DNA of 64,000 nt from an uncultured Bacilli bacterium. Its GTDB lineage: Bacteria > Bacillota_I > Bacilli_A > ML615J-28 > CAG-698. Below, piece after piece: positions 1 to 64,000 of this stretch (position 1 is its first letter; each line of letters opens with the position of its first letter). The notes under the pieces were generated by a model. It saw only the letters and a program-made list of their open reading frames with translations. It ran no database searches and was not told the DNA's origin. A program made the position numbers and the translations under genes. The stretch is taken from assembly GCA_934096585.1 (NCBI GenBank), contig CAKOMG010000001.1, forward strand, positions 2,256 to 66,255, read 5' to 3'.

Positions 1-2068
1 ATAAAAGATTCTTTTCAGTAGCTAGCCATGAAATATAACGAGTATTGTTATCAGAAATAGTATAAAAGCAATCATTACAATATTCATTTATATATTGATA
101 ATAATAATCTAGATAATACTCATAATATAAATTCTCTTTATATTCATCGACTCTAACATTATATTCAGTTTCATCAATATCTGGATAATCTTTTTTTAAT
201 GCTTTATCAATATATTCATCAAAAGTCATTAAATTAATTCCTGAGTTTGTTAAAAAATCATCATAAGTTACTTGTTCTCTAACTACCCTTTTAATAATCA
301 TTTTTTCCCCACGGAAAAAGAAATTATCGCCACTATTTAAATTAATTGTACTCGAATTTTTAACACGATCAATTATAACACATTCTCCTTCTTCTACTTT
401 ATATCCCATTGTTAAATCCGTTTTAGCACTAAACCCATTAATATAATCATTACTCATATTATCTGCAGCCATATAAGCAATAGTATTATTATTAACATAC
501 ATAATATTTTCACTGTTTTTTACTACCCCAACAACCTTAAGTTTAGGATGATTATAAGTAGCTATACTATAAAGACCAATTAAATCTTCATAAGATTTTA
601 TATAACCAAATCTACAATCATCAATAAGCATATCACATGCTTTTGTTGATAAGATAGTTTCATAATCATTTAATTCATCATATTTTCCAACAACTAATTG
701 ATTTTCATTAATTAGATCACAACTCATAAAGATTGTTTCAATTGTTAATGAAGTATTGTTTTGATTATTGAATGATTCATATTTTCCACAATCGAAAGTT
801 ACTTGATCATAAGAATAAAGTTTATCACTCTTATTTACACATTTATAAAAATCTACACCTACATTCTTTTCTTTTAAAAGATTATTAACTAAATAATTAG
901 CTTTGACATAATACACATTTTCATTATACCAATCTTTTGCATCAAAAACATTTTTTAATGATGTACTTGCATACGCTACAAAAAATACTAAAATCATTGA
1001 AATCAAAAACATGCATAAAGGCAATAATCTTTTTTTTCTCTTTTTATTAAAAACTATATCTCTAAATGAAGTTAATAATGTATCTTTAAAACCAAATAAT
1101 TTTCCAAATTTTCCATATTTAACTTGTGGAAGAATTTTAAAATTCATAGTTGGTTCTTCAAAATGAGGACTCTTTTCTTCAAGTAATTGCAATTCACTTG
1201 AACTATCAACAATTTTTACATTATTGTTATCAATTTTTAAATAAATTTTTCCTCCAATATTAACTAATGTCATTTTAAAATTATTCTGAAATGTATCACC
1301 ATAAACTGCTAATGTTACATCATCACTAGTTATAATTTGTTTTTTTAAATCACCCAAATATATTTTTCTTTTATCTTTATTAAAAACATATTCTTTCTTT
1401 TGATTGTCATAATAATTAACTATTGATCCGTCTTTTATCTCAATTGTTTTATCACAGTATGCATCAAGCAAACTATCTTCATGGGTAACAAGTAATACTA
1501 AACACTTTTCCGAAAGTTTTTTTAATAAATTCATAATAATTATAGTGTTATGTTCATCTAAATTACCTGTTGGTTCATCTGCTAAAATAATTTTAGGTTG
1601 TTTAACAATAGCACGAGCAATAGCTATTCTTTGTTTTTCTCCACCAGATAAATTGTTAGGATAGCGATACATATAATTGCTCATCCCAACATTTTCAAAA
1701 GCATTCACTACGCGTTCATTTATTTCTTTCTCATCATTTACACCACAAATTTTTAACGATGCACTAACATTCTCAAAATTTGTATAATTATTATTTAGAT
1801 TATAATTTTGAAAAATGTAACCTATATATTTATTTCTTACAATATCAGTATTATATTTTATATTTTGACCATCAATAAAAATATTTCCTTTATTGACATT
1901 ATCTAAACCGCCAATAACATTTAACAATGTTGTTTTGCCACAACCAGATGGACCAAAGATTGCAATTATGCCCTTATCTGGCAACTCAATATTAATGTCT
2001 TTAAGCGATTGAATTTGATTAGATTTATTTTTATTATAAAATTTATCAACACTATTTATTTTAATCAT
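1..2068 (-). CDS. Fused ABC transporter ATP-binding/FtsX-type permease (MacB-like), C-terminus runs off the window
   Basis: Minus-strand ATG at 2068 follows the RBS context of the upstream paralog's stop. Translation MIKINSVDKFYNKNK...GPSGCGKTT...LSGGEKQRIAIARA...ILADEPTGNLD, then a long hydrophobic/extracellular segment. No in-frame stop before position 1. Not in the ORF track because it is truncated. Confidence 0.7.
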   Translation of the reverse strand, partial: MIKINSVDKFYNKNKSNQIQSLKDINIELPDKGIIAIFGPSGCGKTTLLNVIGGLDNVNKGNIFIDGQNIKYNTDIVRNKYIGYIFQNYNLNNNYTNFENVSASLKICGVNDEKEINERVVNAFENVGMSNYMYRYPNNLSGGEKQRIAIARAIVKQPKIILADEPTGNLDEHNTIIIMNLLKKLSEKCLVLLVTHEDSLLDAYCDKTIEIKDGSIVNYYDNQKKEYVFNKDKRKIYLGDLKKQIITSDDVTLAVYGDTFQNNFKMTLVNIGGKIYLKIDNNNVKIVDSSSELQLLEEKSPHFEEPTMNFKILPQVKYGKFGKLFGFKDTLLTSFRDIVFNKKRKKRLLPLCMFLISMILVFFVAYASTSLKNVFDAKDWYNENVYYVKANYLVNNLLKEKNVGVDFYKCVNKSDKLYSYDQVTFDCGKYESFNNQNNTSLTIETIFMSCDLINENQLVVGKYDELNDYETILSTKACDMLIDDCRFGYIKSYEDLIGLYSIATYNHPKLKVVGVVKNSENIMYVNNNTIAYMAADNMSNDYINGFSAKTDLTMGYKVEEGECVIIDRVKNSSTINLNSGDNFFFRGEKMIIKRVVREQVTYDDFLTNSGINLMTFDEYIDKALKKDYPDIDETEYNVRVDEYKENLYYEYYLDYYYQYINEYCNDCFYTISDNNTRYISWLATEKNLL

Positions 2069-4247
2069 TATAATCACCTCTCAATGCTTTTTTTACACTC
2101 TTATTAAACATTTTATTTAAATGATTAAATATTATAAGACAACATATGCTAATTAATCCCAATATTATCAATAAATAATTATGCAAATATAAAAATGGAA
2201 ATAAAGGGTTTAAAATAGGTGAAGTATAAATGATTATAGCCATTATTATAAGCACTAAGATTGCGGGAACAAGTGTTAAAAAAATTCTTGTACAAATAGC
2301 AATCTTTATTTCCGTTGTTTTTATTCCCATTGATCTAAATATTGCCAAATCACCATTAAAAGCATTTAGTGACTTGCTTAAACATAAATACAAAAATAAA
2401 CTTACAATTAAAACTGTTATTATCCATAATAATATTAATAGCATGTTAAGTATATATCCCATTGCTACATTCTCACTTGGTTTATAATAAGTCACATTAC
2501 TAAGCGTAGCAATATATCCGTTATTTTTAAGATCTTTAATTGCTTTTTTAGCTTCTCGATCATTTTTAAAAAATAGCGAAGATTGTTTATATTGATATTC
2601 TATTATTTCATCCGCAATGTTTTGAATTAATTGTGTTCCTAGTATTACCGATTTATGAGTACTTTGTTCAAAATCACAAAAATCAGTTTTATCATAATTA
2701 TTAAAATAGTATAAATCTTTTTTTAACTTAATTGTGTTATTTTTTTCTTCATTAATTTGATAAGAAATTTTTAAAGTAAAATTAATATTTTTAATATTAT
2801 TTATATTAAAATTATCATCCACAATCATATATTTATTACTATCTAAAGTAAAAGAAGTATAAAAATTATTAATATAAAGAATATCTGCACTACTAGTTTC
2901 AAAATAACAAGCAATATTATGCGTTCTTAAAAAACATACAGAAGAAACTATTTTATAGCCTTCTTCATTTAAAATGCAATAAGGGGTTTTATTATTATCA
3001 TAAAAGTATTTAATTCCACTAACATCAAAAAATATATTATAAAGAGATATTCGATGTAAATAAGTTTCTATTCTTTTAAAACAAATAGGCAAGTATAACA
3101 TCACTTCATTAGTTTGTTGTGGATAAGTACCATAATCACAATTTCCCAAATTAATGTCATAATTAATTCTTGTAGAAAGGGTCTTTTTTGATCCATAGTT
3201 AGAGTAATACATTAAACTATATTGATCCATAAGATAATCATAACGTAAACTGCTTTTTGCACTATATTTTTTTTCTAATTCATTCAGTTCACTACTTGTA
3301 ATTGGCGATTCATCTTTTTTCATCAATAAGACTCTACCATCTACGTAATCAAACATATCAACATTCTCAGTAGAGTCAAATTGGTTATTGCAAAAAACTG
3401 TAATAGAAAACATCAAAATCATCCCTAAAATCATTAGAGAACATAAATAAATAGCTAACTTTGGTTTGGAAAACAATAGTTTTTTGCCTAAGGTAAAGCC
3501 ATTATATAATGAATCATTTTTTAAAAAAGTTTTATCATTATTAAGGTTTCTGTCAATGTTCAGTTTTTTATTTAAAACATTATCAAATTCAACCTTTCCA
3601 TCAAATATTCTTATTTCCCTGCTGGCAACACCTTGTAACATAGAAAAAGAATGGGTTACCATTATAACTAGTTTATTTTTAGATACTTCCTTCAATAATT
3701 CAATTATTTCTTTTGCAGTTTTTGAATCAAGGTTACCTGTTGGTTCATCTGCCAAAATGATTGGACTTTCTTTAGCGAGTGCCCTTGCAATAACTGTTCT
3801 TTGTTTTTGTCCTCCACTTAATTTGCTGCCTTTATTATTTATAAAAGGTGTCATACCAACTTTTTTAATTAAGTCCTTGGCTTTAGCTTTTCTTTCTTTA
3901 CAATCTTTTATATGCATCAATGCAAGTTCCACATTTTCTAGTACTGTAAAACTATCAATAATGTTATAATCTTGAAAAATAAATGAGATGTATCTTTGGC
4001 GATATTCTTCCCAATCTGATTGCGTAAAATGGGATGTTTGTTCGCCATTTATTAATAATTCCCCTTTTTCATAAGTATCAATGCCACCAATAATATTTAG
4101 TAACGTCGTTTTACCACTACCAGATTTTCCAGTAATAGCCACAAATTCCCCAATTTCAAAAGTTAAATTAATGTCTTTTACACCTACATAGACATTGTCT
4201 TTATCTACATAAAATTTACTAATATTGTTTAATTCTAAAAAAACCAT
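2061..4247 (-). CDS. Fused ABC transporter ATP-binding/FtsX-type permease (MacB-like)
   Basis: 728 aa. Walker A GKSGSGKTT, signature LSGGQKQR, Walker B ILADEP. C-terminal half has TM helices flanking a large extracytoplasmic domain (FtsX-like). GGGG RBS 6 nt before ATG 4247. Confidence 0.8.
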   Translation of the reverse strand: MVFLELNNISKFYVDKDNVYVGVKDINLTFEIGEFVAITGKSGSGKTTLLNIIGGIDTYEKGELLINGEQTSHFTQSDWEEYRQRYISFIFQDYNIIDSFTVLENVELALMHIKDCKERKAKAKDLIKKVGMTPFINNKGSKLSGGQKQRTVIARALAKESPIILADEPTGNLDSKTAKEIIELLKEVSKNKLVIMVTHSFSMLQGVASREIRIFDGKVEFDNVLNKKLNIDRNLNNDKTFLKNDSLYNGFTLGKKLLFSKPKLAIYLCSLMILGMILMFSITVFCNNQFDSTENVDMFDYVDGRVLLMKKDESPITSSELNELEKKYSAKSSLRYDYLMDQYSLMYYSNYGSKKTLSTRINYDINLGNCDYGTYPQQTNEVMLYLPICFKRIETYLHRISLYNIFFDVSGIKYFYDNNKTPYCILNEEGYKIVSSVCFLRTHNIACYFETSSADILYINNFYTSFTLDSNKYMIVDDNFNINNIKNINFTLKISYQINEEKNNTIKLKKDLYYFNNYDKTDFCDFEQSTHKSVILGTQLIQNIADEIIEYQYKQSSLFFKNDREAKKAIKDLKNNGYIATLSNVTYYKPSENVAMGYILNMLLILLWIITVLIVSLFLYLCLSKSLNAFNGDLAIFRSMGIKTTEIKIAICTRIFLTLVPAILVLIIMAIIIYTSPILNPLFPFLYLHNYLLIILGLISICCLIIFNHLNKMFNKSVKKALRGDYND

Positions 4248-4302
4248 ATATACCCCATTTCTTTTACTACTTTCTTCACATTTATTATATCATATAAAAT
4301 CC

Positions 4303-4312
4303 AAAAAAAAAA
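4303..4312. repeat. Poly(A)10/poly(T)10 homopolymeric tract in the promoter region of the MacB-like gene
   Basis: ccAAAAAAAAAAtag read directly. It sits where the -35 and spacer would be for the TGaTATAAT -10 box upstream of ATG 4247 (minus strand). Confidence 0.6.
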
Positions 4313-4327
4313 TAGAAACTGAAGAAA

Positions 4328-4948
4328 TTAATCTTCTGTTTCTACTTTATTATTTTTTATTAAAACTTTCAATGCCTTAATAATTGGCGTTCCAACTACA
4401 CCAGCAAGCAACATTTCTAATAATCCATTAGAAATTAATACAGCATAAATATATTTAAATAAATTGGTACCTTCTAATGTTCCACAATTAGCAACAAATT
4501 CATCTACACCAAAATAGAAATTTGTTTTCCAAACAATATAAATACATGTTAAAACCATAACAGTGTGTAAGAATGTTGAAACTAACATTGCAACTAGCGT
4601 AGACACAATATCATTTTTAAATACCTTCATAAATAAATTATATAGAGGAACAACCATAAAGCCAAAAATTATTCTTGGAAGTATTGATACTAAAGGATTT
4701 GTGAATGGTGCATTTGTTGAAATATTATAGAATGATAAAATAAATGAACAAAGACCAAATACAAAGCCAAGCAACGCCCCATATTTCTTTCCCAATATCA
4801 TTGAACCTATTAGAACTGGAATATGAACCAAAGTTATACTCACAGATGAAGGTAAAATAATAAACCCTAGATTTGTAAATGTCATTACAATTATTAATGC
4901 CATAATTATTCCCGCAAAAGCAATCTTTTTAATTTTTTCGTTGCGCAT
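4328..4948 (-). CDS. ECF-type transporter substrate-specific S component (substrate unknown)
   Basis: 206 aa with 5-6 TM helices. N-terminus MRNEKIKKIAFAGIIMALIIV is typical of ECF S components (RibU/QueT/FolT-like). AGGAG RBS. Lies immediately downstream of obg. Confidence 0.5.
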   Translation of the reverse strand: MRNEKIKKIAFAGIIMALIIVMTFTNLGFIILPSSVSITLVHIPVLIGSMILGKKYGALLGFVFGLCSFILSFYNISTNAPFTNPLVSILPRIIFGFMVVPLYNLFMKVFKNDIVSTLVAMLVSTFLHTVMVLTCIYIVWKTNFYFGVDEFVANCGTLEGTNLFKYIYAVLISNGLLEMLLAGVVGTPIIKALKVLIKNNKVETED

Positions 4949-4958
4949 AATCTAACTC

Positions 4959-6236
4959 CTAATTAAAAAATTCAAATTCATATCCTAAAACTAATACTGT
5001 TTCCCCTGCTTTCACTCCTAATTCTTGTAATTTTTTATCCACTCCTAAATTTCTAATGCGTTTAGCAAACATTTTAACACTCTCATCTCTATTGAAATCA
5101 GTTGAATCAAATATTCTTTTGATTGCTGGGCCAACAACATTATATAAGCCTTCATCGGTTTTTTCGATTCTAAAAGGCTCTTCTTTAGGGATAAATTTAT
5201 ATTCTACTACTTCATCTTTAACAGTTTCATTAAAATCATCAAGTGAAACTTTATCCAACTCATTAGCAATTTCATATAACAAAGCATCTAAATTATCTTT
5301 AGTATATGCACTTATAGCTATTACATTCAAATCGGGATATTTTTCTTTAAACTTAATAAGATTTTCTTTAGAACTTGGTAAATCCATTTTGTTTGCCACA
5401 ACAATTTGTGGTCTAAGCATTAACTTTGGATTATATGTTACTAATTCATTATTGATTTTTTGATAATCTACAATCGGATCTCTACCTTCAAGACCAGACA
5501 TATCAATTACATGCACAATGACTCTTGTTCTTTCAATGTGTTTTAAAAATTGGAATCCTAGACCAGCTCCATTTGAAGCACCTTCAATTAGTCCTGGCAA
5601 GTCAGCCATTACAAAGCTTCTTCCATCTTTAACTTGTACAACACCTAAATTGGGAACTAATGTTGTAAAATGATAATCTGCAATCTTTGGTTTGCAAGCT
5701 GAACAAATAGAGATTAATGTTGATTTACCAACACTTGGAAAACCAACTAAACCGACATCAGCTAATACTTTTAATTCAATTCTGATTTCTTTTTCTTCAC
5801 CAGGTTCTCCATTTTCCGCAAATTCAGGAGCAGGAATTCTTGCAGTAGCAAAAGATGAATTACCTCTTCCGCCTCTACCTCCTTTAGCGATAATAGCTTG
5901 TTGATTATGTTTAGTTATATCAGCAATAACAATATTATTTGTTAAATCATACACAACACTACCAACGGGAACTTTAATGTACACATCAGTTGCATCTTTA
6001 CCAAAGCAATTTTTTGTCATTCCGTTTTCACCATTTTTAGCGGTAATTTTTCTTTTATACTTAAAATCTAATAAAGTTGTTAATCCTTCATCACCAACAA
6101 ATATTATGCTACCACCTTTTCCGCCATCGCCGCCATAAGGACCACCTTTGGCTATATATTTTTCATGACGAAAGCTTACAGCACCATTGCCACCATTGCC
6201 AGCTTTAACAACCAATTTAACGTCATCAACAAACAT
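4959..6236 (-). CDS. obg: GTPase Obg/CgtA
   Basis: Glycine-rich N-terminal Obg fold (KAGNGGNGAVSFRHEKY..GGPYGGDGGKGGSIIF). G-domain GFPSVGKST and DLPGLIEGA. AAAGGAG RBS. Confidence 0.95.
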   Translation of the reverse strand: MFVDDVKLVVKAGNGGNGAVSFRHEKYIAKGGPYGGDGGKGGSIIFVGDEGLTTLLDFKYKRKITAKNGENGMTKNCFGKDATDVYIKVPVGSVVYDLTNNIVIADITKHNQQAIIAKGGRGGRGNSSFATARIPAPEFAENGEPGEEKEIRIELKVLADVGLVGFPSVGKSTLISICSACKPKIADYHFTTLVPNLGVVQVKDGRSFVMADLPGLIEGASNGAGLGFQFLKHIERTRVIVHVIDMSGLEGRDPIVDYQKINNELVTYNPKLMLRPQIVVANKMDLPSSKENLIKFKEKYPDLNVIAISAYTKDNLDALLYEIANELDKVSLDDFNETVKDEVVEYKFIPKEEPFRIEKTDEGLYNVVGPAIKRIFDSTDFNRDESVKMFAKRIRNLGVDKKLQELGVKAGETVLVLGYEFEFFN

Positions 6237-6288
6237 AATACGTACTCCTTTCTATTAAAAAAATGCACTTATTAAGTGCATTTACATT

Positions 6289-6570
6289 TTATTTTACTTC
6301 ATATACTGACACTTGTTTTTTGTCTTTTCCTAAACGTTCATATTTAACATAACCTGTAATAGTAGCAAATAGTGTGTCATCTCCACCTTTTTTAACGTTT
6401 GCTCCAGGAAATATAACAGTACCTCTTTGACGATAGATGATTGAACCTGCAGTACAAAATTCACCATCTGACAATTTAGCACCTAATCTTTTTGCTCTTG
6501 AATCACGGCCGTTCTTAGTAGAACCTGCAGCTTTTTTACTGGCAAAAAATTGTATGTTCATAAATAGCAT
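6289..6570 (-). CDS. rpmA: 50S ribosomal protein L27 with N-terminal propeptide
   Basis: [24 protein letters not shown]...: a 9-aa Firmicute-type propeptide ending in FF before ASKK, then the conserved L27 core. AGGAGG RBS. Confidence 0.95.
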
Positions 6571-6585
6571 CGGATTTTCCTCCTA

Positions 6586-6903
6586 TTATAAATATTTTAT
6601 TATTAAAAACTTATTGTATTGTTTAGAAACATCTTCTAAACAACTCACTAAATTATCTAATATGATCACAATATTATTATACTTGTCATCACATTTAGTT
6701 ACTTTCAAATTCATCATTGGAATTTTATTATTACTTGAAAAATCAAATTTGAAATTGAATCTTTCTAATAGATTAATAGTAATAATCATAGCTGTAGAAA
6801 CTGAACTACAAACTATATCCTTTCCAATAGTATCATAGCCAGAATGACCTCTAACATCAATTTCATAAGAATTATCATTCTTTTTCACACAACAACAAAT
6901 CAT
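6586..6903 (-). CDS. prp: Ribosomal-processing cysteine protease Prp
   Basis: 105 aa between rplU and rpmA. Conserved GH and Cys residues of the Prp/YsxB family (VRGHSGYD...IVCSSVS). Confidence 0.85.
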   Translation of the reverse strand: MICCCVKKNDNSYEIDVRGHSGYDTIGKDIVCSSVSTAMIITINLLERFNFKFDFSSNNKIPMMNLKVTKCDDKYNNIVIILDNLVSCLEDVSKQYNKFLIIKYL

Positions 6904-6906
6904 TAA

Positions 6907-7206
6907 TTATCCTTCAATTTTAGTAATTTGAACTTTTGTGAAAGGTTGTCTGTGACCTTGTTTTTTATGATAGTTTTTCTTTGATTTGTATTTGTAAACA
7001 ATAACTTTTGGAGCTTTACCTTGTTTTTCAACTTTTGCTGAAACTTTTGCACCTTCAACATATGGAGCACCAATTTTACCATTAACCATCAATACTTTAT
7101 CAAAAACAACATTCTCGCCTTCAGCAGTTTCTAATTTTTCAACAAATAAGAAATCATTTTCTTGTACAAGATATTGTTTTCCACCAGTTTCAATAATTGC
7201 GTACAT
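6907..7206 (-). CDS. rplU: 50S ribosomal protein L21
   Basis: [15 protein letters not shown]... 99 aa. AGGAGG RBS 8 nt upstream of this ATG. The longer track ORF is an upstream in-frame artefact. Confidence 0.9.
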
Positions 7207-7300
7207 CTGCATATCCTCCTTCTTGAAATATTTAAGACACGCCATAAAGGTGAATCTAATCCTTAAAAACCTTTTTTGTGCGGTTGCATAACACAACATT
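7207..7300 (-). promoter_or_regulatory. Structured 5' leader of rplU (possible L21-leader-type autoregulatory element)
   Basis: About 90-nt leader between a consensus promoter and the rplU RBS. It contains the hairpins TTGTG..CACAA and AAAGGT..ACCTTT. The position matches the known Firmicute L21 leader, but the family was not verified. Confidence 0.3.
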
Positions 7301-7303
7301 ATA

Positions 7304-7332
7304 ATTATACACCTTTTTTGACCAAATGTCAA
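7304..7332 (-). promoter_or_regulatory. Sigma-A promoter for rplU-prp-rpmA-obg (TTGACA-17-TATAAT)
   Basis: Minus strand reads TTGACAtttggtcaaaaaaggtgTATAAT, a perfect consensus with 17-nt spacing. Confidence 0.6.
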
Positions 7333-7354
7333 TAACGATTATAAAAATGTTTAT

Positions 7355-8038
7355 TTATAACTCTATAATTATTTTTAGCACTAAAATATTTGCTAAAACA
7401 GATGGCTTTTCACCATTGTTATCATATACTTCTTCTTGATTAGTATCATCTATTAAATCACTAATTGATCTTATAGCAATAAACGGAATATTAACCATGT
7501 GACAAGCTTGTGCAAAAGCACATGACTCCATATCGAAACACATTATATTGTCTACATCACCTAATTTATTTTTTATTTCTTTAACAATATTATATGACGA
7601 AATAAAGGCATCATTTGTACAAATTGTACCTCTAATTGCATTATTCTTAGTGGCTATTTCCATCATTTCTGTATCCGCATTAAATAGTTTGGGACATCCT
7701 GCCATTTGACCATATTGATATTTTTCAAAAAACGTAACATCAACATCACCATACACGTATTTATCGCAAGCAATAACATCATTCAAAGTTGCAGGTTTTA
7801 TTCCCCCCGCAATTCCTATGTTAATCACTTTATCAATTTTAAAGTTCGTTGAAGCAACACCAATCAAAAGTCCAGCCATTGCTTTTCCTACGCCACTTTC
7901 GACTAAATATATATTTTTTTGATGATATTTGCATATATAAAATTTAAAGTTATTAATTTCTTCTATTTTTTGTAATTCAAAGTTATTTAAAAAATACTCA
8001 ATTTCACTTTGCATTGCACCAACTAATAAAATATTCAT
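7355..8038 (-). CDS. mtnN: 5'-methylthioadenosine/S-adenosylhomocysteine nucleosidase
   Basis: 227 aa, MNILLVGAMQSEIEYF..., PNP/UDP phosphorylase fold, typical MTAN length. Overlaps the ribF stop by 4 nt. Confidence 0.8.
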   Translation of the reverse strand: MNILLVGAMQSEIEYFLNNFELQKIEEINNFKFYICKYHQKNIYLVESGVGKAMAGLLIGVASTNFKIDKVINIGIAGGIKPATLNDVIACDKYVYGDVDVTFFEKYQYGQMAGCPKLFNADTEMMEIATKNNAIRGTICTNDAFISSYNIVKEIKNKLGDVDNIMCFDMESCAFAQACHMVNIPFIAIRSISDLIDDTNQEEVYDNNGEKPSVLANILVLKIIIEL

Positions 8039-8964
8039 AGATTTTCACCATACTTTTCTTCTACATATTTACAATTATTTTGTAGTTCTTCTTTAAATTC
8101 TTCTTTATCTTTAAAGGTTTTTTCTTCTCTAATGTATTCTAATAATTCAACTTTAACATTATCATTATATATATTGCTATTAAAATTAAATATAAATACT
8201 TCTAGACGCGGTGCATCAACTTTGTTAAAAGATGGATTAGTGCCGAAATTAGCAATCCCTAAATATTGAATGCTTTCAATTGTTATGATAATTGCATATA
8301 CTCCCTCTTTAAACAATTGAAATTCCTTATCAATACTAATGTTGGCGGTTGGATAACCTATCTTTCTTCCTATTCGCGAACCACCAGAAACTATTCCTCT
8401 AACATAATAATTTCTTCCAAGTAAATAATTTACTTCCTTTATATTTCCTTTATTTAGTAGTTGTCTAATTAATTCAGATCCTATTTTTTTATTATTATAT
8501 TCTAAACAATTAACTACACAAACATTCTTATGTAACTGCATTAATTCTTTAACTTTACCAGTACCTCTAGATCCAAAACTAAAATCAAAGCCAACTACAA
8601 TCTTTTCAAAACGCTTTAAAAACAATTCAAAAAAAGTTTGATAATTTAATGAAGCTAACTCTAAATCAAAATTAATAACAATTAAATAATCAAAGCCAAA
8701 TGAAGAAATTATTTGTTCCTTTTCGAAAAGTGGTGTTAAATATGTATCATCATTTCTTAACTTTAACACGTAATCAGGATGAGGATAAAATGTAATTACA
8801 CATGATTTTAATTTTTTCTCCTGAGCACTTATTAAGGTCTTATTAAATAATTCTTGATGAGCAATATGTATGCCATCGAATTCACCAATGCATGTAATCA
8901 TCTGTTCAAATGGTAATGTATTGAATTGTTCTATTGTTTTTAAAGATACTTTAATTAATTCCAT
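8035..8964 (-). CDS. ribF: Bifunctional riboflavin kinase/FMN adenylyltransferase
   Basis: 309 aa. N-terminal FAD synthetase (GEFDGIHIAHQELF, FYPHP). C-terminal riboflavin kinase (GRKIGYPTANI). Confidence 0.9.
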   Translation of the reverse strand: MELIKVSLKTIEQFNTLPFEQMITCIGEFDGIHIAHQELFNKTLISAQEKKLKSCVITFYPHPDYVLKLRNDDTYLTPLFEKEQIISSFGFDYLIVINFDLELASLNYQTFFELFLKRFEKIVVGFDFSFGSRGTGKVKELMQLHKNVCVVNCLEYNNKKIGSELIRQLLNKGNIKEVNYLLGRNYYVRGIVSGGSRIGRKIGYPTANISIDKEFQLFKEGVYAIIITIESIQYLGIANFGTNPSFNKVDAPRLEVFIFNFNSNIYNDNVKVELLEYIREEKTFKDKEEFKEELQNNCKYVEEKYGENL

Positions 8965-9821
8965 ACTCTTTTCGCCTTATATAAATTATTTTCTACTTTG
9001 TCGTAGACTGCTATTAATTCTTTTTTATAAGTTATAAACAATTGTTCTTTATCAGATTTTAAAGTTATTACTTTTCCATTCATAATATCTTTGTAAGTTT
9101 TTTCATCAACATCAAACAAATCTTTATCTTTTATCGCTTCATAATTGGATAATACTTTATATTTATCATTCAAAATATCATCTAATTTATAAGCGTCTTC
9201 TATTTTAAATGTTCCTGATTTAATTCTCCTCAAATTGCTCATTAAAGCCGGATATTCAATTCTAGTCCCGATTTCAACGCACAATGTTCGAATATATGTC
9301 CCCTTACTAACACACGCTTGAAACGTGAATTTTGCCTTTTCATTTTCATAAATAACATCAGAAGTTCTTTTAATATCTTTAACTTCAATTACTCTAGGTT
9401 CTCTTTCTACTTCTATTCCCTTTCGAGCAAGTTCATATAGCTTTATACCATTATGATGAACGCTAGAATACATTGGTGGAATTTGTGATAAAGTTCCTTT
9501 TAGACTAACTAATACCATATCTATATTATTTAATTGTTTAACTTCTTTTTCAGTTATAATATTTCCTTCAATATCTTCCGTATCACTTGATGATCCAATC
9601 AATATTTCACATTCATATTCTTTTTCGTTGGACATTAAATAATCTGAAAGTTTTGTTGAAGAGCCAAGTAATACCACCATTAATCCTGTAGCCAGAGGAT
9701 CAAGTGTTCCCGCATGACCTATTTTTTTAATATTCAAATGTCTCTTAATTTTAGTTATAAGTGTTTGTGAAGTAATACCCTTAGGTTTGTCAACTAATAA
9801 AACACCATTTATATTATCCAT
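8955..9821 (-). CDS. truB: tRNA pseudouridine(55) synthase
   Basis: VLLVDKPKGITSQTLI...GHAGTLDPLATGLMVV is the TruB catalytic-Asp motif. 288 aa. Confidence 0.9.
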   Translation of the reverse strand: MDNINGVLLVDKPKGITSQTLITKIKRHLNIKKIGHAGTLDPLATGLMVVLLGSSTKLSDYLMSNEKEYECEILIGSSSDTEDIEGNIITEKEVKQLNNIDMVLVSLKGTLSQIPPMYSSVHHNGIKLYELARKGIEVEREPRVIEVKDIKRTSDVIYENEKAKFTFQACVSKGTYIRTLCVEIGTRIEYPALMSNLRRIKSGTFKIEDAYKLDDILNDKYKVLSNYEAIKDKDLFDVDEKTYKDIMNGKVITLKSDKEQLFITYKKELIAVYDKVENNLYKAKRVWN

Positions 9822-9823
9822 AC

Positions 9824-10459
9824 TTATAATTCCTTTATAATCTTATATAATTCATTAGGTTCAGCAATAATAGCATCTGCTTCTTTTAAATATTGTTCGT
9901 TTCTAAATCCCCACAGCACTCCTATAGTTTTCATATGAGCATTTTTACCAGTTTCTATATCGACATCAGAATCTCCAATAAAAATTCCATTTGTTTGTAT
10001 ATCTAATTTTTTCTTTATTTCTAAAACTCCATCGGGATAAGGTTTAATGCGATTACAATCTTTTTTTCCTAAAACAACATCAAAAGTATTTGGAAAATAC
10101 TTTGCAATCATTTTGTTGGTATCGTTATCCGGTTTATTAGAAAATACAGCAATTTTTATATTATCTTTTTTTAATTTTATTAATTCTTCAATTATACCAT
10201 CATATGGTCTAGTGTTAACTTCACAGTTTTCATGATAGTATTTTAAATAATCACATTTAACATCATTAAATTTTTCCAAATTATCTTTTATTGCTCGTTT
10301 AATTAATAAATCAACGCCATTTCCTATCATGTATTTAATTTCATCTTTTGTAACTGTATTTAAATTGTTTTTATTTAATGCATAGTTAACACTAATAGAA
10401 ATATCATCTAATGTGTTAAGTAATGTTCCATCTAAATCAAATATAACTAACTTTACCAT
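9824..10459 (-). CDS. HAD-family hydrolase (phosphatase)
   Basis: DLDGTL motif I at the N-terminus, GDSDVD motif IV. 211 aa. AAAGGTGA RBS. Confidence 0.7.
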   Translation of the reverse strand: MVKLVIFDLDGTLLNTLDDISISVNYALNKNNLNTVTKDEIKYMIGNGVDLLIKRAIKDNLEKFNDVKCDYLKYYHENCEVNTRPYDGIIEELIKLKKDNIKIAVFSNKPDNDTNKMIAKYFPNTFDVVLGKKDCNRIKPYPDGVLEIKKKLDIQTNGIFIGDSDVDIETGKNAHMKTIGVLWGFRNEQYLKEADAIIAEPNELYKIIKEL

Positions 10460-10473
10460 TTCTTATCACCTTT

Positions 10474-10505
10474 AAATATTATATCAAAAATTTAACAATT
10501 TTTAA
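10474..10505 (-). promoter_or_regulatory. Promoter of the HAD-truB-ribF-mtnN operon (extended -10 TGaTATAAT)
   Basis: Minus strand reads ...tttaaaaattgttaaatttttgaTATAATatttaaaggtgataagaaATG. Confidence 0.4.
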
Positions 10506-10552
10506 AGTAGAAAATTAATATTTTAAATTACTATTATTTTATTTATACTATA

Positions 10553-10582
10553 ATTAAAAAAAGAGCCTAAAAGAGACTCTTA
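10553..10582 (-). terminator. Rho-independent terminator after the ABC-2 permease gene
   Basis: Minus strand AAGAGTCTCTTTTAGGCTCTT followed by TTTTTTT. Confidence 0.5.
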
Positions 10583-11407
10583 ATTTAATTCAAAATCTTT
10601 ATCAATTATATTATAGCTAATTAAATACATTCCAATAATCAATAATATGTCAAAAATCAATTTAGTAAAATTTATTACATAACTTGATAACCCTAATGGG
10701 CTTAAATCATCAAATAAACCAGCGTTAAATGCATAACCATTTTCTGTGATTATAATACCAAAAGGTATAACTAATGCAACTGTATTTAAAACAGATATAC
10801 AAGTATAAACTCCCAAGGCAATACCAATAGCAATAATCGCTTTATTCTTTTTAGCTCTTAAATAATTTGTTAATGAACCGGCCATCAAAAGTATAAGAAT
10901 TAACTTCAATAATGATGATAAAGTTGTATAAATTATTTTTACTGATGTTAATCCGGAAAAAAAGATATTAGAAATTATTGATTTGAAAGTTTGTAAAAAA
11001 TCTAATGATGTATTTACTATCGCTACAAATACTAATGAAGCTCCTAAAAAATTCACAATTATAAATCCTATACCCCAAAGCATTGAAACCAATAGTTTAG
11101 ATAGTAATAATTGTTTTGTTGAAACAGGAATAGACATCGTTAAGTATCCTTCATCACCAAATATTTTATCTAAAAAAGTCCTTTTAATACTAATAAAGAA
11201 AAACACTACTGGAGCTAATAAAGCAGAAACTAAAGCAAATGATATACCTGTCGTAATTATTGACATAAATGGAGACCATGGATTTTGATAACGTGATACA
11301 AAAAACATATAAATAGCATAAATTAAATATCCAACAAAGCTAATACCATATCCAATAACATTATTTTTCCAATAATCCGCAAACTCATGTTTAATTAATT
11401 GGCGCAC
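10580..11407 (-). CDS. ABC-2 type exporter permease (6 TM) of the kinase/NTase/PqqD cassette
   Basis: Polytopic membrane protein. Likely GTG start at 11407, 7 nt after an AAGGAGGTG RBS. This overlaps the ATPase stop by 17 nt, whereas the track start at 11434 would overlap by 44 nt. Confidence 0.7.
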   Translation of the reverse strand: MRQLIKHEFADYWKNNVIGYGISFVGYLIYAIYMFFVSRYQNPWSPFMSIITTGISFALVSALLAPVVFFFISIKRTFLDKIFGDEGYLTMSIPVSTKQLLLSKLLVSMLWGIGFIIVNFLGASLVFVAIVNTSLDFLQTFKSIISNIFFSGLTSVKIIYTTLSSLLKLILILLMAGSLTNYLRAKKNKAIIAIGIALGVYTCISVLNTVALVIPFGIIITENGYAFNAGLFDDLSPLGLSSYVINFTKLIFDILLIIGMYLISYNIIDKDFELN

Positions 11408-12104
11408 AACGATACACCTCCTTAAATATTTCATTTAAACTTTTACCGCTATTGTTTCTAATTGTTTGCACATCATTACGAAGTGATACTTGACCATTCT
11501 TTAAAAAGATTGCATAATCTAAAATATTTTCAACTTCTGAAATTAAATGTGTGCAAATAATTATAGTTGAATCATCATTTTTTCCATTTAGTATTAATTG
11601 GAAAATTACATCTCTAGCAGCAGGGTCCACTCCCGCAATTGGTTCATCAAATATAAATACTTTCGCATTTCTTGATAAAACTAATATTATTTGTAATTTT
11701 TCTTTTGTTCCTTTAGATAATTCATTAAAGCTTTGATTAATATCTATTCCAAGTTCCTTTATTAATCGTAATGCCTTTTCTTTATCAAAGTCCACAAAAT
11801 AATCCGAAAAATAATCTAATATTTTTGTAATCGATAACCTTGATGGTAAACAAGGGCGATCAGGAAGATATGAAATGATCTTTTTAGTTTCTGGGCTTGG
11901 TTTTAATCCATAGATAAGTACTTCTCCTGTATACTTTTTTAATAAACCAGTTATAACCTTTATCATAGTCGTTTTTCCACTGCCATTAGGTCCCAGTAAT
12001 CCTATAATTTTTCCTTTGGGAAAATTAAGATCAACGTTATTTAAAGCAACAACATTTCCATATTTTTTTGTTAGAGCTTTAAATTCAATAATTGAATCAT
12101 TCAT
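11391..12104 (-). CDS. ABC transporter ATP-binding protein
   Basis: GPNGSGKTT Walker A, LSKGTKEKL signature, IFDEP Walker B. The start overlaps the peptidase stop (ATGA-type coupling). Confidence 0.85.
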   Translation of the reverse strand: MNDSIIEFKALTKKYGNVVALNNVDLNFPKGKIIGLLGPNGSGKTTMIKVITGLLKKYTGEVLIYGLKPSPETKKIISYLPDRPCLPSRLSITKILDYFSDYFVDFDKEKALRLIKELGIDINQSFNELSKGTKEKLQIILVLSRNAKVFIFDEPIAGVDPAARDVIFQLILNGKNDDSTIIICTHLISEVENILDYAIFLKNGQVSLRNDVQTIRNNSGKSLNEIFKEVYRCAPIN

Positions 12105-12537
12105 TTTTTGTTCCTCTCTTTCTAAAAAATTTTATAAACATAAACTTTAAAAAAACAAATGGTCTAAATAAACTAACTAAACGTGAATACAATTTATACC
12201 AAAAATTGTCAATAGAAACATATCTTTCTTTACGATAAAAGCCAGCCATAATGGCTATCATATTGTGGTCTTTAATTGTATATTCTTTTTTGTATTGATT
12301 GTCCCCACAAATAATATAAGCGCCGTTATTTGCTTTTAGAACACGATGTAATACATATTTTCCATTATCACGTTGAAACAATACAACATCATATTTTTTT
12401 ATTGTCCTATCAATTGGTTTTAATAGAACTGTGTCTTTGCCTTGTCTTAGCATTGGGAACATACTTGTTCCAACAATATTGGTAACAAAATATCCTTTTG
12501 TGGCTAAAATTGTTTTGTAATCATTCATTTTATTCAT
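12097..12537 (-). CDS. Soluble S24/S26-family (signal-peptidase-I/LexA-like) Ser/Lys peptidase
   Basis: 146 aa, no TM helix. GTSMFPML (box B Ser), HRVLK (Lys), ICGDNQ (box E GDN). Confidence 0.6.
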   Translation of the reverse strand: MNKMNDYKTILATKGYFVTNIVGTSMFPMLRQGKDTVLLKPIDRTIKKYDVVLFQRDNGKYVLHRVLKANNGAYIICGDNQYKKEYTIKDHNMIAIMAGFYRKERYVSIDNFWYKLYSRLVSLFRPFVFLKFMFIKFFRKRGTKNE

Positions 12538-12796
12538 CTAAAACATTTATCTTTTCAAGTTCAGAAATAAATGACTTTACATCTTTTATAGCTATTTCTC
12601 TAGAAACATCATATGTTTTCATTAATTCATCAACTAGTTTTTCTTCTGTTGTTCCTTTCATTAGAAAGTTCCATAAAAAAGCGCTAGTTTCATTTAAAGT
12701 AATCATTCCATTAAATTGTTTAGATGCTTCGCCAACAGGAACTACAATATAATTATCAGCTACCATTCTAAGCATAAAGCCTGATTTAATTTTCAT
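12530..12796 (-). CDS. PqqD-family peptide chaperone (RiPP recognition element-like)
   Basis: 88 aa. ...ITLNETSAFLWNFLMKGTTEEKLVDELMKTYDVSREIAIKDVKSFISELEKINVL follows the PqqD consensus (LNetaa.iW.ll.G..t.eei...l...Ydv..e.a..Dv..fl..L). Confidence 0.8.
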   Translation of the reverse strand: MKIKSGFMLRMVADNYIVVPVGEASKQFNGMITLNETSAFLWNFLMKGTTEEKLVDELMKTYDVSREIAIKDVKSFISELEKINVLDE

Positions 12797-12798
12797 AT

Positions 12799-13983
12799 TT
12801 ATATTTTTCCTTTCACATTTAAATCTTCGTGGAGATTCTTTAGTTTTTCAACATTTTCTTTTGATATATTATTTACATCTTTTACTTCTTCTTTAGTTTT
12901 CTTAATATGAAATATTCCTTTTAAAAGCCTAGTAAAATAAAACCATGGTAATAGAATAGGCATTTTTTTAGTAATAGGGTTTCTTATATTCATTGTTTCT
13001 TTACTTGGAAATAATCTTTTTAATATGTATTTTGATTTTGATTTTTCCAAGTTGTTAATTGCATCTTCATTCATAAAGATTGCAATAGATGCGCTATTTT
13101 TTAAGGTTCCATATGTTCCACTATTAAACACGCATTCTTCAAAATTGTTTATTAAGATAGTTTCTTCGTTATTACCAAACCAATAATTTGATAAATCGAT
13201 AGAAGCTTTCGCATATTTTGATAATCCCATTAAATCAAGTTCTTGATAAATATATTCATAATTTAAGGATTCATAATTATGAATAAATAAATATACGTCT
13301 ATAAAAGTTCTAATGCCTGTGCCACCATATGCAAAATGTTTAGCACTGTGTGCAATCATATAAATAAAGAAATCTTCTTTAGTCATTTGATACTCATAAT
13401 GACTTCCTTCTTTTAATATCAATTTTTTATTAATATTTTTATAATATTTACTTATTTTATAGCATTCATTCATCAATTCACGATGCATTTCAACGTTCAT
13501 ATAAGGTTTTTTGTAATACACATCATGATTACCTTTATTAAACATTTCAACTGTATATCCTAAATTAATCATTATTTTTTTAATAAGTTTTGCTTGTGTT
13601 TTATCAAAGTAGCAATCAAAGTCAGCCATACTGCGCAAATCTATATGTGGATATAAGTTTTTAATTACAGCACCTTTTAATGGCATAAACTTGATATGTT
13701 CACTTTCAAAAGTCTTCATTAAATCTTCTATTTCTGCTCCTTGCGTAGCAACCTTAAATAGAGATTCTTTAAATGCCATAGTTACTCTTGTTGAAAACTC
13801 TTCATATTTACTATTATCAAAAGATGGATTTTTAATTAGTCCATAATATAAAAAGTTTTCAACATTATGAACTTTTGCAATTGTAAATAATTTTGAATAT
13901 GAAACATCTAAAAAATGTGTTAAGGGAGTATTAGTCAAAACACTTTTGATAATTGATATTAAATAAATATATTCATTATTCAT
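12799..13983 (-). CDS. Nucleotidyltransferase-family protein (PF14907-like, 'uncharacterised NTase')
   Basis: 394 aa. FMPLKGAVIKNLYPHIDLRSMADFDCYF matches the LKG...YP...R..D.D core of this family. Confidence 0.7.
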   Translation of the reverse strand: MNNEYIYLISIIKSVLTNTPLTHFLDVSYSKLFTIAKVHNVENFLYYGLIKNPSFDNSKYEEFSTRVTMAFKESLFKVATQGAEIEDLMKTFESEHIKFMPLKGAVIKNLYPHIDLRSMADFDCYFDKTQAKLIKKIMINLGYTVEMFNKGNHDVYYKKPYMNVEMHRELMNECYKISKYYKNINKKLILKEGSHYEYQMTKEDFFIYMIAHSAKHFAYGGTGIRTFIDVYLFIHNYESLNYEYIYQELDLMGLSKYAKASIDLSNYWFGNNEETILINNFEECVFNSGTYGTLKNSASIAIFMNEDAINNLEKSKSKYILKRLFPSKETMNIRNPITKKMPILLPWFYFTRLLKGIFHIKKTKEEVKDVNNISKENVEKLKNLHEDLNVKGKI

Positions 13984-13987
13984 ATTG

Positions 13988-14695
13988 TCATTTCCTATTC
14001 ACTGTTCTATAAACTAATTCAACAGCTTCATCACTAATATTGCATTTCAAACCATAAATTGGAATTGTTTTTACAACCGTATTAATTATAAATAACAAAT
14101 TTTCCATTGTTTTATCATCACTTGGTCTTATTGTCTGTGATAAAATATTATATATTGCTTCTTTTCCACTAAGTAAGCGAATTTCATTAGTTATACCGCG
14201 TTCTAAAAAAATAATTGCTTTAATAGGATAACATGCATTTATATTTAAATCTGTTTTTCCAGAAAACGGAGTACCATAAGCATAAATTTTAGAATTTTCA
14301 ATCAGAATAGCTGGTTTATCATCATTTAAAATTTTTGCACCCTTAAAATATTTAACCCATAAATTAGTATGTGTTGATTTTCCAACTCCAGAAAAAGCAG
14401 AAAACAAATAAGCATAGTCTTCATAAACGACACAAGAAGAATGTAATAGGAAGCCTCCATTATCTATTAAGAATTCATAAAAGCGAGCTCCATATAACAT
14501 GTATTCACATTCACCTATTGTTAGAGCTGGAAAATGTTTTGAATAATCATCTAATTCTTTTTTTGAAATAGACAAATCTGCCATAGCTTCTTCTTTTTTT
14601 GTTTTGTAATTTTCACTTTGTGTAAGTAAAGGTTGATATTTAGGATTCATAAATACAACTTTTTTAGCTATTTCATAGTTCATATATATCACCAA
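13988..14695 (-). CDS. HPr kinase/phosphorylase C-terminal-domain-like P-loop kinase (HprK-related)
   Basis: 235 aa. Walker A FSGVGKST embedded as in HprK (GxSGxGKSE/T). No HPr-binding N-domain. GGTGA RBS. Confidence 0.7.
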   Translation of the reverse strand: MVIYMNYEIAKKVVFMNPKYQPLLTQSENYKTKKEEAMADLSISKKELDDYSKHFPALTIGECEYMLYGARFYEFLIDNGGFLLHSSCVVYEDYAYLFSAFSGVGKSTHTNLWVKYFKGAKILNDDKPAILIENSKIYAYGTPFSGKTDLNINACYPIKAIIFLERGITNEIRLLSGKEAIYNILSQTIRPSDDKTMENLLFIINTVVKTIPIYGLKCNISDEAVELVYRTVNRK

Positions 14696-14700
14696 TTTAT

Positions 14701-14729
14701 ATTATATCAAAAATGTAACTTAAAAGCAA
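14701..14729 (-). promoter_or_regulatory. Promoter of the kinase cassette (TTGCTT-17-TGaTATAAT)
   Basis: Minus strand TTGCTTttaagttacatttttgaTATAAT, about 20 nt upstream of ATG 14695. This leaves a 5'UTR of about 15 nt. Confidence 0.5.
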
Positions 14730-14767
14730 ATAAATGCCTTGTAAAAAATTATTTATTTTTAAATCAA

Positions 14768-14778
14768 AATATGATATA
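14768..14778 (+). promoter_or_regulatory. Extended -10 (TGaTATAAT) for the CofE-like gene
   Basis: atgatataat read directly, 30 nt upstream of ATG 14809. The -35 is unclear. Confidence 0.35.
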
Positions 14779-14808
14779 ATTAGTCGTATTCATAAGGAGG
14801 TAGTATTT

Positions 14809-15999
14809 ATGGATAGATTAGTTGGTACTGTATCTAGAGGAATTAGAGGACCAATCATTCGTGAAAATGATGATATTTGTGAGATAGTTGTTGACTGTAT
14901 GTTAAAGGCAAGTGAAAGCGAACATTTCACTTTTCACGATAAAGATGTTATTGCTCTTACTGAAGCAGTAGTTGCAAGAGCACAAGGAAACTATGCAACT
15001 ATCGATCAAATCGCCGAGGATATCAAGCAAAAATTTCCTAATGGAATTATAGGTCTTACATTCCCTATTTTAAGCAGAAACAGATTTTCTGTATGTTTAA
15101 AAGGAATTGCAAAAGGGGCGAAAAAAATTATATTAATGTTAAGTTATCCATCTGATGAAGTTGGAAATCATCTGGTAACATTAGATCAATTAGATGAAAA
15201 GCATATCAATCCATGGACAGATGTTTTAACAGAACAACAATTTAGAGATGCATTTGGTTATCAACCACATCATTTCACAGGAGTAGATTACGTAAAATAT
15301 TATCATGATTTAATCACTAGTATGGGTGCAGAAGTTGAAATTATTTTCGCTAACGACGTAAGAACTATATTAAACTATACTGATTCTGTTCTATGTTGCG
15401 ACATTCACACACGTGAAAGAAGCAAAAGACTATTAAAAGAAAAAGGTGCAAAAACCGTTTATGGATTGGATGATGTTTTAAGTTCTTCAGTTAATGGCAG
15501 TGGCTATAATGAAAAATATGGACTATTAGGAAGTAATAAAGCAACTGATGAAAAAATCAAATTATTCCCAAGAGATGGCCAAAAAGTTGTAGATCGTGTT
15601 CAACAAATGATGCTTGAAAAAACAGGAAAACATGTTGAAGTAATGATTTATGGAGATGGTGCTTTTAAGGATCCAGTTGGAAAAATTTGGGAACTTGCTG
15701 ACCCTGTATGCTCTCCATTCTATACAAAAGGATTAGTAGGACAACCTAATGAAGTTAAATTAAAGTATCTTGCTGACAATGATTTTGCTAATTTAAATGG
15801 TCAAGAACTAACTGAAGCAATATCAGAATATATTAAAAAGAAAGATTCTAATCTAAAAGGACAAATGGTATCACAAGGTACTACCCCTCGTCAACTTACT
15901 GATTTAATTGGTTCACTATGTGATTTAACATCTGGAAGCGGAGATAAAGGAACACCATTCATTTTAATCCAAGGATATTTTGATAATTATACAAATTAA
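14809..15999 (+). CDS. CofE-like (F420-0:gamma-glutamyl ligase family) protein
   Basis: AGGAGG RBS then ATG at 14809 (MDRLVGTVSRGIRGPII). C-terminal SGSGDKGTPFILIQGY resembles the CofE GEGxEGxPxxIVRG motif, and MIYGDGAFKDP resembles SDTNGRAFR. Family assignment was made by eye only. Confidence 0.5.
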   Translation: MDRLVGTVSRGIRGPIIRENDDICEIVVDCMLKASESEHFTFHDKDVIALTEAVVARAQGNYATIDQIAEDIKQKFPNGIIGLTFPILSRNRFSVCLKGIAKGAKKIILMLSYPSDEVGNHLVTLDQLDEKHINPWTDVLTEQQFRDAFGYQPHHFTGVDYVKYYHDLITSMGAEVEIIFANDVRTILNYTDSVLCCDIHTRERSKRLLKEKGAKTVYGLDDVLSSSVNGSGYNEKYGLLGSNKATDEKIKLFPRDGQKVVDRVQQMMLEKTGKHVEVMIYGDGAFKDPVGKIWELADPVCSPFYTKGLVGQPNEVKLKYLADNDFANLNGQELTEAISEYIKKKDSNLKGQMVSQGTTPRQLTDLIGSLCDLTSGSGDKGTPFILIQGYFDNYTN

Positions 16000-16005
16000 T
16001 AATAA

Positions 16006-16035
16006 AAGTTCATGATTTATTCATGAGCTTTTTTC
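16006..16035 (+). terminator. Rho-independent terminator
   Basis: GTTCATGAtttatTCATGAGC followed by TTTTTT. Confidence 0.6.
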
Positions 16036-16080
16036 TATCTCTACTCTACTTTAAATTTACTCACTTCCATTATTATTTTA

Positions 16081-16109
16081 TTGCAAATTTTGACTTTTTT
16101 TGATATAAT
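16081..16109 (+). promoter_or_regulatory. Promoter (TTGCAA-17-TATAAT) of the TetR-family gene
   Basis: ttgcaaattttgactttttttgatataat read directly. Confidence 0.4.
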
Positions 16110-16134
16110 TAATGTAACAAAAAGGTAAACAATT

Positions 16135-16713
16135 ATGCAAAACGATAAGAATTTTGAAACAAAACAAAAACTTTCTTCAACATTAATTGCTATGATGAAT
16201 GTAAAACCAATTTCTAAAATTACTATTACTTCTTTAGTAACAAAATGTAAATTAAATCGTAAAACTTTTTATTATCATTTTATTGATATTTATGATTTAT
16301 TAGAATACACATTAAAACAAGAAATCTTAAACAAACTTGAAGAAATGGATTTAGTAAAAGATATTGATGAAGCAATTGAATTAATTATGGATTATGTTGT
16401 TACAAATAAAAGAATGATTATCAATGTGATTAATGATGTAAAAATCGACACTATAAAATTATTCTTTAAAAATAATTTTAATCAAATATTGAGAAAATAT
16501 GTGGAAGAAATTATTGATATTAATAATTATAATATTTCTGATGAATTCATTAAATATTCAACAACAACTTTAAGTAGTGTTATAGCTAGTGCTGTTTATA
16601 CTTGGCTATTAAATAATGAAGAATATGACAAGTACCAAGTTTTAACTAATACAACATTTATATTTAAAAATGCTTTGAACGCAGTTCTTGCTAAAGCAAA
16701 TAACTTAAAATAA
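16135..16713 (+). CDS. TetR/AcrR-family transcriptional regulator (DhaS-like)
   Basis: N-terminal HTH ITITSLVTKCKLNRKTFYYHFIDIYDLL (TFYYHF signature). 192 aa. Confidence 0.7.
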   Translation: MQNDKNFETKQKLSSTLIAMMNVKPISKITITSLVTKCKLNRKTFYYHFIDIYDLLEYTLKQEILNKLEEMDLVKDIDEAIELIMDYVVTNKRMIINVINDVKIDTIKLFFKNNFNQILRKYVEEIIDINNYNISDEFIKYSTTTLSSVIASAVYTWLLNNEEYDKYQVLTNTTFIFKNALNAVLAKANNLK

Positions 16714-16740
16714 AGAGCCCAAATTTGAGCTCTTTTTTAT
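16712..16740. terminator. Bidirectional terminator between convergent genes
   Basis: AAAGAGCccaaatttgaGCTCTTT flanked by T-runs on both strands. Confidence 0.6.
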
Positions 16741-18380
16741 TTCATTTTAACCATGAATGTTGAACCAATATTCACAAATGACTCAACTTTTATTTCATAA
16801 TCACTAATCTCACAAATATGTTTAACAATCGCAAGACCTAAACCTGTTCCATTATTTGCTTTATTTCTGCCTTTATTTTCACAATAAAATCTCTCAAAAA
16901 TACGATTTAGATTTTCCTTTGCAATACCTATACCTGTATCCTTAACTTTCAATGTTTTATTTTTAAATTCTACAGTTAACTCTCCATTATCTTTATTATA
17001 TTTAATTGCATTATCAATTAAATTTCTAACCATTTCATCAATTAAACGACTATCACCCATAACTATTTCATCATCGACATCTAAATTAACATTTATGTTT
17101 TTTGCATTAATCATATTATCTAATGAGCAAAGAATATTGGTAATAATTATTTTCATATTCACTTCTTCTTGTTTTACTAAATAGTTTTGTTCAAGAGAAG
17201 CAAGGTCAAGCATGTCAATAATTATATTGTTCATTCTGCGAGCTTCACTCAAAACTTTTTTTGAATATTCAATTGCTTCATCATCAGTAGCTATCCCTTC
17301 CACAATCAATTGTTCATAACCTATAATGGAAGTTAATGGAGATTTTAATTCATGAGAAGCATTTTGAAAGAAATCTTTTTTCGTTTTATCAAGATTATAA
17401 TCTTCAGTAATATCTTCAATTGTTATAATAATTCCGTCTTCTAACCATGAATTATTGACATGATTAAAAGCAAAGTATAATGCTTTATTATCCATAATTT
17501 TAGTTTTTTCAATGTGTTTTTTTTCTCTTATAGCTGTTAATAAAATTTCTTGTAATTCAATATCTAAAAATAAAAATATAAATTTATTATTAATGATTGA
17601 ATCGTTAGTATGTAACAATTCTTTTCCTTTATTATTGATTAGTTTAATAAGTCCATCATTAGAAATAACTATTACTGCTTGATTTAATAAATCTAAAACT
17701 GTTTTTAACTTTTCCATTTGTACTTCTATTTCATTTATTCTAGTATTTAAAAGATTTGTTAATGAGTCTAATATAGTTGTTAATTCTTCGATTGTTAAGT
17801 CTGTTGAAGAAACATCCGTTTTGGCTAACTTACTTAGCTCATTTACTTTAACCATTATTTTTTTCATACTTTTATTACTCAAAAGGATAAATATAGATAA
17901 TGAAACAACAAAAATAATAATTAATGCCAAAATTCCAATATACACAAATGTAATTATTGTTTGATTAATGTCGCCCATAGGAATAGATAATCTTATAAAA
18001 TATCCATCATCTAGCCCAGCTATATATAGCATTTCTTTTTTTTCTGTATTGGAATATCTTTTGTACACTTTTCCTAAATTATCAATTTGTAGTTCCGGGC
18101 GATCTTTGTGATTGTCTAAATAATCTTTCTCACTATCTATAACAACCGCACCTACATTATCTATAATAGTTATACGAATATCATTAATATTCATTTTATC
18201 AATAGTTTCATTGAAATTTTCACCATCAAATATTTTAGCAGTTAAATTTAAATAATCTTTAATTTGTTTGCAATAAGTATCATAATTCTTTTTATAAATT
18301 ATTAAAGAAGATATTAATAGCATACTAATTAAAGATAAAAGAATTATAAAAGAATTTAATATTATTATTTTTTTTCTCAT
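16737..18380 (-). CDS. phoR: Sensor histidine kinase (PhoR-like)
   Basis: N-terminal TM region. HisKA H-box FFQNASHELKSPLTSIIGY. HATPase_c N/G boxes (DNAIKYN, GTGLGLAIVK). Lies adjacent to the pst-phoU locus. Confidence 0.7.
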   Translation of the reverse strand: MRKKIIILNSFIILLSLISMLLISSLIIYKKNYDTYCKQIKDYLNLTAKIFDGENFNETIDKMNINDIRITIIDNVGAVVIDSEKDYLDNHKDRPELQIDNLGKVYKRYSNTEKKEMLYIAGLDDGYFIRLSIPMGDINQTIITFVYIGILALIIIFVVSLSIFILLSNKSMKKIMVKVNELSKLAKTDVSSTDLTIEELTTILDSLTNLLNTRINEIEVQMEKLKTVLDLLNQAVIVISNDGLIKLINNKGKELLHTNDSIINNKFIFLFLDIELQEILLTAIREKKHIEKTKIMDNKALYFAFNHVNNSWLEDGIIITIEDITEDYNLDKTKKDFFQNASHELKSPLTSIIGYEQLIVEGIATDDEAIEYSKKVLSEARRMNNIIIDMLDLASLEQNYLVKQEEVNMKIIITNILCSLDNMINAKNINVNLDVDDEIVMGDSRLIDEMVRNLIDNAIKYNKDNGELTVEFKNKTLKVKDTGIGIAKENLNRIFERFYCENKGRNKANNGTGLGLAIVKHICEISDYEIKVESFVNIGSTFMVKMK

Positions 18381-19033
18381 AATTGTAATTGATATCCTAT
18401 TCCGTATATAGATTTAATGACATTATTGTTAAGTTTAGCTCTTAAACTTTTAATATGCATATCTAGTGTTCTACTTTCAAGAATTTCATCAGTATCCCAC
18501 AATTTTTTAAATAATTCTTCACGCGTTACAACATTTGGATACTTTTCCATTAACAATTGTAAAATATTGAATTCTTTTGTTGTTAAGATTATCTTTTGAT
18601 TATTATAAAGACATTCATATTTATTTATATCAAGTAAAAGTGGGCCAATTTCATAAATATTCTTTTTAGTCAATCGGCGAGCATGTGCACCAACTCTTGA
18701 CATTAATTCCAAAATATCAAAAGGTTTCTCAATATAATCATCTGCACCATAATCTAAACCTTCAACTTTATCCATTGTCATATGTTTTGCGGAAATAATA
18801 ATGATATGAATATCATCGTTTTTCTCATCACTTCTTATTTTTTTTAAAATATCTATTCCACTCATATCAGGAAGCATTAAATCAAGCAAAATTATGTCAG
18901 GTTTCTTTCCGTTAAAAGCTTTTATAAATGAAGTACCATCATAAAAACTATTAACTACAAAACCTTGTTTTGATAGTGCTTTATTAATAATCATTGCTAT
19001 ATCTTTATCATCTTCAATAGAATAAATAAGCAT
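18377..19033 (-). CDS. phoP: OmpR-family response regulator (PhoP-like)
   Basis: Receiver with D-D...D...K residues (IEDDKD, LLDLMLPDMSG, IIISAK) plus a winged-helix C-terminal domain. Overlaps the kinase start. Confidence 0.8.
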   Translation of the reverse strand: MLIYSIEDDKDIAMIINKALSKQGFVVNSFYDGTSFIKAFNGKKPDIILLDLMLPDMSGIDILKKIRSDEKNDDIHIIIISAKHMTMDKVEGLDYGADDYIEKPFDILELMSRVGAHARRLTKKNIYEIGPLLLDINKYECLYNNQKIILTTKEFNILQLLMEKYPNVVTREELFKKLWDTDEILESRTLDMHIKSLRAKLNNNVIKSIYGIGYQLQL

Positions 19034-19043
19034 AATACTACTC

Positions 19044-19679
19044 CTAAAAAATCATTTTATCTTTATAAAATCCTGATGATATATAAACAACCCATTCTGC
19101 AATGTTTACACTATGATCAGCAATTCGCTCTAAATATTTTACCACAAGTGTAGTATAAATTGCAAATGGTAAATAATCTTTATCGTATTTTTCTTCATTT
19201 CCTAAAGATTCAATTATTTCTTCATATTTTTTGTCAACAAAATCGTCATCCTTTATTACTTCTTTTGCCATATCATAATCATTATTAACATATGATTTTA
19301 TAGATTTATTGATCATTTCAATAACAAAGTCAGATAGTCCTGATATTTCATCTATTCTTTGCTCTTGATACTTTTTTATTCTTTTAGAAAATTCATAAAT
19401 ATCCTCAGCATGATCTCCTATTCTTTCTAAATCAGAAACTAGTTTTAATGCTCCTGTTACTTCTTTTAAATCTTTGGCGAATAGTCTTTCTTTTAATAGG
19501 ATATTTATACACATTTCTTCGATTAAACGTTCGTATTGATCAACAAGGTCATCATTAATTTGCACATCTTGTTGCTTTCCTAAGTAATAATTAATCGAAT
19601 CATTTATATTCTTAACCACAAATGAACACATTTTTAAAACTTGTTCTTTTAACTCAGTCATTTCATTTTTGATACTCAT
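19044..19679 (-). CDS. phoU: Phosphate signalling complex protein PhoU
   Basis: 211 aa with two PhoU repeats (ERIGDHAEDI, ERIADHSVNIAEW). Confidence 0.85.
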   Translation of the reverse strand: MSIKNEMTELKEQVLKMCSFVVKNINDSINYYLGKQQDVQINDDLVDQYERLIEEMCINILLKERLFAKDLKEVTGALKLVSDLERIGDHAEDIYEFSKRIKKYQEQRIDEISGLSDFVIEMINKSIKSYVNNDYDMAKEVIKDDDFVDKKYEEIIESLGNEEKYDKDYLPFAIYTTLVVKYLERIADHSVNIAEWVVYISSGFYKDKMIF

Positions 19680-19681
19680 TA

Positions 19682-20431
19682 TTATCCAAACCTTCCTGTA
19701 ATGTAATCTTCTGTTTCTTTTGCTTTCGGATTAGCAAATAAATCTATTGTTTTATTATATTCTATTAATTCACCTAATAAAAAGAATGCTGTGAAATCCG
19801 AAATTCTGGTTGCTTGTTGCATATTATGAGTGACAATAATAATTGTATACTCTTTTTTTAGTTTTCTTATTAATTCTTCGATTTTTAATGTTGCAATTGG
19901 ATCTAGAGCGCTAGTAGGTTCATCCATTAATATAACATCTGGATTCATTGCAATGCATCTAGCTATACATAAACGTTGCTTCTGTCCTCCAGAAAGTCCC
20001 ATTGCACTATCTTTTAATCGATCCTTTACTTCATCATATAATGATGCTTTTTTTAAAGATTCAACAACTATAGAATTTAAAGTTTTCATATTTTTTATAC
20101 CGCTACATCTAGGTCCATAAGCAACATTATCAAAAATAGACATTGGGAATGGATTGGGATTTTGAAAAACCATTCCCACTCTAGTACGAAGTTCAATAAC
20201 ATCAATGGCATTCAAATTACTTCCTTCATACTTAATTTCTCCTTCAATTTTACAGTTTGGAATTAAATCATTCATTCTATTTAAGCATTTTAAAATAGTT
20301 GATTTTCCGCAACCAGAAGGACCGATAAATGCTGTGACATTATTTTTATAAATATCAAAGGAAACATTTTTAATTACTTCTTTATCGCCATAGTTAACAT
20401 TTAAGTTATTTATATTAAATATTGTATCCAC
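19682..20431 (-). CDS. pstB: Phosphate ABC transporter ATP-binding protein
   Basis: [17 protein letters not shown], and a PstB-typical C-terminus. Confidence 0.9.
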
Positions 20432-21618
20432 TATATACCTCTTTTCTTAATGATGTGCTTATTTATTATTTTCACAATTAAGTTCATTGAAAAAACTACT
20501 AATAATATAATTAACGAAATAGCACACGCCACATTATAATTAGGTACTTCTGCTTTTGTCAATGAATAAATGTGTAAAGACAATGATGTAGCACCATTTA
20601 ATAAACTTACATTATCTTTAATAAACGTTCCCATAACAAAAATCAATGCTGCTGACTCACCAATAACTCGTCCAATTGATAGAATTGCAGCAGTTAAAAT
20701 GCCAGGTATAGCATTTGGTAAAATTACTTTGAATATTGTTTGTGTTTTTGAAGCCCCAAGTGCAAGTGAATTTTCCATATATTCTTTTGGAACTACATGT
20801 AATGCTTCACTTGTTGTTTTAACTATTGTTGGTAATAATATTATAGCCATTGTCAATGAGCCTGCTAGTATTGAATAATCATTCTTATGTGAAATTAAAG
20901 AAACAATAGGAATAAACACAATCATTCCCACAAACCCAAATATAATTGAAGGAATACCACTAGTAGAATCTATCATACTTGAAATGACTGTTTTAAGTTT
21001 TCCTTCTTTAGCATAAAGCACTAAATAAATTGCTCCACCTATACCAAGAGGCATAGCAAAAAGTATTGAAAAAACAATCAATAAAAGTGTAGCTATAAGA
21101 GATCCTCCAATTCCTCCACCCATTTTTTTAAATTGTAGATAACTAATAGTTTTAGCTTGATCCAAAACATTCACAAATTCTTGCGCTCCCTGTTTACTAT
21201 CACAATACAAATCATTGTTATACCAATCTACCCCAATCATAACATCAATCATATCATTAATTTGAACAGTATATAGATTTTTATCTAACTCTCTTACATT
21301 GATAAAAACAGAATCTAGCGCAATATAAGTCACTATTACACACTTAGCTCCTTCTATTGTTGTAGAATCTTTTAAAGCAATTCCATATTTAGTCGAAAAA
21401 TAGGAATCATTTAAATTTGGATTTGTATATTTTTTATTATTTTGATCAGCCCTAACAAGGTGGACTTCTTCATAATAATCAGATGTCAATAATTTAACCG
21501 ACAAATACTTAAAACCATTACTAAAAATATAAACAAGTATACCAACAAGTAAAAAAAATACTAATAATGATGATAATACCGTTGGTATAAGTCTAACAAT
21601 ATCCTTTTTATTTTTCAT
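20431..21618 (-). CDS. pstA: Phosphate ABC transporter permease PstA
   Basis: Polytopic membrane protein with EAA-like loop. Gene order matches pstSCAB. Confidence 0.85.
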
Positions 21619-22513
21619 GTCTACATATCCATTTCTTTGCTTTATTAAGCAATAAATTTGATATAAAAATTATTACTATTAATACAATACCAACACTAAA
21701 TCTGATATCATAATCTAATCCACTAGATTCATAGATTCCTTGCATCATCGAGGAAGTTAATGTTCCAGTTGGTTCAAATAAACCTATAGATATTCCGTTT
21801 GCACCACCGCAAACCATTGAAACTGCCGTTGCTTCGCCTATTGCTCTACCAATGCCTAAAATTAAAGCTGCTAATATTCCACTTTTTGCTCCCCCAATAA
21901 CAATTTTAAAATTAGTTTGTTGGAAAGTAGCACCTAAAGCAAGAGATGCATAAACTAAATCTTCATTTACTGCTTTCATTGATGTTATTGACAAAATAGT
22001 AATCGTTGGAAGAACCATCATTGTTAAAATGATTATAACAGATAAAGTAGAAACACCACCTGCTGTTTGTAATCCCATGCTTGATGCTAAATTTCTGATT
22101 AAAGGATTAATAAATCCCATTCCAAATAAACCGTATATTATTGAGGGAATTGATGATAACATTTCAACAATACCTTGCATTATTTCGCCAATCCTTTTTG
22201 GTGCAATTCTAACAATAAACAATGCTGTTAAAACACTAATTGGTAAGGCTATTAAGGCAACCATAGAAACTATAAATATTGTATTTATAATTAAACCTAG
22301 AACACCATATTCTTTTTTTATAAAATTTGTTCCAAACAAAAATTTAAAAAAATTTAAATGAAACCCTTCATAATTAGTAAAAAAAGGCTTTAAGCCTTTT
22401 ATTAATATAAAAACAATTACAATAATAATTGTTTGTGCACAAAGTATTCCAATAATTTGAAATATTATTTGAACAATTTTATCAATTAATTTCTTTTTTT
22501 TGACATTGTCCAT
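21608..22513 (-). CDS. pstC: Phosphate ABC transporter permease PstC
   Basis: 301 aa polytopic membrane protein, second in the pst operon. Confidence 0.85.
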   Translation of the reverse strand: MDNVKKKKLIDKIVQIIFQIIGILCAQTIIIVIVFILIKGLKPFFTNYEGFHLNFFKFLFGTNFIKKEYGVLGLIINTIFIVSMVALIALPISVLTALFIVRIAPKRIGEIMQGIVEMLSSIPSIIYGLFGMGFINPLIRNLASSMGLQTAGGVSTLSVIIILTMMVLPTITILSITSMKAVNEDLVYASLALGATFQQTNFKIVIGGAKSGILAALILGIGRAIGEATAVSMVCGGANGISIGLFEPTGTLTSSMMQGIYESSGLDYDIRFSVGIVLIVIIFISNLLLNKAKKWICRHEK

Positions 22514-22521
22514 AAGAAAAA

Positions 22522-23466
22522 CTATAACTCATTCCATTTAATTTTTTCAGTTGAATAAATTTTTTTTAATTGTTCTTTTGTTACGTTATTTAATAAAGTA
22601 TTTTTGCTATTAACTACAACAACAATTCCATCTTTACATAATAAACCTGATGTATTTTCTAAAGCTGGTTCTGAACTACTCAACTCACGTGATAAGAATC
22701 CAATATGCATTCCGTTAATTCCGTCTTTTTCAGAGCCTTGAGTGCCCTTGTATGCAGCTCCTGATCCAGTATGATTATGAACTGGTACGAAAGGTTTGCA
22801 TACTTTCTTAAATGATTCTGATAAAGAAAGAGCAATTTTTTCAACAGATGTTGATCCACCAATTTTAATTTCGACAGTCAAATCTTCACGTGCACAAATT
22901 GCTTTTAATTCCGCATTTTCTTCTAGGATTTGATCAAAAGATTTTGCGGAAGCAATTGATTGCGTTAATATTCCATCTTTTGACTTTACAATAGCCAAAC
23001 CTTCTTTACTATTCATAAAAGCAATAAAGCCTTTTATTAATAACCATTCTTCTTTAGTACAATTACTTTCTCCTTTAGTTATATAATTAAAGTTTCTTGA
23101 TAATTTATAACTTCCATCAACAACAGCTGCCTCACTTGCTTCTACTCCTTCATATTGTAAAGCTTTTAATGAAGAACCCTCTAATGAAGCTAGGGAAATA
23201 TAACCAATACCATACATATCGTTTTTAACTAAAGAAATCATATTAGCATTATCATTTGCCTTGATAAACCCAGGAATTTTTGTATCATCGCTTTTTGCTT
23301 CTTTATAACCAATTGCTGTAAAGAATCCATCTCTAGTTCCTGATTCACTATCACGTGAATATTTTGTTATATTCATACTATCATCAAATGTTTCTTTTTT
23401 TTGACATCCACTAAAAACCAATAAACTACATAAACACATAAACATAATTAAAAATAATTTTTTCAT
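22522..23466 (-). CDS. pstS: Phosphate-binding lipoprotein PstS
   Basis: Lipobox LLVFSGC. Periplasmic-binding-protein fold with TGSGAA and GGST phosphate-binding motifs. Confidence 0.8.
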   Translation of the reverse strand: MKKLFLIMFMCLCSLLVFSGCQKKETFDDSMNITKYSRDSESGTRDGFFTAIGYKEAKSDDTKIPGFIKANDNANMISLVKNDMYGIGYISLASLEGSSLKALQYEGVEASEAAVVDGSYKLSRNFNYITKGESNCTKEEWLLIKGFIAFMNSKEGLAIVKSKDGILTQSIASAKSFDQILEENAELKAICAREDLTVEIKIGGSTSVEKIALSLSESFKKVCKPFVPVHNHTGSGAAYKGTQGSEKDGINGMHIGFLSRELSSSEPALENTSGLLCKDGIVVVVNSKNTLLNNVTKEQLKKIYSTEKIKWNEL

Positions 23467-23533
23467 TCTTTATATTCCTTTCTATTTACAACACCATTAT
23501 ATAATAATAAACAAATCAAATAAATCATACTCC

Positions 23534-23560
23534 TGTAAAGAATTGTAAAGAAAATGTAAA
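23534..23560 (-). promoter_or_regulatory. Pho-box-like direct repeats (3 x TTTACA, 10-11 bp period) upstream of pstS
   Basis: Minus strand TTTACAttttcTTTACAattcTTTACA, about 70-95 nt upstream of the pstS ATG. A TATAAT lies downstream of it. This matches PhoP-type TT(A/T/C)ACA repeats. Confidence 0.4.
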
Positions 23561-23905
23561 AAAGAGAATTAGCAACACTAATTCTCTTTGAATTGTTCAT
23601 CAAATTATTTAACTTTTTCATCAGTTGGCAAATAATGAATCTGCATTAAATGGCATAAACATTAACATTTGAATATTATCATTAATGGTTCCAATAAAAT
23701 ATGAAATATAAGCTATTATTTTATTGTCAACTTCTAAAACAAAATCTAATTCTTTGACAAAACCTATTATCAGATCCTCAGCTTATACATAATATAATGG
23801 TCTAAGAATCCTTCTTTATATACATTACAAACTGTTTTTATAATAATTTTTTTACAAATTGATAATCTTTTTTTTCTTCTTTTCTATTAATATAATTATT
23901 CATTA

Positions 23906-24229
23906 TTACATTTTTTCAAAATATTCTACGTTTGTAACTATTACCATAGCTCCCGCAACTAACACTTCTGCAGTTTGATATGTTTCAATAGTATCTTGCG
24001 TAATCACACTTTTAGGAACAATTTCAATCCTCTTTGAACAATTATTTCTAATTGTCTCAATAGCCTTTTTTACTTTATTATCATCAGTAACAATTAATAA
24101 TTCAAAATTTCCCATTTTAAGAAACCCTCCTGATGTATTCATTTTGGTAAAAGTAAAGCCTGCTTTGGTTAAAGCATTACACACGCTATTAATGTCTTTT
24201 CTATTAATGATTGCTGTTATAAGTTTCAT
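23906..24229 (-). CDS. darA: PII-like cyclic-di-AMP receptor protein DarA (DUF970)
   Basis: AAGGAGG RBS then MKLITAIINRKD...GFTFTKMNTSGGFLKMGN...LIVTDD. Closely resembles B. subtilis YaaQ/DarA (MKLIVAVV...TTGGFLKSGN). About 107 aa. Confidence 0.7.
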   Translation of the reverse strand: MKLITAIINRKDINSVCNALTKAGFTFTKMNTSGGFLKMGNFELLIVTDDNKVKKAIETIRNNCSKRIEIVPKSVITQDTIETYQTAEVLVAGAMVIVTNVEYFEKM

Positions 24230-24331
24230 ACTTCTTCCTCCTTCATATGTATTTATTATAATATTTGACAAATTATATGTAAAATATTATAATATTATAT
24301 ATATCATAAGCTTTTACTTATAGGAGGAATT

Positions 24332-25201
24332 ATGACTTTAAGACATTTATCAGTTTTCGCAACAGTTGTAGAAAATGGAGGCATAACAAAAGCTGCTGAA
24401 TCACTACATATTGCACAACCAGCAGTTAGCCAAACAATATCAGACATAGAAAAATATTATAATATAATTTTATTTGATAGAATAAATAATAAGATCATCT
24501 TAACTGAAGATGGAAAAGAACTCTATTTAAAAGCAAAAGAAGTATTAAATAGTTTTGATGATTTTGAAAGTGTCGCTTTATCCAAGCTAAAAAATCCAAG
24601 TTTAAATTTAGGAGTGTCCATTTCAATTGGAAAAAGTATTTTACCAACAATGACAAAGTTAATTGAAAAAAATTATCCTGATATCAAATTATCATTATTA
24701 ATCGCTAAAACATCTATCATTGAAAGTAAAATACTAAGTGGTGAACTAGATTTTGGAATTGTTGAAGGAAAAATTAAAGATAAAAATATTGATTTAATTC
24801 CTTTTAAAAAAGATAATTTAGTAATAGTGGCAAACAAGGATTATAATATACATACTGAGATTACATTAAAAGATTTATCAAAAGAAAAGCTTTGTATTAG
24901 AGAATATGGTTGTTCATCTAGAGATTATTTAGATAGTGTGATGAGTATGCATGAATTATCATATAAACCTTTTTTAGAATCAATGAGTCATGATGCAATT
25001 ATAAGTTTCTTAGAAAATAATCTAGGAGTTGCAATACTCCCAAAAACAATTGTTAAAAAAAATTTAAATAATGGAATATTAAAAGAAATTAAAATTAAAG
25101 ATATTAACTTCGAACGTACTTCTTCTATTATTATTCATAGAAATAAAAAACTTAATAGATTACAAAACGAAGTCTTTAACCACTTATGTTCAAACATATG
25201 A
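24332..25201 (+). CDS. LysR-family transcriptional regulator
   Basis: N-terminal HTH LRHLSVFATVVENGGITKAAESLHIAQPAVSQ plus a LysR substrate-binding domain. AGGAGG RBS. Confidence 0.85.
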   Translation: MTLRHLSVFATVVENGGITKAAESLHIAQPAVSQTISDIEKYYNIILFDRINNKIILTEDGKELYLKAKEVLNSFDDFESVALSKLKNPSLNLGVSISIGKSILPTMTKLIEKNYPDIKLSLLIAKTSIIESKILSGELDFGIVEGKIKDKNIDLIPFKKDNLVIVANKDYNIHTEITLKDLSKEKLCIREYGCSSRDYLDSVMSMHELSYKPFLESMSHDAIISFLENNLGVAILPKTIVKKNLNNGILKEIKIKDINFERTSSIIIHRNKKLNRLQNEVFNHLCSNI

Positions 25202-25207
25202 AATAAA

Positions 25208-25247
25208 AGAACTAACAAAGCAGATGCTTTATGTTAGTTCTTTTTTC
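25208..25247. terminator. Rho-independent terminator (stem AGAACTAAC/GTTAGTTCT + T6)
   Basis: Read directly after the LysR stop. Confidence 0.6.
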
Positions 25248-25447
25248 AAATTTGTGTATTATATTTTATAGTCATAGTGACAATCTCAATGTGGGTCACA
25301 TCTAACTAATGTATATTTACGTGTAAAATTAGTATTATTCAGTTCAGTTATATCATAATCTACAATACTTATTGCTAGCAGATATTTTTACAATACTAAA
25401 TAAGTCATCATATAATAAATACCATAAGTGTAAAAATATGTAGTATA

Positions 25448-26788
25448 TTAATTTATTTTTTCGCAATTTTCTAAGTTATTTTTTATTCTTTTAAACACAA
25501 AGTCAATAATTAAACTAACAATAACCATAATAACCATTACACTTAACCAGCCAAACCCCAAACTATAAAAAGGCAAATACTCACATAATGTTGTTAAAAA
25601 TCCTAATTTAACTTTTGCACAATCGAATGCATAAATTATACTGACGATTATAATTGGTATTATAGTAAGTTTATACACGTATTTATTATTTTCCCATAAT
25701 TTGTTTGACAATCCTAAAATTATTAGAACAATAGCAACTGGATAAATGGCATTTAATATTGGAACAGAAATTTTTAAAATTAGTGATAATCCTAAATTAC
25801 AAATAAAGAAAGCAAGAATCGTTATTATTATAACCCACTTTGTATATGATACTTTTTTAAATAAAATTGAAAAAAATTGGGAAATAGAATTAACTAAACC
25901 AACACACGTCGTTAAGCATGCTAAAGTAAATATGGCAGCAAGCAATATTGCACCAGGTTTTCCAAACACCTGCTCTACAATCGCCCTTAATGTCCAAGCC
26001 CCATTTTCATGTATACCATAAACTCCTGAACTGCACATCCCCATATATGCTAGCATTACATAAATAACAGTCAAAATAATTCCCGCCCATATTCCAGCAA
26101 CAATTGTTTGTTTAACTTTATCATTTTTAGAAGCAATTCCAAAGCTACTTAGCGTTAATGATATGACCAATCCAAAATTTAATGCTGCTATTGTATCCAT
26201 TGTTTGATATCCTTCGGTAAATCCTTTTAAAAAAGGATTTTGATTATAATCGGGTTGAGGATCTGAAATATTTATTTCACCTTTAAAAATAAATCCAACA
26301 AACAAAACTAAAATCAAAAATAATAAACAAGGGGTAAGGATATGTCCAATTCTTTTTACCAGCTTTTGTGGTGTGAGACACAACCATAATACTAGAGCAA
26401 AGAAAATAAATGAATATAATATCATAAATAGGGTAGTATTACTTCCGCTAGGTAAATAAGGAAGTACCGCCATTTCAAATGGAACTGAAGCAGCTCTTGG
26501 TATTCCTAAACCTGGTCCAATAGATAAATAAATTAATATAGTAAAAATCAAAGCAAAATGTTTTCCGACTTTCATTCCTAATTTATCTAATCCATCAAAT
26601 TTTGCAACAACAATAACACCAAGCACAGGCAACAATACTGCAGTAATCAAAAATCCAATTATAGCAATTACAGCATTACTTCCAGCATTTTGTCCAAGAA
26701 ATGGTGGAAATATTAAATTTCCAGCTCCAAAAAACATTGAAAATAGCATAAAGCTCACAACAACTAAATTCTTTTTTGTTAATTTCAT
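25448..26788 (-). CDS. brnQ: Branched-chain amino acid transport system II carrier (LIVCS family)
   Basis: MKLTKKNLVVVSFMLFSMFFGAGNLIFPPFLG... BrnQ signature, about 12 TM. AAAGGAAA RBS before the ATG at 26788. The track start at 26824 is an in-frame extension. Confidence 0.85.
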   Translation of the reverse strand: MKLTKKNLVVVSFMLFSMFFGAGNLIFPPFLGQNAGSNAVIAIIGFLITAVLLPVLGVIVVAKFDGLDKLGMKVGKHFALIFTILIYLSIGPGLGIPRAASVPFEMAVLPYLPSGSNTTLFMILYSFIFFALVLWLCLTPQKLVKRIGHILTPCLLFLILVLFVGFIFKGEINISDPQPDYNQNPFLKGFTEGYQTMDTIAALNFGLVISLTLSSFGIASKNDKVKQTIVAGIWAGIILTVIYVMLAYMGMCSSGVYGIHENGAWTLRAIVEQVFGKPGAILLAAIFTLACLTTCVGLVNSISQFFSILFKKVSYTKWVIIITILAFFICNLGLSLILKISVPILNAIYPVAIVLIILGLSNKLWENNKYVYKLTIIPIIIVSIIYAFDCAKVKLGFLTTLCEYLPFYSLGFGWLSVMVIMVIVSLIIDFVFKRIKNNLENCEKIN

Positions 26789-26799
26789 TTTTTTTCCTT

Positions 26800-27072
26800 T
26801 CTGACAATAATAAAAAAGACTCATCTCATTTTTGAGACGAGTCTATAATCCCGCGGTACCACTCAAATTGTATAGATTAACTATACCACTTTTAGGCTCT
26901 AACAAGCCCTATGCATTAACGTAGCCTACACGTAAATCCTTAATAACAAGTGCTTTAGGGATTTCAACTCAGAAGTGATAAGAGTATGAAGTAATTTACT
27001 AAGTTTCACCTAATCTTAGCTCTCTAAAAAATTGACTTTCATTTCCGTCTTCGTCATAGTTTTTATCAATTG
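26800..27072 (-). promoter_or_regulatory. T-box riboswitch leader controlling brnQ
   Basis: Minus strand contains AGAGAG (stem I region) and the T-box sequence AATTTGAGTGGTACCGCGGG. This is followed by the terminator GACTCGTCTCAaaaaTGAGATGAGTC + T6, just upstream of the brnQ RBS. Confidence 0.75.
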
Positions 27073-27079
27073 TTACCTC

Positions 27080-27108
27080 ATTATATCATAATATAAAAAT
27101 TAAAGCAA
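27080..27108 (-). promoter_or_regulatory. Promoter of the T-box/brnQ transcript (TTGCTT-17-TGaTATAAT)
   Basis: Minus strand TTGCTTtaatttttatattatgaTATAAT. Confidence 0.5.
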
Positions 27109-27142
27109 GGTTTTTTTAATTTGCATGTTCTAAATTATTCAA

Positions 27143-27170
27143 TAAAAAAGATCTGAAAAATTCAGACCAT
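27143..27170 (-). terminator. Terminator downstream of tRNA-Cys
   Basis: Minus strand GGTCTGAAtttTTCAGATC + TTTTTT. Confidence 0.5.
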
Positions 27171-27183
27171 GTTTACTATAATA

Positions 27184-27257
27184 TGGAGGCTCCTGTCGGA
27201 TTTGAACCAACGATCAGGGTGTTGCAGACCCACGCCTTACCACTTGGCTAAGGAGCC
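27184..27257 (-). tRNA. tRNA-Cys (anticodon GCA)
   Basis: Minus strand GGCTCCTTAGCCAAGTGGTAAGGCGTGGGTCTGCAACACCCTGATCGTTGGTTCAAATCCGACAGGAGCCTCCA. Cloverleaf with anticodon loop CTGCAAC, GTTCAAATCC T-arm, encoded CCA. Confidence 0.85.
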
Positions 27258-27275
27258 ATATTTAAATGCATTAAT

Positions 27276-27304
27276 ATTATATCAAATTATATGATAAAAA
27301 GCAA
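27276..27304 (-). promoter_or_regulatory. Promoter of tRNA-Cys (TTGCTT-17-TGaTATAAT)
   Basis: Minus strand TTGCTTtttatcatataatttgaTATAAT, 18 nt before the mature 5' end. Confidence 0.5.
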
Positions 27305-27357
27305 GAAAAAATGTAAATTATTTATTGTTAAAAAAACAATAGTCTAAGGAAATTTCC

Positions 27358-27392
27358 TTAAACTATTGTTTTCATTTAAACTATTGTTTCAT
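27358..27392. repeat. Tandem direct duplication (17/18 bp) spanning the stop codon of the giant gene
   Basis: ttaaactattgttttcat immediately followed by ttaaactattgtttcat. The second copy encodes the C-terminal ...ETIV* and stop. Confidence 0.5.
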
Positions 27393-30300
27393 ATTCTTTA
27401 CTAATAATGCGATAATCATTAACAAAATTATCATGTGCTTGTACTTTTGTTATAGGATTATTATAACGGCTTTGATCAAATTTAGTTAAAGAATCATAAG
27501 GATGTGTAGTATAAATTAATGGATTGTTATTTACAAGTGATGTATAGTATACAAGGAATAAAGCATTATATATATCAGCAATTGATGCTTTAAATACTCT
27601 TGAAATTACCATACCAGCACCCAAATCATTTAATTCATTAATTTTTTCATCTGTACCTAATTCTTTTAGATTACTAACATTATTATTTAGATTCTTATAA
27701 TCTATATATTTATTCATAATATAGAATGATTCTAAGAAAGTCATCAAATCATATTCATCATTATAAACTTTTACTTTCTCTGAATCCTTATAATAATTAA
27801 AGTTAGCCATCAAAGTTGAATCAAAGAATGTTGATAAAGAACTTGATGTTAATAAAGATTTTGCAACATCCGCAAATACTTCCTCCATGATATATGATTG
27901 AAGTAATGTCTTTACATCACTTGTTATAACATCATAATGATCATCATAATTAATTATCAATGAAGCAGTCAGTAAAGTATCAATTGTGAATTCATCTATT
28001 TCAGAGAATTTAGTTCCCGATTTACCTAGTAAGATAGATACACTTGTTAAAATATTCCATAATTCTTTTTCTTTAACAACACCATCAACACTAACTTCAT
28101 ACCAATCATTTCTATTATTTTTATCAGTTAAAACAATAGAATTATTTAATAGCTTTTGATTATCTTCTGTTTCTTGAATGAAATCTTTGTCATTTGATTT
28201 TAGTGATTTGAATGCTACAATTTGTGAAACAATTGTTTCAGAAATTACAATTGAACCAAGTAAATTAGTTCTATATTCTTTCGAATCATCTAAAACAATA
28301 CTTGATATCATTGTATCAATAGAATTTGTTATATTAAAACTTGCAATTGAAGTTTTTGTTGAAGCGGATAATCCTAAAGCACTATATACAGAAACTAATA
28401 ATCGATCTAGTTCTCCTCGTGTAGTTAATATTTCACTAGAATATACATTCATCCATTTATTATAATCATCTGTAGAAACAACATTATAATAATCAGGAAT
28501 AACTAAGCCAGCACCATTCAAACTAATTACCTTATCAATTAGTGTTGCTGAAATGATGTACGATTTTAATATATTTTCTCTATTCATAACAATATCTTCA
28601 ATATAAATATTATCTAATTTTGAATTTAAACTATCAATTGTTACAATAGTGCTGTTATTTGAAACATCTAAAATTTGATCAATTGAATTTAAAAGATGAG
28701 CAAGCTCTCCATAACTAATAACATTATTATAACTTGTGTCATACTCATTCTTCCAGAATCCATAATCATTAATCCATGATTTTCTATTTGCAACTTTCTT
28801 ATCATTTGGAATAGTTAAAGTTGGTGAAAGTGTTTCAATCTTATCAATGATAGTAGCAGAAATGACTGCTGACTTCAAAATTTCATCTTGATTTACCATA
28901 ACTTTTCTTAAATCAATGCTATCGGTAGTAATATTAAATCCAGATTCAGGAATTAAATCAATGACATTCAAAGCATCTAAGATTCTAAATAATTCATTAT
29001 GATCATTAATCCATTCATTATAGTTGCCTTGATACTCTAGTGGAACTACAATACTAACTCCATTTAATTCTTGAATTTTTTTAACTATTGTAGCTGTAAA
29101 AATTTCAGATGTAAATACTTCTTCTTTATTATTAACGACTTTCATTAATGAAACATTATTAACATTAATGTTTTCAACTGAAACATTCTTTTGAACAAAT
29201 GCGTAATCCATTCCACTAATAAAGTTGCTTAATTCATTTGTTGAAATCCATTCATTGTAATCAGTTGACCAAATGTGGTTACTATTTACATTGAATTTAT
29301 CTGGAATATTTAATACTGTATTCAATGACAATACTTTATCTATCATTGTCGCTGATAATACAACAGATTTTAAAATTTCTTCTTTATTGATTATAATCTT
29401 TTCAATTGTTAAATCATCAATATTAATTTCAAATCCTGTATCTGGTATTAAATCAACTGAATCAATTGCATCTAAAACTAAATTTAATTCTTTATCAGTT
29501 CCTATCCATAATTCATATGAATCAATATACTCTTTTGGAACAATTATTCCGTTATTATTTAAATCTCTTATTTTGTCAATAATTGTATATGATAAAACAT
29601 TTGATTTGAATACTTCATTTTTATTAACAATAACATTCTTTAAAGAAATATTATTAATACCAATACTATTTACACTAATATTTTTATTAATAAGCGCATA
29701 ATTTAAGCCATTAAATATTTTGCTTAATTCACCATCATTGCCCTTCCATAATAGATAATCAGTTTCCCAAACATGTTCTTGATTAACCTTATATTCATCA
29801 GTTATTGTTAAAGTATTATCTAAATTCACAACTTTATCAACAAGTGTAGCAGTTAAAACAGCAGATTTTAATATTGAGACTTTATTATCAATAACATTGC
29901 TAATCGTAATGTCATCAATATTTATATCAAATCCATTGTTTGGAATCAACCCAATATTATCTAAAGCTTCAAGAATGGCAAATAATTCATTATCTGTACC
30001 AACCCATAAGTCATATCCATTTTGATACTCTAACGGGATAATTATTGAACTATTTTCAATCTCTTTAATTTTTTCAACTACTGTTGCTGTTAAAATAACC
30101 GATTCAAAAACTTGTTCTTTATTATCTACTATTTTTCTTAAAGAAATATTATCAATTGTTATATTATTTAAATCAATTTCATTACCACTTTCCGTAATAG
30201 ACAAAGCTATATCTAAACTAGTAATTAGTTTACTCAATTCACCACGCGTTAAAACATTATTATAATTATCATCATATGTATTTTTCCATAATGTATAATC

Positions 30301-33300
30301 AGTTTTCCATATATGTGTATCACTAACCAAGTATTCATTTGGAATTGTTAGAATATTACCATTTAAAGCAATAATTTTATCAACAAGTGTAGCAGTCAAT
30401 AAAGCAGATTTTAATATTTCATCTTTATTGTTGATTATATTCATTAATGAAATACTTTGAAGATCAACATTAAATCCTTTATCTGGTAAAGTAATAGTTT
30501 TATCTAATGCATCCAATACTAAAGATAATTCTCCTGATTTTGTTCCCTTATCTTTCCATAAACTATAATCGTTTCCTAAATATTCGGATGGTACAATAAT
30601 AGTTCCATCATTATTTAAATCTTGAATTGTTTTAATAATTGTTGCTGAAATAATATCTGATGCAAATATAACATCTTTATTTTGAATAATATTGTTCAAG
30701 CTGATATTATCAACATTTATTGATTCAATTAATACAGGTTCAGTTGATGTTGAAATACCTAAGGCAACATCCAGTGCAGTAAATATTCGATTTAACTCTC
30801 CAACTTTTCCATCTTCATCTCGCCATAATCCACTGCCATTTTCTTTATATTCATCAGGAATATTTAAAACTGAATCTTGTTTTCTAATTTGATCAACTAA
30901 TGTTTCAACAAGTATATACGATTTAAATAATATTTCTTTGTTATTTATGACATTTCTTAAATCAATAGAAACATTCTTAATATCTTGAATTTCTAAGCAA
31001 GAAATTGCATTGAAAACATTTCTAAGTTCACCACTTACTTTAATTGCTTCTACTTTAAATGTATCAGCACTACTATAAACATAACCATCAATTGTTGACA
31101 AATCAAATAAATTATTTGTTGTGGAAGCAAAATAAATGCCATTTTTATAAATAATATATTTTGAAGATGTTGCTTCATTCATAATTAATTTGTTATTATT
31201 AATTGAATATGCCACTTCTTGTCTAATGTCATTCCATGCATAATGGCTATCATCTTCATATATTCCTTTTAAAATTTCTAAGTCTTGACCTTCTTTACTT
31301 TTATCAACAAGAATGTTTTTCAAAGTTTCTCTAAATAATTTAGATTCTAAAATAATATCTAAATCACTTTCTGATAAGTTTAATATTGTTTCAACATTAA
31401 ATGTGCCTTCATCCATTGTTGATGCAAGTGTTTTAAATGATTTAAATACAGCATAAATTTCATTATTTGTCCATTCTTCTTTATTCAATGTAGAAATTTT
31501 AAATTCTAAATCTTTAGAAAAATAATCAAGAATTGGACTTAAGTTCTTTGTCATGAATTTTGAACTAGAAATATAATTAGATAAATTAACTATTGTTTCA
31601 TCATTTATATTTTTAATTTCTTCAAATGGTTTTTCACTTCCAATTAAATTTGTTGAAGCAAAAATACTCAAACTATGTAATAGTCCTTTTAATTCACTCT
31701 CATTCCACTCTTCACCTTTCTCTTTATCTAATCCTTCAAATGTAATATCACCAAGTTCTACTTGTTTCATTAAATAATTTATTACATTATTTAAATTTTT
31801 TGTAAAGAATCTTGAACTTGATAAATTAATTGCTAATGAATCTATTTGTTCGTCTGTTAAATCTTTTACAGCATCAATTGGATTTTTAGAATCAATTATG
31901 CCAGAATCAATTATAGTTTTAAAAGCATGTAACAAACTCTTTAATTCTGTTTCATCCCAATTCTCACCTTTTTCTTTATCCAAAGTCTCAAGAGTCAAAC
32001 CTTCCACATTAATTTGTTCAATTGCAAAATTAACAATTGGATTTAAATTTTTTGCGAAAAATTTAGAATTAGAAAGTGAAGTAGCTAAATTATCAATTTT
32101 TTCATCATCTAATGATTTAATAGCAAACATTGGATCTTCTGCTCCAATAATTCCTGTATTAATAATTATTTTTGCAGCTCTAAATAATGAAACAATTTCA
32201 TTTTCATCCCAGTGTTCATTTTTATTTGAATCTAATCCTTCTAATTTTAAATTTTCAATGTTTCCATTATCAACTAATATATTAATTAAATCATTCATAT
32301 GATTGCATAGTAACTTACTTTTTGATAAATATCTACCTATTTCTACAAACTCTTCATCATCCATTTCACATATAGTTGTCAATGGATCCTTTGAATTTAT
32401 AATATTTGTTTTTAATAATGTTGCTGCTGCAGTAAGTACAGGCGAAAGTTCTTCTCTCCAATTAGTACTTTTTAGCTCTTCTGCGCTTATTAAATCCTTA
32501 TAATTATCAGGAATAAAATTAACATATAACGTTGAAGCAACAACAGGAATCGACTTATCAACAATATAAAATTTAAATAGTGTTTGTACAAATGCATCCA
32601 CCTTATCTTGATTTATTTCACTAAAATCAATATTGTTTGTATCAATTTTTAAACCTAAATTTACTATTGATTTATATAATTCAGGGATTAATAATAATTC
32701 GTGTGTAAAGAAATTTTCCTTATTTATAACTTTATCAATATTAAGATCTTCAATAGTAAATCCAGCAGTTGCAAGAGCATTTTTAATATAACCAGTTGAA
32801 AGAATATATGAAACTGCAACAGGCGCAACCAAATCAAGCAACTCCATTTCACCTAACTTTTGAAAAATAGTTTCAACTTTATTAACATCTAAATTTAAAT
32901 AATCAATACTTACAACATCAGATAATCCATCACCTAATAATTCAACAACATCAACTAAAGCATATCCTAAACTTTGAATATCTTTATTATAATCAATATC
33001 ATTAAACTTATTAATGTTGTCCAGCAACACTTGATGAATTTGTGCATATTGATCACCTAAAACATCAGCTAAAATATCAGTATATGTTACTATTTCTAAA
33101 CCAATTGGCACTAACACTTTGATAGTATCTAATGATGAAACGACATCAACAAGTTCTTTCAAGGAATCAGTGTTTAGATTTGCTAAATCGCTAATTGTAA
33201 ATCCTTCTGTAAGAATTTGTTTAGCTGCGTCATTTTGTAATAACTTTGCAAGAATATTGATTTCCTTACGAATCTTAATGGTTCCATTTTTTCCATTAAT

Positions 33301-34152
33301 TTTAAATAGAGAATCAAATAAAGCTTCATCTATAGTTACTTTATCTTTTCCAAATTTTAGAACTCCAAAAATTCTACCAGGAATTGTTGTACGATATCCT
33401 TCAAGAACATCAATAACATCTCCATATTCTTCTAAATAACTGTCTAAAGTATTATTTTTTGTACCACTTGATAAATCCATAAAAACTAAATCATCATCTG
33501 TACATATTACTCCAACATTGACATTTTCACTATCAATTTCTTTTATTGAACTGGCAATTGATGATAATCCCGCAAATATGAAGCCTAATAGTAAAGTACA
33601 AAGTAGTCCTCGAAATGCGCCTATTCCTAATCCTCCTAAGCGTGACCCCATTGACTTCTTTGGTGCTCTCTTTTTCCCATTAACCATAACTTTTTTAGGT
33701 TTTAAAAATGACCAAACGATTGCATCAATGATTTGTGATAAAATTAATGAAACAATTAACCATACAATCCAAAATGCCATTTTAAAAATAGTCATAACAA
33801 CACCATAAATAAAGGCATTAGCATTTGTTCCTTCTACTAACATTTCTTTTGTAAAATATTCTGGAAATTGTGTAACTAACCATTCTTGGACAAAACTATT
33901 TAAAGTGGTTAGTTGTTTATCATTAATAATAAAATTATATTTTGAAAAATCAAAATTTAAAATAGCTTTAACTTGTAAATTAATAGTTAATAAGGCTATT
34001 AGAAATAATATAACCCAAACTATCAAATGTACTAATGATTTCCTAGTTCCCCTAATAAACCCTATTAAAGCTCCTAAAAAAATCATAACCCCAAATAAAA
34101 GATTTAGATACAGCAAGATATCCGTTGCTGGTATTGGTAAAATATTTAACAT
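27376..34152 (-). CDS. Giant (2258 aa) membrane-anchored repetitive surface protein, function unknown
   Basis: N-terminal region of about 200 aa with several TM helices. Then 4 copies of a roughly 70-aa repeat (EGLDKEKGEEW..EL..LLH....G(I/L)IGSE.P...IK.L.DE.I..L...LS.S.F..KNL). Then at least 12 copies of a roughly 90-aa repeat in two alternating subtypes (NISL..II.NKDEILKSA.LTAT(L/I)VDKI..LN..LTIP.EY...W.TDY.LW...EL). GGGAGGG RBS. Confidence 0.8.
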   Translation of the reverse strand: MLNILPIPATDILLYLNLLFGVMIFLGALIGFIRGTRKSLVHLIVWVILFLIALLTINLQVKAILNFDFSKYNFIINDKQLTTLNSFVQEWLVTQFPEYFTKEMLVEGTNANAFIYGVVMTIFKMAFWIVWLIVSLILSQIIDAIVWSFLKPKKVMVNGKKRAPKKSMGSRLGGLGIGAFRGLLCTLLLGFIFAGLSSIASSIKEIDSENVNVGVICTDDDLVFMDLSSGTKNNTLDSYLEEYGDVIDVLEGYRTTIPGRIFGVLKFGKDKVTIDEALFDSLFKINGKNGTIKIRKEINILAKLLQNDAAKQILTEGFTISDLANLNTDSLKELVDVVSSLDTIKVLVPIGLEIVTYTDILADVLGDQYAQIHQVLLDNINKFNDIDYNKDIQSLGYALVDVVELLGDGLSDVVSIDYLNLDVNKVETIFQKLGEMELLDLVAPVAVSYILSTGYIKNALATAGFTIEDLNIDKVINKENFFTHELLLIPELYKSIVNLGLKIDTNNIDFSEINQDKVDAFVQTLFKFYIVDKSIPVVASTLYVNFIPDNYKDLISAEELKSTNWREELSPVLTAAATLLKTNIINSKDPLTTICEMDDEEFVEIGRYLSKSKLLCNHMNDLINILVDNGNIENLKLEGLDSNKNEHWDENEIVSLFRAAKIIINTGIIGAEDPMFAIKSLDDEKIDNLATSLSNSKFFAKNLNPIVNFAIEQINVEGLTLETLDKEKGENWDETELKSLLHAFKTIIDSGIIDSKNPIDAVKDLTDEQIDSLAINLSSSRFFTKNLNNVINYLMKQVELGDITFEGLDKEKGEEWNESELKGLLHSLSIFASTNLIGSEKPFEEIKNINDETIVNLSNYISSSKFMTKNLSPILDYFSKDLEFKISTLNKEEWTNNEIYAVFKSFKTLASTMDEGTFNVETILNLSESDLDIILESKLFRETLKNILVDKSKEGQDLEILKGIYEDDSHYAWNDIRQEVAYSINNNKLIMNEATSSKYIIYKNGIYFASTTNNLFDLSTIDGYVYSSADTFKVEAIKVSGELRNVFNAISCLEIQDIKNVSIDLRNVINNKEILFKSYILVETLVDQIRKQDSVLNIPDEYKENGSGLWRDEDGKVGELNRIFTALDVALGISTSTEPVLIESINVDNISLNNIIQNKDVIFASDIISATIIKTIQDLNNDGTIIVPSEYLGNDYSLWKDKGTKSGELSLVLDALDKTITLPDKGFNVDLQSISLMNIINNKDEILKSALLTATLVDKIIALNGNILTIPNEYLVSDTHIWKTDYTLWKNTYDDNYNNVLTRGELSKLITSLDIALSITESGNEIDLNNITIDNISLRKIVDNKEQVFESVILTATVVEKIKEIENSSIIIPLEYQNGYDLWVGTDNELFAILEALDNIGLIPNNGFDINIDDITISNVIDNKVSILKSAVLTATLVDKVVNLDNTLTITDEYKVNQEHVWETDYLLWKGNDGELSKIFNGLNYALINKNISVNSIGINNISLKNVIVNKNEVFKSNVLSYTIIDKIRDLNNNGIIVPKEYIDSYELWIGTDKELNLVLDAIDSVDLIPDTGFEINIDDLTIEKIIINKEEILKSVVLSATMIDKVLSLNTVLNIPDKFNVNSNHIWSTDYNEWISTNELSNFISGMDYAFVQKNVSVENINVNNVSLMKVVNNKEEVFTSEIFTATIVKKIQELNGVSIVVPLEYQGNYNEWINDHNELFRILDALNVIDLIPESGFNITTDSIDLRKVMVNQDEILKSAVISATIIDKIETLSPTLTIPNDKKVANRKSWINDYGFWKNEYDTSYNNVISYGELAHLLNSIDQILDVSNNSTIVTIDSLNSKLDNIYIEDIVMNRENILKSYIISATLIDKVISLNGAGLVIPDYYNVVSTDDYNKWMNVYSSEILTTRGELDRLLVSVYSALGLSASTKTSIASFNITNSIDTMISSIVLDDSKEYRTNLLGSIVISETIVSQIVAFKSLKSNDKDFIQETEDNQKLLNNSIVLTDKNNRNDWYEVSVDGVVKEKELWNILTSVSILLGKSGTKFSEIDEFTIDTLLTASLIINYDDHYDVITSDVKTLLQSYIMEEVFADVAKSLLTSSSLSTFFDSTLMANFNYYKDSEKVKVYNDEYDLMTFLESFYIMNKYIDYKNLNNNVSNLKELGTDEKINELNDLGAGMVISRVFKASIADIYNALFLVYYTSLVNNNPLIYTTHPYDSLTKFDQSRYNNPITKVQAHDNFVNDYRIISKEYETIV

Positions 34153-34449
34153 TAGGTTCCCTCCCTATAATTAAAATTTTTAGTAAATTTATCAATTTAA
34201 CTATAATTATTATACCATACTATTCCATAAATTAAAACAAGAATTATATTTTTTTTAACTGTCTTATTTATTTCATCAAATTTCGACATTTTATTACATT
34301 ATATTTGCTTTATTGCTAAAATGATTTCTTTTTTTAAAAAATTATCATTCTTTTTTAAAAGTTTTTTAAAAAACTTTACAAAATTACTTGCTTTTATTAA
34401 AATTTTATTGTAAATTATTTGTATGTGAGTGTGTGATTTAATAATAAAT

Positions 34450-35259
34450 ATGGACCAAGTCAAGTTACTTTTAGCAGATGGTAGTAAGGAGCATACTCAA
34501 AGCCTAAACAATTTCTTTCAAAATCAATCGGGCTTTGAAGTCTTATCAACTTGTTTTGATGGATTGCAACTTCTAACTACTTTAAGAGATACTCAAGTAG
34601 ATGTTTTAATCTTGGATATCTTTATGCCTAAATGTGATGGATTAAAGGTCTTGGAAGAACTAAGACAAAATAGTTCTTTATATAAAGTTCCTAATAGGAT
34701 AATTGTTTTAACCGCTTTTTCAAACATTAGAATAATGCAAAAGTGTTCTGAATATAATGTAGATTACTTTATGATTAAGCCTATTGATTTTAATAATCTT
34801 TTAGAAGTTATTTACGAATTACGTTCTCATAAACCAAAAATTCAAACTGAAAATATTCAATTTAAAAAAGAGCAAATCGATCTAGACACAGAAATAACAA
34901 ATATTTTGCATGATATTGGTGTTCCAGCTCATATTAGAGGTTATCAATACATTAGAGAAGCAATTAAAATGGTTTATGATGATATGGAAGTTTTAAATGC
35001 TATAACAAGAGGACTATACCCAAATTTAGCTTTAAAATTCAAAACAACTCCTTCAAGAGTTGAAAGAGCTATTAGACATGCTATTGAAGTTTCTTGGGTA
35101 AGAGGCAATATTGAAACAATTACAAAAATATTCAGTTATACAATCAGTTACAATAAATCCAAACCAACTAATTCAGAATTTATAGCAATGATTGCTGATA
35201 GACTTAGATTGGCACATAAAAAGAATTATAATGGTCATAAAGAAGCATTACATGCTTAA
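34450..35259 (+). CDS. spo0A: Stage 0 sporulation protein A homologue (receiver + Spo0A_C DNA-binding domain)
   Basis: C-terminal domain [15 protein letters not shown]...[43 protein letters not shown]...[15 protein letters not shown] is the Spo0A signature. Receiver domain LLADGSKE...LILDIFMP...VLTAF...MIKP. ATG 34450 preferred over GTG 34429. Confidence 0.85.
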
Positions 35260-35281
35260 TAAATTTTTCCTATTATAATTA

Positions 35282-35321
35282 AAAGATATCACTTTAATTT
35301 AGTGATATCTTTTTATTTTTT
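35282..35321. terminator. Bidirectional rho-independent terminator
   Basis: AAGATATCACTttaatttAGTGATATCTT + TTTTATTTTTT. Confidence 0.6.
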
Positions 35322-37593
35322 ATAATAAATCCGCTAATATCCAAAGGAATTTACCAGTCGTATGTCCCCATATTTCTTTGAAAACAGCATTGTTATAAGT
35401 AGGCCAATAGGGGATATCCATATCTTCTTTTGTCATTATTCCAACCGGTAAAGCTCCTACAATTTGTCTTGAGAACGCTACATATAAAGGATGATAATTA
35501 TATCCTTCACCATACATTGTACTAGAAGCAAATGGGTTTTTACCAAAAATCCATTCTAATTGATTAATTACAATTTGTTTCAATTTTTCATTATTAGTTA
35601 ATTTTGCAATGCAAGAAATAGCTTTTGTTTTGCTTAATAACGTTGCATGAAATCCCCTTCTTTGCACAGCAATTGGAAAAATACGTAAATAAATACCATC
35701 AGTAATCTTAAGTCCATTATGCATTTGTCTATATAAATCATTAATTCCTTCTTCTTCTGTGCACATGTATGCTGGTATTGTAAATCTCTCTTTATTTAAT
35801 TTTCCATCTATATAAATATGGGCTGGAATTAAATTATATGGTTTAGTTTCTTGAATAGTCAACAAAACATATTCTGAATATAAATCAATAGCTTTTTTAA
35901 TATCTTCATTTGGTTCTATTTCATACAACTTGCATAACCCTTGGATTGGCGATTGCTCATGGCCTCGATGTTCATAAGTTAAAACATATTTATGAGCTGG
36001 ATCTTCATAGAAAAATCCCCTAACAGCATTATTAGATAGATATGTTTGTTCTTGACATGCCATTACAATTTTGGAATAATCTCTTGCCACATTTAAAAAA
36101 TCTTCATTATTTGTGGATAGATAAATTTCACATGCCGCTAAGATTCCATGTCCACATACTTGAGAATCAATATTAGTTCCCCATCTTTTAGTATGTACTC
36201 CTTCTTTATACCATTTTTTTGCATTATTAAAATCATCAATTGCAACTCGCAAACACCATTCTGAAAATATTTGATCATCACTATAACATCTACTTGCACA
36301 AGCTAATGCAGCGGAACTACAAAAAAATTCAAACGGTCCTTTTTCAGATTTATTAATGTAAAACTCTTTATTTTGATTTTTAAGTTCATTATCACGCCAA
36401 ATTTTATAACTAACAGCTAAAGCCCTACTTCCATCTTTAAATTTAGTTTGAAGTAACCATTTAATTCCTACTTTAGCTTCTTCTAAAAAGCGACGTTTAA
36501 GCTTAATATCATCTGTTTTTAAAGCAAGATCTAAAATACTATGTGCCATTTCTGCAGTACATATTTCGAATTGCGATAAATCTCCAGCATCATGCCATCC
36601 GCCAAAATTCGGAACTTCATTATTATTTTCATCCATAGTCATGGAATGCAAATGACAGGCACTATGAACTCCACTAATTTCTTCACCACATCTTAAAAAA
36701 CGCAAGAAATTCATACTTTTAATCTCACTCATCAAGTATGGGTTTTCATTTATTACAAATGTTTCAGTAATTCTATTATCTATTTTAATTTTGTAACTAC
36801 CGATAGAGTTAAAATTTGTAAAGTCTAGTATGTAATAACCTCCTAATTTGCAAGCCTCATATTTGACATCATTAAAATATACAATATTATTTTCCTCATT
36901 TAGTATATAAAATTTTGTATTATTAGCAACCTGCGTAACTGCTATTTTTTCAGTATTGATGAAATACCCAACATGAGAATATGCTATTCTTTCACCTAAA
37001 TCCCATCCTAATATATAATCAGGATTAACTTTTTCCATAACTATTTTACCTATATATATTTCTATATCTGGCAAAGCTTCAGGTGGACATCCCATTAAAA
37101 ATGGTGTAATTGTAATATGTTTTACTCTTGATAATACTTCATCTATTTCCCAAATAATATGGTTCCATTGATTGGGAATAATACTTGCAGTATGAACAAT
37201 TTTGCCAATTGAAAAATGAAAATAAAAATTTTGGTAACCCGTTGCTTTTATATAAATAAAAATACTACATCTATTAAATTCTGATAAATCTTGTTCATCT
37301 ATATCAATTGTAATACCACAATTTGGCCTAACTGCCATTCCTTCAACATTTGTATTTTCTTTTAATAATAAACTGTAATCAGTATCATAAGTAAATTTTT
37401 TTGATAATTCTAATGTACCTGCTAAAGGTTTAGTCACACGATTAAAGTTATCAAACATAGGTTCATAAATTACTTCACTTTTAAGAACATTTTTGTTTAA
37501 CCATCTACTATAGCTACAATTTTCTTGATCATTAATGATTTCTTCATGTACATAATCTGTATTTTCTAATAACTGTTTAATTTTATCGTTCAT
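35320..37593 (-). CDS. Cytoplasmic glycoside hydrolase family 9-like protein
   Basis: About 757 aa with no signal peptide. GGWHDAGDLSQFE resembles the GH9 GGWYDAGDHxKF motif. A large N-terminal extension precedes the (alpha/alpha)6-like domain. GGAG RBS before the ATG at 37593. Confidence 0.45.
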   Translation of the reverse strand: MNDKIKQLLENTDYVHEEIINDQENCSYSRWLNKNVLKSEVIYEPMFDNFNRVTKPLAGTLELSKKFTYDTDYSLLLKENTNVEGMAVRPNCGITIDIDEQDLSEFNRCSIFIYIKATGYQNFYFHFSIGKIVHTASIIPNQWNHIIWEIDEVLSRVKHITITPFLMGCPPEALPDIEIYIGKIVMEKVNPDYILGWDLGERIAYSHVGYFINTEKIAVTQVANNTKFYILNEENNIVYFNDVKYEACKLGGYYILDFTNFNSIGSYKIKIDNRITETFVINENPYLMSEIKSMNFLRFLRCGEEISGVHSACHLHSMTMDENNNEVPNFGGWHDAGDLSQFEICTAEMAHSILDLALKTDDIKLKRRFLEEAKVGIKWLLQTKFKDGSRALAVSYKIWRDNELKNQNKEFYINKSEKGPFEFFCSSAALACASRCYSDDQIFSEWCLRVAIDDFNNAKKWYKEGVHTKRWGTNIDSQVCGHGILAACEIYLSTNNEDFLNVARDYSKIVMACQEQTYLSNNAVRGFFYEDPAHKYVLTYEHRGHEQSPIQGLCKLYEIEPNEDIKKAIDLYSEYVLLTIQETKPYNLIPAHIYIDGKLNKERFTIPAYMCTEEEGINDLYRQMHNGLKITDGIYLRIFPIAVQRRGFHATLLSKTKAISCIAKLTNNEKLKQIVINQLEWIFGKNPFASSTMYGEGYNYHPLYVAFSRQIVGALPVGIMTKEDMDIPYWPTYNNAVFKEIWGHTTGKFLWILADLL

Positions 37594-37627
37594 TTTCTTC
37601 TCCATATAACCATATTATACAATAATT

Positions 37628-37680
37628 ATTAAAAAAAATAAATAAAAAGTGTCAATAGTTTTTACATTATTTGACACTTT
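37628..37680 (-). terminator. Terminator after the plsC-DUF3592 operon
   Basis: Minus strand stem AAAGTGTCAA/TTGACACTTT then TTTATTTATTTTTTTT. Confidence 0.5.
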
Positions 37681-38341
37681 CTTCATATAAATTTGTATTT
37701 TCGCGATAACTATCTGTATCTATAAAATATTTTTTTTCATTTTTAAAATATACATCAACAATTCCATTAGGTTTACTTTCAATAAATTCATAAATATTTT
37801 GGCTCTTTAAATCCAATTCCTTATTATTGTATCTTGCGTGACAAAACAATCTAAATGGATGAACACCATTAACTGAAATATTGTTATTCAACTTAACTTC
37901 AGTAACAATGGCAATAACCTTATCCATTGTATCTTTATTCTTTCTAAAATATAAGACCTTAAGAGATGGGATAAGAAGAATAACTCCAATCGAAGCAAAT
38001 ATAACTCCTAGGCTTCCAAATATAGATGGAAATAGAATCATTATCATTCTAGGCATAATTTTATTTGTTTTTGTATGACAATATAATGTAATATTATCAC
38101 CTATATCTAAAGAACTAGAATAAAAATTTAATTTTGTCTTTTTATATTCTCCATTTAGTTCAAATTCAATAATAGTATAACTATAATCTTCACTACTATA
38201 AGAATCAATAACAGTTCCAACAATTTTATTACTATTTTTTTTAAAACTATAAAAGTAACCTAAAGCGATAATTGTTCCAATAACAAATGTAATTCCAAAA
38301 ATTAAAATAAAAATTGTTGAAAACCTATAAGTTTTATTCAT
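37667..38341 (-). CDS. Membrane protein with duplicated DUF3592-like modules
   Basis: 224 aa. Two repeats of a TM helix plus beta-rich module (TM1 IFILIFGITFVIGTIIALG; TM2 GVIFASIGVILLIP). Overlaps the plsC stop by 8 nt. Confidence 0.4.
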   Translation of the reverse strand: MNKTYRFSTIFILIFGITFVIGTIIALGYFYSFKKNSNKIVGTVIDSYSSEDYSYTIIEFELNGEYKKTKLNFYSSSLDIGDNITLYCHTKTNKIMPRMIMILFPSIFGSLGVIFASIGVILLIPSLKVLYFRKNKDTMDKVIAIVTEVKLNNNISVNGVHPFRLFCHARYNNKELDLKSQNIYEFIESKPNGIVDVYFKNEKKYFIDTDSYRENTNLYEESVK

Positions 38342-39164
38342 ACTTTGGAAGTTCCTCTAATTTGTTTTTAATCATTTGATATACTTCATCACTAATTTCT
38401 TGCGTATTTTTATCTTTGTAATCTTCATATTTCAATACATCTACTACATCATAATAAATATATGTTGATCTAAATGGTGTTCTTTTATGAATTTGACATG
38501 AATTTTGAATAGCACACACAACAATTGGCGAATGAGATTTAACAGCTATTTTGAAAGATCCATGGTGAAATTCCTTCATTTCATAACCTTTACTTCTTGT
38601 TCCTTCGGGGCAAATAGCAACACTAAATTTGTATTCTTCTATTTCTCTTATAGCTTCTTGTATTGTCTTAATACCATTCCTAGCATTATTTCGATCAAGT
38701 CCTAAGAATCCAGCAGCAGTTGCATGTACACCTAATACTGGAACTTTCATTAAAGAATCTTTCATAATAAAAATTAGTGGAAAATATCTCATTGTCCAAA
38801 GAGTTTCAACAGAATCATAATTTGATTGATGATTACTAATTAAAACAAATGGCTTATCAGTTGGTATTTTTTCAAGTCCGCGAACCAATACTTTTACTCT
38901 AGACACTTGTAAAAAAAGTTCACAAACTGCTTTAATTAATCTTTGAGCATATTTACTTGGTTTAGTGCGATGTTTATTTTTAATTGATAATATCCAAGAA
39001 CTTAAAAATAAATAAATAGCTAACAAAATAAAACCAACTATCGTTGAAACAATAAACGTTACTATAACAATCCATAAATCTCCCCAACCATTTACCCAAC
39101 CTGTAAAGCAAGATAAGCAAACAGTAATTAACGAAGCAAATAATAATATTGTTACTAAAAGCAT
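38334..39164 (-). CDS. plsC: 1-acyl-sn-glycerol-3-phosphate acyltransferase
   Basis: N-terminal TM helices. NHQSNYD (HX4D) and CPEGTRS acyltransferase motifs. Confidence 0.8.
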   Translation of the reverse strand: MLLVTILLFASLITVCLSCFTGWVNGWGDLWIVIVTFIVSTIVGFILLAIYLFLSSWILSIKNKHRTKPSKYAQRLIKAVCELFLQVSRVKVLVRGLEKIPTDKPFVLISNHQSNYDSVETLWTMRYFPLIFIMKDSLMKVPVLGVHATAAGFLGLDRNNARNGIKTIQEAIREIEEYKFSVAICPEGTRSKGYEMKEFHHGSFKIAVKSHSPIVVCAIQNSCQIHKRTPFRSTYIYYDVVDVLKYEDYKDKNTQEISDEVYQMIKNKLEELPKYE

Positions 39165-39170
39165 TATTCA

Positions 39171-39638
39171 TTACTTCCTTTCATAAACACAAAATGACAA
39201 TTCACCACTATCACGTTGTGAAATTTTTTTATATTTATTCCAATCAATTGGAGGAAAATATACATTACCTTCATATGCTTTATTTACATGTGTAATATAT
39301 AGTCTATCAACATAAGGTAGACTTAATTTATATATTTGGCTTCCACCAATTACGAATATATCTTCTTTAATGTTTTTTAAAAAGTCTATTAAATCATTAA
39401 CAACTTCTACACCTTCGTAAGAAAAGGATTTATCCAATGTTGCAACAATCATCTTACGATTTGGCAATAATTTCCCAGTACGAGAAACAATTGAATAAAA
39501 AGTTTTTTTACCCATCAAAACAGTTTGATTCATCGTTGTTTCTTTAAAATACTTCAGATCTTCTTTATAATGCCAAGGTAAATCATTGTCTTTACCTATT
39601 AAATTATTTTGATCTAGTGCTACTATCAAATTTATCAT
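39171..39638 (-). CDS. folA: Dihydrofolate reductase
   Basis: [32 protein letters not shown]...VLMGKKTF...VIGGSQIY are the classic DHFR motifs. Confidence 0.9.
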   Translation of the reverse strand: MINLIVALDQNNLIGKDNDLPWHYKEDLKYFKETTMNQTVLMGKKTFYSIVSRTGKLLPNRKMIVATLDKSFSYEGVEVVNDLIDFLKNIKEDIFVIGGSQIYKLSLPYVDRLYITHVNKAYEGNVYFPPIDWNKYKKISQRDSGELSFCVYERK

Positions 39639-40519
39639 TATACTGCCACCGGTGCTTTGATTCCTTTATAAGGATTGTAATCAGTTAATTCAAAGTCATC
39701 ATATTTGAAATCAAAAATATTTTTAACTTCCTTATTTATATTCATTTTTGGTAAACTTCTAGGTTCACGTGACAACTGTAAATTAACTTGTTCTAAATGA
39801 TTACTATAAATATGAGCATCACCTATTGTATGCACAAATTCACCTAATTCCAAATTGCATACTTGTGCAACCATCATTGTAAGCAATGCATATGATGCGA
39901 TGTTAAATGGAACACCTAAAAAAGCATCTGCACTTCTTTGATATAGTTGACAACTTAACTTGTTATCTTTAACATAAAATTGAAATAATGTATGACAAGG
40001 AGGAAGCGCCATTTCATCAATAAGTGTAGGATTCCAACTAGACACAATTAGTCTACGAGAATTTGGATTAGTTTTTATTTCGTTTATAACCCAAGCTAAT
40101 TGATCTTTATATTTACCATCTGGTCCATCAAAATGTCTCCATTCATGTCCATAAACTGGTCCTAATTCTCCATAAACTTTCGCAAACTCATTATCTTCTT
40201 TGACCTTTTGCACAAATTCTTCTAATGTTTCGCCATTATAATCTTTGCTTTTTTTGAATTTTTCATATGGCCATTCGTTCCAAATTTTTACATCATTATC
40301 AACAAGATATTTAATATTAGTGTCACCACTTATAAACCATAATAGTTCATGTATTATTGATTTTAAATGTACTTTTTTTGTTGTTAATAAAGGAAATCCT
40401 TCATTTAAATCAAAGCGCATTTGATAACCAAATGTTGAAATAGTTCCAGTTTTGGTTCTGTCATCTTTATTTGAACCATCATTTAAAATATGTCTCAAAA
40501 AATCTAAGTATTGTTTCAT
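39638..40519 (-). CDS. thyA: Thymidylate synthase
   Basis: ...[10 protein letters not shown]...[11 protein letters not shown]...[12 protein letters not shown] are ThyA active-site motifs. ATGA overlap with folA. Confidence 0.95.
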
Positions 40520-40531
40520 TCTATCCTCCTA

Positions 40532-41707
40532 TTATATTATATGTAACACTACGCATTTCAAATAAAATGATTCATCACTACCTACTAAGGTTGGATGATC
40601 CATTGCTTGTATACGAAAATCTATCATTTGAACATTTCTTTTTGAGTCAACACTTGCTTCTTTTATCATTTCTAAAAATAAAGCAGGAGTCATATGTTGA
40701 GAGCAAGAAAAAGTAAATAAAATTCCACCGCTTTTAATAATTTTTAATGCTTGTAAGTTGATATCTTTATAACCTCTATAAGCTTTTTCAACTGTATCTT
40801 TTGATTTAGTGAATGCAGGTGGATCAAGGATAATTACATCATATTTATTTTTACAATCTTCAAGTCTTAAATAATCAAACACATCATAACATATTGCCTT
40901 AATGTTATTAAAACTATTTAGCAAAGCATTTGCTTGAATATCTTCTACTGCCTTTTCACTTATATCGACAGCATCTATATTCTTAGCACCATATTTGCTG
41001 GCATGCAAACTAAAACCACCAGTATGTGCAAAACAATCTAAAACACACTTATCTTTCACATAATCTTGTAATGCTCTTCGATTATATTTTTGATCTAGAA
41101 AGTATCCTGTTTTTTGCCCATTTTCTATGTCTACATACATCTTAATTCCATTTTCTTCAATTTGAACAAGAGGATTAAAGTCACCATATACAATGCCTTT
41201 ATATTCATCTAATCCCTCTTTTAGACGTACGCTAACATCACTTCTTTCATAAATACCCAGTGGATGTAAAATCTCAACTAATAATTTAATAAACATTTGT
41301 TTTCTTTTTTCAATACCTAATGATAAAACTTGAATAGATAAATAGTCTCCATACTTATCCACAATTAAACCCGGAATAAAATCAGCTTCTGAAAATATTA
41401 ATCTACAATTGTTATCAAGTCCTAAATCTTTTCGATATTTCCAGGCATCAATAATTCTCTTTCGAAAAAAATCTTCATTGATTTCTTCATTTTTTCTTGT
41501 TAAAAGTCTTACCATAATTTTACTTGAGCTATTAAAAAATCCTTTGCCTACATATCTATTATCAAAACTATAGACTTCGCATATTTCTCCAGAAATAATC
41601 TTTCCTTCAAAAGATTTAACTTCATTATTAAACACCCAAGGATGACCTTCTAACAGTCTTTTTTCTTCGCCTTTATTTAAAAATACTTTAAAAATATTAT
41701 TTTCCAT
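40532..41707 (-). CDS. rlmI: Class I SAM-dependent rRNA (cytosine-C5) methyltransferase, RlmI/YwbD-like, with PUA domain
   Basis: N-terminal PUA-like region (LNKGEEKRLLEGHPWVFNNEV). Then Rossmann MTase (DCFAHTGGFSLHAS, ILDPPAF). The start could be GTG 41716 or ATG 41707. Confidence 0.65.
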   Translation of the reverse strand: MENNIFKVFLNKGEEKRLLEGHPWVFNNEVKSFEGKIISGEICEVYSFDNRYVGKGFFNSSSKIMVRLLTRKNEEINEDFFRKRIIDAWKYRKDLGLDNNCRLIFSEADFIPGLIVDKYGDYLSIQVLSLGIEKRKQMFIKLLVEILHPLGIYERSDVSVRLKEGLDEYKGIVYGDFNPLVQIEENGIKMYVDIENGQKTGYFLDQKYNRRALQDYVKDKCVLDCFAHTGGFSLHASKYGAKNIDAVDISEKAVEDIQANALLNSFNNIKAICYDVFDYLRLEDCKNKYDVIILDPPAFTKSKDTVEKAYRGYKDINLQALKIIKSGGILFTFSCSQHMTPALFLEMIKEASVDSKRNVQMIDFRIQAMDHPTLVGSDESFYLKCVVLHII

Positions 41708-41830
41708 TTTAACCACTTTTTCTACAATTTAATACTAATGTATTATATCACAAAATGTTAATAATTGCAATAAAACAACTGATGGAAAATGTATAAAAAA
41801 GTAGCCCATCATGAGCTACTTCCATTTAAA

Positions 41831-43759
41831 CTATTGAATTAATGTGAATTCGCAATTACCACTTGTAATATCACCCGTTAATGATAATACATCATTTACA
41901 TTTACATCATCAAAGAATTTATGAGATGGATATGATGAACTTATCATAATATAATAATCGCAAGTTGCAAAATCTTCAGCAACATTTAAATCCTTCTTAC
42001 CTGTTACTTTATAATTATCGCCATCTTTAGTTATTTTTACAATATAGAAATAAATATAACTACTTCCGTGATCTAAAGCATCGTAAGAATAAAGTATTAC
42101 TTTTGTTGCATAATCAGTCCACAAACCTGAATTATAGCATCCAATTGTAACATGTCCTGTTGGTTCAGGTTTTGGATGTTCAACATCAACTGTTCCTTCG
42201 AATTTAATGTTGTTGTATTCACAAATTGCTTTTTCACAAATTTGAGATACCAATGTTGTTCCTTTATATTTGTAGTGTAAGAAATCATTTAAATATAATT
42301 TATAGTTATCTTCAACGATATATTCATCAAGAGGAATAACACCTAAATTATGATCTTCAGCAAATTGTCTAATAGCAGCATTATAAGCAAGTCTACCTTC
42401 TTCAGTATATTTCATACCTGTATATGCTGAATAACCTAAAGTACATACAAACACTTGTGTACCACATAAGTTATAGATTTTTGATAAAATTGTTTCATAT
42501 GCAGCAATAAAATCAGCAGCTGAATAGCCAGCACATACATCATTAGTACCCAAATATAAAATAACAATATCAGGATTTCCGTTTTCAACTAATGTATTTA
42601 ATCTTGCATCACTGCATCCAGCACTATCATTAGATCCAATTGCTGTAGACCCACTCCATGAGTTATTAATACCTAATACCATATTAGTATGATTTAATAA
42701 TTGAGCCCACCAAGTTTTATCAACAGTTTTTACATCAGGACAATAAATTGGATAATAATATCTTCCTTCTTGTCCATAATAACTATTCATTTCTGAACCT
42801 TGTGCATAGAATGTTGAAATACTATCACCTAAAATTGATACCTTTTTGCCTGTTAAATCTGTATATTTAAAATTTTTAATTGATACTTTATAAACAGCTG
42901 TATAAGAAACATTTTCAGTAATAGCTTCTACTGGTTTGTCCCAGCCAATAAATACAAATGAACGTCTTTCATCTTCTTCTTTAGTTGGATCAGCAGGAGC
43001 AACTGGCATTTCACCATATTCAACTTCTTCACTCTTTAAAACTGTTCCATCACTATTAAGAAATGTATAAGTATATTTGTTTTTAATTTCTTCATATTTA
43101 GCTGTGTAAGTAACATCACCAGTAACAGCTTCAATTGCTTTATCCCAACCTATGAATTTAAATGTAAATTCTTCGTTTGCTTGTCTTGTGGGTTCTTCTT
43201 CTGGAGCAACTGGCATTTCACCATATTCAACTTCTTCACTCTTTAAAACTGTTCCATTATAATTTACGAATTTATATTTATAAACATTTTTTTCTGTTGT
43301 ATAAACAGCTGTATATACAACATCAGCTTCAACTTTAGTAATTTCTTTATCCCATTTAGAAAATACATAAGTAAATTCAGCTGTTGCGTCTCTTTCTGGT
43401 TCATCTGGAGCCACAGGTAAAGTTCCGTATTCAACTCTTTCTTCTTTTAATACTGTTCCGTCGTAATTTACAAATTTGTAAGTGTATAATCTTTTCACCT
43501 CTTTATATTGAGCAGTAAAAACTACATCACCTTCAAGTTTTCCAACTTCTTTATCCCATCCAATGAACTCATATGAGAATTCATTTGTACTTTCTTTTGT
43601 TGGGTCAGCTGGAGGCGTAATTTGACTTCCTTTTTCTCCCTTACCTTCAAGTAAAACTGTTCCATCTTCATTAACAAACGTATAAGTATATTGCTTAGAG
43701 CAACCTACTAAAACAAAAGCCAATAATAAAACCAAAACTAATGCAAAATGTTTTTTCAT
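41831..43759 (-). CDS. Surface lipoprotein: 4 Listeria-Bacteroides (InlB B-type) repeats + C-terminal SGNH/GDSL hydrolase
   Basis: Lipobox LVGCSKQ. Four repeats of about 65 aa (YTY.F(V/L)N.DGTVL....VEYG..P.AP..P......F.F.GWDK). Then ILGDSISTF (GDSL block I) and GTND (block III). Confidence 0.7.
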   Translation of the reverse strand: MKKHFALVLVLLLAFVLVGCSKQYTYTFVNEDGTVLLEGKGEKGSQITPPADPTKESTNEFSYEFIGWDKEVGKLEGDVVFTAQYKEVKRLYTYKFVNYDGTVLKEERVEYGTLPVAPDEPERDATAEFTYVFSKWDKEITKVEADVVYTAVYTTEKNVYKYKFVNYNGTVLKSEEVEYGEMPVAPEEEPTRQANEEFTFKFIGWDKAIEAVTGDVTYTAKYEEIKNKYTYTFLNSDGTVLKSEEVEYGEMPVAPADPTKEEDERRSFVFIGWDKPVEAITENVSYTAVYKVSIKNFKYTDLTGKKVSILGDSISTFYAQGSEMNSYYGQEGRYYYPIYCPDVKTVDKTWWAQLLNHTNMVLGINNSWSGSTAIGSNDSAGCSDARLNTLVENGNPDIVILYLGTNDVCAGYSAADFIAAYETILSKIYNLCGTQVFVCTLGYSAYTGMKYTEEGRLAYNAAIRQFAEDHNLGVIPLDEYIVEDNYKLYLNDFLHYKYKGTTLVSQICEKAICEYNNIKFEGTVDVEHPKPEPTGHVTIGCYNSGLWTDYATKVILYSYDALDHGSSYIYFYIVKITKDGDNYKVTGKKDLNVAEDFATCDYYIMISSSYPSHKFFDDVNVNDVLSLTGDITSGNCEFTLIQ

Positions 43760-43771
43760 TCTTTTTCCTTT

Positions 43772-44224
43772 CTATTTAACAAAAATTAAAATTAATGCTA
43801 AAACAAATGAAACTACTGCACTAATGCCAAGTATGATTCTTTTCCATAATGCCAAATCATTTTTCTTTGCACAGCCTACACGGAATAAGCTAATAAAGTA
43901 CAAATAAATAACAATTAGATAAAAACCACCTAGTAAAGTACATGCACCACAAATAATTGAGAATAATATTGACAATAAATAATTAGCAATCTTAATTGTT
44001 CCATTAAAATAAAATACACTTGCAAGAACAATTAAAATAAGTGGATAAATAATAGATGTTGCTATCACTAATCCTTTTGTCAATTTTGAATCATCTTTAA
44101 CATTCCCATTATTTGTAACATTTGCTTGATCAACTGGTTTTGCATCAACAACCATTGATTCTTCGCATTCTTTACATACTTCTCCTTGTTCAATCTCTTT
44201 TCCGCAGTATTTGCAAAATGGCAT
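43772..44224 (-). CDS. Zinc-ribbon membrane protein
   Basis: GGGGAGG RBS then MPFCKYCGKEIEQGEVCKECEE (CxxC...CxxC), followed by 3 TM helices. About 150 aa. Confidence 0.5.
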   Translation of the reverse strand: MPFCKYCGKEIEQGEVCKECEESMVVDAKPVDQANVTNNGNVKDDSKLTKGLVIATSIIYPLILIVLASVFYFNGTIKIANYLLSILFSIICGACTLLGGFYLIVIYLYFISLFRVGCAKKNDLALWKRIILGISAVVSFVLALILIFVK

Positions 44225-44287
44225 AATCTGTACCTCCCCTTTCACTATCAATATTTTATCATATTTGTTCATTTAAATCAATAAATA

Positions 44288-44308
44288 TTGTGAAAAGAAA
44301 TTTCACAA
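44288..44308. promoter_or_regulatory. Perfect palindrome TTGTGAAA-N5-TTTCACAA (Rex/CRP-FNR-like operator candidate)
   Basis: attgtgaaaagaaatttcacaat read directly. It lies just upstream of the TTGATT-17-TAAAAT promoter of the zinc-ribbon gene. Confidence 0.35.
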
Positions 44309-44356
44309 TTTTTGACAAAATGATTATATATATACAAAATAATTTATATAATAAGA

Positions 44357-44388
44357 AAAGCAAAATGTTGGGGGCATTTTGCTTTTTT
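44357..44388. terminator. Rho-independent terminator after the MacB-like ABC operon
   Basis: AAAGCAAAATgttgggggcATTTTGCTTTTTT. Confidence 0.55.
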
Positions 44389-44469
44389 AGAGGGAATAAT
44401 TTTTGTTCTCAATCTTTACACTATACATAACACAAAATATTTAAAAAATATTCCATAAATTTTTATTTT

Positions 44470-46743
44470 TTATTCAATTCCCTTTAATGATTCAACCATA
44501 TTAATTTTTTTATTCTTTTTAGCGATTAATACACTAACAACAAATGATAATGCAATAATTAAAACAATAGTCACAATATATGTTAGTAAATAAACATGAG
44601 TTACCATTTCATATTCACTAGCCATTTTAAAAATCATAAACTTTAAGAAATATACTCCAATTGGAACACCTAATATTAAACCTACAAAAGTAATCCATAA
44701 GTTTTGACTTATTAATAAATTACCTATTTTTTGATCTTTAAACCCTACTACTTTAAGTGTCGACATTTCACGATATCTCTCCATATAACTCATAACACCT
44801 AAATTATATAATACAACAGCACCAAGAACTAATGCTGCTATTATAAATAATATTACCATAGCATTCATTATATCCATATAAGTATCAAATGATTTAATAA
44901 TATTATTTTTAGTTTGAACATTATTTATCAAATCACTATTTTCAATATTTTCATTAACACTATAGATTGTATTAATTTTAAAATCATAATTTATATCTTT
45001 AGCAGTATTTGTTGTTAAAACAATTGATTTACTTAAACTTCTAATAATTCCAATTATTTTAACTTTATAAGATTCATTAGTATCAAACAAAGAAAATTCA
45101 ATATTATCTCCAACTTTATACCCAAATTCTTTCGCAATTCGATTGCATATATAAACACCACCATCTTCTAATTTAATTGTTTTTTCTTTATCATCTAAGA
45201 ATTTTACCAAATCATATTTTATATTATAAATTTCTAATGCTACTGTTTTTTCTTCAATTTTAACGCTTGTAATTGAAGCATAATCACCTTGATATTGTTC
45301 TGATAATGTTATTGCATTTTCATTTGTACATTTGTCTGAAGTAGAAATTCTAACCTTATAGTTTATTGCTTCATCATAAAATATATTTACAAAATCACTC
45401 ATTGTATCTCGCATACCTAAAGAAGCAATGATTAAAATTGTACAACCAAACACTCCAAATAAAGACATTAAGCTTCTTGCTTTATGTCTCATTATATCTC
45501 TTAAATTCCATTTAGCACCAAAACTTAGTTTTTTCCATAATTTTCCTTTTTCAATCAATAATGGTTTCATTTTTTTAGGAGCATATGGTCTAAGAGCATC
45601 AGATGCAGTTCCTTTTAACATTCCTTTAATTGATAAATAACCTATAGATGTTAGCAATCCTAAAATTAATACTACAATAATCCATCCAAACCAAGGCATA
45701 TACAAATGCCAATAAGGCATGTCCATATATGTTCCCATACTACCATCAGGATTCATAATATAATAGGCAATTAAAAACCCAATTCCTATCCCTATTACTA
45801 TGCCAATCGCCCCAACAAAAGTTGATAACGATGTATAATGACCAACTATTTTTTTATCTTTAAATCCTAATGCTTTTAAAATACCAATTTGCGTTTTTTC
45901 ATTTATAGCTAATCGATGCATTGTTGTAATCATTGTTAAAATAGCAATAATCAAAAATAAAACTGGCAAAATGGAAGTCATTATTTGTCCTTCTTCAACT
46001 TCTCCTTGAGTTTGCGCATAAGAAACAACTTCATTTTTGGATAAAACAATAACAGTTTTATTTAACACTTCTTCAATTTTATTTGTTATATCCTTTGTAC
46101 CTAACTTAGACTTAATATTTATTTGTGTATAAGTTTCAAAACCTAAATGGTGCTTTAAAGTTGCTGGAGAAATATAAGCAAAGCCAAACGTATTATAATC
46201 AGGCATTAATTGTGATTCATCAGGCACACAAATTAAATACTCACTTGCCTTAATTAATCCAACAATTTTTTCTTTTACAGTAAACAATTGATAAGTTAAT
46301 TCAATCGTATCTCCTACTTTTAAATTATTATGTTTAGCATAACTATCAGATAGCCATATTCCTTCGGTTGCATTTTCATCATATTCCTTACCTTCTCCAA
46401 TAAGTTTAAAACTAGAAACATTAAAATTACTTGTTACAGTCAAGGCTATTACTTTGTCTGTACCTTTTACAGTAGCATTTATTGACAAATACTTTGCGAC
46501 ATCATCAACGCCTTCAATATTTTTTATTTTTTCAAATTCATCATTTTGAATTACATCTTTTGTAATAATTCTATAATCTGCAAAATTAGTTTCATCATAA
46601 AATTTATTGGTATTTTTTTCAATACTATACCATTCAATATTAAAACCTATAAATACTCCAACCCCCATTGCAATCATAATAATCATGGAAATAAATTGAG
46701 CTTTATATAGTTTTATTGTCCTTAACATTTTTTTAAATAGCAT
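44470..46743 (-). CDS. ABC transporter permease with two FtsX-type modules (MacB/YtrF-like, 757 aa)
   Basis: Two FtsX modules, each with a large extracellular domain followed by TM helices. Pairs with the upstream ATPase (stop/start 2 nt apart). Confidence 0.8.
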   Translation of the reverse strand: MLFKKMLRTIKLYKAQFISMIIMIAMGVGVFIGFNIEWYSIEKNTNKFYDETNFADYRIITKDVIQNDEFEKIKNIEGVDDVAKYLSINATVKGTDKVIALTVTSNFNVSSFKLIGEGKEYDENATEGIWLSDSYAKHNNLKVGDTIELTYQLFTVKEKIVGLIKASEYLICVPDESQLMPDYNTFGFAYISPATLKHHLGFETYTQINIKSKLGTKDITNKIEEVLNKTVIVLSKNEVVSYAQTQGEVEEGQIMTSILPVLFLIIAILTMITTMHRLAINEKTQIGILKALGFKDKKIVGHYTSLSTFVGAIGIVIGIGIGFLIAYYIMNPDGSMGTYMDMPYWHLYMPWFGWIIVVLILGLLTSIGYLSIKGMLKGTASDALRPYAPKKMKPLLIEKGKLWKKLSFGAKWNLRDIMRHKARSLMSLFGVFGCTILIIASLGMRDTMSDFVNIFYDEAINYKVRISTSDKCTNENAITLSEQYQGDYASITSVKIEEKTVALEIYNIKYDLVKFLDDKEKTIKLEDGGVYICNRIAKEFGYKVGDNIEFSLFDTNESYKVKIIGIIRSLSKSIVLTTNTAKDINYDFKINTIYSVNENIENSDLINNVQTKNNIIKSFDTYMDIMNAMVILFIIAALVLGAVVLYNLGVMSYMERYREMSTLKVVGFKDQKIGNLLISQNLWITFVGLILGVPIGVYFLKFMIFKMASEYEMVTHVYLLTYIVTIVLIIALSFVVSVLIAKKNKKINMVESLKGIE

Positions 46744-46744
46744 A

Positions 46745-47446
46745 TTACCACTCTACTTCCTCAACACTTGAAGGGTTGGCTTGATTTTCAAGTGACTTAA
46801 TTTTACCATTTTTTACTCTTATAATAGTATCCGCAATCTTTGCAATATTTTGATTGTGAGTAACAATAACAATAGTCTTATTATGATTTTTACACATTGA
46901 TAATAAAAGTTTTAAAACAACTACTCCTGTTTGTGAATCTAATGCTCCTGTTGGTTCATCGCAAAGAACAATTTCTGGGTTTTTTGCTAACGCTCTTGCA
47001 ATTGAAACTCTTTGTTGTTCACCACCAGAAAGTTCAGATGGAAAATTATTGATATGATCAATTAATCCTACTTCTTCTAACATATCTTTTGCACTAATGT
47101 GTTTTTTTGATATTTCATTAACTAAAGAAACATTTTCTAAAACAGTAAGTGTAGGAATAAGATTATAGAATTGAAAAATAAATCCTACTTTTTCTGCTCT
47201 GTATTCTGCTAATTCATCATTATTTAATTTTGATATATCTTTACCATCAACTTTTATTTTACCACTAGTAGGACTATCAAGTCCCCCTAATAAATTTAAT
47301 AAAGTTGACTTACCAGCTCCACTTGGTCCCAAAATGACAATTAATTTTCCTTTTTCTAAAGTTAAGTTAACTTCGTCTAATGCTTTTAAAATATGATCAC
47401 CAGCAGAATATACCTTACTTACTTCTTGAAACTCTACAATATTCAT
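46745..47446 (-). CDS. ABC transporter ATP-binding protein (MacB-type ATPase)
   Basis: AGGAGG RBS then MNIVEFQEVSKVY. GPSGAGKST, LSGGEQQRVSIARA, LCDEPTGALD. Confidence 0.9.
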   Translation of the reverse strand: MNIVEFQEVSKVYSAGDHILKALDEVNLTLEKGKLIVILGPSGAGKSTLLNLLGGLDSPTSGKIKVDGKDISKLNNDELAEYRAEKVGFIFQFYNLIPTLTVLENVSLVNEISKKHISAKDMLEEVGLIDHINNFPSELSGGEQQRVSIARALAKNPEIVLCDEPTGALDSQTGVVVLKLLLSMCKNHNKTIVIVTHNQNIAKIADTIIRVKNGKIKSLENQANPSSVEEVEW

Positions 47447-47459
47447 ATTACTCCTCCTA

Positions 47460-47525
47460 GTTAGCATTTGCTAACTTAATATTAAAAAATAAAAAGTTGC
47501 AATGCAACAGTTAGCTTGTGCTAAC
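47460..47525. promoter_or_regulatory. Cluster of three short perfect palindromes in the 5'UTR/operator region of the ABC operon
   Basis: GTTAGCAttTGCTAAC (47460-47475), GTTGCAaTGCAAC (47496-47508) and GTTAGCttgtGCTAAC (47510-47525). They lie between a TTGACA-17-TAAAAT promoter (47532-47560, minus) and the RBS. Confidence 0.45.
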
Positions 47526-47562
47526 TATATTATTTTATACTTTTTTTTAGTTTTTGTCAAAT

Positions 47563-47594
47563 AAAATAATAAAAAAGCACTGTATAAGTGCTTT
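47563..47594 (-). terminator. Terminator of the ZIP transporter gene
   Basis: Minus strand AAAGCACTtatacAGTGCTTT + TTTTTATT. Confidence 0.6.
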
Positions 47595-48374
47595 TTAACC
47601 TAATGCTACATCAAGAATCATCATAAGTATAAACCCTATAGTAAAGCCTATAGTAGAAACATTTGAATGTGTGCCTGCTTGTGCTTCTGGAATAAGTTCT
47701 TCTACTACAACATACATCATTGCTCCTGCTGCAAAAGATAATAAATAAGGTAATATTGGTGTAATTATATTAATTAACAATACTGTGATTATTGCAGCAA
47801 TTGGTTCAACAATTCCAGATAATGTTCCATATAGAAATGATTTTCCTTTTTTCATTCCTTCACTTTGTAAAGGCATGGAAATAATTGCACCTTCAGGAAA
47901 GTTTTGAATAGCAATTCCAATTGATAAGGCAATAGCTCCAGATAATGTTACTAAAGCATTATTTTGCATAGCCCCCGCAAAAACAACTCCAACCGCCATT
48001 CCTTCTGGAATATTATGAATTGTAACCGCAAAAACCATCATCGTTGTTTTCTTAAGTTTGCAACTTACACCTTCAGGTTCGTCCGCATTTAAATGAAAAT
48101 GGGGAACTAAACTATCAATTAATAGTAAGAAGGCAACTCCTAACAAAAAGCCTATCGCTGCAGGAATAAATGATAATTTTCCATAAGAGCTAGACATATC
48201 AATTGATGGTATAATTAAAGACCAAATTGATGCAGCTATCATCACTCCACCGGCAAAGCCTAATAAGGCTTTTTCAACTTTTGCATTTAATTCTTTTTTC
48301 ATTAAGAATACCATAGAAGCACCTAATGTAGTGCCTAAAAATGGTATTAATATTCCTATAATTGTTTCTTTCAT
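47595..48374 (-). CDS. ZIP-family divalent metal transporter (ZupT/GufA-like)
   Basis: 259 aa, 8 TM. HNIPEGMAVG and NFPEGA metal-binding motifs of the ZIP family. Confidence 0.8.
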   Translation of the reverse strand: MKETIIGILIPFLGTTLGASMVFLMKKELNAKVEKALLGFAGGVMIAASIWSLIIPSIDMSSSYGKLSFIPAAIGFLLGVAFLLLIDSLVPHFHLNADEPEGVSCKLKKTTMMVFAVTIHNIPEGMAVGVVFAGAMQNNALVTLSGAIALSIGIAIQNFPEGAIISMPLQSEGMKKGKSFLYGTLSGIVEPIAAIITVLLINIITPILPYLLSFAAGAMMYVVVEELIPEAQAGTHSNVSTIGFTIGFILMMILDVALG

Positions 48375-48434
48375 ATTGACACTTCCATTATTATTTTACC
48401 ATTTTTAAAATAAAAATCAAGAAATATGACCTTT

Positions 48435-49343
48435 TTATCCTTTTAAATTGTTCTTTTTTCGCAAACAATAAATTAAAATATAAATTGTTGCTAGTAAAAT
48501 AATTGATCCTATTACAATTAAATACATTGTAAGAATTGAAACTTTATTATCAAAAAAATAAATATTACAATCTATACTATCTTTAATTCCTTCTACTACT
48601 TCTTTTGGAAAATGTGCATTTTCTAACATTTCCTTATAAACACCTTGTAGTGAATGATTGCGAATTAAAGATGTACCATAAGTACTAGGTAAAAACATTA
48701 ATGTATTTCTCAATCCACTTCCAAATTGCGATATAGGCATATATGCACCACAAAAGAACCCATAACCAGCGGAAACAATAGTACCAATTGCGGATACTTG
48801 TCCTTGTGAAGTTAAAAATGAATTAATGATAGAAGAAACAAGTGTTCCAAAAATGGATAAAAGAAATACATCAAGTAAAATTAAAATTACATCACTAACT
48901 GACAAAAACCATCCAATAATTGCAATATATATAAAAGATGCAAATGTAGCAATATAAGTAATTATTAGCGTTGAAAATAACGTTGCTAAAAAATATGATA
49001 GTGCAACAGCCGATTTATTAACTGGTGAAACTGTTATATCCATAATTGTTTTATTTACTTTATCTTGCGCCATTAATGTGTTTGAACAAAACGCTACTGT
49101 AACACAGCATACAGCAAGTAATGATGAAAATAATTCTCCCCCTACAATTCCATTGATAATACTTTCACTAACAGTGAAACCTTCTGGCAAACTACTAATA
49201 AAAGAATCTTTATAAATTTTTGCTAAAAAGGTACTATAAAGAATTAATAGAATTATTGGAGTAATTAATGAAGAAAAAAACATACCTTTATCTTTAAAAT
49301 AAATTTTAATATTTCTTTTTGTTAAAATCCATAATGTTTTCAT
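48435..49343 (-). CDS. ABC-2 type exporter permease
   Basis: 6-TM ABC-2 permease. Likely start MKTLWIL at 49343: GGAG RBS 9 nt upstream and a 1-nt gap after the ATPase stop. The track start at 49358 is an extension. Confidence 0.7.
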   Translation of the reverse strand: MKTLWILTKRNIKIYFKDKGMFFSSLITPIILLILYSTFLAKIYKDSFISSLPEGFTVSESIINGIVGGELFSSLLAVCCVTVAFCSNTLMAQDKVNKTIMDITVSPVNKSAVALSYFLATLFSTLIITYIATFASFIYIAIIGWFLSVSDVILILLDVFLLSIFGTLVSSIINSFLTSQGQVSAIGTIVSAGYGFFCGAYMPISQFGSGLRNTLMFLPSTYGTSLIRNHSLQGVYKEMLENAHFPKEVVEGIKDSIDCNIYFFDNKVSILTMYLIVIGSIILLATIYILIYCLRKKNNLKG

Positions 49344-49344
49344 A

Positions 49345-50253
49345 TTAATTATCTCCATTCAATTTCTTTCCTGTTACAGAAAGAAATACATCATCCATTT
49401 TTCCTTTAGTAATTTCAAAATCAGTAAAAAAATCAGGATACTGAATTATTAAATTTTTTGCTTCTTCTGTATTTTTAACTTCTATTCTTATACCATCTTT
49501 AATTAATTCATATTTTAAATTTAGTTTGTCAATTTGGTTAATAGATTTATTGTATATAGTAATAAAATCGCCTGTATATTTGTTTTTTAATTCTAATGGT
49601 GTTCCTTCGGCTGCAATTTTTCCTGAATCAAGAATTATTACATAATCTGCATCAACAGTTTCTTCCATATAGTGAGTTGTTAAAAACACAGTCATTTTCT
49701 TTTCTTTTCTATATGTTTGAATAACATTCCATAATGTTTTTCTTGTTTGGGGATCAAGTCCAGTAGTTGGTTCATCTAAAATTAGTATTTCAGGGTCATG
49801 TAATAATGCTCTTGCAACATCGATTCTTCTTCGTTGACCACCTGATAGTTTCCCAACAGTTCTGTTTAATAAATCTTCAAAATTTAAAAGTTTAGATAGT
49901 TCAAATATTTTATTATTTGCTTCTTTCCCATAAAGTCCATATAAACTAGCTCTTGAGATTAAATTATCTTTTACTGACAAAACATTATCTAAAACAGAAT
50001 TTTGAAAAACAACACCAATTTTATTTGATATTTCTTTCATGTCGGTTTCAATGTTTTTTCCATTGATTAAAACTTCACCATTATCTTTTTCAAGCATTCC
50101 GCAAATTATAGAAATTGTTGTACTTTTACCAGCTCCATTAACTCCTAAAAAAGCAAAAAGTTCTCCTTTTTTCACACAAAATGATAAATCATTAACAGCA
50201 TGTACTTCTTTAAATGTTTTATTTAAATGCTTTATTTCAATTATATTTTCCAT
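49345..50253 (-). CDS. ABC transporter ATP-binding protein (DrrA-like with C-terminal domain)
   Basis: GVNGAGKST, LSGGQRRR, ILDEPTTGLD. GGGAG RBS. Confidence 0.85.
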   Translation of the reverse strand: MENIIEIKHLNKTFKEVHAVNDLSFCVKKGELFAFLGVNGAGKSTTISIICGMLEKDNGEVLINGKNIETDMKEISNKIGVVFQNSVLDNVLSVKDNLISRASLYGLYGKEANNKIFELSKLLNFEDLLNRTVGKLSGGQRRRIDVARALLHDPEILILDEPTTGLDPQTRKTLWNVIQTYRKEKKMTVFLTTHYMEETVDADYVIILDSGKIAAEGTPLELKNKYTGDFITIYNKSINQIDKLNLKYELIKDGIRIEVKNTEEAKNLIIQYPDFFTDFEITKGKMDDVFLSVTGKKLNGDN

Positions 50254-50313
50254 ATTATCTCCCTAACTATTGTTATATTATATAACATTTTTTAAAATAC
50301 TTCAATATTTCCA

Positions 50314-50346
50314 TAAAAAAAAGGAGTATGGTTTTAACCATACTCT
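50314..50346 (-). terminator. Terminator after the collagen-like gene
   Basis: Minus strand GAGAGTATGGTTaaAACCATACTCC + TTTTTTTT. Confidence 0.6.
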
Positions 50347-50356
50347 CAATTTTTAA

Positions 50357-53068
50357 TTATTCAGTTACAGTGTTATGAACTAAATATGCTTTTACATTAT
50401 ATTCGCCTTCAGCAGCACCAATAATGTTCATTGCTATATAAATAGTATCACCAACTTGCATATTTAATGCTTTTAAAGCATCTCCTGCTTTATAAGTTCC
50501 ATTATAACCGCATAGTAAATAATCCCATTCTGCAGTAATTCCTGAATTAGGTTTTCCAGAAGGAACGATTTCAACAACTGTGAATTTACCATTTTCATAT
50601 TTTAATGCAACACGTTCAGTGTATGTAGAAGTTTTAAATTTATAACCATTCTTTAAAATATTTAATCCTTCGTAAACAGGCATACTAGCAGTTGCAGCTT
50701 GAGTGTTTTTATGGATAACGAATTCAGTTGCGCTTGCATCAACGAATAATGGTTTTAAAGTTTTGCCAGCTAATGTTGCATCAACTACTTTAACGATTTC
50801 ATTCTTTTCATTAACCCAACCTAAGAATACTTTTCCTTCTTTAACAGCAACTAATGTAATTTCAGTTTCTTTTAACATTGTTACGTTAACAACTTCAGTA
50901 ATTGCAACAACTAATTGTTCCATTCCTGTAGGAACTGCATTTAATTGATCAGCAGTTACATAAGGATTTTCCTTATTAAATCCTTGCATATATCTACCTA
51001 ATTCATGTGCATAATAAGCAGTAATTGCAACCCAAGAACGATCGGCTCTAAATGTTTTTGAAATATAAGCCATAAATGGAGACCATTTAGCAAACATTGC
51101 TGGATCGCCTAAGAAATATACATTGTCAGCTGCATCAGAAGCAGTAGGTGTTTGGTCTTTAAATGTAGTATAATCTACCATAAAGTTAACTTTTGAGTCT
51201 CTTTCTTGATCATAATTTGGATATAAACTTGATGGATTTGCAGCTGCACCAACATAGCAGAACCATTTACCATTGAAGTTTTCGCCAATGAAATCAGCTA
51301 AACTTAAATCTTCAGCTTTGAATGCGCCTTTAGCAACACACCAGTTATAGAAATCAGTTAAGAATACAGTTTTAACTTGTGTAGAGTTAGATACATAACC
51401 TTGTGCACCATCGAAATCAAATGTAAAGCTTACAGGTTCTCCCCATTTAGCATATACTTTCATATCGCCTTCTACTAATGTTTTAGCAGTAACAGCATTA
51501 GTGCATTCAGCTTCTAAGAACCAACCTTCAAATGTATAACCTTCTCTTGTAGGAGCAGGTAATTCACCAACAGCTTTTCCATAAACTAATGTTTCAATAG
51601 CTTCAGGAGCACCTGTAGCATCTACATAGTTTAGATCAAATTCAATCTTATGACTATTTCCTTGCCATTTTGCTCTTAAAGTCTTAATTTCAGTTTTGTT
51701 ATCAATAGTTTCAACTTTAGTATCACCATCGAACCAACCTAAGAATTGATAGTTATCTCTTGAAATTACTGGAAGAGTAACAGCTTCGCCATCTTCAGCA
51801 ACAATTACAGGATTTGTAACTTCTTCTTTAACAGGATTCTTAGTATCATCATTTAATACTAATTGAACTTCAGCACCAAATACAGCTTTAACAGTTGTAG
51901 CTTGAGTTGGAGTGAATACCATACCAACATTAGTTTCACCATCAAACCATGTTCTAAATGCTAAATCACCTTTACCAACTTTTGGTAATGATAATTGTTC
52001 ACCAACAGTAACGATATAAGTAGTTTCTTTACTAGCGATATAGTAATCTAAAACTCTCTTTTGAACTTCTTCAGTTGAGAAGTCAGCTGTATAGTGATAT
52101 AAAGTTTCAACTAATTTAGAACTAATAAATGCATTTAATGCAAATGCTACAGAGTAAGGAGCAATATCTTTACTTAAAGCTACTAAATCTTCACCATTTA
52201 ATGCGTTCTCTAACCATGTGTATAAGTCATGTTCAGCCTTTGGATATGCACCAGGATTTGCAACATCTGCTTGTTCAAATTCAACATCTTTTAAATATTG
52301 TAATAATGGACGCCATTTAATTTTATAAGCTTCATCATTAAACATCTTCCAAACTTCAGCATCCCAAACACTTACATTAGTAGCAGGATTTGAAAGTTTT
52401 TTCCAATTTGTATAATCAGCTAAGAATTCTTTCTTTAAAGCTTCAACGTTTTTATAAGTACCAACGATTTCTCCACCATTTAAGTCTAATTTTACTTCAT
52501 ATCCCCAAACTGCAGTTAAAGTAACATCACCTTTAACAACATATGTATCGTTATATACTTGTTCTCCATCGCTCCATCCTTTGAATATTACACCTTCTTT
52601 AGTAGGTTTAGCTAATGTTAATTCTGTTTTATAAACAACATTTTCTAAATCTTTAACATCAGCAGTTCCACCATCTAAATTAAATTTAACAGTGTATTGT
52701 CTAGAATATCCATCTAAATCTTCAAATGAAAGTAACATTTTCCATTCATCGTCACCATCACCTTCATAACGCCATTTAATTCCAGTAGCATCTACTTTAA
52801 ATTCAACTTGTTTACCAGGTTCTCCTTGAGGACCTCTTTCTCCTTGAGGACCTTGTGGACCAGTTTCACCAGTTTCTCCTCTAGTTCCTTTATCTCCCTT
52901 AGGTCCACGTTCACCAGGTTCACCATCTATTCCGTCTTTACCTGCAGCACCAGCGTCTCCCTTAGGACCTTGGATACCTTGTTCTCCTTGAGGACCAGTA
53001 CATCCTACTAAGCAGAAAACAGAACAGATTAACATTAATACTACTAAAATAAAACTTCTTCTTTTCAT
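50357..53068 (-). CDS. Collagen-like (GXY)n surface lipoprotein with Listeria-Bacteroides repeats
   Basis: AAGGAGG RBS then [23 protein letters not shown] lipobox. About 20 uninterrupted G-X-Y triplets ([22 protein letters not shown]...GEPGK). Then at least 4 Flg_new-type repeats (..F.GW..GE.V) and a large C-terminal domain of unknown function. Confidence 0.75.
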
Positions 53069-53308
53069 GTTATCTAAAACCTCCTTGTTTTTTTTAGTAA
53101 AAATAGACATCTCTATTCGTAAATATTATACCATTTTTTACACTAAATTGTCAAGCGTTTACATCAATTTACATTTAAAAAATTTTGTTTTTTTACTTTT
53201 GTTTGTTTTTTTGTATTTCTTTTATTTAAATATATAGTAAAAGCTCTATAAATATGCTATAATAATATATGAATAAATTATACATTTTAGAAAGGATATT
53301 AATTTAAC

Positions 53309-53833
53309 ATGGGAAGAATAAATATAGTTTTATATCAACCAGAAATTCCTCAAAATACTGGAAATATTATGAGAACTTGTGTAGCTACAAATACCATCTT
53401 ACATTTTATTGAACCTCTTGGTTTTAGCTTAGATGAAAAAGAAATAAAACGCAGTGGAGCAAACTACGTTAAGGATGTTGAATATTATTGTTATCCTAAT
53501 TGGGAAACATTTTTAACCAAAAATAATCCTGAAAACATTTATTATTTAACAAGATATGGTCAAAAACATTTATATGATGTTGATGTTAAAGATCAATCAA
53601 AAGATTATTATTTCGTTTTAGGAAAAGAATCTACAGGAATTCCTTATGATATATTAAAAGAAAATTTTGATAAATGCATTCGCCTACCTATGACTGATAA
53701 AGTGAGAGCATTGAATGTAAGTAATGTTGCTGCAATAATGATGTATGAAGCAATGCGTCAACAAGATTTTCCAGGTTTAGAACAATATGAACCAGAATCT
53801 ATGAAAGGTAAAGATTTCCTTTTAAAACAATAA
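53309..53833 (+). CDS. trmL: tRNA (cytidine/uridine-2'-O)-methyltransferase TrmL (SpoU family)
   Basis: MGRINIVLYQPEIPQNTGNIMRTC...LGKESTGIP are SPOUT motifs. 174 aa. Confidence 0.85.
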   Translation: MGRINIVLYQPEIPQNTGNIMRTCVATNTILHFIEPLGFSLDEKEIKRSGANYVKDVEYYCYPNWETFLTKNNPENIYYLTRYGQKHLYDVDVKDQSKDYYFVLGKESTGIPYDILKENFDKCIRLPMTDKVRALNVSNVAAIMMYEAMRQQDFPGLEQYEPESMKGKDFLLKQ

Positions 53834-53876
53834 TAATTTTTAATTATTTGTTCATAATATTATTAGGAGGAATATT

Positions 53877-54065
53877 ATGAACAACAAAAAATCAAAAACT
53901 GTTTTTTCCAATTTTTGTGATGGAAAAAGACTTTCAACAAAACATTCAAGTCACATTCAAGGACCATTCATGAATGAATTTGGCGAAGATATTATATCTG
54001 AAGTTGTTGAAAACGAAATTAAAGTTAAACCAAAAAAGAAAAGAGTAACAAAAAACGATAAATAA
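53877..54065 (+). CDS. Small basic hypothetical protein (62 aa)
   Basis: Strong RBS TAGGAGGaatattATG and its own terminator. Lys-rich C-terminus (KVKPKKKRVTKNDK). No family recognised. Confidence 0.4.
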   Translation: MNNKKSKTVFSNFCDGKRLSTKHSSHIQGPFMNEFGEDIISEVVENEIKVKPKKKRVTKNDK

Positions 54066-54092
54066 TTCTAGTTTTAACTAGAATTTTTTTTA
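54065..54092 (+). terminator. Rho-independent terminator
   Basis: ATTCTAGTTttAACTAGAAT + TTTTTTTT. Confidence 0.6.
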
Positions 54093-54099
54093 TTTTTAG

Positions 54100-54107
54100 T
54101 GTATAAT
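54100..54107 (+). promoter_or_regulatory. Extended -10 (TGTATAAT) for tRNA-Arg
   Basis: Lies 10 nt upstream of the tRNA 5' end. Confidence 0.45.
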
Positions 54108-54117
54108 AATATTAAGT

Positions 54118-54194
54118 GTCGCCGTAGCTCAGTTGGATAGAGCATTTGCCTCCTAAGCAAAGGGTCGGCAGTTCGAGTCTGCTTGGCGACGCCA
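54118..54194 (+). tRNA. tRNA-Arg (anticodon CCU)
   Basis: GTCGCCGTAGCTCAGTTGGATAGAGCATTTGCCTCCTAAGCAAAGGGTCGGCAGTTCGAGTCTGCTTGGCGACGCCA. Anticodon loop CTCCTAA, encoded CCA. Confidence 0.9.
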
Positions 54195-54417
54195 TTTGTT
54201 TATAATTATTGTACGGAGTTTTAATATAACAAATGAAAAATATCACCAATAAATTATAAAAATGAATGCACAAATTTTGAAAAAATATAGACCTATATTA
54301 TGTTATTCCAATAGTTATCTTAGTGTTTGCTACTACTTCTTTAACAATCGGATATGCCAATATAGAACCTACAAAACGAACTCAACGTCAACCTGATTAT
54401 ATTGTATAATATTGAGT

Positions 54418-54435
54418 CACTGTCAATTGATAGTG
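54418..54435. promoter_or_regulatory. 18-bp near-palindrome CACTGTCAATTGATAGTG (operator candidate) upstream of the SIMPL gene
   Basis: Centred on CAATTG with one mismatch between arms. Lies immediately downstream of TTGTATAAT (54402-54410). Confidence 0.3.
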
Positions 54436-54534
54436 GCTTTATTTTTACTAATATTTTAACCTATTGATAAAATAAAAAAAGAATGTTATAATAATTTTTG
54501 AAGGAAAATATTTTAAATAGGAGGTACTTTAACA

Positions 54535-55191
54535 ATGAAAACTATTACTATAAAAGGAATTGGACAAATCGCTTTAAAACCTGATTTAATTGTAATTTCA
54601 ATGAAAATGGAAACTATAGACAAAGAGTATGATAAAACAATGGAAATATCAGCAAAACGTATTGATGAGCTTAATAAAGCACTTGAAGAAATAGGATTTA
54701 AAAAAGAATCTATCTTAACAACAAATTTCCATGTTTCAACAAGATATGAAAGCATAAGAGATAAAGACGGAATTTATAAAAATGTTTTTAAAGGTTATGG
54801 TTGTATACACAACTTAAAACTTGAATTTGATTTTGACACAAAAATCTTGGCAAAAGTTTTATCTAAAATTTCACTTTGCCTTGCAAAACCTGAACTTTCA
54901 ATAACATTCACAATCAAAGACCAAACTAAAGCTAATGAAGAACTATTAAAATCAGCAACAAAAAATGCAAAAGAAAAAGCCTTGATTCTTTCTTCTAGTT
55001 CTGGTGTAACTCTTAAAGATTTAATATCTATTAATTATGACTTTAAAGACATATCTCTTTATTCCAATACTGAATACACAGTAGAAAATAGATGTATGAT
55101 GCAGGCTGAATCATATCTTGCAAATGTAAATATAGAGCCTGATGATATCAAAATCAATGATACTATAACCTTTGTTTGGGAAATCATTTAA
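54535..55191 (+). CDS. SIMPL-domain protein (DUF541/YggE-like)
   Basis: 218 aa. AGGAGG RBS. N-terminal ITIKGIGQIALKPDLIVISM...EISAKRIDELNKAL is typical of the SIMPL family. No signal peptide evident. Confidence 0.5.
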   Translation: MKTITIKGIGQIALKPDLIVISMKMETIDKEYDKTMEISAKRIDELNKALEEIGFKKESILTTNFHVSTRYESIRDKDGIYKNVFKGYGCIHNLKLEFDFDTKILAKVLSKISLCLAKPELSITFTIKDQTKANEELLKSATKNAKEKALILSSSSGVTLKDLISINYDFKDISLYSNTEYTVENRCMMQAESYLANVNIEPDDIKINDTITFVWEII

Positions 55192-55399
55192 TTTTTTTTG
55201 ACTTCTTCTATTGAAAAAATATAAGTTTAAAAGAAACTATTGTATGTTAGAAATATAAAAAAAGTATACCCAAAGACAACAACTACGATAACCTTGATTT
55301 CATTCCATTAAATAAAAACTAATTATAACTTTAAAATTTTCATGATAATTATTGAATTATTTATATAAATATGCTATTATAATGCAAAGGAAGATAATT

Positions 55400-55858
55400 A
55401 TGGAAAATAACCTTACTAGTAAAGAATTATTGGAAATATTTCGAAATGATAAAACATATGAAAATGCAATGAATTATATTATTAAGTTTATTGAAGGATA
55501 TAAGGGTAAACAAGGATATTATGATTATTTTGCATTAACTTCAAATAAAAGTTCTGTCTTTAAAATGCATTATCATGGCATTTTACGGAGATTTATTTAT
55601 ATTGAAACAACAAACGATCATACTTTAGTTTTCCATGCACTAGGTCGAGCTGTTATCGATCTTCCTCTATCATCAATGTATAAGGAAGACGACGTAAAAG
55701 AAGATTTATATAAAGAAATCAAAGAACGGGCTCCAAAGGACATAATAGATGAGTTAACATCAAAAATATACAAAAATTTAGATAACTATATTAAAGATCT
55801 AAAAATTGTAGTTTATCCAAAATGGAGACTGTGTACTAAACGTGTAGATGTATTTTAA
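55400..55858 (+). CDS. Hypothetical protein
   Basis: AAAGGAAG RBS then MENNLTSKELLEIF.... 152 aa. No family recognised. Promoter TTGAAT-17-TATTAT lies upstream. Confidence 0.4.
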   Translation: MENNLTSKELLEIFRNDKTYENAMNYIIKFIEGYKGKQGYYDYFALTSNKSSVFKMHYHGILRRFIYIETTNDHTLVFHALGRAVIDLPLSSMYKEDDVKEDLYKEIKERAPKDIIDELTSKIYKNLDNYIKDLKIVVYPKWRLCTKRVDVF

Positions 55859-55873
55859 TAGGAGGTATAAAAA

Positions 55874-56350
55874 ATGAATAATCATCAAAAAACAAAAAAG
55901 AATCTTAAGATCATAGGAATCATTTTAGTAATAGTTGGAGGAATTTGTGCTATAACTGGATTTGTTGATTTCTTTATAGCCGCAAATAGTCAGAGAATGC
56001 CTCAATTATTCTTTTTATGTTTTATTGGTCTACCAACACTTGGTATAGGCGCTTCTATTCTAACATTTGCTTTTAGAGGCGAAATAATGCGTTATAACAA
56101 AAATGAAAGTGTTCCAATTATCAATGAAGCAAGTGAAGAAATAAAACCAGCCGTTCACAATGTTGTTTCAGCAGTTAAAAATAGTTTAAATGATGATACA
56201 ATCACTTGTAGTTGTGGAACAGTAAATGATAAAAATAATAAGTTCTGCAAAAAATGCGGAAAAGAACTCCTAAAAACTTGTCCGTCATGTGGAAAAAATA
56301 TTGAAAATGATTCTACTTTTTGTCCACATTGTGGAGCTAAAATAATGTAA
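55874..56350 (+). CDS. Membrane protein with C-terminal double zinc ribbon
   Basis: AGGAGG RBS. Two TM helices, then CSCGTVNDKNNKFCKKCGKELLKTCPSCGKNIENDSTFCPHCGAKIM (4 x CxxC). Confidence 0.5.
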   Translation: MNNHQKTKKNLKIIGIILVIVGGICAITGFVDFFIAANSQRMPQLFFLCFIGLPTLGIGASILTFAFRGEIMRYNKNESVPIINEASEEIKPAVHNVVSAVKNSLNDDTITCSCGTVNDKNNKFCKKCGKELLKTCPSCGKNIENDSTFCPHCGAKIM

Positions 56351-56385
56351 AAAAAATCCTAGATATTCTCTAGGATTTTTTTATT
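56351..56385 (+). terminator. Rho-independent terminator
   Basis: AATCCTAGAtattcTCTAGGATT + TTTTTTATTT. Confidence 0.7.
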
Positions 56386-56507
56386 TCCAATATTCACTAA
56401 AGCATTTGATAATGCTTTCCCGTCCTCTTATAATAATAAACGCACATTTCAACCTCCACTATTAAAATTATAAAACTTCAACTTAAAACGAACTTTAAAA
56501 TAATATT

Positions 56508-57248
56508 TTATTTAATTTCACATTTTAAATATTTATCTGCTTCCATAAATACTTTTCCAATTTTATCATTTATAACGAGGTTAGCATAAGTATCTAAAGA
56601 TGTACTATCCTTATTGATTAATACTAAATATTTGCCATTAAAATAACGAACTAATCCAGCTGCTGGATAAACTTGTAAACTTGTTCCCCCAACAATTAAA
56701 CAATCCGCATTTTCAATTGCATTAATTGAATTCATCATCACTTTTTCATCTAATGGTTCTTCATATAAAACTACATCTGGCTTGATAATGCCACCACATG
56801 AGCAGTGAGGAATATCAACTGAATTTATTATGTAATCTTCATCATAAAACCTATGACACTTCATGCAATGATTTCTTTTAATAGATCCATGAAGTTCATA
56901 AACTATCTTATTTCCCGCTTCACTATGTAAGCCATCAATATTTTGCGTTACTATTGCTTTTAACTTTCCCATATCTTCTAGTTTTTTTAAAAATATGTGA
57001 GCAAAGTTACACTTAACTCCTTTTACAATCATTTTATCTTTGTAAAATCGATAAAATTCTTTGGGATTATTCAGAAAAAATGTATGACTTAATATTTCTT
57101 CTGGAGGATATTTATATTTTTGATTATATAAACCATCTACACTTCGAAAATCAGGAATCCCACTTTCCGTGGAAACACCAGCCCCACCAAAAAAGACGAT
57201 TGATTGGCATTCTTTTATTATTTTAACAAGTTCCATTATTTTATTCAT
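56508..57248 (-). CDS. cobB: NAD-dependent protein deacylase (sirtuin, CobB/SrtN)
   Basis: GAGGTG RBS then MNKIMEL... FFGGAGVSTESGIPDFRS, TQNIDGLH and a Zn ribbon CxxC...CxxC. The track start at 57260 is a TTG extension. Confidence 0.85.
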   Translation of the reverse strand: MNKIMELVKIIKECQSIVFFGGAGVSTESGIPDFRSVDGLYNQKYKYPPEEILSHTFFLNNPKEFYRFYKDKMIVKGVKCNFAHIFLKKLEDMGKLKAIVTQNIDGLHSEAGNKIVYELHGSIKRNHCMKCHRFYDEDYIINSVDIPHCSCGGIIKPDVVLYEEPLDEKVMMNSINAIENADCLIVGGTSLQVYPAAGLVRYFNGKYLVLINKDSTSLDTYANLVINDKIGKVFMEADKYLKCEIK

Positions 57249-57353
57249 ATTGCACCTCAAAATTTGCGTTATAATCTTGTTTTGTATTTTACTTTATAAT
57301 TTAATGCTTAATCATTTTTAATTAATTATGGTTTGAATTTTATGTTGTTTTTT

Positions 57354-58094
57354 TTATTTAATTGTATATATATACTTTCTTCCTTCTTTTTTTACAACTT
57401 CTACTACTTCTAGTGACACTAGTACATTTAACATTAAATTTGCATAACGAATTGATGAAAAAGTAAGTGATGCTAGCATTGAACTCGTGAATTCTTTTGG
57501 AAGTTCTTTAGGAAATAAAGATTTATAATCCTCTTTTGTTTTTAATTCAATAATTTTAACTAATTTTTTAGGTATTCTTTCATTACAACTTGATCCTCTT
57601 TTTTTAGTTTTGTTATAACCATTTAAATTGCGATATTCATCAATATCTAAAAGTAATAAAGTAATATTAACTTTATTTAACAATGATTTAATTTTATATA
57701 ATTCATAAAACACTTCTGGAACTTTAAATTTCTTTGGTGATTTATTTCCTCCATTTATTTCTCCCGTTTCACTATTAACCCAATAAATTACTTTAGAATT
57801 AAAAACTGGATAAATAATATTTATATCATATTCATTTAATGATATTAAATATTTTAACTTTTCTCGTAATCTATTAAATTGTTTAGTTTGAATTTCTATA
57901 ATTTTTTTATCATTTAATATGTCAACATAATAAGTTCCTATTTTAATTTCTTGATTAATTTTTTCACCGTATAAATCTTTTAATGACTTATGTAGTGTTT
58001 TTTCAGAAAGATTACCAATTTTATGATTTTGATTATAAGAATAATCTTTTAGATTATTAATAATTGTATTATTGTATTTATCTATTAAATCCAT
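57354..58094 (-). CDS. Hypothetical protein with possible PD-(D/E)xK nuclease-like core and C-terminal winged-helix-like region
   Basis: 246 aa. GTYYVDILNDKKIIEIQTK gives a D-x10-E-x-Q-x-K arrangement. No confident family assignment. Confidence 0.35.
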   Translation of the reverse strand: MDLIDKYNNTIINNLKDYSYNQNHKIGNLSEKTLHKSLKDLYGEKINQEIKIGTYYVDILNDKKIIEIQTKQFNRLREKLKYLISLNEYDINIIYPVFNSKVIYWVNSETGEINGGNKSPKKFKVPEVFYELYKIKSLLNKVNITLLLLDIDEYRNLNGYNKTKKRGSSCNERIPKKLVKIIELKTKEDYKSLFPKELPKEFTSSMLASLTFSSIRYANLMLNVLVSLEVVEVVKKEGRKYIYTIK

Positions 58095-58194
58095 AATTAA
58101 TTACCTTTTTACTTTAACTATTAATTATAATATCATAACTTTTTTAAAATATAAAGTTTAAAATAAAAAAAGTTAATTCATTTAACTGAATTAA

Positions 58195-58986
58195 CTATTT
58201 AAACAATTTGCTTTTAGGATTTAAAATATTAACAACACGATAATCACATTGTAAATATTTATCAAATTCTTTTTTATCTTTGTCAATAGTCTCAATAATT
58301 GTGACATTGGTTTTGCCTTTAATAGGTGGCAAATTGTTATAAAGCATTGTATTTACTTTTTCCGCAATTACTTCATCGATTGGTAACAAATCAACTTCTT
58401 TTAAGAATTCAAATATTTCTGTTTTTAACATTAAATAATTAATTGAAGATGGTATAATAATATCTAGTCCCTTTTTGGAAACAGGTCCAACAACCATTTT
58501 TGTTTCTTGGAAGCTTTCGGATGTTTTAACTTTATAATTTTTTAATGTTTCCGTCAAAGAATCACTAGTCATATTATATAAATGGTTATATCTAAAATTC
58601 TTTTGATACATATTAGCTTCAATAACTGATGTACATGCTAAAAAGCCTAAGTTTTTATATTCATACTTTTCATTTATGTAATTGATTGTTTCTTCAGTAA
58701 TTAAAATATAAGGAATTTTTATTTCTTCAATTACTGGCATACAATATTCAATAATGGTATCACTAGCAACTACTAAAATATCTACTTTATTATTAATTAA
58801 AAAATCAATAGAATTTTTAACATCACTAACGAAAGTTTCTTCATCTAATCCTTCATATTTTTCAACTGTATTAGTATTATAATATAAAATTTCACAATTT
58901 TTAAAAGTGTTATATAATGTATTTAAAACATAAATATTATTATTATCGGCATCAATTACGCCTATTACCTTTTTTTCTTTTTCCAT
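58195..58986 (-). CDS. Divergent Asp/Glu-racemase-superfamily paralogue (MurI-like, possibly non-catalytic)
   Basis: 263 aa. VIGVIDADNNNIYVL, VVASDTII and LACTSVIE align positionally with MurI DSGIGGL, ACNTAS and GCTHF blocks. The first catalytic Cys is replaced by Ser. Confidence 0.35.
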   Translation of the reverse strand: MEKEKKVIGVIDADNNNIYVLNTLYNTFKNCEILYYNTNTVEKYEGLDEETFVSDVKNSIDFLINNKVDILVVASDTIIEYCMPVIEEIKIPYILITEETINYINEKYEYKNLGFLACTSVIEANMYQKNFRYNHLYNMTSDSLTETLKNYKVKTSESFQETKMVVGPVSKKGLDIIIPSSINYLMLKTEIFEFLKEVDLLPIDEVIAEKVNTMLYNNLPPIKGKTNVTIIETIDKDKKEFDKYLQCDYRVVNILNPKSKLFK

Positions 58987-58993
58987 ATTCTAC

Positions 58994-59734
58994 CTACTTT
59001 ATATCTATAAAATCTATTCCCTTGTAAGGATGATTAAACCAATCAATGTTTATTTTATCTTTTTTAGTGAAAATAATGTGTGGTTCTACATCTTTAGTTA
59101 ATTGATTTTTTCCTATTAAATCTTTTAAAATATCTGTAAAAGATGCACAACTATCAACAATTTTCACTGGTCCTAAGTATTCAATTATTTGTTTTTTTAA
59201 TAACCTAAAATGAGTACACCCCAAAATTATAGTATCACATTTTCCTTTAATATCTTTTAGAGTATCTGCGATTACTTTCTTAGCATAGTCTGTATCCATA
59301 AGATTTTGTTCACACAATGGCACGAATGCACTCGCTTTAACTCCGATTATATTATTTAAATATTCATCATATGCATGCGATGATACTGTAAAATTTGTAG
59401 CTAAAAGTGCAATTGGTTTAGAACTACTTTTATTAATTTCACGAGCTTTTACGCATGTTGGCTCTATAATTCTATATATTGGAACGTTAGTTTTTAAGTT
59501 TTTCGATGCACATGAAGCGGTATTACAGGCTATAAAAATAGCATCAACACTTTGTTTTTCAAAAAAATTTAGTATTCTTGTAATAATTTTTTCTAATTCT
59601 TCTTGTGTTTTTGTTCCATAAGGAACATAAAAATTATCTCCAACATAAATATATTCTGCTTTTGTTCCCGCTTTTAAAAAGCCATCTAGGACATTTAGTC
59701 CGCCTATTCCGGAATCAAAAATACCTATTTTCAT
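58994..59734 (-). CDS. murI: Glutamate racemase
   Basis: MKIGIFDSGIGGLNVL...IACNTASCAS...ILGCTHF are canonical MurI motifs with both Cys present. Confidence 0.85.
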   Translation of the reverse strand: MKIGIFDSGIGGLNVLDGFLKAGTKAEYIYVGDNFYVPYGTKTQEELEKIITRILNFFEKQSVDAIFIACNTASCASKNLKTNVPIYRIIEPTCVKAREINKSSSKPIALLATNFTVSSHAYDEYLNNIIGVKASAFVPLCEQNLMDTDYAKKVIADTLKDIKGKCDTIILGCTHFRLLKKQIIEYLGPVKIVDSCASFTDILKDLIGKNQLTKDVEPHIIFTKKDKINIDWFNHPYKGIDFIDIK

Positions 59735-59742
59735 ATTTTCTC

Positions 59743-60624
59743 CTAAAAATCTAATTTTTTAAATATTAATGGATATACAAATATAGCTATAAAAATAATA
59801 AGGAAATATCTTATAAAATCTAAAAATGCATAACTACCTATTAATCCAAATAATGGTTTTAATCCTGTTTTTAATCCGAATAAAACTATTAAACCAACTA
59901 CTACTCTTAAGATTTTTTTCCAAACAGGGCCATTTTTTGGATCAAATTTTACCAATTTTGATTCAAGAAATGAACCAGATGCAAATCCCATTAGGCAACC
60001 AATATTTCTAAATGCATTACCATCTCTATAAATAATTAGTGATAAGAATGATAATACAGCTACTCCTAAATAAATATAATCATAAATGTTAGGATTAACT
60101 TTTTTATGTACTAAGTACATAATCGTAGCTATAGTAAATCCAAGTAATGCACCAACAATTACATCAAGTGGCCAATGTACACCTAAATACATTCGTGAAG
60201 CCATAACAAGTAATACTAAAATAATTGATAAAATCCATAGTTTCTTTTTATTATAATTTAAGGCTAGTGTAAAACAAGTAACACTTATGTTTTGTGAATG
60301 TCCACTAGGGAATGAATAACTATTCTTTAAATTCACTGTATTTACAAAAATATTATCTACTTCCACAAACCTGATATTCGGATTAGAAATTGGCCTTTCA
60401 ACCTTTGCAATTTCTTTAATTGTTTCATTTAATACTACTGAAGTAAAAGTTGAAAAAGCTAATACTTTTCCAAGATCTTTATTTATTGTCCAATATATTA
60501 TGGGCAGTAAAATAAAAAGAATTGTTCCTTCTCCAAAAAAAGTGAAAAAGGAAAATAAAAAATCAAAGAAACCTGTAAAATTTTCAAATAGTCCTTGGAA
60601 CCATTTCATTATTTCAACTTGCAT
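59743..60624 (-). CDS. PAP2-family membrane phosphatase (PgpB/undecaprenyl-diphosphatase-like)
   Basis: KVERPISNP (KX6RP), SFPSGHS (PSGH), SRMYLGVHWPLD (SRX5HX3D). 8 TM helices. AAGAGG RBS. Confidence 0.75.
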   Translation of the reverse strand: MQVEIMKWFQGLFENFTGFFDFLFSFFTFFGEGTILFILLPIIYWTINKDLGKVLAFSTFTSVVLNETIKEIAKVERPISNPNIRFVEVDNIFVNTVNLKNSYSFPSGHSQNISVTCFTLALNYNKKKLWILSIILVLLVMASRMYLGVHWPLDVIVGALLGFTIATIMYLVHKKVNPNIYDYIYLGVAVLSFLSLIIYRDGNAFRNIGCLMGFASGSFLESKLVKFDPKNGPVWKKILRVVVGLIVLFGLKTGLKPLFGLIGSYAFLDFIRYFLIIFIAIFVYPLIFKKLDF

Positions 60625-60735
60625 AAAAAAACCTCTTATATTTAGTATTATACCATAGATTAATTAAATTTTCAATTTAATTTATTAATTTCGAAAAATA
60701 TGGTATAATATATAATATAAGAAAGGATTTATATT

Positions 60736-61650
60736 ATGAATTTAAATGATTATCTTGTTATTAGTGAAAAGGTGAAAGAAGCATTAAAAAATAATAAACC
60801 AATAGTAGCATTGGAATCAACTATTATTAGTCATGGTATGCCTTATCCAAAAAACGTTGAAACGGCGTTGCAATGTGAACAAATAATTTTAGATAATGGT
60901 TGTATCCCAGCAACAATTGCCATTATAAATGGCAAATTAAAAGTAGGATTATCACATGACGAAATTGATTACTTAGGACGCGAAGGAAGAAATGTAACTA
61001 AAGTTTCACGTCGTGATATTCCATATATTCTTGCTTTAAATAAAAATGGAGCAACTACAGTTTCAGCAACAATGTATATTGCTAGTCTTGCTAATATAAA
61101 AATATTTGCAACTGGAGGAATTGGAGGCGTTCATCGCGGTGCTGAACTTACAATGGATATCTCTTGTGACTTAGAAGAATTAGGCAAAACAAATGTCAAT
61201 GTTGTATGTGCCGGAGCAAAAGCAATACTTGATTTGCCAAAGACTTTAGAATATTTAGAGACTAAAGGAGTATTAGTAATAGGCTATAAAACTGAAAAGT
61301 TACCTGCATTCTACTCTTCTTCTTCTGAATATAACGTTGATATAAAAGTTGACGACCCATTAACAATTGCGAAAATTATTAATGTTAAAAGAGCAGTAGG
61401 ACTAAATGGAGGTATATTAATTACCAACCCAATTCCAAAAGAATTTGAAGTTCCACATGAAGTCATAGACAAAGTTATTGATGAAGCAATCAAAGAAATG
61501 AATGATTTAGGAATTCATGGTAAAGAATCAACTCCATTCTTACTTGCCAAAATATGTGAATTAACTCATGGGACAAGTCTTGAATCCAATATTAAATTAG
61601 TATTTAATAATTGTAGATTGGCATGTGAAATCAGTAAGGGAATAGAATAA
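60736..61650 (+). CDS. psuG: Pseudouridine-5'-phosphate glycosidase
   Basis: ISEKVKEAL...PIVALESTIISHGMPYP...ATGGIGGVHRG are PsuG (IndA-like) motifs. 304 aa. Confidence 0.85.
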   Translation: MNLNDYLVISEKVKEALKNNKPIVALESTIISHGMPYPKNVETALQCEQIILDNGCIPATIAIINGKLKVGLSHDEIDYLGREGRNVTKVSRRDIPYILALNKNGATTVSATMYIASLANIKIFATGGIGGVHRGAELTMDISCDLEELGKTNVNVVCAGAKAILDLPKTLEYLETKGVLVIGYKTEKLPAFYSSSSEYNVDIKVDDPLTIAKIINVKRAVGLNGGILITNPIPKEFEVPHEVIDKVIDEAIKEMNDLGIHGKESTPFLLAKICELTHGTSLESNIKLVFNNCRLACEISKGIE

Positions 61651-62801
61651 TGAAAAAAATTTTAGGCCTTGTTTTAGAACTTAATCCATTTCATTTAGGT
61701 CATGAGTATTTTATTAATGAAGCAAAAAAAATAGTTAATCCCGATGTAACAATCACAGTAATTTCAAGTAATTTCACAATGCGTGGTGAACCAATGTTAA
61801 TTGATAAGTTTAGCAAGACTAAAATGTTAATTGATAATGGATGTTCAGATTTAGTTCTTGAACTCCCTTTTATTAGTGGTGTAAATAGTAGTGATTTTTT
61901 CACTAAAAATAGTATCAGTATTTTGCATGACTTTCAGATAACTGATCTATGCTTTGGAGCAGAAACTGATGACATAAATATTCTTTATCAAATTATTGAT
62001 ATTTTAGATTCTAATAGTTATAAAATTAAATTGAAAGAATATTTAGATAAAGGTTTTTCTTTTTCAACAAGTTCATTTAAAGCTATTCAAAGCGACACAA
62101 CAGATATAGAAATTTTAAAACAATATCCCCTTCCTAATAATACTTTAGCAATAGGATATTTACGTGCTATTAAAGGAACAAATATAAAACCACATATTAT
62201 CAAACGCATTGATAACGATTATTATGATGAAAATATCAATGATAATGGCTTTTGTAGCGCTAGTTCATTAAGAAAACTAATTGATGAAAACAAGAGCATA
62301 GATAAATATGTACCAAGTTTCATAAATAATTATAATATTTATACTCCTTCTATTTTAAACAACAATCTATTCTACTTATTACGCTATCGTTTACTAAGTA
62401 ATAATCTAAATAATATTTCATTAGTTTATGAAGGAATAGAAAATAGATTAATAAGTTTTATTCATCTAAATACTTATGAAGAATTTATAAAAAATGTACA
62501 AACAAAAAGGTATCCAGAAAATAAAATTAGAAGATTAATTCTTCATATTTTATTAGATATACCAAAAAATTATGATTATGAATACACTTATTACTTAAGA
62601 GTTTTAGGAATGAATAGCCGTGGAAAAAAACACATTTCCAATTTGCCAAAAGAAATTAAAGAAAAAATAATAACATCTTTTAAAAACAAAAATGAAGAAA
62701 TTATCAAAATAGAATTAACATCTACTAAATTATATGGTATAATATGTAACAATTATGAAATATATAAAGAGGAATTTAATATTCCTTATCGAAAGGACTG
62801 A
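61650..62801 (+). CDS. tmcAL: tRNA(Met) cytidine acetate ligase (TmcAL/YlbM family nucleotidyltransferase)
   Basis: LELNPFHLGHEYF, RGEPMLIDKFSKTKM..DLVLELPF, VQTKRYPENKIRRLILHILL and YLRVLGMNSRGKKHI track block by block with B. subtilis YlbM. ATAATG overlap with psuG. Confidence 0.8.
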   Translation: MKKILGLVLELNPFHLGHEYFINEAKKIVNPDVTITVISSNFTMRGEPMLIDKFSKTKMLIDNGCSDLVLELPFISGVNSSDFFTKNSISILHDFQITDLCFGAETDDINILYQIIDILDSNSYKIKLKEYLDKGFSFSTSSFKAIQSDTTDIEILKQYPLPNNTLAIGYLRAIKGTNIKPHIIKRIDNDYYDENINDNGFCSASSLRKLIDENKSIDKYVPSFINNYNIYTPSILNNNLFYLLRYRLLSNNLNNISLVYEGIENRLISFIHLNTYEEFIKNVQTKRYPENKIRRLILHILLDIPKNYDYEYTYYLRVLGMNSRGKKHISNLPKEIKEKIITSFKNKNEEIIKIELTSTKLYGIICNNYEIYKEEFNIPYRKD

Positions 62802-62806
62802 TAATA

Positions 62807-63805
62807 TTGAATACTTTAGATATTAGAAAAAAAATAGAAAACTTAACTGACGAATCAAGACATGACACATTAAAAAATTTAAATGCTATTAAACACATTG
62901 GAATAGATAGTGAAAGAAATGTTGTCGTTTTAATAATTGAAATTGGTATGATGGGTGGAGATGCTGAACACCATTTAAAAAGAGAACTTGCAAAAGCAAT
63001 TAAATTGGATTTAGGATTCAGTGGTATTAAAATACAATTTCAAGAAGCAAGAAACTTTCAAAACACTTTTAACAAAAGCACTAAATTTATTATTGTTGCT
63101 TCAGGAAAAGGCGGCGTAGGAAAAACATTTGTTTCTGTAAACTTAGCTTATGCCTTAACTCGCCTAGGAAAAAAAGTTGGAGTAATTGATGCCGATATTT
63201 ATGAATCAAGTGTTCCAAAGTATTTAGAGATTCCTTGTACTTCACCACAAGTAAATAGTAGAAACAAAATAATTCCTTATCAATCATTTGGTATTGAAGC
63301 TATTTCAACTGAATTTTTTGCGGATGAAGGCAGGCCAATTGTATGGCGTGGTTCAGTATTAACAAATATGATTAATAATTTCTTCTATCAAGTTGCTTGG
63401 AATAAAGAATTAGATTATATAATTGTTGACGCGGCAACAGGAACTGGTGATGTTTTATTAGATTTAAATAAAATTATTCCTGATGCTGAAGTTTTACTTG
63501 TTACAACTCCCGATAAAACTGCATCTTTCATAGCTACAAAGGCTGGGCTTGCAACTATAGATATGAAACATAAAATTATTGGTGTAGTTGAAAATATGTC
63601 TTATTACTATAATTCTTCAACAAATCAAAAACTAATGTTATTTGGTGAGGGTGGTGGTTTTGAAATGGCTAAAAAACTAGACAGTGAAATGTTAATGCAA
63701 ATACCTTTTGCAAAGCCTAAATATCATGATTATTTATATGAAGAAAATGAAGGCAATGGACAATTATTTAATGACTTAGCTAATATCATATCAATTAGAG
63801 ACTAA
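62807..63805 (+). CDS. Mrp/NBP35-family iron-sulfur cluster carrier ATPase (ApbC) with N-terminal DUF59/MIP18-like domain
   Basis: TTG start after an AAAGGA RBS. IIVASGKGGVGKTFVSVNLAYAL deviant Walker A. The CxxC region appears degenerate. Confidence 0.8.
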   Translation: MNTLDIRKKIENLTDESRHDTLKNLNAIKHIGIDSERNVVVLIIEIGMMGGDAEHHLKRELAKAIKLDLGFSGIKIQFQEARNFQNTFNKSTKFIIVASGKGGVGKTFVSVNLAYALTRLGKKVGVIDADIYESSVPKYLEIPCTSPQVNSRNKIIPYQSFGIEAISTEFFADEGRPIVWRGSVLTNMINNFFYQVAWNKELDYIIVDAATGTGDVLLDLNKIIPDAEVLLVTTPDKTASFIATKAGLATIDMKHKIIGVVENMSYYYNSSTNQKLMLFGEGGGFEMAKKLDSEMLMQIPFAKPKYHDYLYEENEGNGQLFNDLANIISIRD

Positions 63806-63845
63806 AATAATAAGGACAATGAATTATATCATTGTCCTTATTTTT

Positions 63846-64000
63846 TTATTTATGATCTTTATGTTGATGACAGCAACATGATTCTTCATGTTCTTCTTCA
63901 CATTCATCATCACATTCGCAGCAGTCACAATCATCATGATCTTCCGCAAATGATTCTAACATTTCTTCGATTAAATCCCATTCTTCATCAGTTTCAACTG
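63846..64000 (-). CDS. C-terminal fragment of an acidic Cys/His-rich protein (partial, N-terminus outside the window)
   Basis: Minus-strand ORF open to the window edge. It ends ...VETDEEWDLIEEMLESFAEDHDDCDCCECDDECEEEHEESCCCHQHKDHK*. Confidence 0.4.
   Translation of the reverse strand, partial: VETDEEWDLIEEMLESFAEDHDDCDCCECDDECEEEHEESCCCHQHKDHK

Follow-up and report, generated by a model that had tools for sequence, protein, structure and literature searches.

A probable LPP-like cassette for peptide maturation and export from an uncultured human-gut Bacilli bacterium

Introduction

What is made by an operon that carries tailoring enzymes known from lasso peptide clusters and lacks a lasso cyclase? 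The question is raised by six genes in a 64 kb stretch of DNA (referred to as the window) from an uncultured human-gut Bacilli/Acholeplasmataceae bacterium. A sequence-only reading had proposed a lasso-like tailoring set, with an S26 peptidase as leader peptidase and a linear, phosphorylated and perhaps glycosylated peptide as exported product. This agrees with the architecture and chemistry of the Linear Polyphosphorylated Peptides (LPP), which involve LppK, LppB, LppS, LppD and LppN (Popov et al., Nat Commun 2026;17:6633; PMC13381572). The proposal was presented as novel, but the kind is already known (published May 2026, PMC13381572) because the inferred type of peptide is essentially LPP. 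In our view, this operon is likely a cassette of the LPP type, which matures and exports a RiPP.

The LPP family has no macrolactam cyclase. The kinase and leader-cleavage steps are experimentally shown only for the lppA-K-B-S-D-N cluster of Paenibacillus alginolyticus DSM5050. There, the HprK-like kinase adds 1-4 phosphates to core Ser3, and the leader is removed by a SipW-like peptidase, which is presented with the substrate by the RRE, the PqqD-type leader-binding protein (PMC13381572).

Organization of the operon

The six genes are encoded co-directionally on the minus strand (10580-14695) and are closely packed. An ORF check recovered all six as initially described, with spacings of +4, +2, -8, -8 and -44 nt. 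The postulated single terminator was found by a terminator scan and in the sequence: an intrinsic terminator-like hairpin with a T-run (10551..10581, minus strand; hairpin 10581-10561) directly follows the permease stop codon. The postulated single promoter is less certain. A promoter-like site is present upon direct reading, which is weak evidence (14701..14729, minus strand; TTGCTT and TATAAT separated by 17 nt, extended -10 of the TGn type). It is not listed by the consensus scan because its -35 element matches only 3 of 6 positions (the scanner rule is 4 of 6). Promoter-like sites are not enriched around the operon in this AT-rich DNA (30 found versus 37 expected).

The cassette is flanked by HAD-truB-ribF on one side, as had been described, and by a divergent CofE-like/TetR pair on the other, where the ribosomal side had been expected. 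Past ribF and a gene of the nucleoside-phosphorylase family (PF01048, window 7355-8038) come the ribosomal genes L21-L27.

Enzymes of the cassette

The first gene (13988..14683, minus strand) codes for an LppK-like P-loop peptide kinase of 231 aa (PF27840 'ScmC' family, HprK/PEPCK fold), as judged from homologue annotation, motifs and a structural model. ATG at 14683, with GGTGA 6 nt upstream, is the more likely start codon compared to TTG at 14695. The protein has the Walker A motif FSGVGKST and the metal-binding motif ILNDDKP. In the alignment, G99, G101, K102, S103 and T104 are invariant, as are N120, D121, D122, K123 and P124. In PsmK, the DD pair equivalent to this NDD motif is essential (PMC6993621). 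The HprK/PEPCK fold is confirmed at the level of the AlphaFold model (pLDDT 95.4), for which Foldseek returns ATP-PEPCK and HprK/P (probability 1.0, E about 6e-6). A profile search gave no match to Pfam Hpr_kinase_C, and the NCBIfam matches are all below threshold (ScmC 9e-5, HprK_rel_B 2e-4, HprK_rel_A 9e-3). The homologues carry a precomputed PF27840 'ScmC' annotation.

The second gene (12799..13983, minus strand) codes for an LppN/PsmN-like nucleotidyltransferase-fold protein of 394 aa. Its assignment to PF14907 was confirmed (5.7e-41). More than 200 homologues exist, and L102, K103, G104, Y111, R117, D121 and D123 are invariant in the alignment.

The third gene (12530..12796, minus strand) codes for an LppB-like discrete RRE of 88 aa, for which the PqqD family assignment also holds (1.5e-16), while the NCBIfam lasso_PqqD matches are below threshold. 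Asn35 and Asp72 are the counterparts of N33 and D70 in LppB. The protein aligns with LppB chain 9x8z_B (13 bits) and with TbiB1 5v1u, and is 39-44% identical to proteins listed as 'other RRE' in SSN clusters 4 and 9 (PMC13381572 Supplementary Data 1).

The fourth gene (12097..12537, minus strand) codes for an LppS-like homologue of archaeal/ER-type signal peptidase I with 146 aa (Peptidase_S24 4.6e-6; sigpep_I_arch 8.7e-10). It had been described as a small soluble S24/S26 Ser/Lys peptidase. The S26 family is correct, but catalysis is predicted to depend on Ser25, His64 and Asp79 (archaeal/ER type). In a profile alignment to SPase I and SEC11A, His occupies the position of the bacterial catalytic Lys, and the motifs GxSMxP, YVLHR and GDN are invariant across the peptidase alignment. 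Because of a hydrophobic helix at the C-terminus, the protein may not be soluble. The model (pLDDT 88) has structural matches to SEC11C, SpsB and SipA; both this fold and the Ser, His and Asp that are invariant correspond to LppS (S29/H68/D93). BLASTP gave 7e-26 to an SpI of SSN cluster 9 and 1e-8 to 1e-12 to the SpIs of LPP cluster 1.

The last two genes code for a transporter. The ABC ATPase (11391..12104, minus strand; 237 aa; ABC_tran 4e-24) is ABC-2/DrrA/PmtA-like, and its best NCBIfam matches, all below threshold, are PmtA (2e-43), GldA, DrrA and a lantibiotic-protection ATPase. The cognate integral-membrane permease (10580..11434, minus strand; 284 aa) has about 6 TM segments as judged from its hydrophobic segments, and no family match in Pfam or NCBIfam. 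The pair is conserved in three related loci (L001, L002 and L005). This two-gene transporter could be an immunity pump instead of an exporter.

Relation to lasso peptide and LPP clusters

In Firmicute lasso clusters, the HprK-like kinase, the PF14907 protein and the PqqD protein are typical accessory components (PMC7533575; PMC6993621), and in the main SSN cluster about a third of the SpI genes adjoin lasso genes (PMC13381572). The operon might supply only the tailoring enzymes of an ordinary split lasso-peptide cluster whose cyclase and B2 protease are encoded elsewhere. The clusters for the phosphorylated and glycosylated Firmicute lasso peptides paeninodin (PadeK) and pseudomycoidin (PsmK, PsmN) have in common with the cassette the kinase with a DD metal site, the PF14907 nucleotidyltransferase and a PqqD RRE for a [Y/W]xxP leader; chemically, a phosphate and then a hexose is attached to Ser. 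However, these clusters also encode an Asn-synthetase-like cyclase together with a B2 cysteine protease, and it is the C-terminal Ser that is phosphorylated. In the cassette, the cyclase is missing and an S26 serine peptidase, which already fills the role of leader peptidase, takes the place of B2. The predicted lack of a cyclase was borne out: Asn_synthase is found in none of the 12 scanned window ORFs of at least 380 aa (the other two are Obg and a histidine kinase by synteny), and the family is not recurrent among 82 neighbours (430-760 aa) of related cassettes, where there is no recurrent neighbour cluster of that kind. Neither an Asn_synthase nor a transglutaminase-like (B2-type) protein occurs within ±10 kb of the syntenic L001 or L002; no B2 protease was found in the window either, where the scan covered ORFs of at least 380 aa. 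Furthermore, the RRE carries Asn and Asp (LPP/Tyr type) where lasso RREs of the paeninodin type have Gly and Gln. We regard a split lasso cluster as highly improbable.

The LPP-like assignment is based on several lines of evidence. A single operon contains each of the five functional classes that make up the published LPP core. The kinase has the expected fold with invariant P-loop and NDD motifs, the peptidase has the fold and catalytic residues of LppS, and the RRE has the counterparts of N33 and D70. Relatives have the six genes intact and in synteny, and the four biosynthetic genes recur in further loci, many with a precursor gene and with a leader profile that weakly recognises LppA leaders (see below). 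In common with the LPP cluster of P. alginolyticus, the cassette has an HprK-like kinase, a discrete PqqD-type RRE, a PF14907 NTP-transferase, an ABC exporter, an archaeal-type SipW-like S26 leader peptidase (Ser-His-Asp), no macrolactam cyclase and a Bacillota host.

The cassette is nevertheless a variant rather than a plain member of the LPP machinery. The gene order is K-N-B-S, in contrast to A-K-B-S-D-N. The transporter consists of an ABC-2-type ATPase and a separate permease, while LppD is fused and MsbA-like. The lpp cluster has an lppA-like gene in cis and is located in a capsule locus, whereas the cassette has no such gene and is found among housekeeping genes. The peptidase and the RRE are distant from LPP SSN cluster 1 (peptidase 24-31% identity) and closest to clusters 9 and 4 of PMC13381572, which are uncharacterised ('other RRE', precursors 'ND'). 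This low identity to characterised LPP proteins, the deviating transporter, the lack of a leader-like ORF (see below) and the role of the PF14907 protein, which is unproven even in LPP (PMC13381572), count against the assignment.

We infer each step from homology, from the fold and from the conservation of catalytic residues. A ribosomal precursor would be bound by the RRE through its YxxP-type leader, which would add a beta-strand to the RRE; the Asn of the RRE would fix the Pro kink of the leader, and the Asp would hydrogen-bond the Tyr. The kinase would use ATP to place one or several phosphates on a Ser near the core N-terminus. The SipW/Sec11-type peptidase (Ser25-His64-Asp79), to which the RRE would present the junction between leader and core, would cut the leader off. 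The PF14907 enzyme may decorate the phosphate further (with a hexose in pseudomycoidin; so far undetected in LPP, PMC13381572), and the product would be expelled by the ATPase and permease pair.

Related cassettes and the substrate peptide

The cyclase-less architecture recurs, and neither a lasso cyclase nor a B2 protease is recurrent in about 80 related loci. At least 33 of these have the same four biosynthetic genes, and the relatives in which all six genes are intact and syntenic show 51-70% nucleotidyltransferase identity. A co-occurring small ORF had been anticipated and was found in 20 of the at least 33 loci as a recognisable precursor gene within 10 kb (leader form KKxYEKPEhEhxxFExEDh..S), though not beside the window cassette. 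Sister cassettes of the type K-D-S-A-N occur in Clostridia, Erysipelotrichales and 'Tenericutes', e.g. in Clostridium formicaceticum (CP020559, locus L003). They are homologous in the four biosynthetic proteins (nucleotidyltransferase 30-46% identity; kinase, RRE and peptidase phmmer E 1e-10 to 1e-69). Their ABC exporter is fused (about 565 aa), and most have one or two small precursor genes (leader MKKxYEKPEhEhxxFExED(V/I)hxxS, spacing P-x6-F); the window type lacks both. This precursor family, MKKxYEKPEhEhxxFExEDVITTS, is uncatalogued. Its leader profile recognises published LppA leaders weakly.

Profiles for the sister clade, for the leader only and for published LppA, together with regex searches, revealed no leader-like ORF in the window, in the 10 kb to the left of it or in the syntenic L001, L002 and L005. 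The sequence-only reading had passed over this absence of a precursor gene. Because the precursor gene is absent from the window, the gene for the substrate peptide most likely resides at another place in the genome. Two Paenibacillus rows (PMC13381572, Supplementary Data 1), where the LPP RRE and precursor are encoded elsewhere in the genome than the SpI gene, are a precedent for a precursor apart from some biosynthetic genes.

A precursor within the window that is too divergent for recognition is very unlikely. One candidate is a conserved 62-aa ORF (53877-54065) with a strong ribosome-binding site, which is kept as a hypothetical protein on 63 contigs. Its EFGEDIIS (F-x-E-D-I-I-S) recalls the leader end F-E-x-E-D-V-I-T-T-S. 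It has no YxxP motif, although the Pro is also lost from some sister-clade leaders. None of the three leader profiles matches it, even when E values up to 50-100 are admitted. The ORF is flanked by trmL and a tRNA gene, 39 kb away from the cassette, and has a strongly basic tail, in contrast to the acidic, Gly-rich cores of the precursor family.

Alternatively, the cassette may have been repurposed for proteins, so that it phosphorylates, decorates and/or clips secreted or lipid-anchored surface proteins. We consider this unlikely, albeit less so than a divergent precursor. A precursor in cis is undetectable in four syntenic genomes, but ten other complete cassettes also have none detectable within 10 kb, which may be due to searches of limited sensitivity or to precursors encoded in trans, and not to a changed substrate. 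In at least 11 sister loci, the gene immediately upstream of a precursor gene codes for a large secreted protein with Flg_new repeats. Flg_new proteins are also encoded just past the left edge of the window, and one of 917 aa is encoded at 50357-53110. Such proteins are common in these genomes, and therefore adjacency may be due to chance. A lipoprotein family with the conserved C-terminus DPNW(T/G)xx(Y/F) is found beside the cassette in five Bacilli-type loci, including L002, but is missing from the window. Published LPP precursors reach up to 200 aa (PMC13381572), which would be in favour of this reading. However, the RRE has retained the residues that bind a YxxP leader, and no window protein has such a motif in the right context.

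Other cassettes with a kinase-like and a PqqD-like protein

A kinase-like protein of the same superfamily also adjoins a PqqD-like protein in the SynChlorMet cassette (ScmC/ScmD, TIGR04249/TIGR04248) and in the HprK-related A/B systems (TIGR04352/TIGR04355). The NCBIfam scores are, however, far too low for these systems (15-22 bits versus cut-offs of 125-200), and there are no radical-SAM genes in the window. An rSAM/SPASM gene is carried by two of the sister loci (L009 and L013).

Function prediction for the cassette

The six minus-strand genes at 10580-14695 encode, in order, a kinase, a nucleotidyltransferase (NTase), a PqqD-type RRE protein, an S26 peptidase, an ABC ATPase and a permease. 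Judged from the protein sequences, this cassette is predicted to work like the gene clusters for Linear Polyphosphorylated Peptides (LPPs), a kind of system that has already been published by Popov et al. (2026, PMC13381572). LPP clusters, with lppA-K-B-S-D-N of Paenibacillus alginolyticus as reference, share a conserved set consisting of an SpI-like peptidase (LppS), a discrete RRE (LppB), an HprK-like kinase (LppK), an NTP transferase (LppN) and an MsbA-like transporter (LppD), and have one to three precursor genes within the cluster or close to it. The product is a linear, leader-cleaved peptide with several phosphates on one Ser (PMC13381572). The sequence-only reading had proposed a linear phosphorylated exported peptide with an S26 leader peptidase. 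This is supported in substance and agrees with LPP chemistry (PMC13381572); as Popov et al. have defined the LPP family, the proposal was correct, yet it is not new. Literature searches on PF14907, on ScmC/SynChlorMet and on S24 proteins with an RRE returned nothing on this kind of system.

The genes are as tightly coupled as had been described, with successive spacings of +4, +2, -8, -8 and -44 nt; the overlap between the RRE and peptidase genes is one of the two of 8 nt. For the kinase, the ATG at 14683, which has GGTGA 6 nt upstream, is a more likely start codon than the TTG at 14695. The promoter that had been proposed, TTGCTT-17-TATAAT, is present in the sequence at 14729-14701 (minus strand) and has a TG extended -10 element. 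It is not listed by the consensus scanner because its -35 box agrees at only 3/6 positions, and promoter-like sites are not enriched in the region (30, vs 37 ± 7 in shuffled sequence). Therefore, a cassette promoter at this site is plausible, with weak support. The single terminator was recovered by a terminator scan as a hairpin with a T-run at 10581-10561 (minus strand), directly 3' of the last stop codon. The cassette has the G+C content (0.25-0.28) and GC skew of its flanks.

Properties of the encoded proteins

(a) The HMM searches bore out two assignments, PF14907 for the NTase (5.7e-41) and PqqD for the RRE protein (1.5e-16). An NTP transferase of PF14907 is also part of LPP clusters, where deletion of lppN caused no detectable change (PMC13381572). 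Two PF14907 homologs occur without kinase, RRE and peptidase (L018:9881-11017, L028:9965-11131; L-numbers denote related loci). They directly follow polysaccharide biosynthesis genes (CapD-like, sugar-phosphate transferase-like), a setting which hints that the family is involved in sugar-phosphate chemistry more generally.

(b) The kinase had been described as similar to the HprK C-terminal domain. This is confirmed for its fold but not by Pfam, because the Pfam copy searched gave no match, Hpr_kinase_C included. All matches to NCBIfam are sub-threshold: ScmC with 21.9 bits (9e-5; curated cut-off 125 bits), HprK-related B with 20.3 bits (2e-4) and HprK-related A with 15.1 bits (9e-3), the latter two having a cut-off of 200 bits. 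The homologs, at least 7,788 proteins at E ≤ 1e-3, carry the newer Pfam domain PF27840 (ScmC). Single-sequence PDB searches with the kinase, NTase and peptidase returned nothing useful, and neither did the kinase profile, so that a fold search was needed for the kinase. Its AlphaFold model, built from a 36-sequence alignment (pLDDT 95.4), best matches ATP-dependent PEPCK and HprK/P (E ~6e-6, probability 1.0). Invariant are the P-loop residues G99, G101, K102, S103 and T104 and the motif N120-D121-D122-K123-P124; the Asp pair equivalent to D121-D122 is needed in the lasso kinase PsmK (PMC6993621). By its fold, the P-loop and the NDD motif, the kinase resembles LppK, which transfers one to four phosphates (1-4) onto Ser3 of the core in a B. 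subtilis host (PMC13381572). The cassette differs from SynChlorMet and HprK-related A/B systems, as the kinase scores below every curated cut-off and the operon in the window has no radical-SAM gene.

(c) The peptidase matches Peptidase_S24 (4.6e-6), in accordance with the S24/S26 family named earlier; its best NCBIfam match is sigpep_I_arch, the archaeal/ER-type signal peptidase I (8.7e-10). Among 35 homologs, G23, S25, M26, P28, Y61-V62-L63-H64-R65 and G78-D79-N80 are invariant. In a profile search, YVLHRI aligns with the catalytic-Lys box in signal peptidase I from Bacillus and, in human SEC11A, with the IVHRVLK box. As H64 falls at the catalytic-Lys box, and S25, H64 and D79 are invariant, the Ser/Lys mechanism assumed from sequence has to be given up, and we predict a Ser-His-Asp peptidase (S25/H64/D79). 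This is the archaeal-type, SipW-like SpI also found in LPP clusters, where LppS has S29/H68/D93 and the mutants S29A, H68A and D93A are inactive (PMC13381572). The structural model (pLDDT 88) matches SEC11C best, followed by SpsB, SipA and LexA/UmuD. The C-terminal helix (residues 120-138) is hydrophobic, which argues against the earlier description of the protein as soluble.

(d) As in LPP clusters, the RRE protein is discrete, is encoded next to the peptidase and has the leader-binding Asn and Asp. Its N35 and D72 align with N33 and D70 of LppB, which hold the Pro kink and Tyr of YxxP in place and are replaced by Gly and Gln in paeninodin-type lasso RREs (PMC13381572). Therefore, a Tyr-type YxxP leader is predicted. 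LppS cuts off the leader after F-3, E-2, T-1 and requires LppB for this (PMC13381572).

(e) The transporter is unlike that of LPP clusters. While LppD is a fused TMD-NBD protein of the MsbA type, the window has an ATPase of 237 aa (ABC_tran, 4e-24), which is similar to PmtA, DrrA and lantibiotic-protection ATPases, and a separate permease. The latter has six hydrophobic segments (6-TM), lacks an ABC_membrane domain and has no family match in Pfam or NCBIfam.

Relation to LPP clusters and to lasso peptide clusters

The peptidases in PMC13381572 are grouped into SSN clusters, of which cluster 1 represents LPPs, while clusters 4 and 9 are associated with "other RRE" proteins. In BLASTP comparisons to a sample of sequences from Supplementary Data 1 of that study (a sample and not the full network), the peptidase from the window is closest to cluster 9 (Ruminococcus, 37% identity, 7e-26), followed by cluster 4 (Dehalobacter, Anaerocolumna; 1e-17 to 1e-22), and more distant from cluster 1 (24-31%, 1e-8 to 1e-12). 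The RRE protein likewise is closer to the "other RRE" proteins of clusters 4 and 9 (39-44%, 1e-20 to 1e-26) than to the LPP RREs (1e-5 to 1e-10). We do not count the cassette as an LPP member because the pump is not MsbA-like, a precursor with the published leader was not found in cis, and the peptidase falls outside SSN cluster 1; the RRE is outside the LPP RRE clade.

About one-third of the clusters with the LPP gene set adjoin genes for a lasso cyclase and a B2 protease (PMC13381572). For the window cassette, neither an Asn-synthetase-like cyclase (C) nor a transglutaminase-like B2 protease was found within the scope scanned. In the window, the Pfam scan covered large ORFs (at least 380 aa, above the size of a B2 protease). 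There are 14 of these; none of the 12 scanned is an Asn_synthase, and the other two, by synteny with L001, are Obg and a histidine kinase. Neither type of protein, Asn_synthase or transglutaminase-like, is encoded in the syntenic loci L001 and L002. Around related cassettes, a Pfam scan of 82 neighbors of 430-760 aa did not return Asn_synthase as a family with at least two members. Thus, the cyclase-less architecture, which had been noticed from the sequence, is real and recurrent.

Related loci were collected with an alignment of 12 NTase sequences, taking one genome per species, and their ORFs were labelled with the six proteins from the window. This returned 80 loci, almost all from Bacillota, of which 33 have kinase, RRE, peptidase and NTase together. 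Their most common order is K-D-S-A-N (kinase, RRE, peptidase, fused ABC exporter of ~565 aa, NTase). The neighborhood comparison that had been suggested thus shows both that the architecture recurs (33 complete loci) and that a small precursor ORF co-occurs in 20 of them (see below). When 503 unlabelled neighbors were clustered, large secreted proteins with Flg_new repeats were the only recurrent family.

The same six genes are found beside HAD-truB-ribF in L001, L005 and L002 (NTase 70%, 59% and 51% identical, respectively). This linkage is retained down to 51% NTase identity, and nothing points to a mobile element; vertical inheritance of the cassette within the lineage therefore seems more likely than a recent insertion. 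Human-gut metagenome assemblies contain identical copies of five of the six proteins, on contigs reaching 728 kb, as do NCBI MAGs with the labels "Bacilli bacterium" and "Acholeplasmataceae bacterium".

It was not until 2026 that LPPs were defined, on the basis of Bacillales. The window indicates that their enzymatic logic extends to uncultured small-genome Bacilli/Acholeplasmataceae from the human gut, with another pump and without a cis-encoded precursor. The window alone adds only modestly to this picture, as its cassette is a variant of a published kind for which the searches described below found no substrate gene.

Precursors of the sister clade

The small ORFs beside the K-D-S-A-N sister cassettes form a clear family, with MKKAYEKPEIEITTFEPEDILASSLTNGGSGTGDEFGWGDIH and MKENYEELQMEVIEFETEDVITTSGGAGNGG (the latter shown in part) as examples. 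The leader follows MKKxYEKPEhEhxxFExED(V/I)hxxS, while the core is short and variable, with a high content of Gly, Asp, Asn and Pro and, in many cases, an aromatic residue close to the C-terminus. A precursor is encoded within 10 kb in 20/33 complete cassettes (17 at E < 1e-3, three borderline). Such ORFs are L003:6692-6805 (Clostridium formicaceticum, CP020559), L008:2532-2660, L014:6607-6753, L022:3732-3863, L059:5579-5695 and L064:707-877 and 5525-5704, besides ~30 more. Neither Pfam nor NCBIfam has a model for this family.

Published LPP precursors have 35-200 aa and the leader YxxPxVLxHQxIxFETxxS (PMC13381572). Their spacing is P-x9-F-x-[T/A], in contrast to P-x6-F in the sister clade, and the sister-clade leader profile recognizes published LppA leaders weakly (best E 2e-5, in a set of 11). 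The precursors for SSN clusters 4 and 9 are entered as "ND" in PMC13381572, and these are probably the family described here.

The sister clade is much larger and extends across Clostridia and Erysipelotrichales, rumen and gut taxa included, and its precursor family is absent from curated family libraries. These precursors and clusters are concrete material for testing what the NTase adds, and whether the peptides act, in gut communities, as signals, as antimicrobials or as parts of the envelope.

Two cassettes labelled "Tenericutes"/Bacilli (L009:6870-8737, L013:11376-13237) additionally code for a radical-SAM/SPASM protein and another ScmC-like protein, and their precursors have Cys; they are possibly hybrids with a SynChlorMet-like or thioether pathway. 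In about four loci, AgrC-like GHKL histidine kinases (HATPase_c_5) adjoin the cassette (e.g., L039:4454-5797, L015:5213-5965), some with a response regulator in addition. Regulation by a peptide signal would fit.

Substrate of the window cassette

Searches for a precursor covered the 64 kb window and the syntenic loci L001, L002 and L005. Nothing was found there with the full-length sister HMM, with the leader-only HMM and a broader regular expression, or with an HMM of published LppA leaders and the patterns Px9Fx[TA] and Px6F. In the window, the pattern Y..P.[LMIVF] was negative or unconvincing, and the intergenic gaps had no convincing candidate among small ORFs preceded by a ribosome-binding site. 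Small window ORFs conserved with L001, L002 and L005 are only shadows of ribosomal protein genes, and there is no precursor in the 10 kb beyond the left edge of the window in three strains. The kinase N-terminus was considered as an embedded leader and rejected, because its "KYQPLL" is not spaced as in a leader and is part of the well-folded kinase domain.

The simplest reading is that the precursor is encoded elsewhere in the genome. Ten other complete cassettes also are without a detectable precursor within 10 kb, and in two Paenibacillus rows of Supplementary Data 1, the LPP RRE and the precursor are recorded at a different genomic location from the SpI gene (PMC13381572). It is also possible that the precursor is too divergent to be detected, or that the cassette acts on a protein substrate. 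A further reading is that this is not a bacteriocin-like RiPP cluster but RiPP-derived machinery which phosphorylates, decorates and clips a non-dedicated substrate (e.g., Flg_new proteins or lipoproteins) in envelope biogenesis. In its favor, the cassette is fixed beside HAD-truB-ribF in a small-genome gut Bacilli lineage, with no precursor gene in cis; we nevertheless consider this very improbable.

A 62-aa ORF at 53877-54065 (plus strand) is flanked by trmL and a tRNA gene. It is preceded by a strong ribosome-binding site, and 63 contigs carry it as a conserved hypothetical protein (MDY2902461.1). Its EFGEDIIS faintly resembles a leader end; no leader profile matches.

Additional observations on the gene neighborhood

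(a) In at least 11 loci (e.g., L003:3572-6655, L019:7524-9725, L064:1157-5524), the gene immediately upstream of a precursor gene codes for a large secreted Flg_new (Listeria-Bacteroides repeat) protein. The window codes for a 917-aa lipoprotein with collagen and Flg_new repeats (50357-53110), and a strain-variable array of Flg_new genes (~240 aa each) is located just past its left edge (L085-L087:15071-17761).

(b) A lipoprotein family that shares the C-terminal motif DPNW(T/G)xx(Y/F) has its genes within or adjacent to Bacilli-type cassettes (L002:8508-9212, L012:15010-16275, L013:9176-9898, L024:6137-6847, L032:14047-14766), including the syntenic L002. It is absent from the window. It could have a role in immunity, as receptor or as substrate.

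(c) Divergent from the cassette, the window codes for a CofE-like homolog of F420-0:gamma-glutamyl ligase (14734-15999, plus strand; PF01996, 3.7e-54), as do L001 and L005. This is odd, as the organism is not expected to make F420.

(d) For an ORF of 2,258 aa (27376-34152, minus strand), Pfam gave no family at E ≤ 1e-4. Comparably long ORFs (~1,950-1,970 aa), also devoid of a family, are found beyond the left edge of the window (L085-L087).

(e) A T-box leader (26830-27066, minus strand), a ribosomal protein L21 leader (7225-7295, minus strand) and two tRNA genes (27187-27257, minus strand; 54118-54191, plus strand) are consistent with a Bacillota chromosome.
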